Assembly (NCBI GenBank): GCA_947624085.1
Contig: CANQIK010000002.1
Span: 7,639-71,638 of the forward strand
Direction of reading: 5' to 3'
DNA from: an uncultured Bacilli bacterium
Lineage (GTDB): Bacteria; Bacillota_I; Bacilli_A; RF39; UBA660
Length of the DNA: 64,000 bases
Positions within the stretch are counted from its first letter, which is position 1. The number at the start of each line of letters is the position of its first letter. The translations under genes were made by a program, and so were the position numbers. Shown piece by piece: positions 1 to 64,000 of the stretch. The notes beneath the pieces were generated by a model. The model saw only the letters and a list, made by a program, of their open reading frames with translations. It was not told the origin of the DNA and did not search any database.

Positions 1-891
1 AGTATTTCTTTTAACCATTTCTTTATCAATATCATTTAATAGTACAAATTTCTTTTCTAGCCATGTTGGCGTGATTAAATCTTCCTTAATAGGGTCACCG
101 GTAATTCTTTCAATTACTATCGTAGGATCTAATAATTCAAGCTGACTTATGACAATATCGATATACTCTTCTTTGCTAAGAATAGAAAAGTTATTTTCTT
201 CATAAATTTGGGCAAGTTTAGTGTTTTTTAAAACATGAAGCATATGGATTTTAATGCCGTCAATATGTAATTCGTTTAAGAATTTAATTGTATTTAGCAT
301 ATCTTCTTTAGTTTCATAAGGAAGACCATTAATAATATGGGCTACGACAAAAATATTTAAAGTGTGTAGTCGTATTACAGCTTCTTTAAAAGCCTCGCTA
401 TCATGACCTCGATTAATAAAATTAAGCGTATTATTATTTGAACTTTGTAAACCTAACTCAATAGTCAAAAAAGTTTTTTGATTTAATTCTTGTAAATACT
501 TGTAGCACTCATCAGAAATGCAATCAGGTCTTGTTGCAATGCTTATCCCCACTACCTCAGGATATTTAAGAAAGCTATCACAATATTTTTTTAATAAATT
601 AAGATCTAAACTTGTATTACTACCAGTTTGAAAATAGACAATATGTTTAGCTTTAGGCCATTTTTTACTAAGCACTTCTACTTCGGTTAAATATTGCTTT
701 TCTAAACCAAGAGTATTGTCTGTAATGTTAGCTTTACTATTGTCTTTGCAATATATGCAACCACCTGTTTGCTTGTTAGGACAACTAGCTCCAGCGTCTA
801 AAGGTATTTTAAATACTTTAGAATTAAATTTATTTCTAAGGAAATAATTAAAAGTATGATATCTTTTGTTATCTAAAGTATATTTAAACAT
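1..891 (-). CDS. Radical SAM protein, TIGR01212/YhcC-like. The N-terminal part lies in the window and the C-terminus extends beyond the window start.
   Basis: Minus-strand translation from ATG at 891..889 gives MFKYTLDNKRYHTFNYF...IPLDAGASCPNKQTGGCIYC... The Cys motif and overall pattern resemble E. coli YhcC. This ORF is not in the supplied track because it runs off the window. Confidence 0.6.
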   Translation of the reverse strand, partial: MFKYTLDNKRYHTFNYFLRNKFNSKVFKIPLDAGASCPNKQTGGCIYCKDNSKANITDNTLGLEKQYLTEVEVLSKKWPKAKHIVYFQTGSNTSLDLNLLKKYCDSFLKYPEVVGISIATRPDCISDECYKYLQELNQKTFLTIELGLQSSNNNTLNFINRGHDSEAFKEAVIRLHTLNIFVVAHIINGLPYETKEDMLNTIKFLNELHIDGIKIHMLHVLKNTKLAQIYEENNFSILSKEEYIDIVISQLELLDPTIVIERITGDPIKEDLITPTWLEKKFVLLNDIDKEMVKRNT

Positions 892-963
892 GGTTCATCA
901 CGCAATTAGTTTATCATAAATTGTTGTAAAAAAAAATAATTTATTGTATACTATTTATGTACT

Positions 964-1039
964 GCTGGAGTAGCTCAGTTGATAGAGCAATGCCCTCGTA
1001 AAGCATAGGTCATAAGTTTGATTCTTATCTCCAGCACCA
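964..1039 (+). tRNA. tRNA-Thr (anticodon CGT)
   Basis: 76-nt cloverleaf. Acceptor stem gctggag/ctccagc is a perfect 7 bp. D stem is gctc/gagc. Anticodon loop ctCGTaa. T stem ataag/cttat. It ends with discriminator A plus CCA. The T-loop TTTGATT is slightly atypical. Confidence 0.75.
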
Positions 1040-1040
1040 T
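1020..1040. repeat. attL core: 21-bp direct repeat (gattcttatctccagcaccat) overlapping the 3' end of tRNA-Thr
   Basis: An identical 21-mer recurs at 39252..39272. The flanks diverge immediately on both sides. Confidence 0.75.
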
Positions 1041-1149
1041 TAAAATTATGAAATCCCTTAAAATAAGGGATTTTTTGATGCATACATTCCGAAAATTACT
1101 CTTTTTTTACTCTCATTACACCTATGTCGGAGTAATTTTGGAGTAATTT

Positions 1150-2283
1150 TTATACCATGTATTTATCAGTCGTTTGTGCAATCTCCTTTCTTACTTTGTT
1201 TGACAAATGTCCATATTTATCAACTGTGGTAGAGTAGTTTTTGTGGCCAATTCTTTGGGATATATGATATAGCTCCCAACCTTCAGACATCATAGTAGCA
1301 ACGAAAGTATGTCTTAGATCATACATTCTTATAACTGGCACACCACAACCCTTGGCATATTTTTTAAATTCTTTTCTTAAATATGTATCTGTATATGGCT
1401 TATTTGTTTTATAATTAAAGAATATCATATCACTTATTTCTCCATAGGTGTTTATTAAATGTTCTTTGTATTCTTCTAAATAATCAAACAAAATAGGAGA
1501 TATATCAATATCCCTTTGGGATTGTAAATTTTTTGTGCTTGAGAAGAAATTACTAGATTTATAATCATAATTAATAGAATGCTTTATTGAAACAATGCAT
1601 TTGTCTTTATCAAAGCAATCCCAAGTTAAAGCTCTAGTTTCTCCGATTCTATCTCCAAGAGCAAAAGTTATTATAGTTAATAATTTTATAGTTTTAGCTC
1701 CGTTGCTGTCTATTTTATCAAGATAATTTATGAATTTTGTAAATTCTTCGGGTAACCAATATTTCATTTCTGACTTATTTACCTTAATACCCTTTATATT
1801 TTTTGAAGGAGAACTAGCAATATAATCGTGATCCACACACCAATTTAAAAAAGTGCTTATGCATCTTAGTATTTCATTTTTTTGTTTATCCGTTGTTCCT
1901 AAAGATTTTATAAATTCTATAATATCAATTTTAGTTAAAGATGAAACTTTCCGATTATTAAATTCGCTTAAATATTTATTATAAAGTTTTACTTTCTTTC
2001 TAACAGTGCTAAAAGCTAATTTTTGAATGTTTTGACAATCATAAATATATTTGTCCCACAAGCATTTAAAATCTTCTCTAGAGGCCTGAATATCAATTGT
2101 AGTAGCCTTTGAAATAATTTTATTCCTAATTTTTATTGCTTGTTCAATGTCATATATTTTTTCATTATTAATTCTGCTTATACTTGTTTTTTTAGGTTTG
2201 CTTAAAACAATAACATAATTTTTATTCTTTTTATGCCTTTTTATATTTTGGTATCTTGTTTTTTCATATACATCTTTGTTCAT
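1150..2283 (-). CDS. int: Tyrosine site-specific integrase (phage integrase family)
   Basis: 377 aa. The C-terminal catalytic region carries LRHTFVATMM...HKNYSTTVDKYGHL (R..H..R..Y pattern). Its position next to the tRNA/attL is typical. An RBS agaaagaggg precedes the ATG. Confidence 0.9.
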   Translation of the reverse strand: MNKDVYEKTRYQNIKRHKKNKNYVIVLSKPKKTSISRINNEKIYDIEQAIKIRNKIISKATTIDIQASREDFKCLWDKYIYDCQNIQKLAFSTVRKKVKLYNKYLSEFNNRKVSSLTKIDIIEFIKSLGTTDKQKNEILRCISTFLNWCVDHDYIASSPSKNIKGIKVNKSEMKYWLPEEFTKFINYLDKIDSNGAKTIKLLTIITFALGDRIGETRALTWDCFDKDKCIVSIKHSINYDYKSSNFFSSTKNLQSQRDIDISPILFDYLEEYKEHLINTYGEISDMIFFNYKTNKPYTDTYLRKEFKKYAKGCGVPVIRMYDLRHTFVATMMSEGWELYHISQRIGHKNYSTTVDKYGHLSNKVRKEIAQTTDKYMV

Positions 2284-2404
2284 AAATTTTCCCTCTTTCT
2301 ATTTGATTTTGGGATAATCTATGCTAAAATAATACATGGAAAATCCCATTTAGTCGTGTGGTTTTCTAATTGTCCCTTACTTGTTCGAGCGAGTAGGGGA
2401 TTTT

Positions 2405-2710
2405 TTAATTTAATAAAAATTTTATATATCTATCTGCTTCATCTTCATACTTATTTATACTCGTTTCAAAGACCCTATCAACTCTGTTTAACTGATTTAA
2501 TTCAATATGTGCTAATTCGTGAATAATAGTATTTTTTCTTTTGTAATAGGATAAATTCTTGTTTATAATAATATTATTTATTCCTTTATAGTTGAAAACA
2601 AAACCATTTATCCATTTAGGTAATTCTTTATAACTAACATTAGCATTATAGTAGGCTAATATTTCTTTTTGTGTCATAAACCCGTTTAATAAATCTTTTA
2701 ACATACTCAA
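2405..2710 (-). CDS. ImmA/IrrE-family zinc metallopeptidase-like protein
   Basis: 101 aa carrying an HEXXH motif in IIHELAHIEL. It sits immediately downstream (same strand) of the XRE repressor, the classic ImmA-ImmR arrangement. Confidence 0.65.
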   Translation of the reverse strand: MSMLKDLLNGFMTQKEILAYYNANVSYKELPKWINGFVFNYKGINNIIINKNLSYYKRKNTIIHELAHIELNQLNRVDRVFETSINKYEDEADRYIKFLLN

Positions 2711-2742
2711 CCCTTTTTGTTCTTTTTTTTGTTACTAACGAA

Positions 2743-3096
2743 TTACTTTACATCATACCAATGTTCTTTCTTTTTTTGTGGCGAGCTTTTCTTACTTTTT
2801 TTCCTTTTTACCTTTTCTCCATCATCTATAGGTTCATCTTCTTTATTATTATTCCATAAGAGGCTATTAATCCAATAATAAAACAATGGGGGAAGGAAAG
2901 TGCGAACCGGGTTTTCATCGCTTATTGTTGCCCTGATGGCAATAAAAATTATTGCAACAATAATGGAGTTCCATATTAAAATTTTTCTCGTTTGCCTTTT
3001 TCCAAAGCTATCTTTTCTCCTAAAGAAGATTATAAATGGTGCTATCATATAAGCAAAAATTGTTATTATCAAATCTATACACATATAAATACTCAT
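2743..3096 (-). CDS. Small membrane protein with a Lys-rich C-terminus; possible superinfection-exclusion protein
   Basis: 117 aa with two hydrophobic segments. It is co-oriented with the repressor and integrase in the lysogeny module. Confidence 0.45.
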   Translation of the reverse strand: MSIYMCIDLIITIFAYMIAPFIIFFRRKDSFGKRQTRKILIWNSIIVAIIFIAIRATISDENPVRTFLPPLFYYWINSLLWNNNKEDEPIDDGEKVKRKKSKKSSPQKKKEHWYDVK

Positions 3097-3455
3097 TCTC
3101 CCAACTCCTTATCTATTTCTTTTTTTCTTTCTTCAATTATGGTTTTAATTATATTTTTATCACTGTCTGTTAAGATATCTTTATGTTTATCAAATAATAA
3201 TTCCAATTCATTATAAGTATTATTCTGATTATTTCTTAGATCTTTACCAACTAAATTATCCATAGGAATATTAAAATAGTCTGATAGTTTTATTATATCT
3301 TCTGTTGTTATTTCTCTTGAATCGGATTCCCACTGACTTATAAGAACTCTTGATTTATTTACAATATTAGCAAGTTCTTCTTGAGTCAGACCTTTTTGCA
3401 ATCTTAAAAACTTTATATTGCTTGAAATAAAATTCACTTTTTTCACTCCCTTCAA
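3093..3455 (-). CDS. XRE-family HTH repressor (cI-like)
   Basis: The HTH reads LRLQKGLTQEELANIVNKSRVLISQWES. It is divergent from the Cro-like gene. The track start is TTG at 3455. A GTG at 3437 preceded by AAGGGAG is a plausible alternative start. Confidence 0.85.
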   Translation of the reverse strand: MKGVKKVNFISSNIKFLRLQKGLTQEELANIVNKSRVLISQWESDSREITTEDIIKLSDYFNIPMDNLVGKDLRNNQNNTYNELELLFDKHKDILTDSDKNIIKTIIEERKKEIDKELGE

Positions 3456-3518
3456 TATAAATTATATATTAAAAGTTGCATTTTGTAAAGTTTATTGTAG
3501 CTTTTAGCAAAATAATGC

Positions 3519-3547
3519 TTGACAATGTAACTTATAGCAACTATAAT
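3519..3547 (+). promoter_or_regulatory. Sigma-70-like early promoter for the cro-like gene, inside the divergent cI/cro intergenic region
   Basis: TTGACA at 3519..3524, a 17-nt spacer, TATAAT at 3542..3547. An RBS AAGGAG at 3558..3563 is followed by ATG at 3570. Confidence 0.5.
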
Positions 3548-3569
3548 GAAGATAGAAAGGAGAAAAAGT

Positions 3570-3809
3570 ATGAAGGAAAAAGTATTGTACATATCTAATA
3601 ATTTAAGGTCATATAGAACAAGACTAGGATATACACAAGAAAAAATGGCTAAAATGCTTAATGTATCACGCAATACGTACAATGATTATGAGGTAAATCC
3701 GCAAAAAGTAAGAATTGAAACATTACAAGATATTGCAGATATTTTACAATGCAATTTATCGGATTTTTTTGTACAGCTTAATGTAACTGAAAGCAACGAT
3801 AATTCTTAA
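3570..3809 (+). CDS. Cro-like XRE-family HTH regulator
   Basis: The HTH reads LRSYRTRLGYTQEKMAKMLNVSRNTYNDYE. The track ORF begins at 3546 inside the -10 element. The ATG at 3570 has a proper RBS. Confidence 0.8.
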   Translation: MKEKVLYISNNLRSYRTRLGYTQEKMAKMLNVSRNTYNDYEVNPQKVRIETLQDIADILQCNLSDFFVQLNVTESNDNS

Positions 3810-3821
3810 AAAAGGAGAAAA

Positions 3822-3980
3822 ATGGAAAAGAAAGAACCAACAAATATGGACTTATTTCAGTGCCTTTTAGAATTAAGTAAGAGATTATTTGATCAAAAAA
3901 AAATAACTAAATTGCTGTTAGTTATTTCAATAATGAATTTACTATTAAACTTAATACAAATGATATTGATTGTAGTGTAA
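3822..3980 (+). CDS. Small hypothetical protein (52 aa)
   Basis: RBS aaaggagaaaa then ATG. Below the 60-aa cutoff of the ORF track. Hydrophobic C-terminus. Confidence 0.3.
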   Translation: MEKKEPTNMDLFQCLLELSKRLFDQKKITKLLLVISIMNLLLNLIQMILIVV

Positions 3981-3991
3981 GGAGAAAAAAT

Positions 3992-4120
3992 ATGAAAGAA
4001 ACATTATTAGACATGTTTAAAAATTTATCTGATGAAGATAAAGAAGAATTTATAGAATTAATTATTAAAGAAATAAATAAAAAAGAATTGAACAATGCTA
4101 CTATTCAATTCAATAATTAA
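3992..4120 (+). CDS. Small hypothetical acidic protein (42 aa)
   Basis: RBS ggagaaaaaat then ATG. Reads MKETLLDMFKNLSDEDKEEF... Confidence 0.3.
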   Translation: MKETLLDMFKNLSDEDKEEFIELIIKEINKKELNNATIQFNN

Positions 4121-4121
4121 T

Positions 4122-4325
4122 TTAATTTTTAGAAGTTTCTTTAAAAGTTATCAAACCTAATTCTTGTAAAACTTTTAATGTTGCAAGTACAGAAATTTGT
4201 GAAGACAATGGAGTCATTAGTTGTTTTTGACTATTAAATTCTTCTCTATTAGATTCCATTAATTCATTAACTTCTTTAGCAATAACTTTTACTAATTCTT
4301 CTTTAGAAATTGAAATGTTATACAC
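4122..4325 (-). CDS. Hypothetical protein (67 aa)
   Basis: GTG start preceded on the minus strand by an AAAGGAG RBS. That RBS is supplied by the right arm of the 33-bp palindromic element. Confidence 0.45.
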   Translation of the reverse strand: MYNISISKEELVKVIAKEVNELMESNREEFNSQKQLMTPLSSQISVLATLKVLQELGLITFKETSKN

Positions 4326-4332
4326 GATATGC

Positions 4333-4365
4333 TACTCCTTTCTAATTAAATATTTTAAAGGAGTA
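4333..4365. promoter_or_regulatory. 33-bp palindromic element, copy 1 (tactccttt-N15-aaaggagta)
   Basis: Perfect 9-bp inverted arms. A near-identical copy lies at 4999..5031. The arms double as RBS for genes on either strand. Confidence 0.4.
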
Positions 4366-4495
4366 AGTAAAAATAATCAATTGAAAAGAAAGGATAGTGA
4401 TAATTATGTTTCGAGAATGTACTACAGAAGAAATTCTAGAAATGATTGATGAGGCCACCAATAATAACAAACCACACGACTAGAAAGGGTGAAAA

Positions 4496-4660
4496 ATGGA
4501 AATAAAAGAACTTGCAACAATTTTCTTAACAATATGGTATTTAATTCACATAATTTGTGCTTTGTTTATGTTTTTTAGGAGAAAAGAAAAGATACTTTAT
4601 ACAGTATCAATGCTAATGATATTACTTATAAGTCTTTTCTTGATTTGGATAATTGTTTAA
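4496..4660 (+). CDS. Small membrane protein (54 aa)
   Basis: Preceded by the conserved motif cacacgactagaaagg (4473..4488), which ends in an RBS. The product is hydrophobic: IFLTIWYLIHIICALFMFF. Confidence 0.3.
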   Translation: MEIKELATIFLTIWYLIHIICALFMFFRRKEKILYTVSMLMILLISLFLIWIIV

Positions 4661-4991
4661 TGATTGGATAAACTTTTTCTAATTTTTTATCAATACCTTC
4701 TTCTTTATTATTTTTGATGATGTTGTTAAGAAGTTCAATATCTAAATTTGGAAAATAATATAGAAGAATTTGTGTAGCTTTTAGATAATTTTCGACATCT
4801 CCATAAGTTAAACCAAGTAAACCAGAACCTATACTATTTAAATAATCAATTACGGCTTTATCCTTAGCAACTTGAGAGAGTTCAAACCTTTTAAGCTTAA
4901 CTTGAAACCAATTATTGATTATTGCAAGGACTATGGTCGGTATTGATGAAGATAACGCAACAATTATGGCAACCCATATTGTATCAGACAT
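4626..4991 (-). CDS. Membrane protein (121 aa); possible exclusion or abortive-infection function
   Basis: N-terminal TM segment WVAIIVALSSSIPTIVLAIINNW. RBS gaaaggag on the minus strand is supplied by copy 2 of the palindromic element. Confidence 0.5.
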   Translation of the reverse strand: MSDTIWVAIIVALSSSIPTIVLAIINNWFQVKLKRFELSQVAKDKAVIDYLNSIGSGLLGLTYGDVENYLKATQILLYYFPNLDIELLNNIIKNNKEEGIDKKLEKVYPIIKQLSKSRKDL

Positions 4992-4998
4992 TAATAAA

Positions 4999-5031
4999 TA
5001 CTCCTTTCCAACTAAATATTTTAAAGGAGTA
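4999..5031. promoter_or_regulatory. 33-bp palindromic element, copy 2
   Basis: tactccttt-ccaactaaatatttt-aaaggagta. It is followed at 5055..5070 by a second copy of cacacgactagaaagg. Confidence 0.4.
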
Positions 5032-5077
5032 GGAGAGAATAATCAAATCAAAATCACACGACTAGAAAGGAGATTAT

Positions 5078-5284
5078 ATGAACTATTATACAATGGCAGA
5101 CATAAAAAAACTTACCGGATTAAGCCAGACGGCATCTTATGATTTGATTAGAAATTTAAATAATCGCTTAAAGAAAGAATATCCAGGTACAGTTATATTA
5201 ACTGCCAAAATACCGAAATGGTATTTCAATAAAAAAACAAAGATGATAGGAGAAGAAGATGAAAAAGAAAATAAACAAGATTAA
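5078..5284 (+). CDS. Excisionase-like/AlpA-type small HTH DNA-binding protein
   Basis: 68 aa. MADIKKLTGLSQTASYDLIRNL is a single HTH typical of Xis/AlpA. RBS aaaggag precedes it. Confidence 0.55.
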   Translation: MNYYTMADIKKLTGLSQTASYDLIRNLNNRLKKEYPGTVILTAKIPKWYFNKKTKMIGEEDEKENKQD

Positions 5285-5459
5285 TGCAATTTATTTAGGA
5301 GTGGCATTAATAGGCCTTTTATTAACACTAAGTAATGCGTTATATTCAATTGTTAATAAAACGTATTCTTTAGATGATTTAATAACTGACATACTTTATT
5401 TTGTTGCGGTATGTATGTTCGTTGAAATTTTATATTTGGGTATAAAAAGAGAGAATTAA
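5259..5459 (+). CDS. Small membrane protein
   Basis: 66 aa with two TM segments. Confidence 0.4.
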   Translation: MKKKINKINAIYLGVALIGLLLTLSNALYSIVNKTYSLDDLITDILYFVAVCMFVEILYLGIKREN

Positions 5460-5554
5460 TACCACAACTATAATTCTCTAAAAATAATTTTAACATTTTT
5501 AGAGAAAAAAATCAATTATCAGGGGGAGATATAGACACTAGAGGAAAGGAAAAA

Positions 5555-6202
5555 ATGAATAGCTTTACAATTTATGAAGAATATATGGATTTAATCACGT
5601 TATTGCCTAAAGAAAAAGAACAACAAGAATTATTATTAGCTATCTGTAAGTATATGTTTTACGATGAAGAGCCTAATTTGAATAATGATCAAATGAAAAT
5701 ATTTAAGAACTTAAAAAGGCCTCTAGATAAAAGTAAAAACAAAAGCAAATTAAAATCAAAACAAAATCAAAATGAAATCAAATCAAAATCAAATGAAAAA
5801 GAAAACAACACCAACAACAAAACACATCAAGATGTTGATGTTAATGTTAATGTATATGTTAATAATAATTTATTTAATTACATACAAAAAGAATTAAATA
5901 GAACTTTATCTAGTAGTGAAATAGAACTTATTAAAACTTGGGAAGATAATGAGATTACAAGACACGCAGTAAAAGAAACTGCTCTAGCAAGAGCTACAAG
6001 TTTAAAATACACTGAAAGAATTTTGCAAACTTATAAATCAAAAGGTTTAAAAACTTTAGCTGATGTAGAGAAATATGAGAAAGATTTTCAAGAAAGGAAA
6101 AATGGCAAAAAGCCAACTTGGTTTGATAAAGACATAAAAATGGAGTCTACCTCAAATGAAGAAAGAAAAGAACTAAGTGAATTATTAAAGGAGTTTAAAT
6201 GA
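5555..6202 (+). CDS. DnaD-domain replisome organiser-like replication protein
   Basis: A C-terminal DnaD/DnaB_2-like segment LSSSEIELIKTWEDNEITRHAVKETALARATS. It opens the replication module. Good RBS. Confidence 0.6.
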   Translation: MNSFTIYEEYMDLITLLPKEKEQQELLLAICKYMFYDEEPNLNNDQMKIFKNLKRPLDKSKNKSKLKSKQNQNEIKSKSNEKENNTNNKTHQDVDVNVNVYVNNNLFNYIQKELNRTLSSSEIELIKTWEDNEITRHAVKETALARATSLKYTERILQTYKSKGLKTLADVEKYEKDFQERKNGKKPTWFDKDIKMESTSNEERKELSELLKEFK

Positions 6203-6423
6203 AAACACAAAGAGAAGTAGTATTAGACCATTTAGTTAGATTTGGCAATATATCAACTATCGAGTGTTACGAAAAATACAAAATAACAGACTTACAACAC
6301 GCGATTATGGAACTTAGAAAAGCAGGATATTTAATAATCGATAAATGGGAAAAGCCAAAGAATACAAATGGCTACTCAAGAAAATATAAAAGATATTTTT
6401 TAGGAAGGGAATATGAAGAATAG
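6199..6423 (+). CDS. Hypothetical small DNA-binding protein (wHTH-like)
   Basis: 74 aa. Overlapping ATGA start/stop coupling with its neighbours. Confidence 0.45.
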   Translation: MKTQREVVLDHLVRFGNISTIECYEKYKITDLQHAIMELRKAGYLIIDKWEKPKNTNGYSRKYKRYFLGREYEE

Positions 6424-6889
6424 GAAAATATCAGGGGAATTTGGTGTATTTCATTTTATAAGAAGAAAACGACAAAAGCAAGCTTATGATATGGCAACAA
6501 TTGTAAAGATAGAACTTGAAAAAGTTTTAGAACCTTTTAAAAACGATTTAGGGTATACCGCTGAAACATTGATAAAAAATTGGAATTTAGAAACTGAAAT
6601 AGGTAGCTTAAGGATAAAGCTAAAAGACCGCGATAAACAAATACAACTTCTAAAAATTCAATTAGAAAATGCAATGAAAAGCATACAAGATTATAAAAAC
6701 AATCAAGAAAAACTTAATGAGTATTTACGAAAAGCCGGCGAACTTTTAAAAGGCATTAGCGAAAAACCTCTAGAAAAGGCAAATAAAGTAACTCGCTTAA
6801 AACCTGATAGAACTAAATCAAGTCAAAAAATAGGATTAAAAAGTGGTGCTAAAACTAGCAAAATTATAAAACAAGTAAAGGAGATTTAA
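6413..6889 (+). CDS. Hypothetical coiled-coil protein
   Basis: 158 aa. The central section is a heptad-rich, Lys/Glu-rich coiled coil. Confidence 0.45.
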   Translation: MKNRKISGEFGVFHFIRRKRQKQAYDMATIVKIELEKVLEPFKNDLGYTAETLIKNWNLETEIGSLRIKLKDRDKQIQLLKIQLENAMKSIQDYKNNQEKLNEYLRKAGELLKGISEKPLEKANKVTRLKPDRTKSSQKIGLKSGAKTSKIIKQVKEI

Positions 6890-6890
6890 T

Positions 6891-7211
6891 ATGAATAATG
6901 TTGTTTTAGTAGGTCATCTTGCTCAAGACCTAGAAATAAATGAACAAGAAAATAAGAAATGTGTTGAATTGTTACTAGAGGTAAATAGACCTTTTAAAAA
7001 TGCAGAGGGTACGTACGACATAGATATTATCCCATGTAGACTATGGGAAGGCATAGCAATTAACGCAACTATCTGTTGCAAAAAAGGTGATACAGTTGGG
7101 ATAAAAGGACGGATTCAATCTGATGAAAAGGGAACTTATGTAGTAATAGAAAGATTATCATTCTTAAGTACAAAGAAACCTAGCGAGGTAAAAGAAAATG
7201 GAAGAAATTAA
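6891..7211 (+). CDS. Short OB-fold SSB-like protein lacking the acidic tail
   Basis: N-terminus MNNVVLVGHLAQDLEI resembles an SSB N-terminus, but there is no C-terminal DxPF tail. Confidence 0.45.
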   Translation: MNNVVLVGHLAQDLEINEQENKKCVELLLEVNRPFKNAEGTYDIDIIPCRLWEGIAINATICCKKGDTVGIKGRIQSDEKGTYVVIERLSFLSTKKPSEVKENGRN

Positions 7212-7920
7212 AAAAACAGTAGCAAAAGCTGATATTACAACTAAAAAAGAAAACATAGAGAAGTTAAACATTTATGAAAAATTACTACTTATAACAAATG
7301 AAATAGGAGTAATAGAAAAAAACTTGAATGTTCAAGTAAGCAAAAATAATAGTTATAAAGCTGTTAGTGAAAGAGACGTACTTGATGCCGTAAAGCCACT
7401 TGAACAAAAATATAGAGTGTATAGTTATCCACACGCAAGGGAAATAATTGATTATGGAACATTACAAAAAGAAACGGAATTTGAGGGAAAAGTAAGTAGA
7501 ACTAACACTTTATATATGCGAGTTCAAATAACATATCGATTTGTTAATATTGATAATCCTGATGAATTTATCGATGTAATTAGTTATGGAGATGGATTAG
7601 ATTCCGGAGATAAAGCACCAGGCAAAGCAATGACTTATGCTGATAAATATGCATTACTAAAAGCTTATAAATTGTCGACTGGAGATGATCCTGATAAAGA
7701 TCCTAGTCCAGAAAATGGATATTCTAAAACTACTCCGAAAAAAGTTACTAAAGCTACAACAAGACAAATCGAAGTGTTATCAAAGGTTTATGTAGGAGAT
7801 AATTTAGTGAAGTTACTTCAAGCAAATAATATTGAAAAACTTGAGGATTTAAGTGTTCAAAAAGCAAGTGAACTTATAAAAAAATTAAATGAAAGAAATG
7901 AGGTAAAAGGAAATGAATAA
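7198..7920 (+). CDS. ERF-family single-strand annealing protein
   Basis: 240 aa. Pattern IYEKLLLITNEIG...YKAVSERDVLDAV...GKAMTYADKYALLKAY is typical of the ERF superfamily. It lies next to the SSB and the nuclease. Confidence 0.55.
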   Translation: MEEIKKTVAKADITTKKENIEKLNIYEKLLLITNEIGVIEKNLNVQVSKNNSYKAVSERDVLDAVKPLEQKYRVYSYPHAREIIDYGTLQKETEFEGKVSRTNTLYMRVQITYRFVNIDNPDEFIDVISYGDGLDSGDKAPGKAMTYADKYALLKAYKLSTGDDPDKDPSPENGYSKTTPKKVTKATTRQIEVLSKVYVGDNLVKLLQANNIEKLEDLSVQKASELIKKLNERNEVKGNE

Positions 7921-8233
7921 TGGAATAGTAAAAATTGAAAATAATAACATAGTTGTTGCAGAGGAAGTAATACAACAAATTAAAGATTTTACGAAGATTA
8001 AAGAAGAACTTGATTTGAAAGAAAAAGAGCTTAAGCAAGATTTAAAAGAGGCTATGGAAGAGCTAGGATTAAAAAAATTTATAGTAAATGGATTATGTGC
8101 AACTATTAAAGAGGCGACTATTAGAAAATCTTTAGACACAACTAGGATTAAAGAAGAAATGCCAGATATTTATGAAGAATATTTAAAAGAAACACCAGTT
8201 TCAAGTTCCATAACTTTAACAATAGCGGACTGA
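7913..8233 (+). CDS. Hypothetical protein
   Basis: 106 aa, acidic. Translationally coupled within the recombination module. Confidence 0.45.
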   Translation: MNNGIVKIENNNIVVAEEVIQQIKDFTKIKEELDLKEKELKQDLKEAMEELGLKKFIVNGLCATIKEATIRKSLDTTRIKEEMPDIYEEYLKETPVSSSITLTIAD

Positions 8234-8817
8234 TGGTTGAGTTTATTGAGGATGGTCATATTTACTTGATTGATGGAGTGATAGTTCCAAGTGTAAGTGA
8301 GCTTCTTCACTTCATCTTTCCAAATAAGTATGCAAACATAGATGAAAAGATTCTTAATAATAAAGCCAACTATGGATCTATTGTTCATAAAGCTATTGAA
8401 TGTTATGAGCAAAAAGAAACGTTACCAAAATTAGATTTGAACCAAGAATTTAGTTTAAATCAATATGTAAAAATTAAAAATAAAAACAATATAGAAGTTC
8501 AAGCCCAAGAACTAATGATTTATTATAAAAACTTATATGCAGGTAGGCTTGATATGATCGCAATTGTTAATGGTGCATTGAGTCTTTTGGATATTAAAAC
8601 AACTTCAACCCTTGATAAAGAATATTTATCCTGGCAATTAAGTTTTTATGAACTTGCTTATATGTCTATTTATGGAACACCACAATTTGAAAAATTATAT
8701 GCAATATGGCTACCGAAAAAGGATTACGGGCAATTAGTAGAAATTGAGAGAAAGCCTTTAAATGAACTTTTAAGGGTAATAAAAGAATTTAACGAAAGAG
8801 AGCTAGAAAATTTATGA
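8233..8817 (+). CDS. RecB-family PD-(D/E)XK nuclease (phage exonuclease)
   Basis: Motifs HIYLIDG...PSVSELL, GRLDMIAIV, LLDIKTT (D...D-x-K) and QLSFYELAY (QxxxY). Confidence 0.6.
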   Translation: MVEFIEDGHIYLIDGVIVPSVSELLHFIFPNKYANIDEKILNNKANYGSIVHKAIECYEQKETLPKLDLNQEFSLNQYVKIKNKNNIEVQAQELMIYYKNLYAGRLDMIAIVNGALSLLDIKTTSTLDKEYLSWQLSFYELAYMSIYGTPQFEKLYAIWLPKKDYGQLVEIERKPLNELLRVIKEFNERELENL

Positions 8818-9275
8818 TGACTTTTACGGGAACTAAAGCTGAAATAAACCAATTTTTATATAAGCTTGATAAAGATACTACCTGGGATATAAAAATCGAT
8901 AAGCATAGGGAAAAACGAAGCCTAGAGGCTAACGCATATAGTTGGGTTTTACAAAATGAAATTAGTAATGTATTAAGACTATCAAAAGAAGAAGTGCACT
9001 TCCAAATGTTAAAGGACTATGGCCAACGAGATTATATAAGTGCACTTGCTTCTGTAAATATTGCTAACTATTATGACTACTTTGAAGAAAAGAGTACATT
9101 TAAACAAAATGGCAAGGTCTTTAAAAGCTATGTTGTCTATCGAGGCACACATACTTATGATTCAAGAGAGATGAGTATCTTCATAGATGGTGTAGTTCAA
9201 GAAGCAAGAAACTTAGGAATAGAAACTTTAGAAGATAGAGAAATAGAAAAATTAATAAAGGAGATGGAAAAGTGA
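8814..9275 (+). CDS. NinB/Orf-like recombination mediator (tentative)
   Basis: RSLEANAYSWVL resembles the NinB RSLDQNRKLWACL segment. Its position between the nuclease and ssb fits. Confidence 0.4.
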   Translation: MMTFTGTKAEINQFLYKLDKDTTWDIKIDKHREKRSLEANAYSWVLQNEISNVLRLSKEEVHFQMLKDYGQRDYISALASVNIANYYDYFEEKSTFKQNGKVFKSYVVYRGTHTYDSREMSIFIDGVVQEARNLGIETLEDREIEKLIKEMEK

Positions 9276-9694
9276 ACAAAGTTATTTTAACAGGAAGACT
9301 TACAAAGAACCCTGAATCAAGAATGGCCGGTAATGTTGAAGCATCAACATTTAGGCTAGCTTGTGATAACGGATTTACTGATAAAAATGGAGAGCGAGAT
9401 ACAGAATTTATTGAGTGTGTAGCATTTAATAAAACCGCTGAAATAATCAATAAATTTTGTCAAAAAGGTTCATTAATATCAGTACAAGGAAGAATTAAAA
9501 ATAGTTCTTACGAAAAAGATGGAGTAAAAAAATATTCTTCAAGAATTGTTGCTGAACATCTAGAATTTTTAAGCAGTGCCAAGAGTAATGAATCAACATC
9601 AGAAACACCTAAGATAGAAGAAACTGGAGGCGAAGATCCATACGCAGCATTTGGTAATGAGGTTGAAATAGACCCTAACGACTTACCATTTTAG
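9272..9694 (+). CDS. ssb: Single-stranded DNA-binding protein
   Basis: OB fold MNKVILTGRLTKNPE...; acidic C-terminal tail ending DLPF. Confidence 0.9.
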   Translation: MNKVILTGRLTKNPESRMAGNVEASTFRLACDNGFTDKNGERDTEFIECVAFNKTAEIINKFCQKGSLISVQGRIKNSSYEKDGVKKYSSRIVAEHLEFLSSAKSNESTSETPKIEETGGEDPYAAFGNEVEIDPNDLPF

Positions 9695-9702
9695 AGGTAA
9701 TT

Positions 9703-9894
9703 ATGGATAAAGATTATAAACAACTTTATGAGTTGGAGAAAAGTAATAATTACATATTGAACTCTAAATTACAAAAAGAGAGAAAAGATAATCAAAAAAT
9801 TATTCTAGAACTTAAGAAAAAAGTTAAAGAACTAGAAGATAAAATATATAAGCTTGAAAACAAGCAATTATCAATGGAGGAGTATAATGAGTAA
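9703..9894 (+). CDS. Hypothetical coiled-coil protein
   Basis: 63 aa. Part of a run of back-to-back + strand early genes with RBSs. Confidence 0.45.
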   Translation: MDKDYKQLYELEKSNNYILNSKLQKERKDNQKIILELKKKVKELEDKIYKLENKQLSMEEYNE

Positions 9895-10087
9895 TTCCTT
9901 TTTAGATTACATACTTACAAAATACAAGCTTGATGAAGATATTGACAACTTTTTAGAGAGATTAATAAGAAATGAATTAACCTTAGAAGAAAGAGAAAGT
10001 ATAGTTAATTACTTGAGATACACCTTAAACGAAACTAAAAGACTTATAGAAAGGTTAAAAGATGAAGAACAAAATAACAATGTATGA
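9854..10087 (+). CDS. Hypothetical protein
   Basis: 77 aa in the early-gene run. Confidence 0.45.
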   Translation: MKTSNYQWRSIMSNSFLDYILTKYKLDEDIDNFLERLIRNELTLEERESIVNYLRYTLNETKRLIERLKDEEQNNNV

Positions 10088-10490
10088 ATTAATAGGACTT
10101 ATTAAAGATGGTAAAGCACCTAAAAATATTAAATATAATGACGAGATTTTTGAATATGACAAAAGATACAATTATATATCTCAAGATGGAAATTTGCTAT
10201 TTGGTGATTATATATATGAACTTTATTATACTCCTAGCACTTTAAATAAAATAGTTGAAGTTTCACCAGAAAAACATGATGAGTGGGAAGTTATAGAAGA
10301 ACTAAATTATACTTTGCCATCTACGCATGAAAAAGGAAAATTAATTAATAAAGATGGAAATTATAATACATTAAGAAAAATAGATATTACAATTCTTGAG
10401 AAAGTAAATCAACTTATTAATAATCAAAAAGTTTTAAAGGAAAGACTAGATAAAAATGACAACAAAAGAAGAGAAGGAAGGTTAAAATGA
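10062..10490 (+). CDS. Hypothetical protein (paralog of 10487..10870)
   Basis: Shares N-terminus I-T-(M/L)-Y-(E/D)-L-I...KAP(K/R) and a C-terminal NQK(V/Y)LKERLD with the next gene. Confidence 0.5.
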   Translation: MKNKITMYELIGLIKDGKAPKNIKYNDEIFEYDKRYNYISQDGNLLFGDYIYELYYTPSTLNKIVEVSPEKHDEWEVIEELNYTLPSTHEKGKLINKDGNYNTLRKIDITILEKVNQLINNQKVLKERLDKNDNKRREGRLK

Positions 10491-10870
10491 TGTCAGAAAT
10501 AACGCTTTATGACCTAATAAGCGCAGTAGCACATAATAAAGCCCCTAGAAAGATTGAATTTATGGGTGTTGAATTTTACTACTATGAACCAGAAAATTGG
10601 TATTATGACGATACAGGCAAAGATATATACCATCTTATAGTTTATTATGATGTTGGCAGCTGTTTGCTTAATACGGTCAAAATTTTGCAAGGTCCATGGA
10701 AAGATATACATGAAATAGACATTTGCAATAAAAAAGACAAGTATCTTGTCTCAAAGATTAATGATATTATTAAAAATCAAAAATACTTAAAAGAAAGACT
10801 TGATAACGCAAAAGATGATGTTCTATTTGATTATTGGAAAGATAAGGTAGAGAGTAAAGATGTTTTATAA
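10487..10870 (+). CDS. Hypothetical protein (paralog of 10062..10490)
   Basis: See the partner gene. ATGA overlap. Confidence 0.5.
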   Translation: MMSEITLYDLISAVAHNKAPRKIEFMGVEFYYYEPENWYYDDTGKDIYHLIVYYDVGSCLLNTVKILQGPWKDIHEIDICNKKDKYLVSKINDIIKNQKYLKERLDNAKDDVLFDYWKDKVESKDVL

Positions 10871-11123
10871 AGTTAAAGATGATATAAATTTAGAAAAACT
10901 TATCAAGTATGGTTATGAATATGGCAAAACCGATATTATGCAACCTGCTTATATTAAAGAGTTAGAATATGGAGATTATATTGCGATTTATCCTGATAAT
11001 AGAAAAATTTGCGTTTATGTAGAAGATTTTTGCGGTAATAGTTGGAGTAAGTTTGTAGATGATTTATTGCAAGATTTAAAAGAAGCAAATTTAATAGAAA
11101 AGTTGGAGGGTAAAGATGATTGA
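10860..11123 (+). CDS. Hypothetical protein
   Basis: 87 aa ending LEGKDD. The junction gagggtaaagatga runs into the next gene. Confidence 0.45.
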   Translation: MFYKVKDDINLEKLIKYGYEYGKTDIMQPAYIKELEYGDYIAIYPDNRKICVYVEDFCGNSWSKFVDDLLQDLKEANLIEKLEGKDD

Positions 11124-11349
11124 AGATTTTATGGACATTATAAAAGAGTTTGAAAGGCTAGGATATAGTTATAATTACTTTCCAGAAAGCAATGACTTTG
11201 ATTTATTCAAATCTAGAGACGATGATGGTTTGATAATGGTTATGATAGATGTTTATACGAGAAATAAATCTATTCGATTAGATGGGTGCTTTGATAAAGA
11301 AGAATTGAACCTAATTAAAAAATTAATAGAAAAGTTGGAGGAAAAATAA
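11116..11349 (+). CDS. Hypothetical protein
   Basis: 77 aa in the early-gene run. Confidence 0.45.
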   Translation: MIEDFMDIIKEFERLGYSYNYFPESNDFDLFKSRDDDGLIMVMIDVYTRNKSIRLDGCFDKEELNLIKKLIEKLEEK

Positions 11350-11350
11350 A

Positions 11351-11629
11351 ATGAGTAACAATGATGAGGTACACCTTTATTATAGTATAACAACGTCTAA
11401 AGAAAGCTGGAGACAAGAAGCATTACAGCATAGAAAAGAAAAAGAACAACTTATTTCTTTTTTGAAAGAAAATATAAGAAATAGATTAGAAACTGTTAAG
11501 TTTTATAAAAATGAAGATACTCAGTATACTATGGAAGAATTAGAAAAAATTACTAGTAAACAAATTGCTGAATTAAATGCTTATCAAGAAGTCCTAGATT
11601 TTGTGAACAAAGGTGGTAAAGATGATTAG
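11351..11629 (+). CDS. Hypothetical protein (paralog of 11613..11906)
   Basis: Shares EKEQLISFLKENI/EKQQLISFLKHLI and the C-terminal LDFVN(K/E)GGKD(D/E). Confidence 0.5.
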   Translation: MSNNDEVHLYYSITTSKESWRQEALQHRKEKEQLISFLKENIRNRLETVKFYKNEDTQYTMEELEKITSKQIAELNAYQEVLDFVNKGGKDD

Positions 11630-11906
11630 TGGAGCAAGTGAAAAAGAATTAGACTTAGCAAATGCTAGAGCAGATATAATACTAGCATTAGATAATACAG
11701 CAACTTATGAAAGCTGGTTATATATAGACGCTTATATTGAAAAATTAGAAGAAGAAAAGCAACAACTTATTTCGTTTTTAAAGCATTTAATAGGAGAAAC
11801 TGAATGTGCTTACGATTATAAAGAAAATGAATATAAAAATAGTGGCAAATGGAATTTACTTAACGAAATTTTAGATTTTGTTAATGAAGGTGGTAAAGAT
11901 GAGTGA
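11613..11906 (+). CDS. Hypothetical protein (paralog of 11351..11629)
   Basis: See the partner gene. Conserved junction ggtggtaaagatga. Confidence 0.5.
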   Translation: MVKMISGASEKELDLANARADIILALDNTATYESWLYIDAYIEKLEEEKQQLISFLKHLIGETECAYDYKENEYKNSGKWNLLNEILDFVNEGGKDE

Positions 11907-12387
11907 AGATGTTAAAGACTTTTTAGAAGAATTAAAAGAATATTCTGATGGTGGCATAAGCGGTTTATATCCACCAGAAGAAACTGTAAAAGAATTTATT
12001 GAATATAATGAACAATTACAACAACAAAATGAAGAATTAAAAAAACAATATTCGAAATTAGAAGATAAATATATTAAAAGCCAACCTTGTTGTAATGAAG
12101 ATGATTGTGCTTTATATAAAGAAAATAAAGAATTAAAAAAATATTGTTGCAAGAGGAATGATTGTGGCGGTCGTTTAAAAGAAAACCATAAGCCAACAGA
12201 CAATGAGGTTTTAACTGAATTTGAAAAGTGGCTTGAAGATATGTATAACTATATAGGTTCCACAGATGTTTCAAAAATTATAAGAGAATATTATTTTATA
12301 TTTAACATAGCCGAAATAAATGTAATGCTAAACACCATTGAGTTTGTTGCACATAAATTACAAGAATTGAAAGAAGGTAAGAAATAA
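11878..12387 (+). CDS. Hypothetical Cys-rich protein; possible zinc binding
   Basis: 169 aa with CCNEDDC...CCKRNDCGG. Confidence 0.45.
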   Translation: MLMKVVKMSEDVKDFLEELKEYSDGGISGLYPPEETVKEFIEYNEQLQQQNEELKKQYSKLEDKYIKSQPCCNEDDCALYKENKELKKYCCKRNDCGGRLKENHKPTDNEVLTEFEKWLEDMYNYIGSTDVSKIIREYYFIFNIAEINVMLNTIEFVAHKLQELKEGKK

Positions 12388-12707
12388 TGGATTTATGGAT
12401 AAGAAGTCAAGATAAAGAAGTCTTAACAAAAGTTAATAATTTATGTTATATGCGTAGAGAAGATGTATTGCACTATTTATCAGCAGATGATTTAACTGAT
12501 GACATGGAACATTTTGTATGGTCGCCTGATGGAGCAATATTAGGTACTTATAAATCAAAAGAAAGAGCATTAGAAATATTAGACAAAATACAAGAATGTA
12601 TGGAAACAAATACTTTGTTTGATTTATATTCTAGAACTGGGGTATATCCTAATGATTTTAATAAAAAATGGAACTATGTAAAAGTTTTTCAAATGCCGGA
12701 GGAGTGA
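12387..12707 (+). CDS. Hypothetical protein
   Basis: 106 aa in the early-gene run. Confidence 0.45.
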   Translation: MDLWIRSQDKEVLTKVNNLCYMRREDVLHYLSADDLTDDMEHFVWSPDGAILGTYKSKERALEILDKIQECMETNTLFDLYSRTGVYPNDFNKKWNYVKVFQMPEE

Positions 12708-12713
12708 TAAATA

Positions 12714-12917
12714 ATGAATAAAGATATTACATTAACAAAAAATTTAACATTTAACCCAATTATATGGTTAGAATTAAACAAAGAATATCCTTACCAATGG
12801 GTTGAAAAAGATGAAAAAGGTATAACACATTTTATCTTTTCTAAAAAACCAAAATATACACTTTTAGAATTTATTGAAATGAAAAATAAGATAAAGGAGC
12901 TTGGTTGGTATGAATAA
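12714..12917 (+). CDS. Hypothetical protein (N-terminus MNKDITL shared with the next gene)
   Basis: 67 aa. Tandem partial paralog. Confidence 0.45.
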   Translation: MNKDITLTKNLTFNPIIWLELNKEYPYQWVEKDEKGITHFIFSKKPKYTLLEFIEMKNKIKELGWYE

Positions 12918-13260
12918 AGATATTACATTGGAAGATTTAGGGTGGCAAGAAATAGAACCTTTTGGAATATTTAAAAAAACATATAGAAAATTAGATGAAA
13001 TAGTTGAAAATGAAGAAGAACTTAAAGAAATTGTTAAAACTGATAAAAAATTAAGATTTGTATATATTGATTTTACTGATTTATTAGGTAAAACAATTGA
13101 TATAGGTATTCAAGAAGTAAATGCTAAAATTGAAAACAATGAGATACTTGCTGAAAAATTAGGAAAAACAAGTAAAATAGCAAAAGCAAGATTAGAATTA
13201 TCAATGCAAGAATTACAAGCAATATATAACAAATGCAAAGAATTAAAATGGGTTGATTAA
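12901..13260 (+). CDS. Hypothetical protein
   Basis: 119 aa. Reads MNKDITLEDLGW... Confidence 0.45.
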   Translation: MVGMNKDITLEDLGWQEIEPFGIFKKTYRKLDEIVENEEELKEIVKTDKKLRFVYIDFTDLLGKTIDIGIQEVNAKIENNEILAEKLGKTSKIAKARLELSMQELQAIYNKCKELKWVD

Positions 13261-13412
13261 TAGAAAGAGGTAAAAATGTTAATAGTAAATAAGACAGATT
13301 TATCATACGAAGAAATAGGTAAGTTATTAGACGACATTGTAAAACAAAATAAAGGAAAAACTAGAAAAATTAGGTTATAAGTTAAGATAGGAGATGAATA
13401 AAAGATATATAA

Positions 13413-13850
13413 ATGGAATTAAAAAAAGAACTAACTATAAAAGAAATATTTGATGAGATGGCTTTTCTTAAAAGCAAGTTAATAAAATTAGCAGAAAAAT
13501 ATAATAGATCATTAATTACAGTATCAGCAGTTACATGGAAAGATATAATTACAAGCGGAGGTAAAAAGGGAGATATAATGTTAAATAGGACCATAAAAAA
13601 AGATGAATTGCATGATGAATTCGATATAGTGAAAGAATCATACGACAGTTATAAAGCTGAGGCTATAGATAAAATTAAAGATATGTTATCTAAAGAAAAC
13701 ACAGGTTATTGTATAGTTTATTTTAGAGACCAACTAAAGTGGAAATGGAAAGACATCTGTAAGTTATTTAATTATAGTTTAAGACAATGCCATAATTTAT
13801 ATAACAAAGAGAAGAGTGCACACAATTGCACACAATTGCACATTGATTAG
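13413..13850 (+). CDS. Hypothetical protein; possible late-gene regulator
   Basis: 145 aa. It is the last gene before a terminator and the packaging module. Confidence 0.45.
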   Translation: MELKKELTIKEIFDEMAFLKSKLIKLAEKYNRSLITVSAVTWKDIITSGGKKGDIMLNRTIKKDELHDEFDIVKESYDSYKAEAIDKIKDMLSKENTGYCIVYFRDQLKWKWKDICKLFNYSLRQCHNLYNKEKSAHNCTQLHID

Positions 13851-13903
13851 GTGTAGTATGATAGTATGAGATAGTTTTAATCTCAGACATTTAAACCTCA
13901 CTT

Positions 13904-13928
13904 AGGACTGTATAGTCCTTTTTTATTT
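13904..13928 (+). terminator. Rho-independent terminator
   Basis: aggact-gtat-agtcct stem-loop followed by ttttttattt. Confidence 0.5.
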
Positions 13929-14171
13929 GAGGTATAAAGGTAGTCTAAATGACTTAAAAACACTGTTCCTTTCATTTTTAATTTTGATTTTTTTATTTAC
14001 AATGATCCATTAAATCTCTTTTTTACTATTTTTTTTATATCCTTAACATATATAATTAAAATCCTTTATACCTGAAACAAGGAAGTGAGTCCCATGAGTT
14101 ACATAGAATATGATTGTGGATTAGAAGAAACCATAGATGAAGAAACAGAAGATTAAGAAAGGAAGTAGCAT

Positions 14172-14684
14172 ATGCCTAGAGGAGTGAAAACTGACAATAA
14201 GAAAATAGCTGAAATTATAACTAGCTATACATTAACTAACAACTATAATAAAACTGCAAAAGAACTTGGTGTATCTGCTAACACTGTTAAAAATATTATT
14301 AATAAACAAAAGAAAGAAAATAGCGAAGCTTTTGCAAAACTTTGCGAAGAAAAAAAAGAACTATTTGAAACAAAAGCTAATAGGATTATTGATAAGTCTT
14401 TAGAGCTAATAGAAAATAGAATAGACACCGCTAAGAACAATCAAGATGTCTTAGAAGAAATAATACAGATGGTATGGGATCAAGATAAAAAAGATTTAAA
14501 CGAAACTCAAAAGAAATCAATTGTTAATAAAATTAGTAGAATGCAATTAAATAGTTTATCAGAATTAACAACTGCACTTGGAACACTATATGATAAAATG
14601 AGACTTGCTAAAGGCGAGTCAACTGCAAATGATAAGTTTGAGGTAAATATTAAAGTGGTAGATAATGGACCTAACGATAACTAA
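14172..14684 (+). CDS. Terminase small subunit (putative)
   Basis: 170 aa with an N-terminal HTH. Immediately upstream of, and overlapping, the large terminase. Confidence 0.55.
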   Translation: MPRGVKTDNKKIAEIITSYTLTNNYNKTAKELGVSANTVKNIINKQKKENSEAFAKLCEEKKELFETKANRIIDKSLELIENRIDTAKNNQDVLEEIIQMVWDQDKKDLNETQKKSIVNKISRMQLNSLSELTTALGTLYDKMRLAKGESTANDKFEVNIKVVDNGPNDN

Positions 14685-16038
14685 AAAGCAACAATTATTT
14701 ATTAATTCTCCTGCATTTGAAACTTTATTCGGAGGTGCAGCAGGTGGAGGTAAGAGCTATGGGCAATTAGTCGATAGCTTTTTATATGCATTAAAGTACC
14801 CTAAAAGTAAACAAATTATCTTTCGTAGAACTTTCCCTGATTTAGAGAAAACTCTGGTTAGGGTAAGCCTAGAGCTTTATCCAAAGTCAGTTGCTCAATA
14901 TAACTCAAGCAAACATACCTGGACATTTAAAAATGGTTCAATTATAGATTTTGGTTATATAGATAGTGAGAAAGATGTTTACCAATATCAATCAGCAGAA
15001 TACGATGTTATTAGATTTGATGAATTAACACATTTTACTGAATACATGTATACATATATGATTTCAAGATGTCGTGGAGCAAATGGTTATCCTAAAGCAA
15101 TAAAGAGTTCTACTAACCCAGGAGGTATTGGACATACTTGGGTTAAAAAGAGATTTATCGATATAGGAGTTCCTAATGAAGTTCACGAATGTGAGCTAGA
15201 TAGTGGTAGTACGGTTACAAGAATATTTATTCCAAGTCTAATAGCAGATAATCCATTTATTCTTAATAATGACCCTGACTATATAAAAAGGCTTGATAAC
15301 CTATCTGAAAAAGACCAAAAAGCATTAAAATATGGCGACTGGGATATATACGATGGCCAATACTTTAATGAATTTGCGAGGAGAATACATGTATGCAAGC
15401 CATTTGCTATACCAGAGCATTGGAACAAGTACATATCTATGGACTACGGACTTGATAAGTTCGCAGTTTTATTCTTTGCAATTGATGAAAAAGGAACAGC
15501 CTATATTTACAACTACATTCATAAAGAGAATCTTATTGTATCTGAAGCTGCACAAACTTTAAAAAGCTATATGAGAAAAGATAAGTTTAGAGATATATAT
15601 GCTCCAAGTGATTTGTGGGGAAGAAACCGTGATACAGGTAAAAGTACATATGAAATATTCCTAGATAATGGAATCAGTTTAACTCAAGCAAGCCGAGATA
15701 GAATACCTGGATGGTTAGCAGTTAAAGAGTGGCTAAAAGTGTTAAAGGTAAGAGATGAGCAAACTGGACAGGTAAAAGAAATTAGCCATTTGGTTATCTT
15801 TGACACGGTAGAGCCATTAATTGAATATCTGCCACAAATACAACACGATGAAAAGAATCCTAATGATTGTGCAATAGAACCGCATGAATTAACACATATA
15901 TGCGATGCACTTAGATACTTTTGTATAAGCAGAACTAATGCAGCTAGGCCAATTGTTAATAAAGAAGATACATTTACCGATATATTTAAAGACACTTCTC
16001 ATTATGTTGACTATGGGGAAGAAATAAAAGTAATTTAG
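14665..16038 (+). CDS. Terminase large subunit
   Basis: Walker A GGAAGGGKSYG. Downstream acidic nuclease-like motifs. Confidence 0.85.
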   Translation: MDLTITKKQQLFINSPAFETLFGGAAGGGKSYGQLVDSFLYALKYPKSKQIIFRRTFPDLEKTLVRVSLELYPKSVAQYNSSKHTWTFKNGSIIDFGYIDSEKDVYQYQSAEYDVIRFDELTHFTEYMYTYMISRCRGANGYPKAIKSSTNPGGIGHTWVKKRFIDIGVPNEVHECELDSGSTVTRIFIPSLIADNPFILNNDPDYIKRLDNLSEKDQKALKYGDWDIYDGQYFNEFARRIHVCKPFAIPEHWNKYISMDYGLDKFAVLFFAIDEKGTAYIYNYIHKENLIVSEAAQTLKSYMRKDKFRDIYAPSDLWGRNRDTGKSTYEIFLDNGISLTQASRDRIPGWLAVKEWLKVLKVRDEQTGQVKEISHLVIFDTVEPLIEYLPQIQHDEKNPNDCAIEPHELTHICDALRYFCISRTNAARPIVNKEDTFTDIFKDTSHYVDYGEEIKVI

Positions 16039-16052
16039 AAAGGAGTTTATCA

Positions 16053-16325
16053 ATGGAAACTATAATAACATGTGCCTTATTTGGCACTTTTATTTTACTA
16101 TCTTTTGCTCTTGGATTACATTATGGATCTAAAGTTAAAAACAACCAAACTATAGGTCTTCCTGGTGCATTAAATCCAATTAAAACTATAAAAGAACAAA
16201 AAGAGCAAAAGGAACTAAAGAAGCAAATAGACATTGAACAGGAAATAGAAAGAATTAATCTGGAGAACATAGAAAATTACAACGGAAGTGAAATAGGGCA
16301 ACAAGAATTTCCAGATAGGAGGTAA
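16053..16325 (+). CDS. Small membrane protein
   Basis: 90 aa with an N-terminal TM segment. Confidence 0.4.
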   Translation: METIITCALFGTFILLSFALGLHYGSKVKNNQTIGLPGALNPIKTIKEQKEQKELKKQIDIEQEIERINLENIENYNGSEIGQQEFPDRR

Positions 16326-16330
16326 TCATA

Positions 16331-18019
16331 GTGGATACTAAAGAACTGCAAGAAACTAGAATTTGGGATTTATATGAGAAACATGTTAATTTTATGCATC
16401 AAAAACATATATATTCCGATACTGATTTAAACAATCGTATGTACAATGGCGACCAATGGTATGGATTGAAACTTAAAGATGCTGAAAAGATACAACTAAA
16501 CTTTATAAAGCAAGTAGTAAAACAAAAAGTATCTACTATTACTTCTAACTTGTTTGCAATAAATTATAGCCCTGAAAATGTGGAAAACCCAGACTTCTAT
16601 GATATGGCTCAAAAGACATGCGATTTGCTTAATAAAAAAGCTTCTAAAGTATGGGACAAGGACTACATGGATAAGAAGATAAAAAAAGTAGCAAAAAAAG
16701 CTGCAATAAATGATGAAGCTATAATCTATGTTACTTATGATTTTGAAAATAATAGCCCTTTAAATGAAGTTCTTTCAAAAAATGATGTAATGTATGGAAA
16801 TGAAAACGAAGATGAAATCCAATTACAACCTTATATTTTAATTAGACATAGAATGACATTAATTGAGATAGAAAACATTATTAAAGAAGAAGGCTTATCG
16901 GAGGAACTACTAAATCAAATATCCACTGATAACGATAATTCTACTGCCTCAGGATTAGACGCTAAATTTGAAGTAGAAGATAAAGTATGGGTAATAACTA
17001 AATTATATAAAAAAGATGGAACTATTCATTTTAGCCAAGCTACTAGATATGTAGATCTAAAAAAGGATAGAGATACAGGATTAACATTATATCCACTATC
17101 TCATTATAATTGGGAAGATGAAGAAGGAAATGCTAGAGGAGTAGGAGAAGTAAGGAATCTTATTCCTAACCAATTAGAAGTAAATAAAATAGCAATGAGG
17201 AGAGCTATTACTTCTAAGAATATTTCTTATCCACAAAGAGTGGTAAATGAAAATGCAGTTGCTGATAAAGGCAGTGTTAATAAAGTTGGTGCAACAGTAT
17301 GGTTTAAAGATATGGGAAATACTAGAGCAAGCGATGTATTTATGACTACTAGTCCTGGTCAAATAGGCGTCGATAGTGAAAAGCTACAAAACGAACTTAT
17401 TACCTTATCTAGAGATTTAAACAACGCCGGAGATGCTACAACTGGTAATATAGACCCAGAGAGTGCAAGTGGTAGAGCTATTCTAGCTGTACAAAATGCA
17501 CAAAATCAACCTTTAACTGAGCAAACAATAGGCCTAAAGTTCTTTATAGAAGATTTAGCTCGAATTTGGTTTGATATGTGGAAAACCTATGCTTCTGATG
17601 GACTTCAAATTGAAGTGGAAAATACCGATGCTACAACAGGCCAAACTTCTTTGACACTTCAAACGATTCCAAGTTATATTTTAGAAGAATTAAATGCAAG
17701 TGTAAAAGTAGATATAACACCTAAAGGTGCTTATGACAAATACGCTCAAGAGCTTTCACTAGAGAATATGTTTACTAATGACAAAATAACTTTTGAGGAA
17801 TATGTTGATTCACTAGATCCAGATAGTGTTATGCCAAAAGCAAAACTAGAAAAGATTATGAGAGATAGACAAGAAGCTCAAAGACAAATCGATGAGATAG
17901 AACAACAAGCTCAAGAGATGAAAAACCAATCCCAAATGCAAATGTTCAATCGCAGTGAAATAGAAAATATTGCTAATCAAGGTAATGAATTAATTAATCA
18001 AGCTATGCAAGAAGCTTAA
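16331..18019 (+). CDS. Portal protein (putative)
   Basis: 562 aa directly after the terminase. GTG start with RBS gataggaggtaa. Confidence 0.6.
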   Translation: MDTKELQETRIWDLYEKHVNFMHQKHIYSDTDLNNRMYNGDQWYGLKLKDAEKIQLNFIKQVVKQKVSTITSNLFAINYSPENVENPDFYDMAQKTCDLLNKKASKVWDKDYMDKKIKKVAKKAAINDEAIIYVTYDFENNSPLNEVLSKNDVMYGNENEDEIQLQPYILIRHRMTLIEIENIIKEEGLSEELLNQISTDNDNSTASGLDAKFEVEDKVWVITKLYKKDGTIHFSQATRYVDLKKDRDTGLTLYPLSHYNWEDEEGNARGVGEVRNLIPNQLEVNKIAMRRAITSKNISYPQRVVNENAVADKGSVNKVGATVWFKDMGNTRASDVFMTTSPGQIGVDSEKLQNELITLSRDLNNAGDATTGNIDPESASGRAILAVQNAQNQPLTEQTIGLKFFIEDLARIWFDMWKTYASDGLQIEVENTDATTGQTSLTLQTIPSYILEELNASVKVDITPKGAYDKYAQELSLENMFTNDKITFEEYVDSLDPDSVMPKAKLEKIMRDRQEAQRQIDEIEQQAQEMKNQSQMQMFNRSEIENIANQGNELINQAMQEA

Positions 18020-18212
18020 CACTACTTATGGGTAGTGTACTAATAATATGCCACGATATAAATCATATTGTTAGTACAGTGCTTATAAATAGCACTAATG
18101 GGAAGACTCGATAGAAATATCGGGTTTTTAATTGGTCTAATGCGTGAAGACCTTATCAAAAAAACTGTGAGTAAGTGAAGCAAAACACTTAACAAAAAAA
18201 TAGGAGGAAAAC

Positions 18213-19064
18213 ATGGAAGAAGAAATCCAAAATGTAGTTGAAGAAACTGCTGAAAACACTGTGGAACAACCAGTAGAAGAAGTTGTTGAAGGTGCGGAGT
18301 TATCTAACACCGCTGAAGCAGAGGAAACTCCTGCTGAAGAAACTAAAGAAGATAACAAAGGTCGCTATATGACTGAGGAAGACATTAATAAGCTAGTAGA
18401 TCGAAGAGTTGCTAGAAAAATGTCTAAACTTGAGGAAGATTATGATAAGCGAATGGCTGATTATAATGATACCAAAGCCATATTAGAGGCAGGATTAGGA
18501 ACTTCTGATATAAAAGAAGCTAATCAAAAGCTAAGAGAATTCTATCGTGGGGAGGGTTATGAAGTACCTGACTATAAGCCAACTTATAGTAAACGAGAAA
18601 ATCAAATCTTAGCTGAAGCAGAAGCAAACGAAATAATTGAAGACGGTTATGATGCCATGCTTAATGAGGCTAATAGATTAGCTGCTAAAGGCTATGACAA
18701 CATGGACGAAAGAGAGAAAATAATCTTCACTAAATTAGGAGATAAGCTTACTGCTGAAAACGATAAAAAATCTCTTCGACAATTAGGTGCTAAAGAAGAT
18801 TTAATCAATGATGATAATTTTAAAGAATTTAGAAGTCAATTTAAATCTAATACACCTATGGAAAAAATATATGCCTTGTATAAAGGCACTCAACCTAAGC
18901 CAAAGGTTGAAAATCCAGGAAGTATGAAGAATGTTGCTAGTAGTAATGAGGTGAAAGAATACTATACTCCAGAAGAGGCAAGTAAATTCACTAGAAAAGA
19001 TTATGATAATAATCCAAAATTATTGGAGGCTGTCGAACATTCAATGACTTTATGGGTTAAATAA
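18213..19064 (+). CDS. Scaffold protein (putative)
   Basis: 283 aa, very acidic, helical. Lies between the portal and the capsid. Confidence 0.5.
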   Translation: MEEEIQNVVEETAENTVEQPVEEVVEGAELSNTAEAEETPAEETKEDNKGRYMTEEDINKLVDRRVARKMSKLEEDYDKRMADYNDTKAILEAGLGTSDIKEANQKLREFYRGEGYEVPDYKPTYSKRENQILAEAEANEIIEDGYDAMLNEANRLAAKGYDNMDEREKIIFTKLGDKLTAENDKKSLRQLGAKEDLINDDNFKEFRSQFKSNTPMEKIYALYKGTQPKPKVENPGSMKNVASSNEVKEYYTPEEASKFTRKDYDNNPKLLEAVEHSMTLWVK

Positions 19065-19082
19065 AGAAAGGGATGATATTAA

Positions 19083-20072
19083 ATGGCAGTACAATTTTTT
19101 CAAAGAGAAGTTTGGGCAAAGAAAATCCAAGATGCTCTTGAAATGAGATGTAAATTAATTAAAAACTGTACAAGACAATATGAAGGGGATGCAGAATATG
19201 CTAAAACGGTTAGAATTCTAGGCATTGGCGATCCGTTAACTTCTGGCTATCAAGGAGTTGTTGAATATGATGATATGGAGGATTTAGCGCAATGGTTGCC
19301 TATTGATTTTGCTGAATTTTTCTCATTTAAAGTGGATGATATTGATAAAGCTCAAAGTAAACCAGGATTACCAGAAAAATTTCAACAAAAAGCTGTTAAT
19401 AGACTTGCTCAAAGAAGGGATATTAATATTGGTAGATTAATTGCAGGTAAGTGCATTTCTACAATGGAAGAAGCAAAGGCAACTTATAAGCAAACAGAAG
19501 ATGAAGACATTAAACCTTATAAAGATTACTTTATAAAGAAAACGAAAGGCGAAAAAGAATATTATCAAAGATTAGCAAAACCTATTAAAGATAATATCCA
19601 ATCATATTATGAAATTGATAATGGTACCTACAAAGATGGTGCAAAAAATATTACAACTGCTGATGGAAAAACTCAAACAAATATTAAAAATGCCATTGAT
19701 GATGCCATTGTTAATCTTCGTTTAAGAAATTTCGATGGCGACGGTGTTATTGAAATTGACCCTAGAACTTATAAGACTTTTAAAAATAATCTTATTGAAC
19801 TTTCAACAAATAATCCTGAATTAATTCGTCGTGGTGTTGTTGGTATGTATGATACATATGAGGTCGTTATGTCAAATGCTTTATATACAGATGACACTAA
19901 CACTTGGTGTATGGCTCGTTCTAAAAATGCCATTGCATTTGTGGGACAAATAAATAAAGTTGAAAGCGTAAGACTTGAAGGCTCTTTTGCTGATGGAATT
20001 CGTGGTCTTGATACCTACGGAATGAATATTATAGCTCAAGATGAACTTGAAGCAATTAAAATCCCTGTATAG
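19083..20072 (+). CDS. Major capsid protein (putative)
   Basis: 329 aa after the scaffold. Followed by a strong terminator. Confidence 0.55.
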   Translation: MAVQFFQREVWAKKIQDALEMRCKLIKNCTRQYEGDAEYAKTVRILGIGDPLTSGYQGVVEYDDMEDLAQWLPIDFAEFFSFKVDDIDKAQSKPGLPEKFQQKAVNRLAQRRDINIGRLIAGKCISTMEEAKATYKQTEDEDIKPYKDYFIKKTKGEKEYYQRLAKPIKDNIQSYYEIDNGTYKDGAKNITTADGKTQTNIKNAIDDAIVNLRLRNFDGDGVIEIDPRTYKTFKNNLIELSTNNPELIRRGVVGMYDTYEVVMSNALYTDDTNTWCMARSKNAIAFVGQINKVESVRLEGSFADGIRGLDTYGMNIIAQDELEAIKIPV

Positions 20073-20076
20073 TTTT

Positions 20077-20101
20077 AAGAGTTATTTTTTAACTCTTTTT
20101 A
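20077..20101 (+). terminator. Rho-independent terminator after the capsid gene
   Basis: aagagtta-tttt-taactctt followed by a T run. Confidence 0.55.
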
Positions 20102-20159
20102 TGTCTATAAAAGTAATAGTGGTGCAACTCCACAAATAGGCAAGAAAGAAGGAATTGAA

Positions 20160-20510
20160 ATGAATTATTATGTGATAAGACCAGATTTAACACCGTATGA
20201 AGGTATAAAAGTAACAAAAGAAACAAATATAAAATTTTCTAATCAAAAGGTTAAACAAACAATAAAAAATTTAAAATTGCATTCAGAATATACAGTAGTA
20301 ACTAATGAATTTACTTCGAAAAATATTCTAGATATTAATTTGAAAGAGGGAGATATTCTTTTACTTGAAGATGAAAATAGAGGATATTTCTTACCAAAAG
20401 ATGTGGCTATTGCACCAATATCTGAAGCAATTAACGATTACCAAATGCTAGCATTAGCATTAGATGGAGATAGTAATGACATTAAGAGAGATGAAAATAA
20501 AGACATTTAG
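20160..20510 (+). CDS. Hypothetical head-tail joining protein
   Basis: 116 aa. Position-based call. Confidence 0.45.
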   Translation: MNYYVIRPDLTPYEGIKVTKETNIKFSNQKVKQTIKNLKLHSEYTVVTNEFTSKNILDINLKEGDILLLEDENRGYFLPKDVAIAPISEAINDYQMLALALDGDSNDIKRDENKDI

Positions 20511-21072
20511 TCTTATAGAAGAATTTTATCCAGAAGAAAAAGGTTTAGCAGAAGATGAAGATGTTCTAAATAAAATAAATGGGGTCATAAATCAAATTCA
20601 AATGGATTTAATGCCATATAGAAAAATAAATGCTTCAACAGAAGTTGAAATCGCTAAAGATGATGACAAAGAAATTGACTTAACAAGCTTAATTGAGGGA
20701 CTTTATCAAATAAATAAGATATATTTTGGCAAAGAAAGTGTTGAGTATGAAATGCCTAATGACACTACTTTAATACTTCCTGATGACTACGAAGGAGCAT
20801 TTAAAATTTATTATTATAAATACCCTGAACTTGCTAAGTTAGAATTTAAAGATGAAGATGAAAAACAAAAATACGATTCTAAATATGAATTTGAATTAGA
20901 TCCTGATTTACTTGAAGTAATGCCTTATGGTGTTGCTGCTACACTTTTAAAAATGGATATGATAAGCAACTATGGACAATATTTTAAAGCAGAATATGAC
21001 GCGAGAAAAAATCAACTTGATTCAAGGAGGTCAAAAGGATTTGCAACTATAACAGGAGGGTATGATATTTAA
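20476..21072 (+). CDS. Hypothetical structural protein
   Basis: The track start is 20464. An ATG at 20476 with a GGAG RBS is more likely. Confidence 0.45.
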   Translation: MTLREMKIKTFSLIEEFYPEEKGLAEDEDVLNKINGVINQIQMDLMPYRKINASTEVEIAKDDDKEIDLTSLIEGLYQINKIYFGKESVEYEMPNDTTLILPDDYEGAFKIYYYKYPELAKLEFKDEDEKQKYDSKYEFELDPDLLEVMPYGVAATLLKMDMISNYGQYFKAEYDARKNQLDSRRSKGFATITGGYDI

Positions 21073-22850
21073 TGGCAAGTTTATCTAGTATAATTACACG
21101 AGTTTATAACAATTTTCGTGGTGTTGATTTCTCAAATAATGAAGTAGATAGATCTAGGAGTCCTTTTGCTTTAAATATGTGGAAAAATTATAAAGATAGT
21201 GAGTGCATTGAAACTAGGCCTGGAACAACATTACTGAATAATTTTGGTAATAGAATTCTAGGCCTTTTTTTCTTGAAAAAAGATGAGATTTTGCACGTTT
21301 TAGTCCATTCAGGTACAAAACTATTAAAATGGTCTAATTACCCGTCTACGCCCGCTCAAACAACTGAAATTTTTGGCAGTATGAATGTTAGAGAAAGTAG
21401 CAGTTTTGTTTTTAAAGATACTTTATTCATAATGGACGGAATTAATTACTTAGAATATGACGGCGAGATAATTAAAAAAGTAGAGGGAACAATACCTATG
21501 ACCTCTTACTATAAAAATCCGGATGGTTCTACATATATTGATGATGATACTGATGTAGATTTAATCTATCAGCCGGTTAATTGTTTAACAAATCTTAGAA
21601 AAAATTCATTTATTCCTGATGGTGTAAGTAAAGATTATTATTTAGATGCTAAAAATCTTGATAGTTCAGCAATATATCTTATGACTGCTACTGTAGGTGG
21701 TATAACCAAAACCGAAGGAGTAGATTTTAGTGTAGATAGGGAAAACGGAATAGTTACATTTAAACAAGCACCAGAAAAAGAAGAAAATGTTCAGTCAGGT
21801 AAAAATGATGTTGTTATTACATATTCAAAGACTGGCGAGGGTTATAAAGATAGAATTTTAAATTGTACGTTAGTCTGCGAATTTGATAACCGTATATTTT
21901 ATAGTGGGAATCCAGATTATCCAAATACTGTTTTTCATTGTGAATTAAATGATCCTAGATATATAAGAGATACAGCATATTATGAATGTGGCCTAGATTT
22001 AGCTCAAGTAAAAGCTATTATTCCAGGTAATGGTGTTCTTTGGGTTCTTAAAGACATTGAACAAAATTCAAGTAGTGTTTATTATTTAACTCCAACACTT
22101 GACTCGGTTTATGACAAAATTTACCCTAGTGTTAATGGTTCAATAGCATTAGGTTGCTTATCAACTGGAATCAATTTTAATGATGACATTGTGTTTTTTT
22201 CAACAAAAGGATTAGAAGGTATTTCTAGCAGTTCTATGTATAGTGAGCAGTTGTTGCAACATAGGTCAAGCTTAGTGGATAATAAAATGGTTCACGAAGA
22301 AAAATATAAAGATGTTAAATTAGCCGAATATAACGGCTATTTAATGTGTTTTATGGGGAATAAGGTATATTTAGCTGATAGCAGAAAAAGATTCCAGAGT
22401 GGGACTAATTCAATTGAATATGAGTGGTTCTATTGGGAACTTCCATTTGAAGTAAGCTATGTTAAAGAATATCGTCAGAATTTATTCTTAGCTAATGAAG
22501 ATGGAGAATTATTTATTTTAAAAGGTATAACAGATAATGGAGTAGATATTGAAAGTGTGTGGACTACTACTAAAGATGATTTTGGATATCCAAGCTATAC
22601 AAAGACCACTAATAAAAAAGGTAATGTAGCCGAAGTTAAAACGATGAATAACGATAATATCCATCTTGATACGATTGTAGATGGTGTTTTAAAAGAGAAA
22701 AAAGTATTTACTGATGAAAAAGGCTACTTTCCTTACAAGATAAAAGATAAAAAATTTAAAGATATTCAAATAAAGATAAGTTCAAATAAGCCATTTGGAC
22801 TTTTTTCTTGCACATTACAAGGCTTTGTGGCCGGATATATAAAACGATAG
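21072..22850 (+). CDS. Structural protein of 592 aa (tail/collar?)
   Basis: Position-based call. Good RBS aggagg. Confidence 0.5.
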   Translation: MASLSSIITRVYNNFRGVDFSNNEVDRSRSPFALNMWKNYKDSECIETRPGTTLLNNFGNRILGLFFLKKDEILHVLVHSGTKLLKWSNYPSTPAQTTEIFGSMNVRESSSFVFKDTLFIMDGINYLEYDGEIIKKVEGTIPMTSYYKNPDGSTYIDDDTDVDLIYQPVNCLTNLRKNSFIPDGVSKDYYLDAKNLDSSAIYLMTATVGGITKTEGVDFSVDRENGIVTFKQAPEKEENVQSGKNDVVITYSKTGEGYKDRILNCTLVCEFDNRIFYSGNPDYPNTVFHCELNDPRYIRDTAYYECGLDLAQVKAIIPGNGVLWVLKDIEQNSSSVYYLTPTLDSVYDKIYPSVNGSIALGCLSTGINFNDDIVFFSTKGLEGISSSSMYSEQLLQHRSSLVDNKMVHEEKYKDVKLAEYNGYLMCFMGNKVYLADSRKRFQSGTNSIEYEWFYWELPFEVSYVKEYRQNLFLANEDGELFILKGITDNGVDIESVWTTTKDDFGYPSYTKTTNKKGNVAEVKTMNNDNIHLDTIVDGVLKEKKVFTDEKGYFPYKIKDKKFKDIQIKISSNKPFGLFSCTLQGFVAGYIKR

Positions 22851-22859
22851 GAGGATAAG

Positions 22860-23981
22860 ATGACAGACCAAGAAAGATTAGCAAAAATTGAAGAACAAAG
22901 ACAAAAGGCTTTAGCTGAAAGCAATTCTGCATATGATGAAATGGCAAAAAATAATCAAGATTTATTTGATTATCAAAACAATAGCTTAAATCAATATGAA
23001 CAACAACAAAACGATATTTTAGATAAGCAATTGCAATTCAATGAATCAAAAATAGAACAACAAAAAGAAGAAGCTAGAAAAGCAAAAGAAGTAGAAGAGA
23101 AGAAAGCAAGAAATGACTATGCCGAATTTATAAATCCCTATGGCTATCAAAATGAAAGTTTAGCAGAAAGAGGACTACTAAATTCTGGAGTTTCAGAAAC
23201 TTCTCAATTAGGAGGTTATAACGCATACCAAAATAGATTGTCTTCTGCTAATAAGGTATTACAAGATGCCTTAACACAATACGATAACGATATAAACGAG
23301 GCAAGACTTAATAATGATGTTGCTAAAGCTCAAAATGCTTTAGCTAAACTACAATCACAAATGGCTTTTGCTGAAAGTTATTACAATAATAAATCTAATA
23401 TAACTCAAAATAGATTAAATTCTAATCAATCATTAGATAGCGAATATAATAACCGCTATCAAAGTGAGCTAGATAGACAAGAAAGCATTAGACAATATAA
23501 TGATCAAATGGAATTCCAAAGACAACAAGCTGCACAAGAACAAGCAAATTGGGAAAAAGAATATGCATTAAGCCAAGCAAAAAACTCTGGCAGTTCTTAT
23601 GGTGGCTCAAGTTCTAGTTATTATTCTCAAGGTGGAAGTGGGACAGAAGACTTGTTATCAGCTAATGGCTACGGCATTATAGCTAACCCATATACAGGCG
23701 AAGTTAATCCAGATTCTAAATATGGTGTGTTCCAATACAATAAGTCAGGCACTGGTTACCAACCAAATAACATAAATGGAAGGCAACTTGCTAAATCAGG
23801 TATGACTTTAAAAGAATTCACAGGAAGAACAGGAAGTACGGGCTCTACTGGAATAAACATAGATAATCAAAATGTCTGGGAATTGGACGGTCGATACTAC
23901 GTTTGGGATGGAACATTAAATGATTATGTAGATGTTACTAGTTATGGAATGAAATCTTTACGTCCGCCAAGAAATAGCTAA
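22860..23981 (+). CDS. Q/N/S-rich low-complexity structural protein
   Basis: 373 aa. Heavy Gln/Asn/Ser bias with a coiled-coil N-terminus. Confidence 0.5.
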   Translation: MTDQERLAKIEEQRQKALAESNSAYDEMAKNNQDLFDYQNNSLNQYEQQQNDILDKQLQFNESKIEQQKEEARKAKEVEEKKARNDYAEFINPYGYQNESLAERGLLNSGVSETSQLGGYNAYQNRLSSANKVLQDALTQYDNDINEARLNNDVAKAQNALAKLQSQMAFAESYYNNKSNITQNRLNSNQSLDSEYNNRYQSELDRQESIRQYNDQMEFQRQQAAQEQANWEKEYALSQAKNSGSSYGGSSSSYYSQGGSGTEDLLSANGYGIIANPYTGEVNPDSKYGVFQYNKSGTGYQPNNINGRQLAKSGMTLKEFTGRTGSTGSTGINIDNQNVWELDGRYYVWDGTLNDYVDVTSYGMKSLRPPRNS

Positions 23982-24007
23982 TACACGATTAAATAAAGGA
24001 GGTTATT

Positions 24008-27000
24008 ATGGGGCTTAATTTAGGAACAATTTATCAACAAAATTTAGCTGATGAGCAAAAAAAACGCAGTAATATTCAACCAAATAATAATGATTCTACA
24101 AAAGGTATCCACATTGGAACAATTTATAGTCAACCCAAAAGGAAAGAAACATCCATCGAAACATTGCAAAAGAAATATGTAGAGGAAAAGGAAAATTCTT
24201 ATAATAAGGCAAGTAATAAATTATATAATGCATCTAAATCTTTAAATAATTTTTTAAAGCAAAATAAAGTTGATAAGTTTAGCAATTTTGCTCCAACAAA
24301 TAAGAGGGATTATAACGAGCCTTTAAAGGTGCCAACAAAGAAAGATTTTATTGATACAGCCAAAAAAGCGGAAGAACAACAACAAAAAATATATTCATCA
24401 GAAACTTACAAAGGCTTAAAAGAAAATGTTGATAAATTGAGCGAAGAAGAAGATAAAGCATACCGAGAATATAGAAAAGCTATAGGAAAAGAAGAAGAAC
24501 CTTGGTATAGAAAAATATTACAAACTCCTGAGGCTCTTAAAGATGGTTATGACTTTGGCGATATAACGAAAACCCTTTTAAGTACCGGAGGAGATATCGC
24601 ATTAAGCTTAGAAAAAAGCTTTCAAGGAATTGGCCAAAATGCACTAAATTTACTAAATAATGCTGCTGCTCAAGTAGGAGATTGGATAGGCCAAGATGAA
24701 TGGGCGGATAAAGTAAGAGAAAATGTCAAAAATAATAAAGCAACTTTAATACCTGGAGTTTCAAACCCTGTTCACGATATGGCTAATCTAAACAATCCAG
24801 TAACAAATACGAATTTAGAACCATTAGTAAATAAAGATAGTATCTTAGGTGATACATCTAGAGAAGCTATTCAAGGAGTAGGATATTATACAGGCATGAC
24901 TGCACTTCAAAGTGTCGGTATTCCATGGCAAGCAACTGCTGCCACTACTTCTATTGGTAGTGAACTTCCCGAAGCTTATGCAAATGGTGCTACAGATGGA
25001 CAAGCTTGGGCTAGTGCTATAAATTCTGCTGCTTGGGAGGTCGCTTCTGAATATATCTCAGGTGGTATACCATTACCGGGTACAGGAAAAGGCTTAGATA
25101 AGTTAGCTTCGGGTTTTACCGAAAAGTTAAAGAATAATACGGCTAAATATCTCTTGGAAGCCGGTTATCAAATGGGTGGCGAAGGCTTAGAAGAACTTAT
25201 ATCAGGATTAGGCAGTTCAATTGGCAAGAAATTAACCTATATGAGTGATAAAGACTTTGCGGAAATATATTCTAAAGAAGACGCATTAAAAGACTTTGTA
25301 ATTGGTGGAGCGGTCGCAGGACTAACTAATTCAATTAATCCAACTACTTGGCATAATATAAATTCAGGTAAAAGTTTATTAACAGGTAGAACTTCACAAG
25401 AAGCTAATAGCAGAAATGAAACAATACAAAAGCTTTCTGTGGAGGCCGAACAAAGCAAAGGAAAGCCTTTAAGTTCTAAAGAAAAAATTGATATAGAAGA
25501 TTATGTCGATGGAACAATGCTAGATACCCTCTATTCATTAAAAGCTGATTTAGAAAATACGGAAGATGATAAGGCAAAAGCTTCTTTAACAAAACAAATA
25601 GAAGATTTGCAAGATAAAATAACAAATGTTGTTTTAAGTACTAAATCATTAGACATTTTACAATATCAGTTGAATCGCCAAAATCAAACAATACAATCAA
25701 CTATGCAATCCTCTGCAGTTAACGATGAGAATACAATGAGCTCTATGTTAATTCAAAATAATGTTAAAAATAGCATAGCACCTCAACAAAATGTAAACCC
25801 ATCTAATCAAGTATTTCAATTTACTACAACAGGAAATACTAAAGTAGATAATTTTTTGCAATCTGCAGTAGATAGTCGTTTCAATAATACAAAACAATCT
25901 CAAGATTTTTTAAATAGTTTCTCCAAGGTAATATCCGATAAAGGATATAATGTTTTATTTGATTCTACAATTAACAAAAATGGCAAAAGTGTGAACGGTC
26001 AAATAACAACTTTGAAAAACGGAGAAGTAGAAATAAGAATAAATCCTAATTCTAATAACGCAGGAGAATTTTTAATTGTTCACGAAATAACTCATGCAGT
26101 AGAAAATGAGGGATTAAGAGAACTTATCATAAATTATGCTCAAAAGCATTATGATTTTAAAGCTGCACTCCAAGATAAAATGAACCTTTATGGAACTAAT
26201 GAAGTTACAAGTGAAGTTGTAGCAGATATTTCAGCTCAAATTCTTGGCAATCAAGAATTTATAAATAGCTTAACCATGCAAAACACTCCTCAATCAAAAA
26301 CATTAATTAGAAAGATATATGATTCAATAAAGAGATTGGTAAATACTTTTACAAGTGAGGGCAGATACAAAAATTTTGTACAAGACCTAGAACAAAAGTG
26401 GAGAGAAGCTTATAGATCTACTACGCAAGAGCAAGCAGTTAGTAACTTGAAAAGTAATACAAGCTATTCGATTGGTGGAATTAAAGCGATTAATTCAATG
26501 GCTGATTCCAAGTATAAGTTTGATGCATTATATGATTACAATAGAGCTCTTGAAATGGCAGAAAGTGGAAAATATTCTAATGAACAAATTAGGAAAGAAA
26601 CTAAATGGTTTCAAGACAAAAATGGAGATTGGAAATTTGAATTTGATGATAGCTCTATAACATTAAAAACCGAAATACTTCATAAAAACGGGGCTTATAA
26701 GTTAGGAGACATAATAGAACATGATTATTTGTTTAAATTGTATCCTGAATTAAAAGATTACGATGTAATATTTGAAAATATGAAAGCTAATGGATCTTTT
26801 AATGTTAAAGACAAGAGAATAAGAGTAAACAATAATTTATTAAATTCTACTGAATATAAATCACTAAAGGGTACTATACTTCACGAAACACAACATGCAA
26901 TTCAATATATCGAGCGATTTCAAACTGGTATGAATGCTAGACTTAGTAAAAAAGCATATTATACTAGTTTAGGAGAAGTTGAAGCAAATGATACCAAAAT

Positions 27001-30000
27001 GAGATATATGAATGACTATACTAAAGAGGGTAGAAAAAATATAGCTCCTGAAAGTTCAAAATCTCATCCCACTCATCCTGAGTATGATAATTATATGAAA
27101 AATAGAGGCACAATTGACAAAATTAAGGATGCAGTGTATCCTTTATATGGAGGAATACTTCAAAATGCTAAAAAAAATCAAGAAGTTTTTTCGGAAAATA
27201 AGAGGCCGAATAATCGACTGGTGGATGGAAGAGGACTGTTAGATAACAGTTCTTTTTCTTTTGATGAAAATGTTAAAAGATATGACGATTTAAAATCTAC
27301 GAATAAAATTGAATTTTTTAAAAAAGATAATGGAGATATTCAAGTATCTTTAATTGATTCTAATAACAATTTGGTTAATCAATTTGATTTGATATCAAAT
27401 AACGATGCAATTAAACAACTTGGCAATGATATAGCAAATTATTTAATTGATAATGCAACAGATGATTATAAAACAATTTATATAGGTAATGATATTAACA
27501 ACCTAGGCAATGCAACAGATTATTTTATGAACCATAGGCCAAATGAAGATGGAGCAACTTCAGATAATTTAGCAAATCAAAATATTGAAACTCCAGGGCC
27601 AAAAGATTTATATGAGCATCCAGAATATTATTTTCCTATGAATGAAGAATATAGTAGGGAAAGTATTAGAGTATTAAATAAAATCAAAGGCAATCCGAAT
27701 GCTGATGTAACTATATATAGGGCAACAATTGGCAACGAAATTAACCCAGGTGATTGGGTCACTTTATCAAAAACATATGCCGAGTTGCACAATGAATCAC
27801 AATTTGATGGAAAGGCTAATATTCTTCAAAAAGAAGTCAAGGCAAAAGATGTTAAATGGGCAATGGATGATATAAATGAATTTGGTTATTATCCAACCGA
27901 TAATAATGTAAAAAACTCAATAAGTAACGCTGATAAGTGGCAAGAATATTTAGATAGACATTATAAAGCAACAGGTACTAGAACTAATATGAATTCTATT
28001 ATAGCTCCTACAAGAAATAAAGGACTAGATAATAGTTCTTTTTCTTTTGCTCAAGAACAATCTAATAGGTTAACGCAAAAAGAACAAGTAGAACTAAATA
28101 ATTTAAATAATCTACCATTTGAATTAAGTCAAGAAGAACAAAATAGAAAAACATATTTAGAAAATAAAGCTAAAGGTTTAATAAAATATCCAGAATTATC
28201 TCCTAAAATCACTTTTGAGGATATAAGAAATAGTTATTCAAAATATAAAAATCTAAATGACTTTAATAGTAATATTCTTGATAAGGCAGAAAGCTTCATA
28301 TCAGGATATAGAAATACTTCGAGAAGAACTAAAGCTGAATGGTTAGAAGTAGCTAAATTTATAGGTGCTAATTTAAACGCTAAAAATTCTACTGAATTAG
28401 AAAAATACGCAATTCAAAGTTGGCATAGTGCGAAACCTAATATAAAAGAAAATTTAAATAGACAAGGACAAGGATATGTTAAGTTCTCAATTGATGAGTG
28501 GGTTAATCAAATATATAAATCTGCAGGAGTTGGAGAAACAATTAAAGGAAGTAATAATACTAAAAATAGTATTAAAGCTCCACTAAAAAATAGTGATACT
28601 AATAAAGTAGTAGCTCCAACTAGAGAAACACTTAATAGTAGTTCAAAAGTATCAAATCCTAGTGAAATAGCTCAATTGACACCGGAGGATGCTAACACTA
28701 CACAAAAATTAAATTCAAAACAACGAAAGTGGGTTAAAACTTCTACTGAAAGTAATCCTGTTAAAGGAAAGGTTTTAATAGAAAACTTAGACTCTGCTAA
28801 AACAAATTATGTCGTTAGAAGCAACGAAAGCACATTGCAAAGTGCTAATTCAAAATTAAATTCTTTAGGTTATGATGAGTCAATATCATATATAAAGAGT
28901 AAAATGAGTGATAAAAAAGTTGATTTAGAAGATATAGCCTTAGCGGAAAGATTAATTCAAGAGTCAATAAAAAATGGAGATACTAAAACTGCTAGTGATT
29001 TAATAATGGATGTTGCTATTTTAGGCACTGAATTAGGCCAAAAAGTACAAGCATTATCAATAATTCAAAAATTAACTCCGGAAGGGCAACTTGCTATGTA
29101 TCAAAAAATTGTATCAAGAGCAAAAATAAAAGGCGAAAAAGCTTATACGGATGTAAATATTACTCAAGACATGGTAGATACCATACTAGGAGCTTATAAC
29201 GAAGATGGTACGTATAATCAAGATGATTTAAATGAAAGAGTAGAAATTTTTAAACAACAAGTTGCAGAACAATTAAAAAGTAGTAAGTCCGAAAAAATTA
29301 ATGAGTGGAGATATTTAAGCATGTTAGGTAATCCTAAAACTCATATTAGGAATATGGTCTCTAATTTAGCTATGACAGGCACAATTAAAGTTAAAAATGC
29401 AATGGCTAGGACAGGAGAGGCTATAGCATCAAAATTGACTACAATTGAAAGAACTAAAACCTGGAAGAAATCAAGCGATACTGTAACAAACTTTGCAAAG
29501 CAAACGGCTGAAGAGATGAAAAGTGTTATTTCTGGTGAAAGTAAATATGGTGAAAAAGCTTCAATAGAGTCTAAAAAACAAGTTTTTAAAAGTAAAACTT
29601 TAGAGAGAATCAGTGATTTTAATAGTAATGCACTTGAAGCAGAAGATTGGTTTTTTAGCAAAAGAGCATTTCAAAATTCTTTTAGTGAGTATTTAACTGC
29701 CAATGGAATAGAAACTCAACAAGATATAACCAATAATGCAAAACTTATTGAAAAAGCTAAATTATATGCCGTTGAACAAGCAGAAATAGCTACGTTTAGA
29801 CAATATAGTAAATTAGCTAGCTTAATTAATAAATTTGAAAGAAATAACAAAGTGGCGGGACTAGCAATAGGAGCTACTATACCTTTTAAGAAAACACCTA
29901 TTAATGTAGCTAAAGCAGGTGTTAACTATTCTCCTATTGGTTTAATAAAAAGCATAAGTTACGATGCTTTTCAGTTACATAAAGGGAATATAAATGCAAG

Positions 30001-31621
30001 TCAATTTATAGACAATGTTTCTCAAGGAATGACTGGAACAGCATTAACATTGTTGGGGTATGCTCTTGCAAAAGCAGGCTTTGTATCTGGTGCAGGAGAT
30101 GATGACAAAGAAGGCAAGATGGATTACTATTTAGGCAATCAATCATATTCTTTAAAGTTTGGAAAGACAACATTTCCAATAAGTTGGGTTTCACCTGTTG
30201 CCATGCCTTTCTTGGTTGGAGCTAATGCATATGAAAAATTAGAAAATCAAGAAGAATGGGATGCTAATATTGTTATCGATACATTAGCACAAACTTTAGA
30301 TCCTTTGAGCGAAATGTCTTTCATTTCTAGTTTAACAGATGTACTGCAATCTTATAACCAAGGCTCATTTAAGATGCTTTCATCTATGGGTACAAAAGCA
30401 GCACAAAGTTACATTGGACAATTTTTTCCAACTTTATTTAGCCAAATAGCCGCTACCTTTGATGACACAAAAAGATCAACATCAGCATCTAAGAACAGTT
30501 CGTTTAAAGTAGCAGAGGAAACTGTAAGGCAGATAATGTATAAAATACCTGGTTTAAGGAATATGTTGGAGCCAAGCACTAATATATGGGGTGAAGAACA
30601 AAAACAATCGGATAACATATTTGTAAGAGCGTTTAATAACTTTATAAATCCATCTTCTCCTAAAAGCTATGCACCAACGAAATTAGAAAACGAATTAAAA
30701 AGAGTTTATAGAGAAACAGGTGACTCTAGTGTTATACCTGGCATTCCTTATGGCAACATAAAATACAAAGGAATAAACTATCAAATGTCGTCTGAAGAAT
30801 ATACAAAATACAAAAAAACTTATGGCCAAAATGCTAAACAAAAACTAACAGCATTGATAGATAATGATGATTATAAGAAAGCAACTGATGAACAAAAAGC
30901 TAAAATGATAGATCAGGTATTTGATTTTTCAAAAGCTATTGCTAATGAGGAATACTTTAAATCAATTAAAATCGACTTTTCTAGTGACAATCTAAAAACG
31001 ATAAAGGAATTGAAAGAGTTAGGCTTTAGCGACAAAACTATTATTGATTATACTGCAAAATATGCGATTATTAATTCAATTAAGCAAGACAAAACTTTGA
31101 CAAGCGAGCAAAAGCAAAAGAATATTGCAAGTGAATTAATAAATAGCAACTTTAATAATAAAGAACTAGCATATATGTATGATAAAGCAGGCTACTCTAA
31201 AAAAGAAAAATTAGATGCATTAATAACTATGAACATTCCTATTAAAGAATTTATAAAATTGGATAGTTCAGATATTAGCAGTGACTACGATACAAGTACA
31301 GGCAAGGCTATAACTAATTCTAAGAAAAATAAATACATTAAATATGTGGATAGTTTAAAGCTTTCTACACCTCAAAAAGCTATTTTAATAAAAATGCAAT
31401 ATAACTCATATAACAATTACAATGATCAAATTGTAAAATACATAGATAGCTTAAAAGAGACAATAAATGATAAAAAAATATTGCTTACTAGGATAGGATT
31501 TGATGACTACAGAAAAGAGGTTATTAATTATGTGATGTCGAAATACAAGAATCCAGAAGAAAGAATTGAAATGTTGAAACAACTAGGATACACAATTAGA
31601 AACGGAAGGGTGTATTGGTAA
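24008..31621 (+). CDS. Giant multidomain virion protein (2537 aa) with two zincin-like HExxH motifs; polyvalent or ejection-protein-like
   Basis: A single uninterrupted ORF with RBS aaggagg. HEITH at 26081..26095 and HETQH at 26882..26896. No tape-measure-like periodicity. Confidence 0.8.
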   Translation: MGLNLGTIYQQNLADEQKKRSNIQPNNNDSTKGIHIGTIYSQPKRKETSIETLQKKYVEEKENSYNKASNKLYNASKSLNNFLKQNKVDKFSNFAPTNKRDYNEPLKVPTKKDFIDTAKKAEEQQQKIYSSETYKGLKENVDKLSEEEDKAYREYRKAIGKEEEPWYRKILQTPEALKDGYDFGDITKTLLSTGGDIALSLEKSFQGIGQNALNLLNNAAAQVGDWIGQDEWADKVRENVKNNKATLIPGVSNPVHDMANLNNPVTNTNLEPLVNKDSILGDTSREAIQGVGYYTGMTALQSVGIPWQATAATTSIGSELPEAYANGATDGQAWASAINSAAWEVASEYISGGIPLPGTGKGLDKLASGFTEKLKNNTAKYLLEAGYQMGGEGLEELISGLGSSIGKKLTYMSDKDFAEIYSKEDALKDFVIGGAVAGLTNSINPTTWHNINSGKSLLTGRTSQEANSRNETIQKLSVEAEQSKGKPLSSKEKIDIEDYVDGTMLDTLYSLKADLENTEDDKAKASLTKQIEDLQDKITNVVLSTKSLDILQYQLNRQNQTIQSTMQSSAVNDENTMSSMLIQNNVKNSIAPQQNVNPSNQVFQFTTTGNTKVDNFLQSAVDSRFNNTKQSQDFLNSFSKVISDKGYNVLFDSTINKNGKSVNGQITTLKNGEVEIRINPNSNNAGEFLIVHEITHAVENEGLRELIINYAQKHYDFKAALQDKMNLYGTNEVTSEVVADISAQILGNQEFINSLTMQNTPQSKTLIRKIYDSIKRLVNTFTSEGRYKNFVQDLEQKWREAYRSTTQEQAVSNLKSNTSYSIGGIKAINSMADSKYKFDALYDYNRALEMAESGKYSNEQIRKETKWFQDKNGDWKFEFDDSSITLKTEILHKNGAYKLGDIIEHDYLFKLYPELKDYDVIFENMKANGSFNVKDKRIRVNNNLLNSTEYKSLKGTILHETQHAIQYIERFQTGMNARLSKKAYYTSLGEVEANDTKMRYMNDYTKEGRKNIAPESSKSHPTHPEYDNYMKNRGTIDKIKDAVYPLYGGILQNAKKNQEVFSENKRPNNRLVDGRGLLDNSSFSFDENVKRYDDLKSTNKIEFFKKDNGDIQVSLIDSNNNLVNQFDLISNNDAIKQLGNDIANYLIDNATDDYKTIYIGNDINNLGNATDYFMNHRPNEDGATSDNLANQNIETPGPKDLYEHPEYYFPMNEEYSRESIRVLNKIKGNPNADVTIYRATIGNEINPGDWVTLSKTYAELHNESQFDGKANILQKEVKAKDVKWAMDDINEFGYYPTDNNVKNSISNADKWQEYLDRHYKATGTRTNMNSIIAPTRNKGLDNSSFSFAQEQSNRLTQKEQVELNNLNNLPFELSQEEQNRKTYLENKAKGLIKYPELSPKITFEDIRNSYSKYKNLNDFNSNILDKAESFISGYRNTSRRTKAEWLEVAKFIGANLNAKNSTELEKYAIQSWHSAKPNIKENLNRQGQGYVKFSIDEWVNQIYKSAGVGETIKGSNNTKNSIKAPLKNSDTNKVVAPTRETLNSSSKVSNPSEIAQLTPEDANTTQKLNSKQRKWVKTSTESNPVKGKVLIENLDSAKTNYVVRSNESTLQSANSKLNSLGYDESISYIKSKMSDKKVDLEDIALAERLIQESIKNGDTKTASDLIMDVAILGTELGQKVQALSIIQKLTPEGQLAMYQKIVSRAKIKGEKAYTDVNITQDMVDTILGAYNEDGTYNQDDLNERVEIFKQQVAEQLKSSKSEKINEWRYLSMLGNPKTHIRNMVSNLAMTGTIKVKNAMARTGEAIASKLTTIERTKTWKKSSDTVTNFAKQTAEEMKSVISGESKYGEKASIESKKQVFKSKTLERISDFNSNALEAEDWFFSKRAFQNSFSEYLTANGIETQQDITNNAKLIEKAKLYAVEQAEIATFRQYSKLASLINKFERNNKVAGLAIGATIPFKKTPINVAKAGVNYSPIGLIKSISYDAFQLHKGNINASQFIDNVSQGMTGTALTLLGYALAKAGFVSGAGDDDKEGKMDYYLGNQSYSLKFGKTTFPISWVSPVAMPFLVGANAYEKLENQEEWDANIVIDTLAQTLDPLSEMSFISSLTDVLQSYNQGSFKMLSSMGTKAAQSYIGQFFPTLFSQIAATFDDTKRSTSASKNSSFKVAEETVRQIMYKIPGLRNMLEPSTNIWGEEQKQSDNIFVRAFNNFINPSSPKSYAPTKLENELKRVYRETGDSSVIPGIPYGNIKYKGINYQMSSEEYTKYKKTYGQNAKQKLTALIDNDDYKKATDEQKAKMIDQVFDFSKAIANEEYFKSIKIDFSSDNLKTIKELKELGFSDKTIIDYTAKYAIINSIKQDKTLTSEQKQKNIASELINSNFNNKELAYMYDKAGYSKKEKLDALITMNIPIKEFIKLDSSDISSDYDTSTGKAITNSKKNKYIKYVDSLKLSTPQKAILIKMQYNSYNNYNDQIVKYIDSLKETINDKKILLTRIGFDDYRKEVINYVMSKYKNPEERIEMLKQLGYTIRNGRVYW

Positions 31622-33096
31622 TGAATCAAGATAAAACAAGAGCAGTAACTCTTGAAGATTTAATAAGAAGATATGATTTGGAAAATTTAAAATCCGAAAG
31701 AAAAGTCATTAAAACAATGGCTACTACAATAGAAAATCAACATACTATTATAAAACAATTTATAAAAAATACATATAAGTACTCAAATGACCAAGCTAAA
31801 TTAACGGCTTGGTTTTTTAGTGGTCCGCCAACCCTTACAAATGAGCCTTTTTCGAGCCTCTTGGACAAACAAAAGCAAGAAGAAGACCATTTATACTATG
31901 ACCGAGATACTGGACTTGTATACCGCCTAGAAAATGACGGAGGCTATAAGTGGACTCTTATTGAAGATGATAGTTTGGCTCAGTCTATGGCAATAGCCAA
32001 TTCTGATCCTGATTCGCAAGATAATAGAAGAAACATTTTCTATGAAACACCAACTCCACCTTATGCGGTGGGCGATATTTGGATTGATAATAACATTATT
32101 ATGCGTTGCCGATGTTCTAGAGATGGCGATTCGTTTAAAGACACGGAATGGGTAGAACAAAAATATTACTCGGAATCAAATGTTCTTTTAGATGTCAGGG
32201 CAGTTCTAGATAGCTTTATTGAAAATGTTGAAAAAAATTATATTACGACATCAAGACTCGAAACTACTAAAAACACTATAGAGGCAGAAATTACATCAAA
32301 ACTTGAGGGTGTAGCAGATGATGACGGGTTTGTAACAGTAGCTAGTCTTATTTTAGCAATCAATGGAGCAGAGTCTTCTGCTAAAATTAAAGCCGATAAA
32401 ATTGCTTTAAGTGCTACTGATATTTTAAACCTTATAGCAGGTAATGAAATTAATCTTACAAGTAGGAACATTACGATAAAGTCGGATAATTTCAGTGCAA
32501 CTAAAGATGGCACTGTAACCGCTAATAAACTTAAAGCGACGAATGTTGAAATATCCGGAACTATATCAGGAAGTAAAATAAGTGGTACTGATATAAATGC
32601 CGGAACAATAAAAGGTTCGGAAATTAGCGGTGGAAGTATTAAAGGCACAAATATTGAGGGAAATAATATAACAGGTGGAACTTTACATTTAATAAGTGAT
32701 AAGGGAAATGACATATTTATTATCGAAAATAGTGCGCATACCAAAAGACTTGAAATTACAGGAAATGGAATCTACTATTACACAAGTGATGATGGTAAAT
32801 ATTGGTGGTCGGCATCCCACATTGATTTTAGAGAAACGCAAGTAGATATCACAGGAATTACAGAAAAAAATGCTATAGCAACAGGAACTTGCCAATTAAA
32901 CCAAACAGATACAACAGTGTATTTTAATAAATCCTTTGGCGTTGCGCCTATTGTACTATTGCAATGTATTGAACCTACTTCGGATGTTACATATGTTGCA
33001 CATATTGCAAGTGTAACAGATACTTATTTTAAAGCATATATACCGATATTAGGCTTAAATGAATATAAAAACTTTTATTGGATAGCTATAGCATGA
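31621..33096 (+). CDS. Tail fibre protein
   Basis: ATG overlaps the upstream stop (TAATG). Repetitive G-[ST]-x-I-x-G beta-helix-like repeats such as NVEISGTISGSKISGTDINAGTIKGSEISGGSIKG. Confidence 0.6.
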   Translation: MNQDKTRAVTLEDLIRRYDLENLKSERKVIKTMATTIENQHTIIKQFIKNTYKYSNDQAKLTAWFFSGPPTLTNEPFSSLLDKQKQEEDHLYYDRDTGLVYRLENDGGYKWTLIEDDSLAQSMAIANSDPDSQDNRRNIFYETPTPPYAVGDIWIDNNIIMRCRCSRDGDSFKDTEWVEQKYYSESNVLLDVRAVLDSFIENVEKNYITTSRLETTKNTIEAEITSKLEGVADDDGFVTVASLILAINGAESSAKIKADKIALSATDILNLIAGNEINLTSRNITIKSDNFSATKDGTVTANKLKATNVEISGTISGSKISGTDINAGTIKGSEISGGSIKGTNIEGNNITGGTLHLISDKGNDIFIIENSAHTKRLEITGNGIYYYTSDDGKYWWSASHIDFRETQVDITGITEKNAIATGTCQLNQTDTTVYFNKSFGVAPIVLLQCIEPTSDVTYVAHIASVTDTYFKAYIPILGLNEYKNFYWIAIA

Positions 33097-33108
33097 GAAA
33101 GGAGAAAA

Positions 33109-33396
33109 ATGATAGTTATAGAATTTATTAAAGACTATTGGACTCAAATAGTCTTTTTGTTTGGCCTATTTTCAGCCTTTTATGGCCAATACAAAGCCTC
33201 CAAAAAGGCAACATTATGCAGTTTAAGAAATGACATTTTAGAAATTTATGACAAATGCAAGGCTTCAAAGACAATATCGTGCTTTCAAATGGAAAGCTAC
33301 ATAGATAGTAGAGATTTGTATTTCAAGCTTGGCGGAGACGGATTTATTCATAGACTTGATGACATCATTACCAAAGAATTTAAAGTTGTAGATTAG
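33109..33396 (+). CDS. Small membrane protein
   Basis: 95 aa with an N-terminal TM segment. RBS aaaggag. Confidence 0.45.
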   Translation: MIVIEFIKDYWTQIVFLFGLFSAFYGQYKASKKATLCSLRNDILEIYDKCKASKTISCFQMESYIDSRDLYFKLGGDGFIHRLDDIITKEFKVVD

Positions 33397-33408
33397 AAAG
33401 GAGTAACA

Positions 33409-35295
33409 ATGAACGAAATAAAAGTAAAAGTAAACTTTGCCAAAAAGACCTTAATAAAGACAGGCACGGATTTAACTGTGAATGATTATAATTCCACAAA
33501 ACTTGTCTTTGATTTTGATAGACAAGATGGTACAAAAATTTTAGAAATGATTAATCCATCTGGCGAGTTAGTTTTGTTAGAAAATATTAAAGACAATGAA
33601 GTTATCTTAACTGGTAAAACGGAAGATGGAAAAGACGCGTCGCTGTTTACCGAAGAAGGTCAGTATATTTTTGAAATTAGCCTTTATGAAGAAAATAGCA
33701 AACTTACATCTGCTAGTGGTAAGTTGCGAGTACGTGCAGAACAAGTTGAAATAAACGGACAGGTAGTAACTCAATATCTACCTGTTTTTGATGAGCTGTT
33801 ATCAAAAGTAAAAGAATCACTTGAGGAAGTTGAACTTTTAAAGGAAACGGTTATATATGATTGCACTACGGCAAGTGAAAAAGCAAAAGAAGTATCGGAT
33901 AAAGCAGAAGCTGCTGCAAAAAGTGCAACCGACTCTGCTGAAAGAGCAAATAGTGTAATTGACCAAGCTGAACAAGCAATCGGAGAAATTGAGAGTACTG
34001 TTCAAGACATCGAAAAAAGTAAAGAGGAAATGGAACAAGCAATCCAAGGCAAAGTGTCTGAAATGGAAAGTGTAATTACAACTAATACTACCAACTTAGA
34101 AAATTCTATTAATGATAAGACTACGGCTTTAGAAGAGGCTATTAATAGAAAAGCAAATGAATTAAGTACCTCAATTGAAAGTAAAACAACTGCTCTTGAG
34201 GAAACGCTTAATACTACTAAGGATTTGCAAAAGCAAGTAAAAGATAACAATGATAGTTTAACAGAACAAATCACAAAGTCTAACGAAGAACTAACAGAGC
34301 AAATCACACAATCTAATCAAGCATTAACTAGCCAAATTACGGAAGCTACGCAAAATTTAACCAATCAAATAGAAGAAAGTAGAACACAACTTGAAACTGA
34401 AATCGGGGAGCGGATTGCCCAAATTACTACATTGTCGGTTGATGTCGTAGAACAATTGCCTACAGAGAATATTAGCCCAACAACTATTTATTTAATTAAA
34501 CCTGAAAATTTGCCACAAGATGTACAAGCTCAATCAATATCAAAGAATATTGCTAAAAATACGATGGTTATATCTCCTTTAAATACTAATGATGTAAGAA
34601 CAATAGCTACTACTGGAGTAGGCGAAGAAAACTTTTATTTAGCTTGTTTTTATGTAAAAGAAAAATGGACAATTGTCGGTTCAACAACTACTGACTTAAC
34701 TCCTTATGCAAAGACTGTTGATGTAGAAAAGTCTATTAATAGTGCAAAAACTGAAATAAACGGAAACATTGATACTAAACTTGCTGAATATAAGAAGTCT
34801 ACGGATATTACAAGCGAAATTACAAGTGCGGTAGATAGTGCTAAACAAGAAGTTAAAGCCGAAATACCTACAAGCACCGAAGATTTAACTAATGATAGTG
34901 GCTTTATAACTTCAAACGATATTCCTAAAAACATATCTACTTTCACAAACGATAGTGGATACATTACAAGCAAAGATATACCAACTAATTTATCTTCATT
35001 TACAAATGATAGTGGGTTCATTACAAGCGGAGCAATACCAACAAATGTATCAGCATTTACTAATGACGCAGGATATTTAAAATCATTTACGGAAAGCGAC
35101 CCGACTGTACCTAGCCATGTTAAATCAATATCATCTGCAAATATCACATCTTGGAATAACAAGGCTGAAAAGAGTGCAATACCTACTAAATTAAGTCAAT
35201 TAACCGATGATTTACTTATCCAAGCAAGTAGCGAAAGTAATGCGAAGAGCTTGTCTACATCAAACCCTGGCAAATATTATTACACGTTAGAGTAG
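33409..35295 (+). CDS. Tail fibre/receptor-binding protein with a coiled-coil shaft and four 18-aa tandem repeats
   Basis: Central heptad-repeat region. C-terminal FTNDSG(F/Y)ITSxDIPxN(I/L)SxF repeated four times (about 34880..35100). Confidence 0.6.
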   Translation: MNEIKVKVNFAKKTLIKTGTDLTVNDYNSTKLVFDFDRQDGTKILEMINPSGELVLLENIKDNEVILTGKTEDGKDASLFTEEGQYIFEISLYEENSKLTSASGKLRVRAEQVEINGQVVTQYLPVFDELLSKVKESLEEVELLKETVIYDCTTASEKAKEVSDKAEAAAKSATDSAERANSVIDQAEQAIGEIESTVQDIEKSKEEMEQAIQGKVSEMESVITTNTTNLENSINDKTTALEEAINRKANELSTSIESKTTALEETLNTTKDLQKQVKDNNDSLTEQITKSNEELTEQITQSNQALTSQITEATQNLTNQIEESRTQLETEIGERIAQITTLSVDVVEQLPTENISPTTIYLIKPENLPQDVQAQSISKNIAKNTMVISPLNTNDVRTIATTGVGEENFYLACFYVKEKWTIVGSTTTDLTPYAKTVDVEKSINSAKTEINGNIDTKLAEYKKSTDITSEITSAVDSAKQEVKAEIPTSTEDLTNDSGFITSNDIPKNISTFTNDSGYITSKDIPTNLSSFTNDSGFITSGAIPTNVSAFTNDAGYLKSFTESDPTVPSHVKSISSANITSWNNKAEKSAIPTKLSQLTDDLLIQASSESNAKSLSTSNPGKYYYTLE

Positions 35296-35303
35296 GTGGG
35301 TAT

Positions 35304-35828
35304 ATGATATATAGACAAGGCAAAAAAGTAGATACTTTATATAAAGGTGGCAACAAGATAAACAGTATATACAAAAATGGGAATAAGATATATTCGGGAG
35401 TGTTTGTACCGCAACATACAAATATAGTTACGCTTAATCAACTTAACCTTACGGGCGACCAAGGAGAATTACAATATATATATATAGCTAGTATTACTCC
35501 GGGAGACCAACGTAATATTATATTGAGAATAAATGGTAAATTGAATACATCTTATGGAAATGTTTGGTATGCTTTTAAAGTTGAAGCATTAGGTAAAGGA
35601 GCCTTTCCAGGTTATTACATTCGTGCAGAAGATAAAGAAATTGAAAATACTCCTGAAATAGACAACTATACGAATTATGTAGATATGGGTGGTGAAGCTT
35701 CTAATCCAGTAACAATTAAAGAATTTGAAGTAACATTTAATACTATTGTTAACTTTTATGTATATATAATAGATACATATACAGGAGTAATTAAGTTGCC
35801 TATAGTATATACTGCTAGACCATCATAG
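35304..35828 (+). CDS. Cassette protein, paralog 1 (in-frame reference copy)
   Basis: The N-terminal module IYKNG.K(I/V)..(I/L)Y is repeated and is shared with the two downstream frameshifted paralogs. Divergent C-terminal domain. Confidence 0.6.
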   Translation: MIYRQGKKVDTLYKGGNKINSIYKNGNKIYSGVFVPQHTNIVTLNQLNLTGDQGELQYIYIASITPGDQRNIILRINGKLNTSYGNVWYAFKVEALGKGAFPGYYIRAEDKEIENTPEIDNYTNYVDMGGEASNPVTIKEFEVTFNTIVNFYVYIIDTYTGVIKLPIVYTARPS

Positions 35829-35849
35829 GCAAATTAGAAAGGAGAAAAC

Positions 35850-36252
35850 ATGGCAATATACAAAAACGGAAGCAAGGTAGCAAACCTTACAATTAATGGC
35901 AAGAAAATAAGTAAAATATACCACGGGGGGGGTAATATATAGTGGTGATACTGGGCCTTACGGAACAATTAAAATTGAAAACTGGTATATAGAATTTAGT
36001 GGGGAAACTTGCACCCTTATTTTTACACTAGCTAGTAATTCCAACAAACAATATTCTGTTAAACTTAATCCTCCGAATTTAAATACTGGGGTGCCAGGAT
36101 ATAATACAATTAAAATCCCAGTAGGAAAATACAAGATAACAGCGAAATCGTCATCGGAATATTATCCTGCTAATTATACTATTGATGGAAGTTCTTATGC
36201 AATGGGTTCATATTTAGATATAGGTGAAAAAACAATAACAATATCAGTTTAG
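35850..36252 (+). CDS. Cassette protein, paralog 2, split by a G8 tract
   Basis: A 30-codon leader MAIYKNGSKVANLTINGKKISKIYHGGGNI* stops after the G8 tract. A roughly 100-codon open frame follows with no start codon. At G7 it would read ...KIYHGGVIYSGDTGPYG, matching paralog 1. Confidence 0.55.
35925..35932 (+). repeat. Homopolymeric G8 tract inside a coding region
   Basis: Eight G in an approximately 30% GC element. Candidate slipped-strand switch. Confidence 0.7.
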
Positions 36253-36330
36253 TAAGTTGATGTGATTAATTTAAAAATATAAAAAGCAAAATATTAATTT
36301 GAACTAGACAAAAAGAAAGGAGGTGTGATA

Positions 36331-36531
36331 ATGAGTAACAAGGTTTACGATATTTTGAAAATTATAGCTTTAATTATTTTACCAGCCTTAACTGCTTGCA
36401 CTGGAACTATTTTAGAAGCTTTAAATGTTTCATGCAGTGGTGTAGTGGTTACAATAATGACTGCTATAAGTACTTGCTTAGGTACAATAGTTAGCAAATT
36501 AAGTTCAGACTACAAAAAGAAAAATAATTAA
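36331..36531 (+). CDS. Holin (putative)
   Basis: 66 aa with two TM segments and a charged C-terminus (KKKNN). RBS aaggaggtg. Sits upstream of the endolysin. Confidence 0.55.
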   Translation: MSNKVYDILKIIALIILPALTACTGTILEALNVSCSGVVVTIMTAISTCLGTIVSKLSSDYKKKNN

Positions 36532-36544
36532 GAAAGGATAAATT

Positions 36545-37125
36545 ATGGCAATTTATAAAAATGGTAAAAAGCTCACGAACCTGTATATAAACGGGAAAAA
36601 AGTAAGCAAGATTTACCACGGGGGGTAATATATAGTTCAAAATATGTGCCTACTTCGAAGATTGTAAAAACAGAGTTTTTGACTGTGGATTTATCGCAAG
36701 GTAGAACATTTTATTTAGACGCAGGAGTAAATCTTGAATATAATCAACAAACTTGGAGTGAAAATACTAACATTCGTAAAGAAGCGAGTCAATGTACTGT
36801 GCTTGGCGTATACGATAATACTTTTCGAGCTTACCTCCATAATTACGCAAATGTCTTTTTCCAATTTTCAAATCATTCTTTAGCAGGTACACCTGATTTA
36901 GATGATTATTCAAAATATGGGAATAATGGTGTTGCCGAAGAGTCAACAAGCCAAAACATTGAGATTCCGGCTTCCGGAACTCCAGTAACATTTTTTGCTT
37001 ATGGAAGAGGTTCTACCGATGATACATACCCATATCCTAGCTTGCCTCAAATTGTGAATTATGGTTCAAAAAGTGAGGATGTAGTAGAGACAATAATTAC
37101 GATAAAAGGTGAAATATCGGTATAG
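36545..37125 (+). CDS. Cassette protein, paralog 3, split by a G6 tract
   Basis: A 27-codon leader MAIYKNGKKLTNLYINGKKVSKIYHGG* stops after the G6 tract. The downstream 159-codon frame (track ORF 36646..37125, GTG start) would fuse in frame at G7, reading ...HGGVIYSSKYVPTSKIV. Confidence 0.55.
36620..36625 (+). repeat. Homopolymeric G6 tract inside a coding region
   Basis: Six G at the same position in paralog 3 as the G8 tract in paralog 2. Confidence 0.7.
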
Positions 37126-37218
37126 AAAGGAGAATATATATGAAAGAAATTATAAACGAAGAAATACAACTTACAGAAGAACAAATTGAAGAATTTTCAA
37201 ATAAAAAGGGAGACGAAA

Positions 37219-38298
37219 ATGAGTAATTCAAATTTAGTAGATGTAGTAGTACCTGCTTACGAGGGAAATTACACTAAAGGTAGAAGCAAAAAAATAGAAA
37301 AAATAACCGTGCACCACATGGCAGGAAAGTTATCAGCATATCAATGTGGAGCATATGTTTTTCAAACGGTAGGTCGCAAAGGCTCATCAAATTATGGAAT
37401 AGGTAATGATGGGGACATAGGCCTTTACGTAGACGAGGAAAACACTCCTTGGTCTGACGGAATTTGGGATAGCAATTGTAAATCAGTAACTATTGAAGTA
37501 TCTGATTGCCAAACAGGTGGAGTTTGGCCTGTATCCGATAAAGCACTCAATAGTCTTATCAGATTAGTAGCGGATATTGCTATTAGAAATAATTTGGGCA
37601 ATCTTGTTAAAGGCAAAAATTTAACTTGGCATAGAATGTATGACTCATCTAATATTTGCCCGGGGGATTATCTAATTTCTAAAATGGATTACATTTGCCA
37701 AGAGGCAAATAAGATAATAAATGGCTCAAGTGATACCGCAGAAGAATATTTTGTACCTAATGGGGAATATGTACTAAAGTTTGATAAATGTATTCGTACA
37801 AGTCCAAATTTAAGCAATAACATATTACGTGCCGAAAAAGTAGATTCATTCACAAAAACTTTATTAGTTTCACTAACAGGTAATGCAATGCTTAAAGCGG
37901 GAACGGAAATTAAATGTTTAAACATAATTAAGGAAAACGGTCGTATCTGGGGCAGTTATGGAAATTGTTGGGTATGCCTACAAAATGCCGATGGGGAGAA
38001 ACAAGCTACAAGAATAGCGGATAATTATTTTGAAGCAGGAGGTACTTATAAGTTAAATCTTGCTAAGTGTATCCGTACAAGTCCTTGCTTGAGCAATAAT
38101 ATATTGCCTGCTCAAAAAGCAGATTCATTTACAAAAACATTGCTTACTTCAACAACAGGCAATGCTATGTTGAAAGCAGGTACTGAAATAACTTGCCTAA
38201 AGATAACTAAAGAAAATGGCCGTATCTGGGGAAGCTACGGAAATTGTTGGGTATGTCTTCAAAACGATGATGGCACGAAGCAAGCGACAAGAATTTAA
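37219..38298 (+). CDS. Endolysin: N-acetylmuramoyl-L-alanine amidase (amidase_2/PGRP type) with two C-terminal cell-wall-binding repeats
   Basis: ITVHHMAGKLSAYQCGAYVFQ...GIGNDG matches the amidase_2 signature. Two tandem roughly 85-aa repeats follow (CIRTSP.LSNNIL...GRIWGSYGNCWVCLQN). RBS aaaagggaga then ATG 37219. Confidence 0.85.
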   Translation: MSNSNLVDVVVPAYEGNYTKGRSKKIEKITVHHMAGKLSAYQCGAYVFQTVGRKGSSNYGIGNDGDIGLYVDEENTPWSDGIWDSNCKSVTIEVSDCQTGGVWPVSDKALNSLIRLVADIAIRNNLGNLVKGKNLTWHRMYDSSNICPGDYLISKMDYICQEANKIINGSSDTAEEYFVPNGEYVLKFDKCIRTSPNLSNNILRAEKVDSFTKTLLVSLTGNAMLKAGTEIKCLNIIKENGRIWGSYGNCWVCLQNADGEKQATRIADNYFEAGGTYKLNLAKCIRTSPCLSNNILPAQKADSFTKTLLTSTTGNAMLKAGTEITCLKITKENGRIWGSYGNCWVCLQNDDGTKQATRI

Positions 38299-38302
38299 AA
38301 AG

Positions 38303-38334
38303 GTTAGTCGAATAACTCGGCTAACTCTTTTTTT
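38303..38334 (+). terminator. Rho-independent terminator after the lysis genes
   Basis: gttagtcg-aataact-cggctaac followed by tcttttttt. Confidence 0.6.
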
Positions 38335-38849
38335 GTGCAATAAATTTTACAATAAAAAAGTATTGATTTTTAAGAGAATATGTAATAATATAACAACTAT
38401 ACAAATTTACAAATAAATTTTTGAGTATTGCATTTTTTAGGTTGATTTGTATATAATAATTGTAGAATAGTAATGTTAGTTCTATTCTGATTTCGTTAGA
38501 ACATATAAAAAAGATGTGTTTCGTTATCGATGATATCTTTGCTTTATGTTTCTATTGCTTTTGATAGGACAAAAAAAGAGATGCCTTTATGTCGGTGCCT
38601 CTTAGTCCAAATTTATGGTTGTGGCACCTTATCTATGAAGATATGGTGCTTTTTAATTATTTGTCTTTGTCTTTTGGAAGCACTAATAATAAAATTATCA
38701 ATGCGAGTATATACTCCATTTATCTCCTTCAACACGGACATCACCTCGCTTTCCTTTTAATATTAAAAAATAAAAATCGGACTACGAGGAAGCACCAACA
38801 AGCATCTCAAAATTAATTATACAATAATTACTAAAATTCGACAATAATA

Positions 38850-39176
38850 TTATATTAGATACTTTTTATAATGAGCCTTATGTTCAGGATATCTTTCTAT
38901 CATAAAGTTATATATCATTTTTTTGACTACTTTATTATTTTTAGAATGGATTTCGATGATATGATCTTCATATGATAACGGTACAAGATTCCATACTTCA
39001 TTATTAGACCTATTTTGGTCGATGTGATGATAATGTCTTATATTAAAAACATCTCCTTTTTTAGGCAGATATCTTCCCATGTAATCAACTACATAATCAG
39101 GATTATCCCATGCCTCATAAATAGTATCTAATTGCTTTCTTATTTTATTAGGTATATCCATAAAATATTTGCACAA
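38850..39176 (-). CDS. HNH endonuclease
   Basis: HHIDQNRSNNEVWNLVPLSYEDH fits the HNH motif (H-H...N...H). Confidence 0.75.
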   Translation of the reverse strand: MCKYFMDIPNKIRKQLDTIYEAWDNPDYVVDYMGRYLPKKGDVFNIRHYHHIDQNRSNNEVWNLVPLSYEDHIIEIHSKNNKVVKKMIYNFMIERYPEHKAHYKKYLI

Positions 39177-39251
39177 AATACATTTCGGAGTAATTTTTGG
39201 AGTAATTATTTATAAAATTGCCTTAATTACTGACATTTTTAATGATACAAC

Positions 39252-39272
39252 GATTCTTATCTCCAGCACCAT
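39252..39272. repeat. attR core: second copy of the 21-bp direct repeat
   Basis: Identical to 1020..1040. Confidence 0.75.
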
Positions 39273-39420
39273 AGTGATACCAAACTCGGACTTTTCTAGT
39301 TCGAGTTTTAAAATGTTTGATTTTATGATATTATTTTATAGGTTGAATTGATATATTTGTTAATTAAGAAAATACACTTGCATATTGCCAATAACAATAC
39401 CCTATGTAAGGAGAAGTATT

Positions 39421-40143
39421 ATGTTGTTAAAAAATTGTATTTATTTTATTATAATAACGGTTAGTTTACTTTCAATACCAATATTAATTTATTCAATAAA
39501 AAATAAAAACAAAAGAAATAGTAAATGTATAAAGTTAATTAACTTTTTTTATATAATGTATTTAATTTTAAATATAGCTGTTATACCAAATGTTTTAAGT
39601 ATAGATTTAGGCCTTGAAATTTTATTTTTGGCATTAATATCATTCTTTGCCATAATAATATATATTGTTTCTATTGTTATATGTTCCCAAAAAATTAAAA
39701 AAGGTAATGAAATGACTCCTTTTTCAAAGAAGCCTATATTAGTTATATTATTATTTATTATATTACCTATTTTGTTATTATCATGTAGTTTATTTAAAGA
39801 ATATTATCTAATAATTAATAGCGACATAGTATTAGTATACAAATCAAATGGTAATGGTGGCATAGACGATAGTAATCATTTTGCTTATGCAATTAATGAA
39901 AATTATTTTGAAGAAATTAGTTTAGGACTTGCAACGGGCGATTACAGTTTAGTAAAATATTTACCTAAAAAATCAAAAAAAATTGATAATATTGAAAATA
40001 TAAATAATTATAACGTTTCTCTCGATAACAATGAAAAATATATTACAATTTATAAAAATAATAAACTTATTCATAAAAAACAAATTAATCCTAATTATTA
40101 CAACATTAGCTTTGATGGAGGCTTTTATATAAACAACGAATAA
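39421..40143 (+). CDS. Polytopic membrane protein (Ile/Asn-rich)
   Basis: RBS aaggaga then ATG 39421. The track start is TTG at 39385. Multiple TM helices. Confidence 0.5.
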   Translation: MLLKNCIYFIIITVSLLSIPILIYSIKNKNKRNSKCIKLINFFYIMYLILNIAVIPNVLSIDLGLEILFLALISFFAIIIYIVSIVICSQKIKKGNEMTPFSKKPILVILLFIILPILLLSCSLFKEYYLIINSDIVLVYKSNGNGGIDDSNHFAYAINENYFEEISLGLATGDYSLVKYLPKKSKKIDNIENINNYNVSLDNNEKYITIYKNNKLIHKKQINPNYYNISFDGGFYINNE

Positions 40144-41120
40144 AGGTATAATTTCGCTATATTATGGTTATATTTCAAGAATGTTGCCATACTTCTTCGT
40201 TTAAATTGATAGCTATATATCATTAACTGATTTGACAAAATATTCTAATTCTGAAAGTCCTCCTATTGTTATATTTAGATTAGCAATAAAGGAACAATTG
40301 ATTATATAGGATTATGGAAACAATTCAATAATGAAGTTGGATTTTCATCATTTACTTTAAGTATTAAAAGATGGATTGCTATCACTAGGTTGATAAGAAA
40401 CACGGGAATTGCTGAAACTTGCAAAAAAATTCATATTATGATAATATGTATTTAGCAAGGAAGCTTGCATAAAATAAAAAAGGGAACATTCAGTTTCGTA
40501 AAGTTGAATGTCTACCCAATTAATATTGTTTAGACATTTAATTCAAATATGCGAATTAAGTGTCATTTTTTTATAACTACTATCATAATGATAAGGAGAA
40601 ATAAAATGATAGTAATGAGCTTTAGAACTTTTAAGATAAAAGTCTTAGTTTTCACTATATCAAACCTCCTTTCTATAAAGATTGGAGGTAGACACTCAAC
40701 AACTGATGTTCCCTGTAAAAAGTATACTATTTATTGTAAACAAAAAACAAGCGTTCGTGTAATATTTTTCCAAAAAATGTCGTACTTCTTCCTTTTAGTC
40801 ACTAGGGTAATTGAAAAAGCAGTTATTTAAAAAATTGAGAAAATCAATTGTAACTATAATATGATTTTCAGAACATTATTAAAGATAGCAAATCTAAAAA
40901 TATGCGTAAATTTTAAAACATTATCATTTGTGCTATAATTTCTATAGATTTATTAATATAGGACGGAGCATTGAATATATATATATAAATAAATTAAAAG
41001 AATATTTAAATAGCTGACAACAAAATATCAACAATAGTAAAGTCACTTTTTGCTGTTTCCCATAAAAAGGGATCTAAAAAAATAAAATGTAAATTTTTAA
41101 AACTTTTTTAAAAATATATA

Positions 41121-41150
41121 TTGACATGTGTCATTTGTACGCATTATACT
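41121..41150 (+). promoter_or_regulatory. Promoter of the nrtR-like gene, with a perfect palindrome overlapping the -35 element
   Basis: TTGACA at 41121..41126, an 18-nt spacer, TATACT at 41145..41150. The palindrome TGACATGTGTCA lies at 41122..41133. Confidence 0.45.
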
Positions 41151-41170
41151 ATAGCTATAAGGAGGATAAA

Positions 41171-41845
41171 ATGCAAACAAGCAACCCACTTTATAAAAGG
41201 CAGGGAATACATGCCATAGCTTCAATCTTTACCGTTGAAGATGGCGTAACAAAAGTTCTTTTGGTAAAGAGAAAGAATGTACCTTTTAAAGATATGTGGG
41301 CATTAGTTGGTGGCGCCATATATAATAATGAAGATTTGCTTGACGGCCTAAAGAGGGAAATATTTGAAAAAACCGGAATAATAAATATTGATACCTACTT
41401 TTCAGGCGTATTTGGTAAGAAAGACCGTTCTCCTGTAATGCGCATGGTGGCAATTACTTATATTGGGGTAATTGACAGTAAGAAAGTGTCCTTTTTAAAA
41501 GAGACACTGCACACCTCGAATGCTGATTGGGTTCCAATAGATAAAATACCAAAATTAGCATTTGATCATAATGAAATTGTGAGTGAAGCTTTAACATCAC
41601 TTCGCGAGCAAATAGTAAATACTGATATCTTAAAAGCCTTATTCCCTGATGGCTTTACGCTTCCAGAAATTCAAAAGGTATATGAATCAATTTTAGGGAA
41701 GAAGTTTGATCGCCGTAATTTCCGGAAAAAGATACTTAGTATTGATCTCATCCAAGATACAAACAAAGTGCGAAATTTTAAAGGAAATAAACCTGCCAAA
41801 GTTTATAAATTTAAAAAGAGCAAACAAAATAAAAGTGTATTTTAA
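41171..41845 (+). CDS. NrtR-family Nudix-related transcriptional regulator
   Basis: Nudix box GGAIYNNEDLLDGLKREIFEKTGI. The C-terminal wHTH FPDGFTLPEIQKVYESILGKKFDRRNFRKKIL...GNKPAKVYKF matches the NrtR DNA-binding domain pattern. RBS GGAGG 41161..41165. The track start at 41126 lies inside the promoter. Confidence 0.7.
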   Translation: MQTSNPLYKRQGIHAIASIFTVEDGVTKVLLVKRKNVPFKDMWALVGGAIYNNEDLLDGLKREIFEKTGIINIDTYFSGVFGKKDRSPVMRMVAITYIGVIDSKKVSFLKETLHTSNADWVPIDKIPKLAFDHNEIVSEALTSLREQIVNTDILKALFPDGFTLPEIQKVYESILGKKFDRRNFRKKILSIDLIQDTNKVRNFKGNKPAKVYKFKKSKQNKSVF

Positions 41846-41866
41846 ATACATTTTTTATACCACCTT

Positions 41867-41902
41867 AAAAGCGTATTTTTAACGCTACTAAAATACGCTT
41901 TT
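41867..41902 (+). terminator. Perfect 13-bp-stem hairpin (aaaagcgtatttt-N10-aaaatacgctttt); possible terminator or operator
   Basis: Seen directly. There is no strong T run, so its function is uncertain. Confidence 0.35.
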
Positions 41903-41916
41903 AAATAAAAAAGTAA

Positions 41917-41933
41917 TGCGTAAATTATACGCA
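41917..41933 (+). promoter_or_regulatory. Palindrome TGCGTA-N5-TACGCA about 20 nt upstream of the HD-kinase gene; candidate operator
   Basis: Perfect 6-bp inverted arms. The half-site TACGC(A) also occurs at 41138..41143 and within the hairpin arms. Confidence 0.4.
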
Positions 41934-41952
41934 GTGAGAGGAAGGAAATATA

Positions 41953-44577
41953 ATGACCGTTAATGATATATGGGGAAGAATTGTAATTGAAAAAGAATAT
42001 GAAGATATAATTAATAGTAAAGAATTTAGTAGCCTTAAACAAAAGACACAACTTGGCCTTAATTCGAATATTAATGCTACACACACAAGATATCAACATA
42101 GTATTGGTACATATTATATGGCTTGTAAGCTTATTGAAATATGTAAAAGAAAGTTTTCGGATATTTTAAACATTGATAAAGATGATGAAAGAGCGATAAA
42201 GGTTATGGCTTTGGTACATGACATAGGCCATGGGTGCTTTTCTCACGTTTCAGAAAAACAACTCGAGGGAACTCATGAAGATAGAACGGAAAAACTACTA
42301 TTAGATCCGACAACGGAAATTCATAAAGCTATTGTTGCTAACTTTGGTAAATCAGTTTTAGAAAAAACAATTTATTTACTAAAATTAAAAGAAAAGGTAA
42401 AAGCTTCAGGCACAGTTGAAGATAGTAAAAACTTAGTTTTTGTCATATGCAAACTCTTATCAGGAGGCATAGATATAGATCGTATTGACTATATATATCG
42501 TGACTCTCGCTATGCTTTAGGCGAAGAGAATGATTTTTCATCTATTTTAGATAGTATTGAACTTGAATGCATAGAGGGTACTTTAGAAGTTGTTTTTGAT
42601 GGTGATGCTGAATTTAAAATAGCTAATTTTCTTAATAAAAGATTTGAGTTATATGATACTTTATATATGAACTCTTCAACAAGAATTTTGGAACAGATAT
42701 TTGATAAGTTCTTAAAAGAAGCAGGTATAAAACTTACTTGGGATACTTCAGAAGTAGAAATGAACAATATCTTTAGAGAAAATTTAGACAGTAATAATCC
42801 TATTTTAAGAAGATACTCTCATTTATTAAGTTCTCGAAAAATAGATAGTTGTTTTGTTATTAAAGAATATGATGATGAAACTAAATTCAAACATTTTAGG
42901 AAAAGATTATTTTCGCGATGCCAAGTTTTAGAAAAATATCCTGAAGTTGTTTTTCAAGATAAATCAAAAGTAAGTGTATATAATAAAACTAACAAAGTTT
43001 TTGTTAATAAACAAGGAATAATTCAAGATATATCTGATTCATCGAAGATATTGAATTCATCATTACAAAAAGAGAAATATGTAATAGCAATTGATACTGA
43101 ATTACTAACTATTCTTTTGAAAAGAGACAATATTCCTGAAAAAGATATATCAGATATTTTAAAAGAAATAACAAAAGTAATGGCTCCTGAAATAGAGCAA
43201 GAAAAGAAGTATGTTTTTACTGATGATTTAGCGCAAAGTCCCGAAGAAGCCTTTGCAGAAATAAAAAACATATTGGGGCTTTCTAATCCTAAAATAGTCC
43301 AAAACCAAGATGTTTATTATGATCATGATCGTATACTTGAAAGCTATCGTATAGCTATTAGAAAAAGAGTATGCGGTGGTAAAGTTGAATGGACGGTAAA
43401 AAGACCTATCAAAGATAAAACTTCTCTTTCTAAAAGAGATGAAAAAAACTTTTCTTCCAAAGAAGAAGTAATAGATTTTTTAAACAGCGAATGGAATATT
43501 CCTATTAAGTCTTTAGAGGAAGCTATAACATTAAATACTACACGCGAAAAATATTATTTAGAGAAGGCTGGAGGTATATATGAAGTGGTTTTTGATAGAA
43601 CTACCCCTCATTTTGCCGATAGAAAATATCCTGAACAATATATGATAGAGTGTGAACTTAAAGAAGGAAATTCTTCTGGATTATTTGTTATAGATAGCCT
43701 TATTAAAAAACTTTCATTCATAAAAGAATGCAATAACTCTAAAAAAGAAAGAGCGTTAAGTTTAGTGGAAGAAGATAAAAATAAAGAAATAGATATAAAC
43801 TTTGATAAAGAGGATGTTATATATGATAAAGAAGTAGCTACTTTCTTCATCGGTAATCCAAAACTTTTAGAGAATTTAAGATATCTTGATAAGAAGAAAG
43901 ATGAGATAAGAAAATTAAGAGAAAAATTTGGCGATTTAAAAACTCCAATTGTAGTAACAATATCGGGAAGTCCTAGAGCAGGTAAAACAACCTGTGTTGA
44001 TAATTTGACAGAGTTTTTACGAAAAGCTGATCTTAGAGTTTCCTCATTAACTGAACCCGCGGGGATGATATATAGTACACTTAAAAGCCGGGCTGAAAAG
44101 AGGGCTTTACTTCAAGATAGGGTAGGCTTTGTGGATAAGCAATATGAAATTGGCACAAGTGCTATTCAAAGTAGTCTTGAAAATAGTGATGTTATTATTT
44201 GCGATCGTGGAGCTATTGATCCTTTTGTTTGGTATGATATGTACCATGCTTTAGGAATTGTTGATGATGAAAGATATCATAAATTTTTAGAAAATATTAA
44301 AAAGGCAAAAAACTATATAGATTGTTTTTATGCTTTATATGCGGAAAGTGAAGTAGCTATACAAAGAGATTACCTTAATTCATTATCAATAGAAGAGCGC
44401 AGTACGATGAGTAGGGAAAATGTTGAAAGATATAATAGTGCTTTACTTAGAATGCTACCAATAATTAGTGCAAACTGTGATACAATGAAATTAATTGATA
44501 CATCTAAGGCAGATAAAATGGATGTCTCTATTGAAGTGGCAGATAGAGTTATGGAAAGAATAAGGAGATTGTATTAA
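41953..44577 (+). CDS. Fusion of an HD-domain dNTP triphosphohydrolase-like N-terminus with a P-loop nucleoside/nucleotide kinase-like C-terminus (874 aa)
   Basis: N-terminus HTRYQHSIGTYYMACKL...ALVHDIGHGCFSH (HD, dGTPase/SAMHD1-type signature). C-terminus VVTISGSPRAGKTTC (Walker A)...ICDRGAIDPFVWYD (dNK/NRK-like lid). RBS gagaggaagg. Confidence 0.75.
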   Translation: MTVNDIWGRIVIEKEYEDIINSKEFSSLKQKTQLGLNSNINATHTRYQHSIGTYYMACKLIEICKRKFSDILNIDKDDERAIKVMALVHDIGHGCFSHVSEKQLEGTHEDRTEKLLLDPTTEIHKAIVANFGKSVLEKTIYLLKLKEKVKASGTVEDSKNLVFVICKLLSGGIDIDRIDYIYRDSRYALGEENDFSSILDSIELECIEGTLEVVFDGDAEFKIANFLNKRFELYDTLYMNSSTRILEQIFDKFLKEAGIKLTWDTSEVEMNNIFRENLDSNNPILRRYSHLLSSRKIDSCFVIKEYDDETKFKHFRKRLFSRCQVLEKYPEVVFQDKSKVSVYNKTNKVFVNKQGIIQDISDSSKILNSSLQKEKYVIAIDTELLTILLKRDNIPEKDISDILKEITKVMAPEIEQEKKYVFTDDLAQSPEEAFAEIKNILGLSNPKIVQNQDVYYDHDRILESYRIAIRKRVCGGKVEWTVKRPIKDKTSLSKRDEKNFSSKEEVIDFLNSEWNIPIKSLEEAITLNTTREKYYLEKAGGIYEVVFDRTTPHFADRKYPEQYMIECELKEGNSSGLFVIDSLIKKLSFIKECNNSKKERALSLVEEDKNKEIDINFDKEDVIYDKEVATFFIGNPKLLENLRYLDKKKDEIRKLREKFGDLKTPIVVTISGSPRAGKTTCVDNLTEFLRKADLRVSSLTEPAGMIYSTLKSRAEKRALLQDRVGFVDKQYEIGTSAIQSSLENSDVIICDRGAIDPFVWYDMYHALGIVDDERYHKFLENIKKAKNYIDCFYALYAESEVAIQRDYLNSLSIEERSTMSRENVERYNSALLRMLPIISANCDTMKLIDTSKADKMDVSIEVADRVMERIRRLY

Positions 44578-45029
44578 TGTATTTTATTAACTTAATAAAA
44601 GAAAGATTTAAGAATGAGAAATTAGATATTTATGTTGATATGGATGGCGTTATAGCCGATTATGAAGTAGGTAAATTTGATTTCTTAAATCGTAGACCTC
44701 TTATGAATAACATTAAGATATTTAAAGAGTTAAATTTTTATGAAAATATAACTCTTAACATATTATCAATATGCCGAGAAGATCATCAAATTGCTGATAA
44801 AAATAAATGGCTTGATAAATATGCACCTTTTTTCAAAAATAGAAATATAATTTCTAAAGAAAGTCATCCTAACAAATCTTCTAAAGAATTGAAATATGAA
44901 TTTTTAAAGAATATTCCGCAAAAAGATAAAAAAATTATTTTTGTTGATGATGATAATGGTATTATAAAATATATCCATAGTAATTTAGATAATATTATTA
45001 TATTTCAAGCTTCCTCATTAATAGATTAA
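44577..45029 (+). CDS. 5'(3')-deoxyribonucleotidase, NT5C family (HAD)
   Basis: N-terminal HAD motif I LDIYVDMDGVIADYE, typical of NT5C. ATG overlaps the upstream stop. Confidence 0.65.
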   Translation: MYFINLIKERFKNEKLDIYVDMDGVIADYEVGKFDFLNRRPLMNNIKIFKELNFYENITLNILSICREDHQIADKNKWLDKYAPFFKNRNIISKESHPNKSSKELKYEFLKNIPQKDKKIIFVDDDNGIIKYIHSNLDNIIIFQASSLID

Positions 45030-45147
45030 AAATATCAATCAGTTTAAATGATTTTAGATATATGTAAAACAATCATAACAAGGCCTATCATATTTTGAAA
45101 AGTACTACCCTTTTGTGATATATTATAGAATATCAGGAGTAGGGATA

Positions 45148-45783
45148 ATGAAAAAGAATGTTTTAAGAATAATGTTAGGCTCAATAATAGCAGAGGTTAT
45201 TATAGTATGCTTATTAATATTGATTGGCGACTTTGATGAAATTGCATGGCAAACAATAGGTTCTATAGCAATTATATTTGGCTATTCTATACCTTGTTTA
45301 TTTTATGCCAAAGTATTTGATAATGAGAAATACAAGGCTATAGCGATTATTGGTTCATTTATTGTTTTCTTTGCAGGCTTAATAAGTGTATTAAATTTGT
45401 GGAACCCATTATTTGACGAAGACTTTGAATTAATTGCCACCTTCAATGTTATTATATGGATGCTTGCTTTTATATCGTGGATTTTATCATTATCCACAGT
45501 AAATCAAGTATTAAATTTATTTAAAAAAATAGGGGTATCTTTATTAGCAATATTAAGCCTTTTCGTTATTGATGATATTTGGAGCAAGAATTTTCCAAAA
45601 GGCTTTTTAGCAAGATTATATTATGTTTTAATTGTTTTAACAATTGGATCTCTTATTTGCATTTTGATATTAACAAAAGTCTATAAAAAGGAAATCATTA
45701 AAAGTGAGGATGACAAGCAAAATAATATTTCTAATAATGATAAACTTTTACAAAATGCGATTGGCGAAGACAAAAAAAGTTAA
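45148..45783 (+). CDS. Polytopic membrane protein
   Basis: RBS ggagtaggg then ATG 45148 (the track start is 45115). Five to six TM helices. Confidence 0.5.
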   Translation: MKKNVLRIMLGSIIAEVIIVCLLILIGDFDEIAWQTIGSIAIIFGYSIPCLFYAKVFDNEKYKAIAIIGSFIVFFAGLISVLNLWNPLFDEDFELIATFNVIIWMLAFISWILSLSTVNQVLNLFKKIGVSLLAILSLFVIDDIWSKNFPKGFLARLYYVLIVLTIGSLICILILTKVYKKEIIKSEDDKQNNISNNDKLLQNAIGEDKKS

Positions 45784-45810
45784 AGATAAATATAAACAAC
45801 AATTTAAAAA

Positions 45811-45831
45811 CCACTTCATATTGCGAAGTGG
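45811..45831. terminator. Bidirectional rho-independent terminator between convergent genes
   Basis: ccacttc-atattgc-gaagtgg flanked by an A run and a T run. Confidence 0.55.
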
Positions 45832-45839
45832 CTTCTTTT

Positions 45840-46865
45840 TTATTTGGCAGGATCAATTAGTATTTTAATCGCATCATCTTCTCCAGAGGTTAATCTTTCA
45901 AAGGCCTTTTGAACGCCCTCGATAGGAACGATGTCATCAACGAATTTACTAACATTAAATTTCTTTTTATTAATTAAATTTATACATTCGGCAAATTCAT
46001 CATAGGTGTAGCCAATAGCTCCATATAGTTTTTGTTCTCTTGTAACAGTAACAGCAGATGGGAAAGAAATACTATCTAAAGATACACCTACAAGAACAAT
46101 AGTACCATTAGGTTTAGCAAGCATTACAGCAGAAGATACGGCCGGGGTATTTCCACAGCAATCAAAAACAATATCATATCCATAAGGGCAATTTTCCAAA
46201 GCTTCTTTCATAAAAGTTTCATCTTTGGCATTATAAAACTTATCAGCACAGCCAAGAGTTACAGCTTTTTCACCCCGTTTTTCATTAACTTCACTAACCG
46301 CTACAAAACTTGCTCCCGCTTTTTTAGCTATCATAGCACATATATCACCAATGATACCGGCACCAATAACTAAAACATTATCCCCAGGCTTAATACCAGA
46401 TAGTCTAACCGCATGAAATGATACTGCTGTAGGTTCTACCATGGCTACTTCTTCATCAGTCATTTCTTCAGGAACTTTAATAGTTAAATCAGGTCTAAGA
46501 CTCGTTTTTAAAGCATAAGCTCCTGGGCTTGAAAGCGATAACCCAACGGCATCATTCCAAGTCTCTGGACAATATTGAGGATTACCTGATTTGCAAGCAG
46601 GACACTTACCACATGGCGAAATAGGTAAAGCAGTAACTCGGTCACCTAGTCTTAAATCAGAACGGGAACCAGCATCAATAACTGTTCCACATAATTCATG
46701 CCCCATTACAAGGCCTACAGGTTCACCGGAATCCCAATAATGAATATCCGAACCACAAATTCCGGCTTTTTTAACTTCAATTATAACTTTACCAGTGCCT
46801 AATATTGGCTCGCTTATATCTTTAGTTTCTATCATTTTCTTTTGCGTAATCATTGCACACTTCAT
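45840..46865 (-). CDS. Zinc-dependent alcohol/polyol dehydrogenase (MDR family)
   Basis: GHELCGTVIDAGS zinc-ADH signature. Structural zinc site CGKCPACKSG. Rossmann motif LVIGAGIIG. Confidence 0.85.
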   Translation of the reverse strand: MKCAMITQKKMIETKDISEPILGTGKVIIEVKKAGICGSDIHYWDSGEPVGLVMGHELCGTVIDAGSRSDLRLGDRVTALPISPCGKCPACKSGNPQYCPETWNDAVGLSLSSPGAYALKTSLRPDLTIKVPEEMTDEEVAMVEPTAVSFHAVRLSGIKPGDNVLVIGAGIIGDICAMIAKKAGASFVAVSEVNEKRGEKAVTLGCADKFYNAKDETFMKEALENCPYGYDIVFDCCGNTPAVSSAVMLAKPNGTIVLVGVSLDSISFPSAVTVTREQKLYGAIGYTYDEFAECINLINKKKFNVSKFVDDIVPIEGVQKAFERLTSGEDDAIKILIDPAK

Positions 46866-47068
46866 TTATATCAACTCCTTTACTACCATAATTATATATT
46901 ATTTTTCCCTAGTTGCCTAAAATTATTAAAAAACTTAAAGTCAAGTTAATGTCTAACGAGAAAGAAACCAAATGCTTTAGTTTACACTTTAGAAAGCTTT
47001 GAACTATTGCTATGATTAGATAATTGTGATATGATTAGTGCGATAATAGAAGAAAGGAGGCTTGCTAG

Positions 47069-47353
47069 ATGTCGCCTGATGAAATATCAAAATTAAGAGA
47101 ATATTGTGCTGAATTCAAACAATATCGTGCCAATACTGCTGATGGTTCAGGAAGTACTTTACATGATATAAAAGTTACTTTTGATTATATCGCTAAAACA
47201 TTAGAAAATTATGATATACAGGGATCACATTATGGCAGTGAATTAACTAACAAAGCAAAAGCTGCTGGAGAAGTTTTAAGCCAATTATGGTTATGCTTAC
47301 AAGATCTAGAAAATTCTGTAGAATACTTCTGTGATACTCAAGAACAATTATAG
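47069..47353 (+). CDS. Small helical protein 1 of 4 (94 aa); unknown function
   Basis: RBS gaaaggagg. Predicted all-alpha. Confidence 0.5.
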   Translation: MSPDEISKLREYCAEFKQYRANTADGSGSTLHDIKVTFDYIAKTLENYDIQGSHYGSELTNKAKAAGEVLSQLWLCLQDLENSVEYFCDTQEQL

Positions 47354-47388
47354 TGAAATAAAATTAATAAGAAAGGAAAGTGATATAA

Positions 47389-47721
47389 ATGGCATCTTTA
47401 ACACCTGCTAAAACATTACCTGAAGAACTTCAAAGACAGTCAGAAAGAGTTCAAGAACAATTACAATGTTTAAAAACTATTTTAGATAATGTTGAAAATC
47501 GTTTACATAGCATGAGTTCTATGATGGAAAATAAAAATACTGATTTATCATCACAACTTAGTAATTTAGCTGACCACTTAGAAAATTATGAATCAAAAGC
47601 TCAAGCAATATATGATGATGTTTCAGATAGCTTATCTTCATATTCTGTTGCAATATTAAATAGTATTGAAAGCCTTAATACACATGTAACTGATATTGGT
47701 AATTTAATTGCAGATCTTTAA
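47389..47721 (+). CDS. Small helical protein 2 of 4 (110 aa)
   Basis: RBS aagaaaggaaag. Ser/Leu/Asn-rich helical. Confidence 0.5.
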   Translation: MASLTPAKTLPEELQRQSERVQEQLQCLKTILDNVENRLHSMSSMMENKNTDLSSQLSNLADHLENYESKAQAIYDDVSDSLSSYSVAILNSIESLNTHVTDIGNLIADL

Positions 47722-47774
47722 TTAAACAATGTTAAAGCTGGGGAATGCCTCAGTTTTTATTTTGCCTTAAAAGC

Positions 47775-47803
47775 TTGTAAATAATAGTTGAATGTAATAT
47801 AAT
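47775..47803 (+). promoter_or_regulatory. Sigma-70-like promoter for small proteins 3 and 4
   Basis: TTGTAA, a 17-nt spacer, then TATAAT at 47798..47803. Confidence 0.4.
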
Positions 47804-47829
47804 GAGCTTATGGTGCGGAGGCTTTGAAT

Positions 47830-48090
47830 ATGGCTAATTTTACAGAACCTGAACTTAATGAATTAAGTGATAATTTAATAAAATTATTATCTGTAATGGG
47901 CGAAAGCCATTACAAAGATATGGAAAAATCTTTTTTTGATTTAAACGAAGTATTTATAGCAAATTCCAAAGAAAAAATTGATATAGCAGATTTTGATGCA
48001 TTTCGAAAATCTATAAATGAATTGCAAAATGATACAGTAGCCGTAGTCAATCAAATTAAGGCTCTTATGGTAAATGGGGGATTAAGATGA
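47830..48090 (+). CDS. Small helical protein 3 of 4 (87 aa)
   Basis: RBS gcggaggc then ATG 47830. The track start is TTG at 47824. Confidence 0.5.
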   Translation: MANFTEPELNELSDNLIKLLSVMGESHYKDMEKSFFDLNEVFIANSKEKIDIADFDAFRKSINELQNDTVAVVNQIKALMVNGGLR

Positions 48091-48428
48091 ATTTAGAAGA
48101 TGTTAATGTTAAAGCAAAAGAATTTCGAGCTAGTATTTCATCCCTTATTGAGGAATATACATGTATTAGTAATTATTTGAAAAATATATATGGAATTGTT
48201 AGCGCTAAGGATATTAACCTTTGCAATAATGTGGAAGATTTAATAAGAGAATATAATGCTGTTATTAATACTTTAAATAGTGTATATCTTGAAAAAGCCT
48301 CTAAAATTGTCGGCTACGTTGATAAATCTAATGCAAATTTAGATCAACTATTAAAAGATGTTCGCAATATAATGAATAATTTTAGCTCAAGTGCACATAT
48401 CGAGGATGAAATAGATACTTTATATTAA
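48087..48428 (+). CDS. Small helical protein 4 of 4 (113 aa)
   Basis: ATGA-coupled to protein 3. Confidence 0.5.
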   Translation: MNLEDVNVKAKEFRASISSLIEEYTCISNYLKNIYGIVSAKDINLCNNVEDLIREYNAVINTLNSVYLEKASKIVGYVDKSNANLDQLLKDVRNIMNNFSSSAHIEDEIDTLY

Positions 48429-48448
48429 ATAAATTAAGGAGGATTGTG

Positions 48449-49111
48449 ATGTTAGTATATGGCAAAAATGTTCTTTATGAGACAGAACCTAGTAAGATAA
48501 AAAAAGTATATACTTCGCGAAAAGATTATCTTCCCTATTTACAAGAACATAATATTAAATATGATTTAGTAACGACTAATATATTAGATGCTAAAGTAAA
48601 AGGTAATCACCAAGGTATAGTAATTGATATGTTGGATTATAAATACTATACTATGGATGATATTGACTCTGATTTTATTGTTATTCTTGATCATTTAACG
48701 GATCCACATAATATGGGGGCAATTATTAGAACTTGTGAATGCATTGGGGCTACGAATATAATTATTCCCAAAGATCGTAGTGTTTTAGTTAATGATACTG
48801 TATTTAAAACTTCGGCAGGAGCTATAAATAATGTTAAAATTATTATGGTTGCTAATTTAAATAATGCTATTTTGAAATTAAAAAAAGATGGCTATTTTGT
48901 TTACTGTGCTGATATGGATGGTACAAATTATAAAGAAGTTGACTATGCTGCAAAGAAAGTTCTTGTTATAGGTAGTGAAGGAGAGGGCGTTAGTAAACTT
49001 GTTAAAGAAAACTCGGATGTTATAATATCTCTTCCTATGTATGGCAAAATTAATAGTTTAAATGCCTCAGTTAGTGCAGGTATTTTCTTATATGAAATGG
49101 GGAAACGATGA
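48449..49111 (+). CDS. rlmB: TrmH/SpoU-family 23S rRNA 2'-O-methyltransferase (RlmB/YacO-like)
   Basis: HLTDPHNMGAIIRTCECIGA... SpoU signature motifs. The conserved yacO-sigH synteny supports the call. Confidence 0.7.
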   Translation: MLVYGKNVLYETEPSKIKKVYTSRKDYLPYLQEHNIKYDLVTTNILDAKVKGNHQGIVIDMLDYKYYTMDDIDSDFIVILDHLTDPHNMGAIIRTCECIGATNIIIPKDRSVLVNDTVFKTSAGAINNVKIIMVANLNNAILKLKKDGYFVYCADMDGTNYKEVDYAAKKVLVIGSEGEGVSKLVKENSDVIISLPMYGKINSLNASVSAGIFLYEMGKR

Positions 49112-49728
49112 AACAAGCATTTGAAGACATCTCTGACAATGAAATTATAAGTATGCTTGGAGAAGCTGATGAAAACGTTAATAATGTCATCTATGCTAAA
49201 TATAGCTATTTAATAGATGTTATTATCAACAAATATCAACGTGTTATTAGAATGTTTCAAATAGATCAAGATGAATTATTATGTGAAGCTTCTTATGGTT
49301 TTAGCGATGGCATTCATAGTTTTGTTATTGGTAAAAATGCTTCATTAAAAACCTTTTTATCTATTTGCATTGAAAGAAGAGTATTTAAACTTATTCAAAA
49401 ATATTCTACGGATAAGGTTCGCAAAGATAAAAGTAATTTATCTTTAGAATATCGGAATGAGATTGGTAAAGAACTCCAAGAAATCTTAACAGATGGTAAT
49501 GATCCTCTTAATGCTTTAACTTCTATTGAAACTTATAATGAAGTCGTAGAACTAGCTAAAAAAAATTTATCTTCTTTTGAATATGAAGTATTTATATATA
49601 TGATTAATGGGAATGATTATAAAACAATTGCTAAAGTGTTAGATAAGACTCCTAAACAAATTGATAATTCCATGCAAAGAATAAAAAATAAAATGCGCCA
49701 AGCTATGGCTAAAACCTCTTGCAAATAA
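49108..49728 (+). CDS. sigH: Sporulation/stationary-phase sigma factor SigH
   Basis: Region 2 DELLCEASYGFSDGIHSF and region 4 EYEVFIYMINGNDYKTIAKVLDKTPKQIDNSMQRIKNKMRQ align with B. subtilis SigH. Downstream secE-nusG synteny also fits. Confidence 0.8.
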   Translation: MKQAFEDISDNEIISMLGEADENVNNVIYAKYSYLIDVIINKYQRVIRMFQIDQDELLCEASYGFSDGIHSFVIGKNASLKTFLSICIERRVFKLIQKYSTDKVRKDKSNLSLEYRNEIGKELQEILTDGNDPLNALTSIETYNEVVELAKKNLSSFEYEVFIYMINGNDYKTIAKVLDKTPKQIDNSMQRIKNKMRQAMAKTSCK

Positions 49729-49761
49729 AGATATTTTTTGATATTCTATAGATACATCTAT

Positions 49762-49838
49762 GGCGGAATTGGTGAAGTGGTTAACACGGTAGATTGTGGC
49801 TCTATTATGCGTGGGTTCGACTCCCACATTTCGCCCCA
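49762..49838 (+). tRNA. tRNA-His (anticodon GTG) with the extra 5' G-1
   Basis: Acceptor stem gcggaat/atttcgc plus a G-1:C73 pair. Anticodon loop ttGTGgc. T arm gtggg-ttcgact-cccac. Ends CCA. Confidence 0.8.
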
Positions 49839-50077
49839 TTTTTTGATGTGTACACCTTTGGTGTTTAAAATGAGAAGTTCATATTATTGCTATGGACTTT
49901 TTCTTTTGCCAAGATGTGAGGTAAGCAAAAAGAAATCAAAAAAAGGTAGAGATAAGTGATTAAAATACAGCTAAAATATTAATAGAAAAATTAAATTTTG
50001 AAGTAACTAATTAATTATGGGAGGAGGATTAACATGTTAGAGGTACTGTTTATCAACTTGGCGATTTTGTTTTAAAA

Positions 50078-50479
50078 ATGTTTAGTTTTAAATGGTCTTA
50101 TGAAGATGTTATTTGTCCTAATTTATTTTTGATTGTAAAAAATTATGAGGAAATGTATATTAGAGATGAAAAAGGTATAGTGTTGTGTGGGCTTGAAGTT
50201 CAACCATATCTTGCTAAGTCTGCCAAAGATGTTGCACCTGAATATTTACATTTTTTTGAAAGCGAACTAGATTCTTTAGGCTATAAATATACCGATAGAT
50301 TAATGGAAGGACCTTGTGGTGATAACTGCCGTGTACTTGATAGCTATAAACAAGCGGACTGTTTAAATCCTGAAAAGTTACCTGATTGGTTTAAAGAAGT
50401 ACCTTTGGTTTTAGTAGATCGAGATCGAATATATCCTAAAGATGAAATTTACATAAGAGAGCTTTCATGTTACTATTGA
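50078..50479 (+). CDS. Hypothetical protein (133 aa)
   Basis: Preceded by a 13-codon hydrophobic uORF (50034..50075) with a strong RBS gggaggagg. Confidence 0.5.
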   Translation: MFSFKWSYEDVICPNLFLIVKNYEEMYIRDEKGIVLCGLEVQPYLAKSAKDVAPEYLHFFESELDSLGYKYTDRLMEGPCGDNCRVLDSYKQADCLNPEKLPDWFKEVPLVLVDRDRIYPKDEIYIRELSCYY

Positions 50480-50510
50480 TATGGTATAATACAATAAGAA
50501 TAGAGGTTAT

Positions 50511-50918
50511 ATGAAAAATAAGAAAGAATTAATAAGAGCTATAAAATTTACTTTATTTTCTATTAGTGCCGGTTTAATTCAAATAGGCTCATTTAGTTTA
50601 TTGAAATTAATATTTCCTGCATGGGCTTATTGGCCAGTTTATTTAATATCTTTGATTTTATCGGTGGTTTGGAATTTTACACTTAATAGAAATTATACAT
50701 TTAAAGCTGCCAATAATGTGCCAATTGCTATGATTAAAGTAGCAATCTTTTATCTGATTTTTACACCCGTATCAACGTATTTAGGTGATTTAGCTTCTTC
50801 GAAAGGCATCAACGATTTCCTTGTTTTAGCTGTAACAATGATCTTAAACTTTGTTTTAGAATTTTTATATGATCGTTTTTTCGTTTTTGGCAAAGCTATT
50901 GATACAAGAAAAAGGTGA
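50511..50918 (+). CDS. GtrA-family membrane protein
   Basis: Four TM segments. VWNFTLNRNYTF is typical of GtrA. Confidence 0.6.
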   Translation: MKNKKELIRAIKFTLFSISAGLIQIGSFSLLKLIFPAWAYWPVYLISLILSVVWNFTLNRNYTFKAANNVPIAMIKVAIFYLIFTPVSTYLGDLASSKGINDFLVLAVTMILNFVLEFLYDRFFVFGKAIDTRKR

Positions 50919-50922
50919 TAAT

Positions 50923-51768
50923 ATGCTAGTTAGTAATTTTGGTAATGATTATAAAATACTAAAAGCCGGTAATGGGATGAAACTAGAAAGTTGGCATAAT
51001 ATTAAACTTTTAAGACCCGATCCCGTTATTATATGGGAAAGTCCCATTGATGAACATGAAGCTGATGCTGTCTATCATCGCTCCAATACAGGCGGAGGAT
51101 ATTGGGAAAATATTAATAATATCCCCGATCGATGGACTGTAAATTATAATGGATTAACTTTTAATATTAAGCAAATGGGTTTTAAACATACAGGTTTATT
51201 CCCTGAACAAGCTGTTAATTGGGATCGTATGATTAAAGCTATTAAAGAAAGCCCTAAAAATATAAAAGTTTTAAATCTTTTTGCATATACAGGAGGCGCT
51301 AGTGTAGCTTGCCTTGCGGCAGGGGCAAGTGTTGTCCATGTTGACTCTTCAAAAGGTATGAATGATTGGGCTAAAGAAAATGTTATATCCTCTGGACTTC
51401 AAGATAAACCAATAAGATTTTTAGTAGATGATGTTATTAAATTTGTGGAAAGAGAAATCCGCAGAGGTAACAAATATGATGCTATTATAATGGATCCCCC
51501 TTCTTATGGCCGAGGAGCAAATAAAGAAGTATGGTCTATTGAAAAAGATTTAGACAAATTATTAACGTTGTGCCAAAAAATTTTAACTGATGATTTTCTT
51601 TTTGTGTGTGTCAACACTTATTCCACCAATCTTTCTTTAGTAACTTTAGAAAATATTTTAAAAGTTCATTTTAATAATAAAATAAAGGTTGATGAAATAG
51701 TTCTTCCTATTGAAAATACTAATCTTTTTTTACCCGCGGGTATAACGGGATGGGTATCCAATGACTAA
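50923..51768 (+). CDS. Class I SAM-dependent RNA methyltransferase (RlmI/RlmK-like)
   Basis: LNLFAYTGGASVACLAAGASVVHVDSS (SAM binding) and the DPPSYG catalytic motif. RBS aaaaggtga then ATG 50923. Confidence 0.6.
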   Translation: MLVSNFGNDYKILKAGNGMKLESWHNIKLLRPDPVIIWESPIDEHEADAVYHRSNTGGGYWENINNIPDRWTVNYNGLTFNIKQMGFKHTGLFPEQAVNWDRMIKAIKESPKNIKVLNLFAYTGGASVACLAAGASVVHVDSSKGMNDWAKENVISSGLQDKPIRFLVDDVIKFVEREIRRGNKYDAIIMDPPSYGRGANKEVWSIEKDLDKLLTLCQKILTDDFLFVCVNTYSTNLSLVTLENILKVHFNNKIKVDEIVLPIENTNLFLPAGITGWVSND

Positions 51769-52420
51769 TTTAAATATTCTTTATGAAGATAATCATATTA
51801 TAGTAGTAGAAAAACCTGTTAATGTTTTATCGCAAAGTGATAATACTAAAGATATTGATATGCTTACTTTAATTAAAGCTTATCTTAAAGAAAAATATCA
51901 AAAACCAGGCAATGTATTCCTAGGTCTTGTCCATAGACTTGATAGACCTGTAGGAGGCGTTATGGTTTTTGCTAAAACTTCCAAGGCGGCCTCACGTCTT
52001 TGCCAAAGTATGAATGAGGGTTTATTTCATAAATCTTATTATGCTGTAGTAAAAGGCATTCTTCCTAAAAAAGAAGATACCCTTATTGACTTTATAGAAA
52101 AAACTCCTGATAAAAAAGTTTTACTTAATACTAAAAATGGTAAAAAAGCTATCTTACATTATAATGTCCTTGAAGAAAAAGATAATCTATCTTTATTAGA
52201 TATAACTTTAGAAACTGGTAGATATCATCAAATAAGAGTCCAATTTGCTTCACGGGGATATCCTTTATATGGCGACCAACTATATGGTAAACAAGATAAA
52301 GAGCAAATAGCTTTATATGCTTATAAGCTATCTTTTCCTCATCCTATAACAAAAGAAGTCTTAACTTTTGCTAGTAAACCTGCTGGAAAAATCTGGAAAT
52401 TGTTTTCAGCTTGTAAATAA
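51761..52420 (+). CDS. RluA-family pseudouridine synthase
   Basis: HRLDRPVGGVMVFAKT matches the RluA catalytic motif. Confidence 0.8.
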   Translation: MTNLNILYEDNHIIVVEKPVNVLSQSDNTKDIDMLTLIKAYLKEKYQKPGNVFLGLVHRLDRPVGGVMVFAKTSKAASRLCQSMNEGLFHKSYYAVVKGILPKKEDTLIDFIEKTPDKKVLLNTKNGKKAILHYNVLEEKDNLSLLDITLETGRYHQIRVQFASRGYPLYGDQLYGKQDKEQIALYAYKLSFPHPITKEVLTFASKPAGKIWKLFSACK

Positions 52421-52457
52421 TTAACTATTTTAATATTATTTATTGTAAAATTGGTTT

Positions 52458-53573
52458 ATGTTTGGAATTAAAAAAGATAAAAAATTGGCTATTACTTCTC
52501 AAGATAGTAGTACGCAAAATGATATAGGTGCCTTCTTAAAACAAACAAGAACCGATAAAGACTTAACTCAAGCTGAGCTAGGTACTATTTTGGATATTTC
52601 TCCTAAAACAATATCTAAATGGGAAAATAATAATGGTTTTCCTGATCAGTTATATCAAATCCCATTATGTAATGCTTTGGATATAACTTTAGAAGAATTA
52701 CATTTAGGTTGTCTTAATATTGAGAAAAGAAATAAAGAGAAGAAAGAAAAAAGAATTAAATTTGGTATGTTTATTTTCATTGGCATACTATTAATAATTA
52801 TAGTCATCTTAGGATCTGTATTAATATACTATAAAGAATTTCATAATCCGTTATCACTTTATTATGTGGATGTAACTAGTAAGTATGAATCTCATTGTAA
52901 AATAAATGGTTACTATATTAAAGATAGAAATATTAATATGCTTTATATTGGAACAATATCTCTCTTAAAATACAATATTAATGATAATGATATTATTAGT
53001 GTTAATTTTATATACAATGATGAAATTATTTATAGCACTTCATCTTTAGACAATATTTCTATTAATTTGGATGAGAATATTAATCCAAATGAAATTTTAA
53101 TAGAAGTGAAAGTTAATGATATTAAAAATTTTAAACAAAGTTATATTGAAACTTTTAATATTTCTATTGCTTATACAGATTTATATTCAGATAAAATTGA
53201 GTACAATTTAAATGCTAAAGCACTAATAAAAGAACTTGGTAATATGAATTTTAACAAAATTGATAATTTAACATATAAAAAGAATAATAGCAAAGAAGAG
53301 GTTACTTTTAGCTTACGAGATCAATCAGTTGTAATAAACACTTTAGGAGAAAACAGATTTATTATTAATTTTAAATTTGTATCAGGTGAAATAAGCGTTT
53401 CATTATTATCAGAAATAAATGATGAATATATCATGACCGAGAAATATAAATATGATATTTTTGGTCAAAATCTTGAAAATTATGTTGGCTATGGTTATTC
53501 CTTGGATACAGTCTTAAAAATGCTAAAACCCTATATAACTCTACGAAATAGATACCTTGTATCTACTAATTAG
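52458..53573 (+). CDS. XRE-family HTH membrane-anchored regulator with an extracytoplasmic domain
   Basis: HTH LTQAELGTILDISPKTISKWEN. A single TM segment FGMFIFIGILLIIIVILGSVLIYY. Large C-terminal domain. Confidence 0.6.
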   Translation: MFGIKKDKKLAITSQDSSTQNDIGAFLKQTRTDKDLTQAELGTILDISPKTISKWENNNGFPDQLYQIPLCNALDITLEELHLGCLNIEKRNKEKKEKRIKFGMFIFIGILLIIIVILGSVLIYYKEFHNPLSLYYVDVTSKYESHCKINGYYIKDRNINMLYIGTISLLKYNINDNDIISVNFIYNDEIIYSTSSLDNISINLDENINPNEILIEVKVNDIKNFKQSYIETFNISIAYTDLYSDKIEYNLNAKALIKELGNMNFNKIDNLTYKKNNSKEEVTFSLRDQSVVINTLGENRFIINFKFVSGEISVSLLSEINDEYIMTEKYKYDIFGQNLENYVGYGYSLDTVLKMLKPYITLRNRYLVSTN

Positions 53574-53638
53574 AGATTGCATAGTCATTGTCGAATATTG
53601 TATATTTTTGGTTAGAAAGGAGGAAGATAAAGGGGTTA

Positions 53639-54489
53639 TGAAAAAAATTGTATTTTTCATCATGTTATTTGTGCTAGTGCCTTGTGCCGTTTCAGCAGAT
53701 TTTCATACTAAAGAGGGATATGACATACCTGAAGAAAATTATCAAAAACTTAAGAATCTATATAGTGATGTATCGATTTATATGATGCCTTATGAAAAAT
53801 ATACGAATCTTATGAGCTCATCTATTAATTTTGATAATGTTCAAGAAGTAAGTAAATATATATACACTATATGTGATAACTTTACTGGCGAGTGTGAAGA
53901 TACCGAAATATCTGAAGAAGAATACAAAAATGGTCTCGTATATTTACCTGCACCTATGGCAACGGATGTTTATTCCACGGCTGCCAAAGAACTTACGTTG
54001 AGATTAACAACACCAAGTAATAATTTAGTATACTTTACATTAAGTAATTTTTGGAGCCCATATCATTTGCCTCAGGTTAGATCTTTTGATGTTATAGGCG
54101 TTCGAATTGGTAATTTTCATGTTGTAAATGGTTCGCAAACCGGCTCGCAAACGTATCAAACAAATGGTGAATATAAATCAGTATGGTATGCGCCAAATGG
54201 TACAAACATTAGCAACCAAAGTACTGGCTTTGGTATTTCAATGAATATTGTTAATGATAATATTACTTATTTAGAAAATAGTATTGAAGGATCTCTTCAA
54301 ATTGATGCAGTACCGGCGGTAATATACGGATCTTATCAACATGCTGTAGTGGATGTAGATTTAGCTACTTCTAAAAGCTACACAATTACTTCAGGTGGTT
54401 TAGGTTATGTATTTAAATTTAGTAGTAGTAAGATTGAAAGCTATTACGATAAAATGCATGGAACATATTTAAATATAACCAGCCTTTAA
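53639..54489 (+). CDS. Secreted protein of unknown function
   Basis: RBS ggaggaag. Signal peptide MKKIVFFIMLFVLVPCAVSA. Confidence 0.5.
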
Positions 54490-54684
54490 TATAATTAAAC
54501 CGAGAGAATAAGTCTCAAGCTCAACCACAAATAACCGAATTTAATTATTTTTTATAGGCCTTATATATAAAGCCAAGCGTTTTATAATTATATATTTTTT
54601 TTAAAACTTTTGTAAATCGTAAAAAAGACAAAATTGTTTATTGACATATTGGAAACAATTTAGTACAATTTTAAATGTATTGAT

Positions 54685-54760
54685 GCCCAATTAGCTCAGT
54701 CGGTAGAGCGCACGGCTGTTAACCGTTAGGTCGTAGGTTCGAGTCCTACATTGGGCGCCA
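54685..54760 (+). tRNA. tRNA-Asn (anticodon GTT)
   Basis: Acceptor stem gcccaat/attgggc. D stem gctc/gagc. Anticodon loop ctGTTaa. T arm aggtc... TTCGAGT ...cctac. Ends G then CCA. Confidence 0.9.
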
Positions 54761-54830
54761 ATATGTTATTAATGATTATGTCTTTGATTTCGGGCTATTA
54801 AAGCCTAAATATATACTATCGTTATTGTTA

Positions 54831-54857
54831 ACAGCTCCTGCGGGGGCTGTATTTTTA
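54831..54857 (+). terminator. Rho-independent terminator after tRNA-Asn
   Basis: acagctcc-tgc-ggggctgt followed by attttta. Confidence 0.5.
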
Positions 54858-54891
54858 TGCAAAAATTGATATAATTAAGAAGGTGATACAC

Positions 54892-55809
54892 ATGAATGAA
54901 CAAATAAGTATGCTAGCTCGTTATGGCGAGGATTTAACTGCTAAAGAATATATAACTGATCCAGCCATAGCGCGTGATGAAGAAATAAAACAATGTATCT
55001 TGGTATTATTAACGCCAGAAAAAAGTGCTCTTTTAGTAGGTAAACCCGGAATAGGTAAAACAGCGATTGTCGAGGGTCTTGCTTATCGAATTAAAAATAA
55101 TATGGTTCCCGAAGCCTTAAAAGGCTGGAGTATTATAAAAGTTAATATCACAAGTTTAATTGGAGCAACGCAAACTGATGGAATATTGGAAAATAGAATA
55201 GATTTATTAGTTAAAGAATTAGCCCAAAAAGAAAAAACTATTATCTTTATTGATGAAACCCATTTGCTTATCAATAAAGAGGGTGGTATGGACTTTGCAA
55301 ATATGTTAAAAGCAGGGTTAGACCGGGGCTCAATTAAAATGATTGGGGCTACTACTACGGAAGAATATGAAACTTATATTTTAAGAGACAAAGCTTTCTT
55401 AAGAAGATTTCAAAAAATTGATGTTGAAGAAGCCGACGCCGATACGTGTGTAAAAATTTTAATGGGTACATATCCAAAATTAGAAAAACAAATTGGCGTT
55501 AGATTAGCATATGAACCCTATACCATCGAAAAAATAATGCGTTTCATTGTTGAAATGACCGATGAATATAAAAGGGTATATGAAATATCAAGTCGTTATC
55601 CAGATATATGCTTAACAATTGTTGCTAATGCTATGACTTTTGCTTTATATGATAATATCAGTACGGTAACAATAAAATATTTTTATAAAGCAATATGTAA
55701 TACGAAAACAGTTTATCCTGATGTTCTAGTTAAAGAAAAAGAAAGGTTTAAAACGGAATTTGCCGATTTATTAAGAGCTGAACAAGTCAATTTAACAGAT
55801 ACCTTGTAG
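54892..55809 (+). CDS. Stand-alone Clp/Hsp100 D1-like AAA+ ATPase (no N-domain, no D2)
   Basis: [33 protein letters not shown] (Walker A), IIFIDETH (Walker B) and [27 protein letters not shown] align with ClpA/B/C D1. Only 305 aa. RBS aaggtga then ATG 54892. Confidence 0.7.
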
Positions 55810-55898
55810 AAAAACACTTGATTTTTGCATAATATTATTGTATATTATGTCTAGAAACACAAAAGTGTTTTTTTTAATACGAGAATTTAGGAGGCAAA

Positions 55899-56111
55899 AT
55901 GGCAAAGAAAGCTACTAAAAAAAGCAAAAAAGAAGTCAAGAAAGAAAACTACTTTAAAGGTGTAAAAAAAGAAATGCAATTAGTTAAATGGCCTGATTTT
56001 AAATCAGTTGTTAAAAATACTGTTGCTACCGTTTGTTTATGTTTAATCATTGCAATATTCTTTATTCTACTTACTTTATGTTTATCATTAATAAAAGGAT
56101 GGATTAGTTAA
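55899..56111 (+). CDS. secE: Preprotein translocase subunit SecE
   Basis: 70 aa with a Lys-rich N-terminus and a single C-terminal TM segment. Located upstream of nusG. RBS aggagg. Confidence 0.8.
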   Translation: MAKKATKKSKKEVKKENYFKGVKKEMQLVKWPDFKSVVKNTVATVCLCLIIAIFFILLTLCLSLIKGWIS

Positions 56112-56112
56112 G

Positions 56113-56658
56113 ATGAATGCTGAGAATGAAAAATTATGGTATGTAGTTAATACCTATTCAGGTCATGAACTAAATGTTAAAGAAAAACTAGAAGCTCGTA
56201 CAGAATCGATGGGAATGCAAGATTATATCTTTAGAGTAATTGTTCCTGAAACAACTGAAGTAGAAGTTAAAGATGGTGTAAAAAAAGAAAAAGTTAAAAA
56301 AATGTTCCCTGGCTATGTTTTAGTGGAAATGATTATGACGGATGAAGCTTGGTATATTGTACGTAATACTCCAGGAGTAACAGGCTTTATTGGTTCTTCC
56401 GGAAAAGGAGCTAAACCAACACCTTTAATGCCTCAGGAAATAGATCGAATTCTTGCTAATATGGGTATGAGTAGAGTTGATGTTAATACCGAACTTGCTG
56501 TAGGCGATAGTGTTAATATTATTGATGGACCATTTAAAGGCATGAGTGGTAAAATTGATAGTATGGACTTAGAAAACAATCGTTTAACTATTATTATCGA
56601 TTTGTTTGGTCAAGAAACATCAGTTGATGTTGAAACATATCAAGTTAGTAAACTATAA
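56113..56658 (+). CDS. nusG: Transcription antitermination factor NusG
   Basis: NGN domain WYVVNTYSGHE. KOW motif VGDSVNIIDGPFKGMSGKI. Confidence 0.9.
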   Translation: MNAENEKLWYVVNTYSGHELNVKEKLEARTESMGMQDYIFRVIVPETTEVEVKDGVKKEKVKKMFPGYVLVEMIMTDEAWYIVRNTPGVTGFIGSSGKGAKPTPLMPQEIDRILANMGMSRVDVNTELAVGDSVNIIDGPFKGMSGKIDSMDLENNRLTIIIDLFGQETSVDVETYQVSKL

Positions 56659-56664
56659 TAAAGT

Positions 56665-56686
56665 CCAGAGCAATCTGGCTTTTTTA
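56665..56686 (+). terminator. Rho-independent terminator after nusG
   Basis: ccaga-gcaa-tctgg followed by cttttttaa. Confidence 0.5.
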
Positions 56687-56709
56687 ATGATATAAGAAAG
56701 GCAAGCAGT

Positions 56710-57537
56710 ATGGAAAAATATCTAGAAATTGAAAGAAGTATTATTACTAAACATCGTAAAGAAATATGGCGAAGATTTGTTAGAGCTGTTCAAGAATATG
56801 AATTGATTAAAGAAAATGATTCTATTATGGTGTGTATCAGTGGGGGCAAAGATTCTTTTTTACTTGCCAAATGTATAGAGGAATTACAAAGACATGGTAA
56901 AGTTAAATTTACTGCTCATTATGTGGTAATGGACCCTGGCTATACTAAACATAATAGAGATTTTATATTAAATAATGCTAAACTTCTGGGGGTACCAATC
57001 CAAATATTTAAAACGGATATTTTTGCCGTTGCTAATAAGTTAGCGCCACAAAGTCCATGTTATTTATGTGCCCGTATGCGCAGAGGGTATCTATATAGTA
57101 AAGCTCAAGAATTAGGATGTAATAAAATTGCTTTAGGACATCATTTTGATGATGTAATAGAAACAACGCTTTTATCTATGTTTTATGGCTCGGAGGTCAA
57201 GACTATGCTACCTAAACTGCATAGTGATAACTTCCCGGGTTTAGAGCTTATAAGACCACTTTATTTAGTTAAAGAAGCCTCAATTATTGCCTGGCAAAAT
57301 AGTAATGATTTAAAGTTTATTAATTGTGCTTGTAAGTTTACCGAAGCTTGTGCTAAAAATGATGATAATATCAGTAAACGTCAAGAAATGAAAGAACTTA
57401 TTAAAAACTTAAGAAAAATAAATAGAGATATTGATTATAATATTTTTAAAGCCATGGATAATGTTAATTTAAATTGTGTTCTAGGTGTTAGAAAAGATGG
57501 CAAACATCGTAGCTTTTTGGCAAGTTATGACAAATGA
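56710..57537 (+). CDS. TtcA-like PP-loop ATPase (tRNA 2-thiocytidine synthase family)
   Basis: PP-loop SGGKDS. Cys motifs PCYLCARMRRG and CACKFTEAC. Confidence 0.6.
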   Translation: MEKYLEIERSIITKHRKEIWRRFVRAVQEYELIKENDSIMVCISGGKDSFLLAKCIEELQRHGKVKFTAHYVVMDPGYTKHNRDFILNNAKLLGVPIQIFKTDIFAVANKLAPQSPCYLCARMRRGYLYSKAQELGCNKIALGHHFDDVIETTLLSMFYGSEVKTMLPKLHSDNFPGLELIRPLYLVKEASIIAWQNSNDLKFINCACKFTEACAKNDDNISKRQEMKELIKNLRKINRDIDYNIFKAMDNVNLNCVLGVRKDGKHRSFLASYDK

Positions 57538-57610
57538 TGTTAAATATTGCCAAGTATTAAAAATTTTATTTTTAAAATGATATAATAAGAGAAAAGAAAG
57601 GAAGCTAGTG

Positions 57611-58150
57611 ATGAAAAAGTTTTTAACTTATTTAACTATTATGATTTGTTTATTTGGTCTTGTAGGTTGTTCTTCTAAAAAAGATAAACAAGATAAAAAA
57701 GATGTTATTGGTGTTGTAGATAAAGAAACAGTTGAAACTATGGTCGCTCGTTTTAATGAAGTAGTAGTAGAAACATCAGGCCTTGGTTATGCTCAAGAAG
57801 AAACGTTATCTACTGATAATGGACTTTATACTTATGATATAGCCGATGGAATTTTTTTAGTAGTACTACCTTTAGATGAGCAAAAAACTAAAGAAGAAGA
57901 TATTGTAAATTCAATGCGTATTTATGTAAAAAATGGTTATGAAAATGATCCTCAGGTAGAAGCCTATGCGAGAATGTTAATAACGTCTAATAATGATGAA
58001 ATAACCAATGAAGAAGCGAATGCTTTAATTGAAGAAGCTATTGAAAAATCAAGTGAAAAGTTAACGAGTAATAATGGCAAAGGCATATCAGTTGGTTTTA
58101 TAAAAGCCGAAGATCATGTTGAATATCAAGTAATAAGAAACTATGAATAA
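57611..58150 (+). CDS. Lipoprotein
   Basis: Signal peptide with lipobox LFGLVGCSS. Confidence 0.55.
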   Translation: MKKFLTYLTIMICLFGLVGCSSKKDKQDKKDVIGVVDKETVETMVARFNEVVVETSGLGYAQEETLSTDNGLYTYDIADGIFLVVLPLDEQKTKEEDIVNSMRIYVKNGYENDPQVEAYARMLITSNNDEITNEEANALIEEAIEKSSEKLTSNNGKGISVGFIKAEDHVEYQVIRNYE

Positions 58151-58263
58151 TAATAAACAGTTACCTTGTTGTAGCTGTTTTATTTTGCAACCTTTTTTAT
58201 AATAATTAGTATTGTGATAATTAATTTCATAATATATAATAGTGTAAAGAAGGGAGTTTTATA

Positions 58264-61200
58264 ATGAAAAAAATCTTTAACAAATTTATTGCCTATATCT
58301 TATTATTGGCAATTACTATTTATAATTTTTCACCATTAATAGTTTATGCTGCTGAGCAAAATGAACAAGATATTACTACTGAGGTTTTAGAAGTAGGCGA
58401 TATAAAAGCCAAAGGTAATATCGAATTAGAGCTTTATTTTGCTTTCCCTATTCGTAATAATGGCGAAAATAATATTATTTTGACAGTTACTGACGAAAAG
58501 GGTAATGAGGCCCAAATTAAACTTGATGATATGCAAATTACTCAAGAGGGTATAAAGCAACCTACTGTCGATTTTAAAGACCAAGAGGGAAATATCGTCC
58601 AAAGTATAAGAACGACAATTACGAAACGGGATATAAGCGGTGGTCTTTTATCTGGTGAAGTAGAAAGTGAAGACATTTCTTATTATAGTATTAATTTATA
58701 TTCTTTAGATACTAGCACATATACATTAAAGTTAAGTGGTAAAAATTATGCTACTTATACTACTACGGTAACTCTTGAAAACTATTCGCAAAGAATAACT
58801 TTAGCTAATACCAAAGGGATGTTTACTATTGGGGATGTTACAAATGATGGTAAAGTAGATACTCAAGATGAAACGGCAATGATTACAGCTATTGAAAAAA
58901 ATGATTTAGCTTATGATTTAAACTTAGATAAAAAAGTAGATATAGCAGATTTAAATTATATTACTGCTGTCATAAATTCGGAAGAAAAACAAGCCCAAAT
59001 AAGTGATACAAGCATTATTTTAAATAATGATAATATTTCTTTAGGCTTAAATAATAATACCGCTATAGCGGAAGATAGTAGTATTGATAATCTATTTATA
59101 GATGATAAAACCGTTACTTTAAAAGCTAAAAATGAAGGTACTATTTCGGCTACTAATCCTATTGAACTTGATTTAGATTTAGGAAAAAATACGGATGATA
59201 CTGTCCAAATGAGTGAAGTAAGAATAGGAGTAGGCGATACCAATAAACCTACTAAACTGGAATTACTTGTTACGACTGATGAGGGAGATATCTTAAAATA
59301 TGAAGTTGATGATCCTAATCAAGGTATAAGTGATATCCATACTTTTACTGATGAAGCAAATGAAGATACAATTACGATAAATTTAGGTAAGCAAGTGGCT
59401 GTTAAAAAAGTAACTATCATTATCAAAGAAACATCATCTAATAATTTAGCAGATATTGCTAGTGTCGAATTTTTAAATAATGTTAAAGTAGAAGTTGAAG
59501 AACCCGAAGGTTTTTATACACCGTCAAATATTCATATTGATGATACCACAAGTGAACAATTAACAATAACTTTCCAAAATGTACCTAATGTAACCGGGTA
59601 TGAAATTAAGATAGTTGATCCAAGTAATAAAGAAACTATTTATGAGACAACTTATAATACTTTTACTATTGAAGATTTGAAAAACTATACAACTTATAAA
59701 ATTTATGTTCAATCCGTAAATGGTAAATGGCGAAGTGGTTGGAGTGATGCTCATGAAGGTACTCCTAAAGCTACAAGAAAACCCCCTAAGGTTGATATGG
59801 TAATAGCTACTCCAACTTATTCTGGAATTGATTTTAGTTGGAAAAAGATGGATGATACTTTATCTTATAAACTTTATTACCGTGAAGTAGGTACTGAGCA
59901 ATATAAAGTTATTGATGAGTTAGAGGTTAATAAATATTCTTTAAGGGGACTTAAAGCTTCTACTTCATATGAAGCATATGTTATAGGTGTCAATGAACTT
60001 GGTGAAAGTGATTCCTATACGCTTGTAACTGCTAAAACTTTAGAAGCGGGAGCAGCAATTGTTCCTAAATATAATTTAATTAACGGTGAAGTAAATTCTG
60101 AAGGGACTGCTACAACGCATATTAAAAATGTTTATTATAATGTTGGTAAAATGACTGATAATAATAAGTTTGCGATGGTAGATGATAATTATAATACTTA
60201 TTGGCAACTTGATGACTGGCAAATATCTTCAAATGTTAAATATAATGTTGGTACTCCGGTTATTGAATTAGATAAGAACTATGAAATGGATGAATTTGTC
60301 TTAACAGTACCTGATAATTATACTGGTTCTTTAAAACCGGGTGGTATTAATAGTAATGATGTTAAAGTTCATTATTGGGAAAATGAACAGCAAATATATG
60401 ATAATACAGGACGCCTTGAGACAAGAGGTACCATATCTACTAAAACGGATGAAAAAGGGCGTAAGTATTATGTATTAAAGCTTGAAGATCCTATTAATGC
60501 TAGAGCTATTGCTTTTGGCTTAACATCCGCTAATAACGTGCGTGATATTAGAATTGATGAAGTTAAATTTTATAAATATGATTCTTTAGTAGATGATGTT
60601 GCCAATCTTTTTGAAGATGATTTAAGATTAGTTCTTAAAGAAGAAGTAAATCAAGATAAGATAAATGAATTAAGGCAAAGAGCAGATGTTATGGATCATG
60701 GCGAATATTCTCCATATCGTGATAGTGTTCTTGCGGATTTAGACTACGCAGAAAAGATTTTAAATGATGAAGCAATCGATGATGTTATTACCTTAAATCC
60801 TAATATTTCTAATTCTTATAATGGCCATGTTAAATTTGCCATGACTATTAGTGATTATCAACCACTTGGCATTGTGGCAAGACCTGGTGAAAAACTTAAT
60901 GTATATATTGGCACAAAGGGAAATGTAAACGTCGAACTAGTCTTTACTCAATATCATGCCGAAGCTGGCACATGGAGTTCAACGGTTAGAAATCTAACAA
61001 AAGGCTTAAATATTATCGATGTTCCGACGATTGGTAGCTCGACAGATGAGCGAGGAGGAAGTGTATATATTCGTTATACATCAAAACCGGACGCTACCAA
61101 ACCAATTAAGGTTAGAGTAAGTGGGGGAACAAAAATCCCTATGGTGGATACGACACTACTAACTACTGATGATGAAAAGAAAAGTGCTATTAAAAAATAT

Positions 61201-63483
61201 ATTGAAACTCTTACTACTTATAATGCTTCACTAAATGAAAAATATAATAGTGAAGATAAGAGCTTTGATCCGAAAACTAGTGTATTAGGTTCAACCGAAA
61301 TTGTAACCGAATATGGTATTTTCTCAGTATCAAGTAAAGCTGTAGAAGATGCTTTAAATTCCAATTTAACTAATATTGAGGAAAAAACCAATCGTTTATA
61401 TGAGTCAATGGAAGCATTTGATGAGATGATGGAATTATTCTATCGCCAAAAAGGCTTCCTTGAAAAGCCTGAGAATGATACGGATATTATGCCTCGAGCA
61501 AGAATAAATATTCGTTATATGCAAATGTTTGATGGAGCATTTATGTATGCGGGTGGCTATCATGTTGGTATTGAATATGGCTCTATAGCAGGTCTTGTTC
61601 AAGCTAGCCGTAATACCGAAAATAAAACGGGATACTTTGGCTGGGGTATTAGTCATGAAGTAGGTCATCAAATAAATTTAAAAGATACTGTTTTTGCCGA
61701 AGTTACTAATAATATTTATGCTCTTCTTGCTCAAACAAGTAATGACCATGATCTTTCACGTCTTGAAACTCAAGGCTATGACAAGATTTATGATAAAGTT
61801 ACATCACATACGATGGGAAGAGCCCAAAATGTTTTTGTACAACTAGGTATGTATTGGCAATTACATCTTGCTTATGATAAGAATAAAACCTTTAATGATA
61901 CTGACTCTGTATATGCTAAAATAAATAGAATAGCTAGAACTTATAAAAATGAAAATCAATATTCAAGAGATGAATTAACGATTTTATATGCGTCTATGGC
62001 AACAGGTAAAGACCTAACTAATTTCTTTGCTACCTGGGGCTTAAAATCATCAGATAAACTAAAAGCTGAAATTGCTTCCTTGACTTTTGGGGAAGATAAT
62101 AAGCCTATCGAGCAAGAAACAAGAGCCATATATTATCTAAATGATAAAGCAAGACGTTATGCTTTAAATGGAGGTCAAGGTATTACACCGGGTGCAGAAA
62201 TTTTAAATGCTAAAATAGAAAATGTTGATGATAATAATAAACGCGTAACTTTATCATTTGATGTAAGCTCTAATAAAGATGATATTTTAGGATATGAAAT
62301 TCTTCGTAATGGTGTATCTATTGGCTTTGTTGAAAGTGATATAACTTCATTTACAGACAATGTAGGTGCTGAAAATAATCGCGCTTATACTTATTCGGTT
62401 GTAGCATATGATTATTTATTAAATAAAACAAATGAGGTAACTTTAGCTGAAGTTAAAGTATCTCATGATGGTAGTGTTAAAAAAGATAACTTTACAATAA
62501 CTGGCAACGTTAAAGAAGCTAATGAAATAGTAGATTATGAAGATGAAAAAATGGATTTCAAAAAGCTTCATATTAATAATTTAATTGATGGCGATATTAA
62601 AACGGGCTTTAAAGGCACTGAAAAGATAAATACTTTAAGTCAAGTTGATGATAAACCAGAATTAAAAGTTGATAATGGTAATGCTTATGTAATAATTAAT
62701 CTAAATAATGCGATGTCTATAAGTGGTATTAAATATCGGGCTTTAGTTGAAGATGATACTTTAGCGGAAAATACTATTAATGAATACAAGATTTATGTAA
62801 GTGCAGATGGCGAAACATGGACCCAAGTAAGAACAGGTAAATTTGGCTTAACTGCTGAAAATCCTGAAGCTACAGTTTATTTCATGGGTCAAGATAAAGA
62901 TAGTGAAACGCAATTATGGACATACAATGGTGTAGGCTATATTAAGCTTGAATCAGTAGGTAACGCTCAAGGTCTTTCCGGAGCTGAAATTGATGTTATT
63001 GCTCCTCCAGGAGACAATGTTGAAATTGAAGAAATTGAAGGTAAACCAAATATTGGCGTTCTTACTGAAGACTACTGCTACCTAGCCGAGGGCTGTGCTA
63101 ATAATAAAGAAGGACTAATTAAGAAAGGCTCTGTAGTTATTCAAGGTAAATATCGTGGTAATCCATCATTTAATAATGTTTTAATTGCTAATGGCTTTGA
63201 TGAGCAAAAAGTATATAGTGGTTATTTCTTAATCTTTGCTGAATTAAATAGTGATAATTCAGTTTATGAAGTAGCCGATGGTACATGGTTATATGTTATG
63301 ACTCGTGAAGAATATGAAAAAATGATTGCTGATACCAACTCTATTAGAGCATATTTATATCGCGTAAATAATGCCATCACTTTAGATGGTCAAAGATTAA
63401 CCAGTACTTCAAAAATTGTATTAGCTTTACCAAAATATGATCAATTACCTAAAATAAAAATTGATGATGAGAAAAAGAAATAG
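58264..63483 (+). CDS. Large secreted multidomain protein (1739 aa): dockerin-like repeats, FN3 domains and an M60-like/enhancin-type zinc metallopeptidase domain
   Basis: Signal peptide. Dockerin-like GDVTNDGKVDTQDE...DLNLDKKVDIADLNYI. FN3-like segments around 59480..60050. HEXXH in GWGISHEVGHQINL (about 61640). Confidence 0.7.
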   Translation: MKKIFNKFIAYILLLAITIYNFSPLIVYAAEQNEQDITTEVLEVGDIKAKGNIELELYFAFPIRNNGENNIILTVTDEKGNEAQIKLDDMQITQEGIKQPTVDFKDQEGNIVQSIRTTITKRDISGGLLSGEVESEDISYYSINLYSLDTSTYTLKLSGKNYATYTTTVTLENYSQRITLANTKGMFTIGDVTNDGKVDTQDETAMITAIEKNDLAYDLNLDKKVDIADLNYITAVINSEEKQAQISDTSIILNNDNISLGLNNNTAIAEDSSIDNLFIDDKTVTLKAKNEGTISATNPIELDLDLGKNTDDTVQMSEVRIGVGDTNKPTKLELLVTTDEGDILKYEVDDPNQGISDIHTFTDEANEDTITINLGKQVAVKKVTIIIKETSSNNLADIASVEFLNNVKVEVEEPEGFYTPSNIHIDDTTSEQLTITFQNVPNVTGYEIKIVDPSNKETIYETTYNTFTIEDLKNYTTYKIYVQSVNGKWRSGWSDAHEGTPKATRKPPKVDMVIATPTYSGIDFSWKKMDDTLSYKLYYREVGTEQYKVIDELEVNKYSLRGLKASTSYEAYVIGVNELGESDSYTLVTAKTLEAGAAIVPKYNLINGEVNSEGTATTHIKNVYYNVGKMTDNNKFAMVDDNYNTYWQLDDWQISSNVKYNVGTPVIELDKNYEMDEFVLTVPDNYTGSLKPGGINSNDVKVHYWENEQQIYDNTGRLETRGTISTKTDEKGRKYYVLKLEDPINARAIAFGLTSANNVRDIRIDEVKFYKYDSLVDDVANLFEDDLRLVLKEEVNQDKINELRQRADVMDHGEYSPYRDSVLADLDYAEKILNDEAIDDVITLNPNISNSYNGHVKFAMTISDYQPLGIVARPGEKLNVYIGTKGNVNVELVFTQYHAEAGTWSSTVRNLTKGLNIIDVPTIGSSTDERGGSVYIRYTSKPDATKPIKVRVSGGTKIPMVDTTLLTTDDEKKSAIKKYIETLTTYNASLNEKYNSEDKSFDPKTSVLGSTEIVTEYGIFSVSSKAVEDALNSNLTNIEEKTNRLYESMEAFDEMMELFYRQKGFLEKPENDTDIMPRARINIRYMQMFDGAFMYAGGYHVGIEYGSIAGLVQASRNTENKTGYFGWGISHEVGHQINLKDTVFAEVTNNIYALLAQTSNDHDLSRLETQGYDKIYDKVTSHTMGRAQNVFVQLGMYWQLHLAYDKNKTFNDTDSVYAKINRIARTYKNENQYSRDELTILYASMATGKDLTNFFATWGLKSSDKLKAEIASLTFGEDNKPIEQETRAIYYLNDKARRYALNGGQGITPGAEILNAKIENVDDNNKRVTLSFDVSSNKDDILGYEILRNGVSIGFVESDITSFTDNVGAENNRAYTYSVVAYDYLLNKTNEVTLAEVKVSHDGSVKKDNFTITGNVKEANEIVDYEDEKMDFKKLHINNLIDGDIKTGFKGTEKINTLSQVDDKPELKVDNGNAYVIINLNNAMSISGIKYRALVEDDTLAENTINEYKIYVSADGETWTQVRTGKFGLTAENPEATVYFMGQDKDSETQLWTYNGVGYIKLESVGNAQGLSGAEIDVIAPPGDNVEIEEIEGKPNIGVLTEDYCYLAEGCANNKEGLIKKGSVVIQGKYRGNPSFNNVLIANGFDEQKVYSGYFLIFAELNSDNSVYEVADGTWLYVMTREEYEKMIADTNSIRAYLYRVNNAITLDGQRLTSTSKIVLALPKYDQLPKIKIDDEKKK

Positions 63484-63495
63484 AGGTGATTAGAA

Positions 63496-64000
63496 TGCGA
63501 AAATATGTAACGGCGATTGCTTTAATAATCGCTTCTATTGTTATTTCAATAACGTCAGTTAAAGCTTCAACCAAATTAGTATTTAGTGAAGTTAGTAATG
63601 GCAACATTAATACTACTCTTAATTTTGAAGCAGGTTTTATTGGCGGTATTGATCTTAAATTACAGCTAAAGGGTAATGTTGAATATAAAGATTTTAAATT
63701 AAATAATAATATAACTGATAAAAAATATACTACAAGTATAAAATATGATTCAAATACTAAGATAGTTAATATCCTAATTGTAACAGGAGGAGTAGGTACA
63801 AGCTATAATTTACTTAATAGTAAAAGAGAATTAGCCCTTGGCACTTTAGTTGTTGAGGCTAATTCTCAAAATAATATTGAGTATAGTATCGATTGTAGTG
63901 CCTTAACTATTTTAGATAACGCTTGGAAATCATCCCAAATAGAGCCGGAAGAAGTTAATAATAAGTTAACATATAAAGTTCAAAAAGAAGATAGTAATGA
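63496..64000 (+). CDS. Secreted protein (partial; runs off the window end); possible cohesin-like partner
   Basis: Signal peptide MRKYVTAIALIIASIVISITSVKAS. Beta-rich sequence. RBS tagaggtgatt. Confidence 0.45.

What the first reader, a model, noticed from the sequence alone, without database searches (positions are those of the whole stretch)
35304..37125. Three-member cassette family with a shared N-terminal anchor module and divergent C-terminal domains, interleaved with the holin gene
The genes at 35304..35828, 35850..36252 and 36545..37125 share an N-terminal repeat module, IYKNG.K(I/V)..(I/L)Y.NG.KI..IY. Their C-terminal 100 to 160 aa are unrelated. They sit immediately after the two tail-fibre genes, and the holin (36331..36531) is wedged between copies 2 and 3. 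A conserved adaptor with swappable heads is the classic architecture of receptor-binding or depolymerase cassettes. Combined with the G-tract switches, each prophage copy could display different subsets of the three heads.
Basis: partly seen in the sequence, partly recalled or inferred. Interest (0 to 1): 0.6.

Follow-up and report, generated by a model that had tools for sequence, protein, structure and literature searches.

The report
Poly-G-switched swappable phage tail-fibre heads
A dormant virus in a low-GC gut bacterium carries three small genes with the same 30-residue "plug" and unrelated heads. They are probably alternative host-recognition tips for its tail fibre, and two are currently switched off by runs of G, a trick so far documented only in Campylobacter phages.

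Summary
Three genes after the tail-fibre genes share an N-terminal module of three ~10-residue IYKNGKKI-type repeats and have unrelated C-terminal bodies. A Dp-1-type holin lies between copies 2 and 3.

Copies 2 and 3 are not intact ORFs. Each frame breaks at a G run (G8 at 35925-35932, G6 at 36620-36625) in the same codon of the third repeat. These are the only G or C runs of 6 or more in 64 kb, and G7 would restore both proteins.

The module defines an unannotated family: 38 cluster representatives, always at residue 1, with very diverse heads. Heads in relatives include C-type-lectin-like DUF6273 and a beta-propeller. The module gene always directly follows a fibre gene ending in a shared acidic tag.

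Related phages from rabbit-gut Bacilli genome bins carry G8-G9 runs in their modules, some in frame and some not.

Best reading (about 0.5): fibre-tip adhesins with a common adaptor, two of them under slipped-strand ON/OFF control.

Not shown: run-length variation within one lineage (all 8 contigs agree), presence in virions, or any fold (AlphaFold2 failed).

This is a new variant of a known kind, the Campylobacter phage polyG switches.

The parts
33409..35295 (+). 628-aa fibre-like protein: N-terminal domain, long coiled-coil region, FTNDSGFITS-type repeats. Proposed carrier of the heads.
   Evidence: ORF. Weak PHROG minor-tail hit and coiled-coil Pfam hit. Its C-terminal 170 aa align with the 892-aa fibre of L074 (E=2e-17), best at the very end.
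35218..35292 (+). C-terminal tag of the fibre (..SSESNAKSLSTSNPGKYYYTLE). Proposed docking site for the N-module.
   Evidence: Related tags end the gene immediately upstream of the module gene in at least 10 other loci (alignment A7). Docking itself is inferred.
35304..35828 (+). g1: intact 174-aa module + head protein with no G run (Gly-Gly encoded GGT GGC). The constitutive copy.
   Evidence: The identical protein (P0001) is found on 5 metagenome contigs. No Pfam, PHROG or PDB match for the head.
35850..35942 (+). g2 module ORF (30 aa, own AGGAG ribosome-binding site), ending at a TAG three codons after the run.
35925..35932 (+). G8 run in the His-Gly-Gly codons of repeat 3 of g2. G7 or G10 would be in frame.
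   Evidence: The same length is seen in 6 contigs. GGG is the rarest Gly codon here (5.8%) and is never used for Gly-Gly elsewhere in the late genes.
35932..36252 (+). g2 body (106 codons, +1 frame). It has no start codon for its first 53 codons, so it can only be expressed through the module.
   Evidence: No Pfam, PHROG or PDB match.
36331..36531 (+). Holin, Dp-1 family, 66 aa.
   Evidence: Pfam PF16938 E=5e-15; phrog_881 E=3e-15.
36545..36628 (+). g3 module ORF (27 aa, own ribosome-binding site), ending at a TAA directly after the run.
36620..36625 (+). G6 run at the same codon position as in g2. G7, G4 or G10 would be in frame.
   Evidence: The same length is seen in all 8 contigs. The flanks TACCAC...TAATATATAGT are identical to those of g2.
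36625..37125 (+). g3 body (166 codons, -1 frame), an orphan head.
   Evidence: One metagenome copy (L001) lacks 61 bp of it, window 36955-37015.
37219..38298 (+). Endolysin (Amidase_2 plus two C-terminal repeats). Last gene of the transcription unit.
   Evidence: Pfam E=4e-16; phrog_7698 E=2e-39.
38302..38326 (+). First terminator-like hairpin on the + strand after the fibre genes. Fibre, g1, g2, holin, g3 and lysin would therefore form one late transcript.
   Evidence: consensus scan only.

Best explanation
g1, g2 and g3 are alternative distal adhesins ("heads") of the prophage's tail fibre. Each has a ~30-residue N-terminal adaptor of three beta-hairpin-like IYKNGKKI repeats. The adaptor docks onto the conserved acidic C-terminal tag of the 628-aa fibre encoded just upstream. 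The unrelated C-terminal domains bind different host-surface ligands.

g1 is always made. g2 and g3 are contingency genes. A G run in the Gly-Gly turn of the third adaptor repeat changes length by slipped-strand mispairing during DNA replication. A minority of genomes, and so of virions after induction, would then carry g2 and/or g3 in frame (G7). This gives up to four head combinations.

In the lysogen sequenced here both are OFF, so only g1 and two headless 27-30-residue adaptor peptides would be made.

Shown: the shared module, the frame breaks at the G runs, the wider family, the synteny with tagged fibres, and G runs in modules of relatives in both frame states.

Inferred: docking to the fibre tag, receptor binding, virion location, and actual switching.
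For: (1) Both frame breaks sit at the same codon of paralogous modules. They are the only G or C runs of 6 or more in 64 kb.

(2) Both bodies stay open for 106 and 166 codons in a 30% GC genome. g2's body has no start codon of its own for 53 codons.

(3) GGG makes up 5.8% of Gly codons in the late genes, and 0 of 21 other Gly-Gly pairs use GGG-GGG. The always-on g1 uses GGT GGC.

(4) Related phages carry runs in their modules.
- L074 gene 1: G8, in frame.
- L011 gene 1: G9 at the orthologous codon, out of frame, in a gene only about 69% identical in DNA.
- L011 gene 3: G9 in the first repeat, in frame.
- L074 gene 3: G9 in the first repeat, open to the contig end.

(5) All 6 G runs of 6 or more in the window, L011 and L074 (73 kb) lie in modules, which make up about 1% of that sequence.

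(6) g2 needs a +1 shift and g3 a -1 shift. A length-variable run explains both. A single recoding signal does not.

(7) The module family has 38 representatives with diverse heads. Heads in relatives are DUF6273, modelled as C-type lectin in DGR targets proposed to bind receptors (PMC10743442), and a beta-propeller.

(8) The module gene always directly follows a fibre-like gene with the tag. This holds even where that pair lies far from lysis genes, as in L096.

(9) Agreement among 8 independent assemblies excludes random sequencing error.

(10) Precedent: hypermutable polyG tracts give phase-variable receptor-binding proteins in Campylobacter phages (Sorensen 2021, as cited in PMC10579305 and PMC12823448).
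Against: - No length polymorphism was seen. All contigs of this prophage (99.98-100% identical, so one clone) have G8 and G6.
- No fused g2 or g3 protein, nor a fused L011 gene 1, exists in a 15-billion-protein catalogue.
- G6 is short for an efficient switch.
- One copy (L001) has a 61-bp deletion inside g3, which suggests g3 is dispensable.
- The three heads have no homologues and no usable structure model.
- There are no virion proteomics for any family member.
- g3 lies between holin and endolysin, an odd place for a tail gene.
- Another family member's phage (L103) has no run in its module but has G7-G9 runs elsewhere.
Confidence: 0.5

Rival explanations
1. g2 and g3 are decaying duplicates. 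G runs are mutation-prone, frameshifts hit there first, and a dormant prophage is under no selection to repair them. Only g1 is functional and nothing is switched adaptively.
For: Both copies are OFF in all 8 contigs. No ON version is catalogued. L001 has a 61-bp deletion in g3. Prophage coverage equals host coverage, so the phage is dormant.
Against: Both bodies are still fully open. The run is kept at the same codon in genes about 31% diverged in DNA, despite using the rarest Gly codon. Relatives include in-frame runs. A pseudogene would be expected to lose the run and gain stops.
Confidence: 0.2
2. The frame breaks are decoded without any DNA change. Ribosomal frameshifting on GGG-GGG next to a stop, or RNA-polymerase slippage on the G run, would give a fixed low ratio of full-length head to abundant headless adaptor peptide.
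For: Run lengths are stable across samples. The zero-frame stop comes 0-3 codons after the run. The flanks TACCAC-Gn-TAATATATAGT are identical in g2 and g3, although the rest of the module differs in codon choice. Stand-alone 36-aa module-only genes exist in other phages, so a free adaptor may have a role.
Against: g2 needs +1 and g3 needs -1. No stable RNA structure lies 3' of either run (z = 0.66 and -0.24). Homologues with the run in frame (L074, L011 gene 3) need no recoding. L011 has different flanks.
Confidence: 0.1
3. The module proteins are not receptor binders. They would be fibre-assembly chaperones (the gene slot of lambda Tfa, P2 G, Mu U) or lysis-cassette accessory proteins (the slot of PBSX XkdW/XkdX/XepA). 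The G runs then matter little for host range.
For: The gene sits directly after the fibre gene, and in L100 after a baseplate-fibre series and just upstream of a small unidentified ORF. In the window the copies are interleaved with holin and endolysin. No signal peptide or transmembrane segment is evident by eye in the three sequences; this was not tested with a predictor.
Against: No Pfam or PHROG chaperone or lysis family matches. The conserved part is the module and the fibre tag, while the variable part points away from the fibre. That is the reverse of chaperones, whose variable part fits the fibre tip (own knowledge of North et al. 2019). Heads of 250-650 aa with C-type-lectin or beta-propeller domains are binding domains. 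In L096 the fibre-module pair is not near any lysis gene. Three chaperones for one fibre would be redundant.
Confidence: 0.15

Closest known systems
Hypermutable polyG tracts in receptor-binding-protein genes of Campylobacter phages (Sorensen et al. 2021, Cell Rep 35:109214; cited in PMC10579305 and PMC12823448)
   Same: A homopolymeric G run inside the coding sequence of putative phage host-recognition genes. Several such genes occur per genome, with ON and OFF frames, giving mixed virion populations.
   Different: Here the phage is a temperate prophage of a low-GC Bacilli-type host, not a lytic Campylobacter myovirus. The run lies in a shared adaptor module of a paralogous cassette family. 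Runs are shorter (6-9). Length variation within a population was not observed here.
T2/S16-type gp38 adhesins and Mu/P2 tail-fibre assembly proteins that stay on the fibre tip (own knowledge)
   Same: A small protein encoded directly after the fibre gene, with one end attaching to the fibre tip and a variable part determining specificity.
   Different: No sequence or profile similarity. The attachment element here is a 3 x 10-residue repeat. There are three paralogues for one fibre.
Invertible tail-fibre segments of Mu (G segment) and P1 (C segment), cited in PMC10579305
   Same: A stochastic, reversible choice between alternative fibre-tip proteins in a temperate phage.
   Different: That switch is site-specific inversion by a recombinase and is mutually exclusive. 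Here it would be independent slippage in each gene, allowing combinations.
DGR-diversified C-type-lectin receptor-binding proteins (Mtd of BPP-1; DUF6273 'tgt2' proteins and tentaclins, PMC10743442)
   Same: Relatives of this cassette (L011, L074, L059, L096) carry DUF6273 heads of about 250-300 aa, like the single-domain DGR targets. The purpose, rapid tropism variation, is the same.
   Different: No reverse transcriptase or template repeat was looked for or seen in the cassette. Variation is ON/OFF rather than sequence hypermutation. The window's own three heads are not DUF6273.
Multi-tailspike phages with conserved N-terminal anchor domains (CBA120, G7C, multi-depolymerase Klebsiella phages; own knowledge)
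   Same: A conserved N-terminal anchor with exchangeable C-terminal specificity domains encoded in tandem.
   Different: Those are large trimeric beta-helix enzymes displayed simultaneously. Here the heads are small (100-165 aa), there is no enzyme signature, and two of three are switchable.

Membership tests
Phage polyG phase-variable receptor-binding genes (Campylobacter phage type) | Homopolymeric G run inside the ORF whose length sets the reading frame | tested here: met
   G8 at 35925-35932 and G6 at 36620-36625. G7 restores both frames.
Phage polyG phase-variable receptor-binding genes (Campylobacter phage type) | Run length is polymorphic within a phage lineage or population | tested here: not met
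   8 contigs from at least 7 samples all have G8/G6, but they are one clone at about 3x coverage. No ON protein is catalogued. Length differences were seen only between diverged homologues, G8 in L074 versus G9 in L011. Read-level data were not available.
Phage polyG phase-variable receptor-binding genes (Campylobacter phage type) | The gene product is a receptor-binding protein and its ON/OFF state changes host range | not testable with these tools
   Only indirect evidence: the position after the fibre gene, and C-type-lectin or beta-propeller heads in relatives.
Bacterial-type simple-sequence contingency locus | The repeat is retained at the same site across diverged homologues, with differing lengths and both frame states, against codon bias | tested here: met
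   Window g2 and g3, L011 gene 1 and L074 gene 1 carry G8, G6, G9 and G8 at the same codon, with one of the four in frame. GGG is 5.8% of Gly codons.
IYKNG N-module family (unannotated; defined here) | Three ~10-residue [IV][YF]xNGxK[IV]xx repeats starting at residue 1-3 and ending ..IYS | tested here: met
   hhalign probabilities of 96-97% for g1, g2 and g3 against the 14-member profile A6. 38 of 48 profile hits carry the module at residue 1.
IYKNG N-module family (unannotated; defined here) | The gene lies immediately downstream of a fibre-like gene ending in the acidic ..A[KQ]..S.S....YYTxE tag | tested here: met
   The window fibre ends ..ESNAKSLSTSNPGKYYYTLE, with its stop codon ending at 35295, 8 nt before g1 starts at 35304. 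The same arrangement occurs in L074, L096, L059, L042, L092, L016, L100 and ENFP1, and more loosely in L012, L103 and L104.
DUF6273 / C-type-lectin phage receptor-binding domain (PF19789) | Pfam match above the gathering score | tested here: not met
   No hit for g1, g2 or g3. It is met by relatives L074, L011 (two genes) and L059 at 51-70 bits.
Tail-fibre assembly chaperones / gp38 adhesins | Profile similarity to known chaperone or adhesin families | tested here: not met
   No Pfam, PHROG or PDB-sequence match for the module or the heads.
Dp-1 holin family (for the interleaved gene) | Pfam PF16938 above the gathering score over the full length | tested here: met
   56 bits against a cutoff of 25, residues 3-65.

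The most novel reading that the evidence does not exclude
Bacilli phages share an undescribed two-part docking system: an acidic C-terminal tag on the fibre and a 3 x 10-residue N-terminal adaptor on exchangeable heads. In one gut lineage a poly-G contingency switch has been built into the adaptor's coding sequence. A single temperate phage would then release virions with combinatorially different receptor-binding heads. In the OFF state it would make headless adaptor peptides that cap or compete for the docking site. This would be the first slipped-strand host-range switch in a Gram-positive or temperate phage.
Probability: 0.3. Interest if true: 0.75.

Novelty: new variant of a known kind. 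Interest (0 to 1): 0.55.

Why it matters
Every mention of phage-encoded poly-G switching of receptor-binding proteins that I read (two papers) cites a single group, the Campylobacter phages. A second, unrelated example would suggest that contingency loci are a general phage strategy for host-range bet-hedging, alongside diversity-generating retroelements (DGRs) and invertible segments. This one sits in a temperate phage of uncultured gut Bacilli, inside a portable adaptor.

The adaptor-and-tag pair is found from Lactobacillaceae phages to rabbit-gut genome bins and is absent from Pfam and PHROGs. It would help annotate orphan genes after fibre genes as receptor-binding heads. It could also serve as a natural plug-and-socket for engineering phage host range.

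A practical point follows. Gene callers split or drop such genes, so these heads are systematically missed.

Tried and rejected
- **Family scans:** Pfam and PHROGs on g1, fused g2 and fused g3 gave nothing. PHROGs on 10 family members gave nothing for the module.
- **Cultured phages:** blastn of the region found no match. tblastn found only the ENFP1 N-terminus.
- **Word-indexed protein search:** g3 had no hit, g1 hit only itself, and the module alignment had no hit.
- **IMG/VR and JGI scans:** scans with the exact run flanks, with proteins and with degenerate patterns were mostly empty. The 493-aa tail protein found four distant loci without modules. The genome-collection pattern was dominated by an unrelated 31-aa protein family, and only 5 of 71 loci were relevant.
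- **Structure:** AlphaFold2 single-sequence models of fused g3 and of g1 were unusable (pLDDT 30 and 39), so no fold search was run. PDB sequence searches with the module profile and with each head gave nothing significant.
- **Search for ON variants:** exact look-up of fused proteins found none.
- **Contig breaks at the G8 run:** two Logan contigs start with 1 and 3 G. I rejected this as evidence of heterogeneity. A length polymorphism should leave about 7 shared G, so low coverage or poly-G read trimming is more likely.
- **Large surface proteins among the profile hits:** these are partial matches to Ig-like (Big_13, Muc_B2) repeats, not family members.
- **Lactobacillus phage ATCCB:** its BppU-like protein matched the fibre segment, but no module gene follows it.
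- **Small membrane proteins:** the window's 95-aa protein is not similar to the membrane protein between the modules in L074.
Full report
**Setting.** The window holds a prophage of about 37 kb.
- A tyrosine integrase lies at 1150-2283 next to tRNA-Thr.
- The late genes run from a terminase at 14665 to an endolysin ending at 38298.
- I tested eight proteins with Pfam: the integrase and seven late-region proteins. Terminase and integrase families were found. None of the six structural-region proteins hit a tail-sheath, tail-tube or tape-measure family.
- One of them is a 2537-aa protein carrying an LPD23 polyvalent-protein domain.
- GC content is about 30% throughout.
- Host genes follow from about 38.5 kb.

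**What is at the locus (shown).** The gene order is:
- a 493-aa tail protein at 31615-33096;
- a 95-aa ORF;
- a 628-aa fibre-like protein at 33409-35295;
- g1 at 35304-35828;
- g2 starting at 35850;
- a Dp-1 holin at 36331-36531;
- g3 starting at 36545;
- a 27-aa ORF;
- an Amidase_2 endolysin at 37219-38298;
- a terminator-like hairpin at 38302-38326.

No + strand terminator lies inside this stretch. Each of g1, g2 and g3 has its own ribosome-binding site.

All three begin with three ~10-residue repeats:
- g1: MIYRQGKKVDTLYKGGNKINSIYKNGNKIYSG
- g2: MAIYKNGSKVANLTINGKKISKIYHGG
- g3: MAIYKNGKKLTNLYINGKKVSKIYHGG

Profile comparison confines the similarity to residues 1-33/46, with hhalign probabilities of 96-97%. 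The bodies are not significantly alike.

**The frame breaks (shown).** g2 and g3 are not intact as assembled.
- g2 reads CAC-G8-TAATATATAG. The zero frame stops three codons later, and the 106-codon body is in the +1 frame.
- g3 reads CAC-G6-TAA. The stop is immediate, and the 166-codon body is in the -1 frame.
- With G7, both read ...KIYHGGVIYS... and give proteins of 133 and 193 aa.
- G10 would also fuse them and would restore the canonical repeat length seen in g1 and other family members.

These are the only G or C runs of 6 or more in 64 kb. The number of runs is not above chance. What stands out is that both lie at the same codon of paralogous modules.

GGG is the rarest glycine codon in the late genes (22 of 382). 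None of 21 other Gly-Gly pairs is encoded GGG-GGG. The unswitched g1 uses GGT GGC. g2's body has no start codon for its first 53 codons, so it can only be expressed through the module.

**Not a sequencing artefact, but no polymorphism either.** The exact g1 protein and the holin occur on 8 metagenome or Logan contigs from at least 7 samples. These are 99.98-100% identical to the window.
- Every contig that covers a run shows G8 (6 contigs) and G6 (8 contigs).
- Prophage and host contigs have the same coverage of about 3x, so the phage is dormant.
- Two Logan contigs start inside the G8 run. They keep only 1 or 3 G, which fits low coverage or read trimming better than length heterogeneity.
- No fused form of g2 or g3 exists among 15 billion catalogued proteins.
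- One copy (L001) lacks 61 bp of the g3 body.

**The module is a real, unannotated family.** An exhaustive HMM search with the 36-position module profile returned 48 hits at E<1e-3.
- 38 carry the module at residue 1.
- Their bodies are unrelated and give proteins of 55-688 aa. Several hits are only 34-36 aa in total.
- The other 10 hits are partial matches to Ig-like repeats in large surface proteins.
- One member is the 688-aa protein of Levilactobacillus phage ENFP1. It has the module followed by a PQQ-type beta-propeller.
- A group of 175-200-aa proteins ending ..ITAY occurs in Lactobacillaceae prophages.
- The module matches no Pfam, PHROG or PDB sequence.

**G runs recur in the modules of relatives.** In contig L011, from a sample whose ENA accession lies close to those of the window's contigs:
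- Gene 1 reads MAIYKNGKKIDSIYANGKKINKIWHSGGG-stop, with a G9 run. G8 would fuse it to a 251-aa DUF6273 body.
- Gene 3 has a G9 run in the first repeat and is in frame.

In L074, from an uncultured-Bacilli genome bin labelled "Lapin" (rabbit):
- The gene after an 892-aa fibre has G8 at the orthologous codon and is in frame (296 aa, DUF6273).
- A further gene has G9 in its first repeat.

L011 gene 1 and L074 gene 1 are only about 69% identical in DNA, yet both keep the run, at lengths differing by one.

All six G runs of 6 or more in the window, L011 and L074 lie in modules, which make up about 1% of those 73 kb.

Other members (L051/L096, L059, L042, L100, L103, L104) have no run in the module. 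L103 has G7-G9 runs in other structural genes.

**Link to the fibre.** Wherever the upstream gene is visible, the module gene starts 0-15 nt after a fibre-like gene. The last ~25 residues of that fibre gene carry a related acidic tag.
- Window: ..SSESNAKSLSTSNPGKYYYTLE
- L074: ..DDENAKSLSTQNPNKFYYTVEEEA
- L042: ..DSDTHAQSSSKSDAEGFYYTEES
- ENFP1: ..SEANAQTASSSDNNLHYTEE
- Looser versions occur in L012, L103 and L104.

In L096 the fibre-module pair sits between replication-type genes and the terminase, away from any lysis gene. In L100 it closes a baseplate-fibre series. The pair therefore travels as a unit. The conserved elements are the fibre's end and the head's start. That is the pattern expected of a socket and a plug (inference).

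**What the heads do (inferred).** The window's three heads are orphans.
- They have no homologues.
- They match no family or PDB sequence.
- AlphaFold2 single-sequence models were unusable (pLDDT 30 and 39), showing at most an all-beta tendency for g1.

The heads of relatives are more informative. DUF6273 scores 51-70 bits in four relatives. It has been modelled as a C-type-lectin domain in targets of diversity-generating retroelements (DGRs) in gut phages, proteins proposed to bind receptors (PMC10743442). ENFP1 carries a beta-propeller. This supports a receptor-binding role for the family, but it does not prove that role for g1-g3.

**Mechanism and rivals.** I favour slipped-strand ON/OFF switching of g2 and g3 at the DNA level (confidence about 0.5 for the whole picture). 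The reasons are:
- the two genes need opposite shifts;
- relatives occur in both frame states with different run lengths;
- the run is maintained against codon bias;
- the bodies remain open.

Rivals:
- **Neutral decay in a dormant prophage (0.2).** Favoured by the uniform OFF state and the L001 deletion.
- **Recoding by ribosome or RNA polymerase (0.1).** Favoured by the identical TACCAC/TAATATATAGT flanks and the stops right after the runs. Opposed by the opposite shift directions and by the lack of downstream RNA structure.
- **A chaperone or lysis-accessory role (0.15).** Favoured by gene position. Opposed by the direction of conservation, by the head domain types and by L096.

**Comparison with the known.** The only phage precedent cited in the two papers I read that mention such tracts is the hypermutable polyG tracts in Campylobacter phage receptor-binding genes (Sorensen 2021, via PMC10579305 and PMC12823448). 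The logic is the same here. Three things differ:
- the host type and phage lifestyle;
- the placement of the run inside a shared adaptor of a cassette family;
- the absence of demonstrated length variation.

Functionally it also resembles gp38-type tip adhesins, Mu G-segment switching and DGR-diversified lectin heads. It shows no sequence relationship to the first two, and its link to the third comes only through relatives.

**Verdict.**
- It is a new variant of a known kind.
- Interest is 0.55.

Noticed in passing
window 35218-35292; L074 4740-4814; L042 2170-2248; L006 (ENFP1) 7915-7990; L100 about 11680-11753: Fibre-like genes from very different Bacilli phages end in a related acidic tag (..[SD][DE]x[NH]A[KQ]..S.S....[FY]YTxE(E)). 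Each is followed within 0-15 nt by a gene starting with the IYKNG module. Neither the tag nor the module is in Pfam or PHROGs.
   Followed up: partly
L012 7404-7514 (P0010; also P0015, P0024); L104 6001-6168 (P0017): Stand-alone module-only mini-genes (36 and 55 aa) sit after tagged fibre-like genes. One of those fibres is a 342-aa collagen-repeat protein. Each is conserved on 4-5 contigs, several from unrelated accession series. A free adaptor or cap may therefore have its own function.
   Followed up: partly
window 36955-37015 versus L001: One metagenome copy of the prophage (ERZ27249368) lacks 61 bp inside the g3 body, with 4 nt of overlap at the junction. This truncates the head. It could be a real deletion or an assembly artefact at 3x coverage.
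   Followed up: no
L103 9437, 10832, 12128: A JGI metagenome phage contig (34% GC) that carries a family member has G8, G7 and G9 runs in other structural genes. One lies at the very end of a 460-aa gene (..NGGG-stop followed by TAATATA, like the window's context). G runs may be used more widely in these phages.
   Followed up: partly
window 24008-31621: A 2537-aa protein with an LPD23 polyvalent-protein domain and two HExxH-type motifs (HEITHA, HETQHA) sits in the structural region. None of the six structural-region proteins tested hit a sheath, tube or tape-measure Pfam family. The virion type is unclear.
   Followed up: no
window 37186-38298: The endolysin has an Amidase_2 domain followed by two near-identical ~90-residue C-terminal repeats (..CIRTSP.LSNNIL.A.K.DSFTKTLL..TGNAMLKAGTEI.CL.I.KENGRIWGSYGNCWVCLQN..). 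They match no Pfam family and are presumably a cell-wall-binding module.
   Followed up: no
L017-L087 (about 40 loci, e.g. L018 5708, L022 5192): The degenerate DNA pattern for MAIYKNG.K mostly picked up an unrelated, highly conserved 31-36-aa protein (MAIYKNGEKVEELVKDDATxENIEAMIKKYL). It occurs in Lachnospiraceae, Christensenella, Lacrimispora and other Clostridia genomes.
   Followed up: no
L090 and L091 starts (= window 35932 / 35930): Two Logan contigs from sister runs (ERR10663776 and ERR10663774) begin inside the G8 run. This is probably coverage loss or poly-G read trimming, but read-level heterogeneity was not excluded.
   Followed up: partly
window 35919-35943 and 36614-36636: The bases flanking the two G runs (TACCAC before, TAATATATAGT after) are identical in g2 and g3 and use rare TAC/CAC codons. 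The rest of the two modules differs in many codon choices. This suggests recent gene conversion or a constraint on the run's context.
   Followed up: partly

What the first reader, a model, noticed from the sequence alone, without database searches (positions are those of the whole stretch)
35850..36700. Two in-gene poly-G tracts (G8 and G6) each sit exactly one nucleotide off the reading-through length G7, suggesting phase-variable expression of phage cassette proteins
In this roughly 30% GC prophage, two adjacent paralogous genes each carry a homopolymeric G run right after a conserved 25-codon leader (MAIYKNG.K..NL.INGKK.SKIYHGG). With the observed G8 (35925..35932), the first gene terminates after 30 codons. 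With the observed G6 (36620..36625), the second terminates after 27 codons. At G7, both read through into long downstream open frames, about 100 and 159 codons. The first of those frames has no usable start codon of its own. In both cases the G7 junction reads HGGVIYS(G/S), which matches the KIYSGVF motif of the uninterrupted paralog at 35304..35828. So G7 is clearly the ancestral ON state. One copy is at +1 and the other at -1 from it. This is the signature of slipped-strand mispairing switches (or transcriptional/translational slippage sites) controlling variable C-terminal domains that are probably tail-associated. I am not aware of a well-characterised phage host-range system of this kind.
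Basis: seen in the sequence. Interest (0 to 1): 0.85.

Follow-up and report, generated by a model that had tools for sequence, protein, structure and literature searches.

The report
Poly-G frameshift switches in prophage tail genes
Two neighbouring genes of an apparently active gut-bacterial prophage, probably encoding alternative host-recognition proteins, are each interrupted by a run of Gs one base off the in-frame length; this looks like a reversible ON/OFF switch of a kind already shown in Campylobacter phages, but switching itself was not observed here.

Summary
G8 (35925-35932) and G6 (36620-36625) are the only G/C runs of 6 or more in the 64 kb. Both sit at codon 26 of two paralogous genes, and G7 fuses each 25-codon leader to a long open frame (133 and 193 aa).

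Seven other metagenome contigs of the same near-clonal prophage show G8 and G6 wherever they span the sites, so random sequencing error is very unlikely. No consensus length variation was seen.

The fused frame is the ancestral one. It aligns across the junction (invariant I-Y-S) with the intact paralog, with a leader+DUF6273 protein at the same position in a related rabbit-gut Bacilli prophage, and with a Levilactobacillus phage ENFP1 protein.

The tract looks selected. Synonymous sites in the two leaders differ in 12 of 17 comparable codons, yet TAC CAC GGG GGG GTA ATA TAT AGT is identical. GGG is also the rarest Gly codon.

Four contig ends abut the tracts. One contig carries the attP junction, so the phage excises.

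Best reading (about 0.5): slipped-strand contingency loci on two alternative tail-tip cassettes, both OFF. Rivals are decay (variants cluster in gene 2), RNA-level recoding and artefact. It would be a new member of a known kind.

The parts
35850..35924 (+). Gene 1 leader: 25 codons (MAIYKNGSKVANLTINGKKISKIYH) behind a strong AGGAG ribosome-binding site. It is the N-terminal repeat module [I/L]-Y-x-x-G-x-K.
35925..35932 (+). G8 tract, one base longer than in-frame G7. As written, translation stops at TAG 35940-35942.
   Evidence: The same length is found in 5 other contigs. Three contig ends abut it.
35933..36252 (+). Gene 1 downstream frame, about 106 codons from the junction. It has no start codon of its own before GTG 36091. 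It is an orphan C-terminal domain.
36545..36619 (+). Gene 2 leader: 25 codons (MAIYKNGKKLTNLYINGKKVSKIYH) with its own ribosome-binding site. The gene lies between the holin and the endolysin.
36620..36625 (+). G6 tract, one base shorter than in-frame G7. As written, translation stops at TAA 36626-36628.
   Evidence: The same length is found in 6 other contigs. Contig L023 starts exactly after it.
36626..37125 (+). Gene 2 downstream frame, about 166 codons. It is an orphan C-terminal domain, faintly similar to that of the intact paralog. Most of the variants seen among the assemblies lie here.
35304..35828 (+). Intact paralog (P0001, 174 aa). It has the same N-terminal repeat module without a homopolymer (AAT GGG AAT at the tract position). 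It is presumably the default, always-expressed cassette.
33409..35295 (+). 628-aa tail fibre directly upstream. Its N-terminal 190 aa and last 26 aa are conserved in the related prophage L016; the middle is swapped.
36331..36531 (+). Dp-1-type holin, separating gene 1 from gene 2.
37219..38298 (+). Amidase_2 endolysin with two C-terminal wall-binding repeats.
1020..1040 (+). attL core GATTCTTATCTCCAGCACCAT, overlapping the 3' end of tRNA-Thr(CGT) 964-1039. The integrase lies at 1150-2283 on the minus strand.
39252..39272 (+). attR core (same 21 bp). Contig L023 joins 39272 directly to 1041, which is the attP junction of excised phage DNA.

Best explanation
The two poly-G runs are contingency loci (slipped-strand mispairing switches). 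Each sits at the junction between a conserved N-terminal attachment module and a variable C-terminal domain, in two alternative distal-tail (probable receptor-binding) cassettes of a 38-kb temperate phage integrated in tRNA-Thr of an uncultured gut Bacilli bacterium.

Proposed mechanism:
- DNA polymerase slippage during replication changes the run length by one base.
- G7 (or G4/G10) joins the leader to the C-terminal domain, and the full protein is made in the late operon.
- G6 and G8 run into TAA or TAG within 0-3 codons, and only a 27-30-residue leader peptide is made.
- In the sequenced population both switches are OFF, and the uninterrupted paralog at 35304-35828 is the default tip protein.
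- Rare single-step slippage (G8 to G7, G6 to G7) would give a minority of virions carrying an additional or alternative tip, i.e. bet-hedging on host range.

Shown here: the tracts, their reproducible lengths, the ancestral fused frame, nucleotide-level conservation of the tract block, and that the prophage excises.

Inferred: that length actually varies in the population, that the products are virion receptor-binding proteins, and that ON variants change host range.
For: 1. Both tracts lie at the same codon of paralogous leaders and are the only G/C runs of 6 or more in 64 kb.
2. The G7 frame is homologous across the junction to three intact proteins, with I29 Y30 S31 invariant. These are the paralog, the L016 295-aa protein and ENFP1 UKM63007.1 (tblastn E 6e-3 over residues 1-47).
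3. The tract is derived and appears to be maintained. Relatives use GGA GGT, GCG GGG or AAT GGG at that position. GGG makes up 6% of Gly codons, and none of 21 Gly-Gly pairs in the late genes is GGG-GGG. Between the two leaders, 12 of 17 same-residue codons differ synonymously, yet the 8 codons TAC CAC GGG GGG GTA ATA TAT AGT are identical (about 0.29^8 = 5e-5).
4. The two copies differ by two bases and sit on opposite sides of the in-frame length, so the run length has changed during their history. A fixed recoding signal would not be expected to work in opposite directions.
5. The downstream frames stay open for 106 and 166 codons in 30% GC DNA.
6. Four of about 11 contig termini in this 4-kb region abut a tract: L003, L009 and L010 at G8, and L023 at G6. 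Reads are therefore either discordant or depleted there.
7. The phage is not a dead remnant. It has an integrase, terminase, portal, capsid and lysis genes, and an attP junction appears in contig L023.
8. Context and relatives fit receptor-binding proteins. The genes lie directly after the fibre. The relative at the same position carries DUF6273, a C-type-lectin-like domain found in DGR-diversified phage receptor-binding proteins (PMC10743442). ENFP1 carries a beta-propeller.
9. Precedent: polyG phase-variable receptor-binding-protein genes in Campylobacter phages (cited in PMC10579305), and homopolymers of 6 or more that revert 1,000-10,000 times faster than point mutations in T2/T4 (10.1101/2025.10.21.683753).
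Against: - No length polymorphism was seen. All eight assemblies give G8/G6, and both are OFF in every one. They are near-clonal, low coverage (about 3x) and apparently from one study, so this is weak evidence, but it does not support fast switching.
- Contig breaks at G runs can be technical (quality loss or trimming at poly-G at 3x coverage).
- No ON-state (fused) protein turned up in searches of 5.8 billion protein clusters. That index also missed P0001, so the negative is weak.
- The few variants among the assemblies concentrate in the gene 2 C-terminal frame: two nonsynonymous SNPs, a 65-nt deletion and one diverging contig end. This pattern looks like relaxed constraint.
- The closest related prophage has a single intact cassette with no homopolymer, and no other genome with such a tract was found. 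There is therefore no comparative evidence of length variation.
- The receptor-binding role is inferred; both structure predictions failed.
Confidence: 0.5

Rival explanations
1. Decay. The two cassettes are inactivated genes. A slippage-prone Gly-Gly-Val codon run happened to frameshift in each copy. The prophage manages with the intact paralog, and the interrupted copies are drifting towards loss. There is no adaptive switch.
For: - Both copies are OFF in all eight assemblies.
- Variants among near-clonal contigs cluster in the gene 2 C-terminal frame: V>A at 36728, P>L at 36983, a 65-nt frame-breaking deletion at 36955-37019 in L001, and L002 diverging after 36881.
- The related prophage L016 needs only one cassette.
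- The C-terminal domains have no homologues anywhere.
Against: - Two independent frameshifts at exactly the homologous site, with no other lesion in 106 and 166 codons, would be a coincidence unless the site is hypermutable. If it is hypermutable, reversion is equally easy.
- The rare-codon G run and its flanks are identical in both copies although synonymous sites around them are near saturation. That argues the run predates the frameshifts and has been kept.
- The phage is active (attP junction).
Confidence: 0.27
2. Fixed-length recoding. The DNA lengths G8 and G6 are the functional states, and a fraction of full-length protein is made at the RNA level. This would occur by RNA polymerase stuttering on the G run, or by P-site tRNA-Gly slippage: +1 on GGG GGG GGU for gene 1, and -1 on G GGG UAA, with the stop codon in the A site, for gene 2. 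The result would be a set ratio of leader peptide to full protein.
For: - The lengths are invariant in eight assemblies.
- GGG is a rare codon here (6%), which favours pausing.
- In gene 2 the stop codon directly follows the run, a context known to promote P-site slippage (established knowledge of stop- or hungry-codon-stimulated frameshifting).
- The tract block is conserved at the nucleotide level.
Against: - The two paralogs would need shifts in opposite directions from otherwise identical signals.
- There is no canonical X XXY YYZ heptamer in frame.
- No downstream RNA structure stands out (z-scores 0.25 to -1.86, no shared fold).
- Known bacterial transcriptional slippage sites are A/T runs of about 9 or more, not G6 (my own knowledge, not tested here).
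Confidence: 0.18
3. Artefact. The true sequence is G7 at both sites, and the observed lengths are homopolymer sequencing or assembly errors.
For: Homopolymers are error-prone. Coverage of the comparison contigs is only about 3x. Contigs break at the tracts.
Against: Eight assemblies, made by at least two assembly pipelines (SPAdes-style ENA contigs and Logan contigs) from several runs, all give +1 at one site and -1 at the other. A systematic error would not go in opposite directions at two sites with identical flanks.
Confidence: 0.03

Closest known systems
Hypermutable polyG tracts in receptor-binding-protein genes of Campylobacter (Fletchervirus) phages (Sorensen et al. 2021, Cell Rep 35:109214; described in PMC10579305 as providing phase-variable receptor-binding-protein expression)
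   Same: An intragenic poly-G run in a putative host-recognition gene of a phage. Frameshifting by one base turns the gene ON or OFF. The concept is bet-hedging on host range.
   Different: - Here the phage is a temperate prophage of a low-GC Gram-positive (Bacilli) gut bacterium, not a lytic phage of Campylobacter.
- The protein family is unrelated.
- There are two paralogous switches with an identical tract block, placed exactly at the anchor/variable-domain junction.
- Tract-length heterogeneity and a phenotype have not been demonstrated here.
Phage contingency loci at homopolymers of 6 or more bases in T2, T4, T6, ICP1 and others (Gomez, Barrick and Waters, bioRxiv 10.1101/2025.10.21.683753)
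   Same: Short homopolymers inside phage ORFs give reversible frameshifts at 1e-4 to 1e-3 per population. The proposed role is bet-hedging.
   Different: - Those are mostly poly-A/T runs in AT-rich genomes, where they are common. That preprint also reports such runs to be under-represented in tail-fibre genes.
- Here the runs are compositionally atypical G runs built from the rarest Gly codon, duplicated in two cassettes, in a tail module.
Other programmed tail-fibre diversification systems: Mu/P1 invertible G/C segments, and DGR-targeted Mtd/tentaclin C-type-lectin receptor-binding proteins (PMC10743442)
   Same: The outcome would be the same: alternative receptor-binding C-termini on a constant anchor within one phage genome. 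A related prophage carries a DUF6273 (C-type-lectin-like) domain on the same leader.
   Different: The mechanism differs. No invertase-flanked segment and no template/variable repeat pair is present around the cassettes. No reverse transcriptase was looked for beyond that.
Programmed ribosomal frameshifting in phage tail genes (lambda G/GT-type -1 frameshift in tail assembly chaperones)
   Same: Two overlapping frames in a late phage gene are joined by a shift at a slippery run.
   Different: There is no X XXY YYZ heptamer and no stimulatory structure. The required shifts are in opposite directions in the two paralogs. The genes are not at the chaperone position.

Membership tests
Phage polyG / homopolymer contingency locus (phase-variable structural gene) | Homopolymeric run inside the coding sequence whose +/-1 changes switch the reading frame | tested here: met
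   G8 and G6 at codon 26. G7 gives 133-aa and 193-aa products, while G6 and G8 stop within 0-3 codons.
Phage polyG / homopolymer contingency locus (phase-variable structural gene) | Tract-length heterogeneity within or between populations above the error background | tested here: inconclusive
   The consensus is identical (G8/G6) in eight near-clonal assemblies. The two paralogous tracts differ by 2 nt, so the length has changed historically. Four contig termini abut the tracts, which could be heterogeneity or a poly-G sequencing effect.
Phage polyG / homopolymer contingency locus (phase-variable structural gene) | Tract maintained by selection rather than being a chance run | tested here: met
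   The run is built from the rarest Gly codon. Eight codons around it are identical between paralogs whose other synonymous sites differ in 12 of 17 codons. Relatives lack the run.
Phage polyG / homopolymer contingency locus (phase-variable structural gene) | Gene product is a receptor-binding or other host-interaction protein, and ON/OFF changes the phenotype | not testable with these tools
   There is only indirect support: the position after the fibre gene, and leader homologues fused to DUF6273 and to a beta-propeller. Structure predictions were unusable (pLDDT 30 and 40).
Programmed -1/+1 ribosomal frameshift site | Canonical slippery heptamer in the zero frame, with the same shift direction conserved among homologues | tested here: not met
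   The zero-frame reading is CAC GGG GGG GGT (gene 1) and CAC GGG GGG TAA (gene 2). There is no X XXY YYZ heptamer. Gene 1 needs +1 and gene 2 needs -1.
Programmed -1/+1 ribosomal frameshift site | Stimulatory downstream RNA structure | tested here: not met
   Folding 78-96 nt downstream gave z-scores of 0.25, 0.46, -1.26 and -1.86, with no shared structure.
Transcriptional slippage site | Long A/T homopolymer (typically 9 or more) in the template | tested here: not met
   The runs are G8 and G6. Slippage on G runs cannot be excluded without RNA data.
DGR-diversified C-type-lectin receptor-binding protein (Mtd/tentaclin-like) | C-type-lectin/DUF6273 domain with a variable repeat and a cognate template repeat plus reverse transcriptase | tested here: not met
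   There is no Pfam hit on the three window cassettes. Only the L016 relative has DUF6273. No template/variable-like repeat pair lies in 33000-38500.

The most novel reading that the evidence does not exclude
A portable switch block (TACCAC-Gn-TAATATATAGT) has been kept at the anchor/head junction of two different tail-tip cassettes, so that one temperate phage of a Gram-positive gut bacterium carries a two-bit combinatorial host-range switch: a default tip, plus either, both or neither alternative tip. This would extend polyG phase variation of phage receptor-binding proteins beyond Campylobacter phages to gut Firmicutes prophages. A further possibility is that the 27-30-residue leader peptides made in the OFF state are themselves functional, for example by occupying the attachment site on the fibre.
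Probability: 0.3. Interest if true: 0.7.

Novelty: new member of a known kind. Interest (0 to 1): 0.55.

Why it matters
If the tracts do switch, this would be the first example I could find of homopolymer phase variation of tail-tip proteins in a temperate phage of a Gram-positive gut commensal. It would add to DGRs and invertible segments as ways gut phages hedge host range. It would also show a compact design: a conserved anchor, then the switch, then a variable head, duplicated within one genome. That design could be searched for elsewhere, but current gene callers hide it, because the interrupted genes were not called in any of the assemblies. It is directly testable with existing raw reads. 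If the tracts do not switch, the locus is simply two frameshifted orphan genes in a prophage.

Tried and rejected
- DNA similarity to 50,697 phage records: no match, for the cassettes or for 24 kb of the late region.
- Protein homologues of the fused gene 2 product and of the paralog among 5.8 billion clusters: only the paralog itself.
- Full HMMER search of the paralog against 1.84 billion representatives: only itself, plus a spurious hit to a 7,571-aa eukaryotic repeat protein.
- Leader-profile search: one marginal 88-aa protein on a 540-nt contig.
- Exact junction patterns in IMG/VR and JGI metagenomes: none.
- Leader-based and fused-protein scans of IMG/VR: nothing confirmed.
- Degenerate AIYKNGKK DNA pattern in metagenomes: 86 loci, none a true leader by HMM.
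- Relatives of the 493-aa tail protein in IMG/VR and GTDB genomes: 8 loci. Only L016 carries a leader-family gene, and it is intact with no homopolymer.
- AlphaFold on the fused gene 2 product and on the paralog: pLDDT 30 and 40, so no fold search was run.
- Pfam/PHROG scans of the three cassettes: nothing significant.
- Promoter, terminator and RNA-structure scans around the tracts: nothing above background.
- Literature search for sample accession ERR10663775: not found.
- The idea that the fibre and the protein upstream of the ENFP1 leader gene are homologous was rejected.
- The idea that the 874-aa host protein is MutS was rejected; it has only a weak HD/dGTPase-like N-terminus.
Full report
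OBSERVATION. G8 occupies 35925-35932 and G6 occupies 36620-36625. Gene 1 (ATG 35850, AGGAG ribosome-binding site) reads CAC GGG GGG GGT AAT ATA TAG and ends after 30 codons. Gene 2 (ATG 36545, own ribosome-binding site) reads CAC GGG GGG TAA and ends after 27 codons. With G7, both read ...Y-H-G-G-V-I-Y-S... into open frames, giving products of 133 and 193 aa. The gene 1 downstream frame has no start before GTG 36091. The gene 2 downstream frame has only GTG 36646, with no Shine-Dalgarno sequence.

The number of G6 words in the window is not above chance (4 observed, 3.2 expected). A G8 is unusual (0.11 expected). The non-random feature is position: these are the only G/C runs of 6 or more in 64 kb, at the homologous codon of two paralogous leaders, between identical flanks TACCAC and TAATATATAGT.

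ARE THE LENGTHS REAL? Exact-protein look-ups with the paralog, holin, fibre, endolysin and the 95-aa protein retrieved contigs of the same prophage. They come from ENA assemblies ERZ27249363, 368, 370 and 377 and from Logan assemblies of ERR10663774, 775 and 776. They are 99.97-100% identical to the window. Every contig that spans a site shows G8 (five contigs) or G6 (six contigs). An error that adds a base at one site and removes one at the other, between identical flanks, in two assembly pipelines, is very unlikely. The same result also means that no consensus length polymorphism was found. The contigs are low coverage (about 3x), near-clonal and apparently from one study, so this says little about low-frequency variants.

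THE FUSED FRAME IS ANCESTRAL. A tblastn search of the fused gene 2 product against phage genomes hit one protein, UKM63007.1 of Levilactobacillus phage ENFP1 (Herelleviridae). The match covers residues 1-47, i.e. across the junction (E 6e-3). That protein begins LAIYKNGKKINSIYKNGKEISSMYKGGKLIYS... and continues into a beta-propeller domain.

A scan of GTDB genomes with the neighbouring 493-aa tail protein found a related prophage in a rabbit-gut MAG. This is locus L016: uncultured Bacilli, Lapin-007 bin8, CANQFJ010000005.1, 68% identity over the whole protein. Its gene order is the same: giant protein, 494 aa, 95 aa, fibre, one cassette, holin, endolysin. Its single cassette (295 aa, MLAINNKKISKLYIGGKEVTSMYIAGQKIYKSG...) has the same N-terminal repeats and a DUF6273 domain.

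In the alignment of gene 1, gene 2, the intact paralog and ENFP1, eleven columns are invariant, including I-Y-S immediately after the tract. The L016 leader aligns with the same family. The leader plus downstream frame is therefore one gene, and G7 (or G4/G10) is the coding state.

THE TRACT IS DERIVED AND LOOKS MAINTAINED. At the tract position the relatives use GGA GGT (ENFP1), GCG GGG (L016) and AAT GGG (paralog). In about 6,800 codons of this phage's late genes, GGG is the rarest Gly codon (6%). None of the 21 Gly-Gly pairs is GGG-GGG. TAC and CAC are the minority codons for Tyr and His.

Between the two leaders, 12 of the 17 codons that encode the same residue and have synonymous alternatives differ. 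Synonymous sites are therefore close to saturated. Yet the eight codons TAC CAC GGG GGG GTA ATA TAT AGT are identical. Taking 5/17 as the chance of identity per codon, this is about 5e-5. A 25-nt gene-conversion patch inside 71%-identical DNA is an unlikely alternative, so I read this as selection on the nucleotide sequence. That favours a functional tract (a DNA switch or a recoding site) over an accidental lesion.

WHAT THE PROTEINS PROBABLY ARE. The three cassettes share only the N-terminal module. The gene 1 and paralog C-termini show no similarity. The gene 2 and paralog C-termini show a faint match at equivalent positions (E 0.012 in a single comparison). The C-terminal domains are orphans.

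The evidence for a tail-tip or receptor-binding role is indirect:
- The cassettes lie in the late operon directly after the 628-aa fibre.
- The constant-anchor, variable-head architecture fits such proteins.
- The same leader is fused to DUF6273, which has been modelled as a C-type-lectin-like domain in DGR-diversified phage receptor-binding proteins (PMC10743442).
- The same leader is fused to a beta-propeller in ENFP1.
- The fibres of the window and of L016 keep their N-terminal 190 residues and last 26 residues while the middle is swapped. This suggests, by inference only, that the fibre C-terminus is what the leader docks to.

Single-sequence AlphaFold models were unusable (pLDDT 30 and 40).

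THE PHAGE IS ALIVE. The prophage has an integrase, large terminase, portal, major head protein, holin and endolysin. A 21-bp direct repeat, GATTCTTATCTCCAGCACCAT, lies at 1020-1040 and at 39252-39272. The first copy overlaps the 3' end of tRNA-Thr(CGT). Contig L023 (ERZ27249377) joins 39272 directly to 1041, which is the attP junction of excised or circular phage DNA. The element is therefore a 38.2-kb temperate phage that excises in vivo.

HINTS FOR AND AGAINST SWITCHING.

For:
- The two tracts differ by two bases and lie on opposite sides of the in-frame length, so the run length has changed since the copies diverged.
- Four of about eleven contig termini in this 4-kb region abut a tract. 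L003 ends 18 nt after G8. L009 and L010 start inside the last Gs of G8. L023 starts at the first base after G6. Under a uniform expectation this is about 5e-5. The sequences the two loci share are shorter than the assemblers' k-mers, so repeat collapse is not the cause.
- The two breaks in ERZ27249377 occur in the sample that also shows the attP junction.

Against:
- Poly-G quality loss at 3x coverage could produce the same breaks.
- The consensus lengths never differ.
- Both genes are OFF everywhere.
- The few variants among the near-clonal contigs pile up in the gene 2 downstream frame: 36728 T>C (Val to Ala), 36983 C>T (Pro to Leu), a 65-nt frame-breaking deletion at 36955-37019 in L001, and L002 diverging after 36881. 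The only other SNP, at 35018, lies in the fibre. This looks like relaxed constraint on a silent gene.

RECODING. No canonical slippery heptamer is in frame, and the sequence downstream folds no better than shuffled controls. The two genes would also need shifts in opposite directions. P-site slippage of tRNA-Gly on the run is conceivable. In gene 2 it would be stimulated by the UAA in the A site, and in gene 1 by the rare GGG codon. It cannot be excluded without RNA or protein data.

COMPARISON WITH WHAT IS KNOWN. Phase-variable receptor-binding-protein expression through hypermutable polyG tracts is established for Campylobacter phages (Sorensen et al. 2021, as cited in PMC10579305 and PMC10877375; the paper itself is not in the library). 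A 2025 preprint shows that homopolymers of 6 or more act as contingency loci in T2, T4 and other phages. They revert 1,000-10,000 times faster than point mutations. The preprint also reports such runs to be under-represented in tail-fibre genes (10.1101/2025.10.21.683753). The kind of system is therefore known. This would be a new member in a different phage and host lineage, with a neat duplicated junction design.

VERDICT.
- Observation: confirmed.
- Interpretation: partly supported.
- Best explanation: slipped-strand contingency loci on two alternative tail-tip cassettes, both currently OFF (about 0.5).
- Rivals: decaying genes at a slippage-prone site (about 0.27), fixed-length RNA-level recoding (about 0.18), artefact (about 0.03).
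- Interest: 0.55.
- Novelty: new member of a known kind.

Noticed in passing
window 1020-1040 and 39252-39272; L023:2590-2681: A 21-bp att core, GATTCTTATCTCCAGCACCAT, flanks the prophage, and the left copy overlaps the 3' end of tRNA-Thr(CGT) 964-1039. Metagenome contig L023 (ERZ27249377) joins the right end directly to the left end, i.e. an attP junction. This shows the 38.2-kb phage excises or circularises in vivo.
   Followed up: yes
L003 end, L009 and L010 start (window ~35930-35950); L023 start (window 36626): Four contig termini from independent assemblies fall at or within 18 nt of the two G tracts. This could reflect read-level length heterogeneity or a poly-G sequencing/coverage effect. 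It cannot be resolved without the reads.
   Followed up: partly
window 36728, 36983, 36955-37019, 36882 onward: Nearly all differences among the near-clonal assemblies lie in the gene 2 downstream frame: two nonsynonymous SNPs, a 65-nt deletion in L001, and the last 33 nt of L002, which diverge into sequence not found in the window.
   Followed up: partly
window 33409-35295 vs L016:11798-14110: The tail fibres of the two related prophages share the N-terminal ~190 aa (60% identity) and the last 26 aa (58%). The middle is a coiled coil with TNDSGFITS repeats in the window and collagen-like Gly-X-Y repeats in L016.
   Followed up: partly
window 37219-38298 vs L016:15237-16289: The endolysins share two ~93-aa C-terminal wall-binding repeats (a 241-nt direct repeat at 37775 and 38054) but have different catalytic domains: Amidase_2 in the window and a weak NlpC/P60 hit in L016. 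This is module shuffling within one host lineage.
   Followed up: no
window 24008-31621: A 2,537-aa protein in the structural module carries an LPD23 (large polyvalent protein) hit and a ParB C-terminal-like segment. No tape-measure or tail-tube gene was recognised, so virion morphology is unclear.
   Followed up: no
L006:6001-8067 (Levilactobacillus phage ENFP1, UKM63007.1); L011:39-305 (P0003): The N-terminal [I/L]-Y-x-x-G-x-K triple repeat occurs on otherwise unrelated proteins: a 688-aa beta-propeller protein of a Herelleviridae phage and an 88-aa metagenomic ORF. It seems to be a rare, undescribed attachment module with no Pfam or PHROG family.
   Followed up: partly
window 41953-44577: An 874-aa host protein just outside the prophage has a weak N-terminal HD/dGTP-triphosphohydrolase-like match, including the anti-phage dGTPase model (all far below cut-off). 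It could be a defence-type gene next to the attachment site.
   Followed up: no
window 37140-37226: A 28-codon acidic ORF (MKEIINEEIQLTEEQIEEFSNKKGDENE) with a strong ribosome-binding site lies between gene 2 and the endolysin and overlaps the endolysin start. Its function is unknown.
   Followed up: no
window 38850-39176 (-) and L016:16527-16838 (-): A conserved ~105-aa gene on the opposite strand lies at the right end of both prophages, inside attR. It has no family hit and may be a moron or lysogeny-expressed gene.
   Followed up: no

What the first reader, a model, noticed from the sequence alone, without database searches (positions are those of the whole stretch)
40980..45029. NrtR-like Nudix regulator, HD-phosphohydrolase/P-loop kinase fusion and NT5C deoxyribonucleotidase cluster immediately outside attR: candidate nucleotide-pool defence or salvage module
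Three co-directional genes all act on (deoxy)nucleotides. The first is an NrtR-family regulator with an intact Nudix box and the characteristic C-terminal wHTH. The second is an 874-aa protein with an N-terminal dGTPase/SAMHD1-type HD motif (HDIGHGCFSH) and a C-terminal Walker-A nucleoside-kinase-like domain (ISGSPRAGKTT...CDRGAIDP), separated by about 450 aa of unknown function. The third is an NT5C-type 5'(3')-deoxyribonucleotidase (VDMDGVIAD). dNTP-triphosphohydrolase-based dNTP depletion is an established anti-phage strategy. An HD-kinase fusion under an NrtR-type sensor, with a dedicated dNMP phosphatase, is not something I recognise as described. The alternative reading is an NAD/nucleoside salvage regulon, since NrtR classically controls NAD metabolism and the kinase could be NRK-like. 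The location right beside a prophage attachment site suits a defence island.
Basis: partly seen in the sequence, partly recalled or inferred. Interest (0 to 1): 0.8.

Follow-up and report, generated by a model that had tools for sequence, protein, structure and literature searches.

The report
Regulated deoxynucleotide pool-control operon
This is a self-repressed operon from an uncultured, small-genome gut bacterium; it encodes a dNTP-splitting enzyme fused to a triphosphate-clearing domain and a nucleoside-kinase domain, plus a small nucleotidase, and it looks like nucleotide-pool housekeeping rather than a phage-defence island.

Summary
The three genes are real. They are nrtR-like (true start 41171, 224 aa), an 874-aa fusion (41953-44577) and a 150-aa HAD protein (44577-45029).

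The "450-aa unknown linker" is resolved. Residues 1-~410 form a complete EF1143/SAMHD1-type dNTP triphosphohydrolase core. Residues ~411-600 form a CYTH triphosphate-tunnel domain with every catalytic motif intact. Residues ~661-874 form a kinase with the dNK/TMK/NadR fold.

A palindrome, GYGTA-N5-TACRC (the NrtR core GT-N7-AC), lies inside the nrtR promoter spacer and again just before the fusion gene. The same arrangement recurs in about 100 related loci.

Behind this same regulator cassette, other genomes carry thymidine kinase, histidine phosphatases, kinase-CYTH fusions, HD-CYTH or dCTP deaminases. No locus examined carries NAD genes.

The locus co-diverges with its chromosomal neighbours. 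The prophage (attR 39252-39272) is a strain-specific neighbour.

Best reading (about 0.55): a metabolite-controlled deoxynucleotide salvage and pool-balancing operon, in which the tunnel domain removes the triphosphate that the dNTPase releases. Defence (about 0.15) and NAD/nicotinamide-riboside salvage (about 0.12) are not excluded.

Novelty: a new variant of known kinds.

The parts
41121..41150 (+). Sigma-70-type promoter of nrtR: -35 TTGACA (41121-41126), 18-nt spacer, -10 TATACT (41145-41150).
   Evidence: This is the best promoter match in the region, 11 of 12. The same TTGACA...TATAAT frame is conserved upstream of nrtR in every related locus read.
41128..41142 (.). Operator 1, GTGTCATTTGTACGC, inside the promoter spacer. 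It has one mismatch to GYGTA-N5-TACRC.
   Evidence: Found. An operator occupies this position in 17 of 18 loci and in 60 of 77 metagenome loci. It contains the NrtR core GT-N7-AC described in PMC2330246.
41171..41845 (+). nrtR-like gene, 224 aa: a Nudix-like sensor domain (box degenerate, EE to EK) plus a C-terminal winged helix.
   Evidence: Pfam NrtR_WHD 1.1e-21 and NUDIX 5.9e-13. PDB BtAraR 5bs6 1.8e-35 and SoNrtR 3gz5 4.7e-22. Orthologues are 62-97% identical.
41832..41856 (+). AU-rich hairpin with the nrtR stop codon in its loop, followed by a T-run. It is a probable leaky terminator or attenuator between nrtR and the enzyme genes.
   Evidence: Read directly from the sequence. The arm complementary to the coding end is conserved in the non-coding DNA of related loci. 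This function is inferred, not tested.
41871..41885 (.). Operator-like site, GCGTATTTTTAACGC (one mismatch).
   Evidence: Found. A second intergenic box at the same relative place occurs in L027, L028, L029, L077 and L078.
41918..41932 (.). Operator 2, GCGTAAATTATACGC (perfect palindrome arms), 4-5 nt before the ribosome-binding site of the fusion gene.
   Evidence: This is the only zero-mismatch match in the 64-kb window. A box lies just before the first cargo gene in 16 of 17 loci and in 44 of 77 metagenome loci.
41953..43182 (+). Fusion protein residues 1-410: complete EF1143/SAMHD1-type dNTP triphosphohydrolase core (HD domain plus C-terminal lobe).
   Evidence: PDB by sequence: 2o6i 6.7e-20 and SAMHD1 about 1e-11. 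Foldseek: 2o6i target TM-score 0.74 over about 450 columns. Invariant residues Q33, L34, G35, R46, H49, H89, D90, H93, H98, D174, D176, R177, D179, R183 and D184. AF2 pLDDT 89.7.
43183..43752 (+). Fusion protein residues 411-600: CYTH / triphosphate tunnel metalloenzyme domain of the phosphatase type.
43933..44577 (+). Fusion protein residues 661-874 plus stop codon: P-loop nucleoside/nucleotide kinase domain. It is preceded by a helical linker (residues ~601-660).
44577..45029 (+). 150-aa minimal HAD phosphatase, NT5C-like (5'(3')-deoxyribonucleotidase-like). Its ATG overlaps the fusion gene's stop codon (TAATG), and AGGAG lies 10 nt upstream, so the two are probably translationally coupled.
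   Evidence: The overlap was read. Invariant DMDGV, S64, K94/K106 and DDDN in 24 homologues. The profile hits only mdN/cdN deoxyribonucleotidases in the PDB. The gene is present wherever the kinase domain is intact, and it is lost in L017, where the kinase has decayed.

Best explanation
The locus is an autoregulated operon for (deoxy)nucleotide salvage and pool control. It sits in the core chromosome of an uncultured, low-GC, small-genome gut member of the Bacilli.

Regulation:
- An NrtR/AraR-family repressor binds the palindrome GYGTA-N5-TACRC.
- One copy lies in the spacer of its own promoter and one or two more lie just upstream of the enzyme genes.
- The repressor is presumed to release the DNA when its degenerate Nudix pocket binds a pentose-phosphate or nucleotide-type ligand. 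The identity of the ligand is not known.

Enzymes made on derepression (all activities inferred):
1. The SAMHD1/EF1143-type HD core splits dNTPs into deoxynucleoside plus inorganic triphosphate.
2. The fused CYTH tunnel domain hydrolyses that triphosphate, making the reaction irreversible and removing a strong metal chelator.
3. The C-terminal dNK/TMK-fold kinase and the translationally coupled NT5C-like phosphatase form a kinase/nucleotidase pair that sets the nucleoside to nucleoside-monophosphate balance.

Together these are the bacterial counterpart, in one transcription unit, of the mammalian SAMHD1 + deoxynucleoside kinase + cdN/mdN substrate cycle.

Shown here: gene structure, domain identities and folds, conserved catalytic residues, conserved operators and their positions, conserved gene linkage, and chromosomal synteny.

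Inferred, not shown: every enzymatic activity, the triphosphate hand-over, the ligand, and the physiological role.
For: Domains:
- The HD core matches EF1143 and SAMHD1 by sequence and by fold.
- The CYTH domain has all triphosphatase motifs invariant in 35 homologues and the tunnel fold.
- The kinase has the dNK/TMK fold.
- The HAD profile finds only deoxyribonucleotidases in the PDB.

Fusion and linkage:
- HD-CYTH is a conserved architecture: about 79 clusters, and about 20 clusters at 50% identity spanning residues 1-600 among 1.84 billion representatives.
- L029 encodes CYTH-kinase, the HAD and HD-CYTH as separate genes in the same operon.
- The kinase and the HAD co-occur, and they decay or are lost together in L017.

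Regulation:
- 39 of 47 operator matches in 290 kb fall within 2.9 kb of nrtR promoter and intergenic DNA.
- In 80 further loci, 109 of 133 matches do the same.

Regulon content:
- Behind orthologous regulators (59-71% identity) lie thymidine kinase (20 loci), histidine phosphatase (27), kinase-CYTH (17), HD-CYTH (4) and two dCTP deaminases above the TIGR02274 cut-off.
- In another lineage thymidine kinase overlaps the HD-CYTH start.
- In L013 the cluster lies close to thyX, tmk, folD and glyA.

Synteny and vertical descent:
- Window against L017: HD 92%, ADH 93%, SpoU 89%.
- Window against L078: HD 68%, ADH 66%, SpoU 78%.
- Upstream genes differ, and there is no prophage in L077 or L078.
Against: - No activity has been measured.
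- The best Pfam family for the kinase is AAA_28 (NadR/Ttd14 type), and NrtR regulators classically govern NAD metabolism, so a nicotinamide-riboside role is possible.
- The cargo behind a very conserved regulator cassette is modular and variable. It includes dNTPase, dCTP deaminase and kinase plus radical-SAM sets, which echo the known nucleotide-based antiphage chemistries.
- Recurrent cargo proteins of 172, 181, 199 and 217 aa have no known function.
- In these tiny genomes, housekeeping neighbours are weak evidence against mobility. The cluster sits between ruvA and ruvB in L013 and between rpoC and rpsL in L005, which looks like insertion.
- I could not scan whole genomes, so the full regulon is unknown, as is the presence of ribonucleotide reductase or NAD genes.
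Confidence: 0.55

Rival explanations
1. Inducible anti-phage (or stress) nucleotide-depletion system. The NrtR-like sensor detects an infection-linked nucleotide such as ADP-ribose. It then derepresses a dNTPase-triphosphatase that drains dNTPs, and the kinase/nucleotidase pair helps recovery or adds a further block.
For: dNTP depletion by dGTPase and dCTP deaminase is an established defence (bioRxiv 10.1101/2021.04.26.441389, listed). The same regulator cassette is joined to variable nucleotide-acting cargo in related genomes: HD-CYTH, a kinase-radical-SAM fusion with two dCTP deaminases, and a kinase-CYTH with radical SAM/SPASM enzymes. The radical SAM proteins give weak PADLOC pVip hits. 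The cluster interrupts ruvA-ruvB in L013 and rpoC-rpsL in L005. The window copy lies 1.9 kb from a prophage end.
Against: Defence dGTPase models match only the HD motif region and are far below cut-off. The pVip hits are generic radical-SAM similarity: heme and mycofactocin maturase models score higher, and the viperin model reaches 86.5 and 29.9 bits against a cut-off of 180. The commonest cargo includes thymidine kinase, a salvage enzyme. The locus is syntenic and co-diverges with its neighbours across 67-92% relatives. The prophage is absent in relatives. There are no homologues on phage or viral contigs. No other defence genes flank the locus in the contexts read.
Confidence: 0.15
2. NAD / nicotinamide-riboside salvage regulon. 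The ADP-ribose-responsive NrtR controls a NadR-type ribosylnicotinamide kinase domain and an NMN/NR nucleotidase, and the HD-CYTH part acts on an NAD-derived or related phosphate compound.
Confidence: 0.12
3. Nucleotide sanitation or production of a modified nucleotide. The HD-CYTH enzyme removes non-canonical (d)NTPs, or the cassette family builds or degrades a specialised nucleotide-derived metabolite.
For: The cargo families include radical SAM enzymes, unknown small proteins and phosphatases. CYTH enzymes act on several triphosphate substrates (PMC8233210).
Against: The window cluster holds no radical SAM or other tailoring enzyme. The HD active-site residues are those of canonical dNTPases. 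Nothing points to a specific non-canonical substrate.
Confidence: 0.08

Closest known systems
EF1143 (Enterococcus faecalis) and SAMHD1 dNTP triphosphohydrolases
   Same: Residues 1-~410 share the whole fold (target TM-score 0.74 to 2o6i) and the metal, catalytic and substrate residues: QLG, R-x-x-H-S, HDxGHxxxSH and IDxDRxDYxxRD.
   Different: Only about 20% identity. The protein is fused at its C-terminus to a CYTH domain, and here also to a kinase. Allosteric sites and oligomeric state were not examined. It is under a dedicated repressor.
CYTH / triphosphate tunnel metalloenzymes that hydrolyse inorganic triphosphate (YgiF, NeuTTM, SaTTM)
   Different: It is embedded between a dNTPase and a kinase and has no CHAD domain. 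The substrate is untested. This protein's own sequence is below Pfam's CYTH threshold. The source of triphosphate in cells has been an open point (PMC3440374), and this fusion suggests one.
NrtR / AraR family of Nudix-related transcription factors (SoNrtR, BtAraR)
   Same: It has a Nudix-like domain plus winged helix, a degenerate Nudix box, a palindromic operator with the GT-N7-AC core and a GTGT-type half-site, autoregulation, and the DNA-contact motif D-[KR]-R-N-F-R-K.
   Different: The regulon is deoxynucleotide/nucleoside enzymes rather than NAD, pentose or PRPP genes. The ligand is unknown. The pocket mixes AraR-like and SoNrtR-like residues.
Mammalian dNTP substrate cycles (SAMHD1, deoxynucleoside kinases, cdN/mdN 5'-deoxynucleotidases); recalled from the literature, not read here
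   Same: The same three enzyme types occur together: a dNTP triphosphohydrolase, a dNK-fold kinase and an NT5C-type nucleotidase.
   Different: Here they are encoded in one operon, two of them in one polypeptide, with an added triphosphatase and a dedicated repressor. The activities are inferred only.
Anti-phage dGTPase and dCTP deaminase nucleotide-depletion systems (Tal et al.)
   Same: The proposed chemistry, dNTP destruction by an HD enzyme, is the same. Related cassettes carry dCTP deaminases.
   Different: It is a different HD subfamily: the Dgt-type models match only residues ~11-106. It is a multi-gene unit that is transcriptionally repressed and chromosomally syntenic, and it is not in defence islands in the contexts seen.
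Kinase-CYTH fusions (plant TTM1/TTM2) and the NadR ribosylnicotinamide kinase domain
   Different: The domain order is the reverse of TTM1/2. There is no membrane anchor and no NMN adenylyltransferase domain. The fold is closer to deoxynucleoside kinases.

Membership tests
NrtR family of Nudix-related transcription regulators | N-terminal Nudix-like domain plus C-terminal winged-helix DNA-binding domain | tested here: met
   Pfam NUDIX 5.9e-13 and NrtR_WHD 1.1e-21, both above cut-off. PDB AraR 1.8e-35 and SoNrtR 4.7e-22 over the full length.
NrtR family of Nudix-related transcription regulators | Palindromic operator of about 21 bp with the conserved core GT-N7-AC, located in promoters of target genes | tested here: met
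   GYGTA-N5-TACRC lies in the nrtR promoter spacer and before the cargo genes. 39 of 47 and 109 of 133 matches fall in these small regions. The core is as defined in PMC2330246. Binding itself was not tested.
NrtR family of Nudix-related transcription regulators | Regulon of NAD biosynthesis or salvage genes | tested here: not met
   No NAD gene is adjacent in about 100 loci. The cargo is HD-CYTH, thymidine kinase, phosphatases, kinase-CYTH and dCTP deaminases. Whole genomes were not scanned.
NrtR family of Nudix-related transcription regulators | ADP-ribose as the anti-repressor ligand | not testable with these tools
   Only residue comparison was possible. Equivalents of AraR R34, R86 and H131 and of SoNrtR N43 and K76 are present; the SoNrtR R98 equivalent is Val.
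NCBIfam NF050029 ADPR-responsive repressor NtrR (equivalog) | Score at or above the curated cut-off (400 bits) | tested here: not met
   130.3 bits.
SAMHD1/EF1143-type dNTP triphosphohydrolases | HD metal site and catalytic/substrate residues (H...HD...D, R-x-x-H, GHxxxSH, DxDRxDYxxRD) | tested here: met
   All are invariant in 35 homologues and aligned to EF1143 and SAMHD1.
SAMHD1/EF1143-type dNTP triphosphohydrolases | Whole-core fold (HD domain plus C-terminal lobe) | tested here: met
   Foldseek to 2o6i: E 3.6e-16, target TM-score 0.74 over 451 columns. SAMHD1 target TM-score 0.62-0.66. Model pLDDT 89.7.
SAMHD1/EF1143-type dNTP triphosphohydrolases | dNTP converted to deoxynucleoside plus triphosphate | not testable with these tools
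   An enzyme assay is needed.
Anti-phage dGTPase (PADLOC dGTPase; NCBIfam NF041026) | Full-length match above the curated cut-off | tested here: not met
   PADLOC matches residues 12-106 only (1.2e-11). NF041026 gives 33.8 bits against a cut-off of 400. TIGR01353 gives 50 bits against 152.
Anti-phage dGTPase (PADLOC dGTPase; NCBIfam NF041026) | Location in variable defence islands or on mobile elements | tested here: not met
   The locus is syntenic with co-diverging neighbours. No defence genes flank it. It is absent from phage and viral collections. Caveat: the genomes are small and the insertion sites are odd in L005 and L013.
CYTH / triphosphate tunnel metalloenzymes | ExExK, RxR, and the basic/acidic tunnel residues including the C-terminal ExE | tested here: met
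   E415, E417, K419, R470, R472, K483, R495, E497, E544, D548, E566 and E568 are invariant. They were classified with the rules of PMC8233210.
CYTH / triphosphate tunnel metalloenzymes | Pfam PF01928 above the gathering score | tested here: inconclusive
   The window protein itself gives no hit at E<=1. Orthologues P0010 and P0030 score 33.4 and 32.1 bits against 23.2.
CYTH / triphosphate tunnel metalloenzymes | Eight-stranded tunnel fold | tested here: met
Deoxynucleoside kinase / thymidylate kinase fold (dNK-TMK) | P-loop, E-P and D-R-x motifs, a LID arginine, and the fold | tested here: met
NadR-type ribosylnicotinamide kinase (Pfam AAA_28) | AAA_28 domain match, and closest fold being NadR RNK | tested here: inconclusive
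NT5C 5'(3')-deoxyribonucleotidases (HAD superfamily) | HAD motifs I-IV, with DxDGV as motif I | tested here: met
   DMDGV, S64, K94/K106 and DDDN are invariant in 24 homologues.
NT5C 5'(3')-deoxyribonucleotidases (HAD superfamily) | Pfam PF06941 above the gathering score | tested here: not met
   13.7 bits against 24.8. A few homologues carry a precomputed PF06941 hit. The profile hits only mdN/cdN in the PDB, at E 5e-4 to 1e-2. At 150 aa the protein is shorter than the ~180-aa model.

The most novel reading that the evidence does not exclude
The nrtR cassette (operator-bearing promoter, sensor-repressor, leaky hairpin, second operator) may be a portable, metabolite-gated switch. Small-genome gut Bacilli would couple it to interchangeable nucleotide-destroying or nucleotide-modifying effectors: a dNTPase-triphosphatase, dCTP deaminases, or kinase plus radical-SAM sets. 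On this reading the window's cluster is an inducible antiviral or stress nucleotide-depletion system triggered by an infection-linked nucleotide such as ADP-ribose.
Probability: 0.15. Interest if true: 0.8.

Novelty: new variant of a known kind. Interest (0 to 1): 0.5.

Why it matters
- It assigns a new type of regulon, deoxynucleotide and nucleoside enzymes, to the NrtR/AraR regulator family. The operator and about 100 example loci are ready for testing.
- The conserved fusion of a SAMHD1-type dNTPase to a triphosphate-tunnel phosphatase is gene-fusion evidence for two open questions: where cellular inorganic triphosphate comes from, and what bacterial CYTH triphosphatases are for. Both answers are directly testable with one recombinant protein.
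- It points to how abundant but uncultured reduced-genome gut bacteria may manage DNA precursors. That bears on attempts to cultivate them.
- If the defence reading were right instead, it would reveal a transcriptionally gated nucleotide-depletion immunity module.

Tried and rejected
- Rfam at a permissive threshold over 39000-46000 found no riboswitch or other RNA family. The two hits had E 0.45 and 0.91 and were far below gathering scores. I therefore dropped an RNA-based control element.
- The minus-strand "terminator" at 41933-41917 reported by the consensus scan is better explained as operator 2. The same palindrome occurs in promoter spacers.
- PADLOC and NCBIfam defence models gave only partial HD-motif matches.
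- PADLOC pVip hits of radical SAM proteins in related cassettes are generic radical-SAM similarity.
- A phage-collection tblastn found only HD-motif fragments, and the IMG/VR scan found nothing.
- The repeat finder did not list the att repeat among its top 20 families. A k-mer script then found it.
- Three full-text searches for HD-CYTH or TTM-SAMHD1 links returned nothing. The Iyer and Aravind 2002 paper is not held, so its statement on CYTH fusions is cited second-hand from PMC8233210.
- The afdb50 fold library was unavailable.
- The 222-aa membrane ORF at 45115-45783 is not conserved next to the cluster in L017, L077 or L078, so I left it out.
- My placement of these genomes in the GTDB order RF39 rests on memory of record names such as 'Acholeplasma sp. 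CAG:878'. It was not tested.

Full report
**Observation.** The window is low-GC, about 29%. It carries three co-directional ORFs at 41126/41171-41845, 41953-44577 and 44577-45029.
- Pfam confirms an NrtR-type regulator (NrtR_WHD 1.1e-21, NUDIX 5.9e-13).
- Pfam also finds an HD domain and an AAA_28 P-loop domain at the two ends of the 874-aa protein.
- The third protein reaches only a sub-threshold NT5C hit.
- The regulator's real start is almost certainly ATG 41171, behind AGGAGG. That gives the 224 aa seen in all orthologues.
- Its Nudix box reads REIFEKTG, so one catalytic Glu is Lys. This change is conserved in the close orthologues, so "intact" is not correct.

**The long protein.** A database search found 81 relatives.
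- Seventeen are full-length.
- About 60 are roughly 600-680 aa and lack the kinase.
- Many carry a precomputed CYTH domain.

An alignment of 35 relatives shows the following invariant residues:
- the SAMHD1-type residues: QLG, R46, H49, H89, D90, H93, H98, D174, D176, R177, D179, R183 and D184;
- in the supposed linker, the complete CYTH signature: E415-x-E417-x-K419, R470-x-R472, K483, R495, E497, E544, D548 and E566-x-E568.

Structure supports these assignments.
- The AlphaFold model is confident (pLDDT 89.7).
- Residues 1-~410 superpose on the whole of EF1143, BT4208 and SAMHD1 (target TM-score 0.74 to 2o6i). The sequence match to 2o6i is 6.7e-20.

I applied the published CYTH signature rules (PMC8233210). 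There is no HF motif before ExExK, a small residue (A468) precedes RxR, both arginines are present and ExE is kept. The domain is therefore a two-metal triphosphatase, not a class IV cyclase or a thiamine triphosphatase. The window protein's own CYTH region is below Pfam's threshold, but orthologues pass it.

**The small protein.** It has 397 homologues.
- They share invariant HAD motifs: DMDGV, S64, K94/K106 and DDDN.
- Their profile finds only 5'(3')-deoxyribonucleotidases in the PDB, weakly, at E 5e-4 to 1e-2.
- Its ATG overlaps the stop codon of the fusion gene (TAATG), with AGGAG upstream.
- The family also occurs as a stand-alone gene in other genomes.

**Linkage.** I mapped the parts onto 36 related loci.
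- nrtR lies directly upstream of HD-CYTH in nearly all of them.
- One lineage is an exception: there thymidine kinase overlaps the HD-CYTH start and no nrtR is nearby.
- The kinase domain and the 150-aa HAD occur together. The one exception is a contig that ends right after the kinase.
- In L029 the operon is nrtR, a separate CYTH-kinase protein, the HAD, then HD-CYTH.
- In L017, an 82% relative, the HAD gene is gone. The kinase domain is only 62% identical there, against 87-92% for HD and CYTH. In the similar protein P0003 the kinase's E-P segment is deleted and DRG has become DQG.
- This co-decay argues that the kinase and the phosphatase work as a pair.

**Regulation.** Upstream regions of the loci share a striking design.
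- The promoter reads TTGACA, then A-GYGTA-N5-TACRC, then TATAAT.
- It is followed by nrtR and a hairpin whose loop holds the stop codon.
- A second copy of the palindrome then lies just before the ribosome-binding site of the next gene.

In the window the sites are 41128-41142 (one mismatch), 41871-41885 (one mismatch) and 41918-41932 (perfect). Three of the six matches in 64 kb cluster at this locus. Across 18 loci, 39 of 47 matches fall in 2.9 kb of such regions out of 290 kb. In 80 further metagenome loci, 109 of 133 do so, and 60 of 77 promoters carry the site.

The palindrome contains the NrtR family core GT-N7-AC (PMC2330246). It also contains the GTGT half-site contacted by the K/R-R-N-x-x-K helix in BtAraR (PMC4666351), and that helix is conserved here as DRRNFRK.

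The regulator is closer to arabinose-binding AraR (1.8e-35) than to ADP-ribose-binding SoNrtR (4.7e-22).
- It keeps the pentose-contacting Arg, Arg and His.
- It keeps the SoNrtR Asn and Lys that touch the ADP alpha-phosphate.
- It lacks SoNrtR Arg98.

A phosphorylated pentose or nucleotide ligand is therefore plausible, but it is not identified.

**What else the cassette drives.** Orthologous regulators (65-72% identical) are much more numerous than HD-CYTH proteins.
- a kinase-CYTH protein followed by two radical SAM/SPASM enzymes;
- a kinase-radical-SAM fusion followed by two dCTP deaminases (above the TIGR02274 cut-off), a histidine phosphatase and two unknown paralogues.

I then took a census of 80 metagenome loci. 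Among the genes following nrtR, it found:

| Cargo family | Loci |
|---|---|
| Histidine phosphatase | 27 |
| Thymidine kinase | 20 |
| Unknown family of ~181 aa | 18 |
| Unknown family of ~217 aa | 18 |
| Kinase-CYTH | 17 |
| Unknown family of ~199 aa | 13 |
| Unknown family of ~172 aa | 11 |
| HD-CYTH | 4 |
| dCTP deaminase pairs | 2 |

- Some downstream ORFs in these chains are unrelated housekeeping genes (rplS, signal peptidase, PolC).
- Where no second operator exists, the cargo gene follows nrtR almost directly.
- No NAD gene was seen.
- In L013 the cluster lies between ruvA and ruvB, close to thyX, tmk, folD and glyA.

**Chromosomal context.**
- The prophage is bounded by a 21-nt direct repeat at 1020-1040 (the tRNA-Thr 3' end) and at 39252-39272 (tRNA).
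- Relatives at 87% and 67% identity keep nrtR, the fusion gene, the HAD and the downstream ADH, SpoU methylase and sigma-like genes. Their upstream genes differ, and no prophage is present.
- Identities of the cluster track those of its neighbours: 92/93/89% in L017 and 68/66/78% in L078.
- No relatives occur in the phage or viral collections.
- The host genomes are labelled uncultured Bacilli, Tenericutes or 'Acholeplasma sp. CAG:878'. From memory these belong to the reduced-genome order RF39 (described in PMC6784871), but I did not test this.

**Interpretation.** The most economical reading is a metabolite-gated operon for deoxynucleotide salvage and pool balancing.
- The dNTPase yields deoxynucleoside plus triphosphate, and the fused tunnel enzyme removes the triphosphate.
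- The source of cellular triphosphate has been unclear, and specific triphosphatases have been called metabolite-proofreading enzymes (PMC3440374).
- The kinase and the nucleotidase set the nucleoside to monophosphate balance.
- The presence of thymidine kinase and dCTP deaminase in sister cassettes fits this theme.
- The architecture itself, CYTH fused to HD hydrolases and to nucleotide kinases, has been noted before (PMC8233210). Neither the function nor the NrtR control has been described in the library I could search.

**Remaining doubt.**
- The modular cargo behind a conserved sensor cassette resembles regulator-plus-effector defence modules. That cargo includes the three chemistries used by known nucleotide-based antiphage systems.
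- In tiny genomes, housekeeping neighbours are weak evidence against mobility.
- The kinase's best sequence family is NadR-like, and the regulator family is classically tied to NAD.
- I therefore give the housekeeping reading 0.55, defence 0.15, NAD/NR salvage 0.12, and sanitation or a modified nucleotide 0.08.

**Verdict.** The defence interpretation is not supported, but it is not excluded. The finding is a new variant of known kinds, of moderate interest, and it offers two clean, testable ideas: the dNTPase-triphosphatase coupling, and a deoxynucleotide regulon for an NrtR-type sensor.

Noticed in passing
window 1020-1040 and 39252-39272: An exact 21-nt direct repeat, GATTCTTATCTCCAGCACCAT, occurs at both places. 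The first copy is the 3' end of tRNA-Thr (964-1039), and an integrase gene lies at 1150-2283 on the minus strand. These are the attL and attR of a ~38-kb prophage. The repeat finder did not list it among its top 20 families.
   Followed up: yes
L017 126-2723: This is an 82% relative. Its kinase domain is 62% identical against 87-92% for HD and CYTH, and the 150-aa HAD gene is absent. The similar protein P0003 has the E-P segment deleted and DRG changed to DQG. The kinase and the phosphatase appear to be decaying together.
   Followed up: partly
L029 5165-9699: The operon has the parts unfused: nrtR, a 462-aa CYTH-kinase protein, a 151-aa HAD, then a 616-aa HD-CYTH. This genome therefore has two CYTH domains in one operon.
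   Followed up: partly
L010 6816-8014, also L030, L031, L033, L088, L126-L133: One to three tandem paralogues of a ~181-aa protein (possible zinc ribbon) plus a ~217-aa protein, both without a family, sit between nrtR and the next enzyme gene. The second operator lies in front of them. They recur in about 18 of the 80 metagenome loci.
   Followed up: partly
L082 6735-11305 and L121 7785-13580: The same nrtR cassette drives a P-loop kinase plus radical SAM (fused or split), two tandem dCTP deaminases, a histidine phosphatase and further unknown proteins. The set looks like a pathway for a modified pyrimidine nucleotide or for dUMP supply.
   Followed up: partly
L080 6738-10172: nrtR is followed by a 381-aa kinase with a CYTH-like C-terminal half whose ExExK motif has degenerated to DIEQT. 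Two radical SAM/SPASM enzymes come next.
   Followed up: partly
L013 6618-11462: The cluster nrtR, HD-CYTH and an unrelated 177-aa HAD lies between ruvA and ruvB, which I recall are usually adjacent. thyX, tmk, folD and glyA follow within 6 kb.
   Followed up: no
L035 6001-7830: A distant HD-CYTH homologue (about 31% identity) has lost the ExExK motif (YKLKF) and has no nrtR. It keeps the same downstream neighbours as L007. This may be a catalytically dead tunnel domain.
   Followed up: no
L036 5918-5980: Two perfect operators lie upstream of an HD-CYTH gene that matches in three different frames. It may be a frameshifted copy or a sequencing error. tblastn found no nrtR in this locus.
   Followed up: no
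L077 2769-3299: A stand-alone 176-aa CYTH protein is encoded two genes upstream of nrtR in the 87% relative. It is absent from the window at that place.
   Followed up: no
L098 8960-13630, also L101, L105, L107: In several loci the nrtR and kinase-CYTH operon is followed directly, or after one gene, by the replicative polymerase gene polC.
   Followed up: no
window 47069-48428: Four consecutive small ORFs of 88-113 aa have no family assignment. L001 and L002 have four genes of matching size at the same place. They are absent at this place in the 67% relative L078.
   Followed up: no
window 37775-38294: The prophage amidase (Amidase_2, 37186-38298) ends in two 241-nt direct repeats that are 77% identical. 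This is probably a duplicated cell-wall-binding module.
   Followed up: no
window 24008-31621: A 2537-aa ORF lies inside the prophage. I did not examine it.
   Followed up: no
L074 7947-12700: Next to a stand-alone homologue of the 150-aa HAD, one strain carries Abi_2 and a SMODS/SLATT pair between conserved flanking genes, and the other strain (L073) lacks them. This is a variable defence spot unrelated to the window cluster.
   Followed up: no
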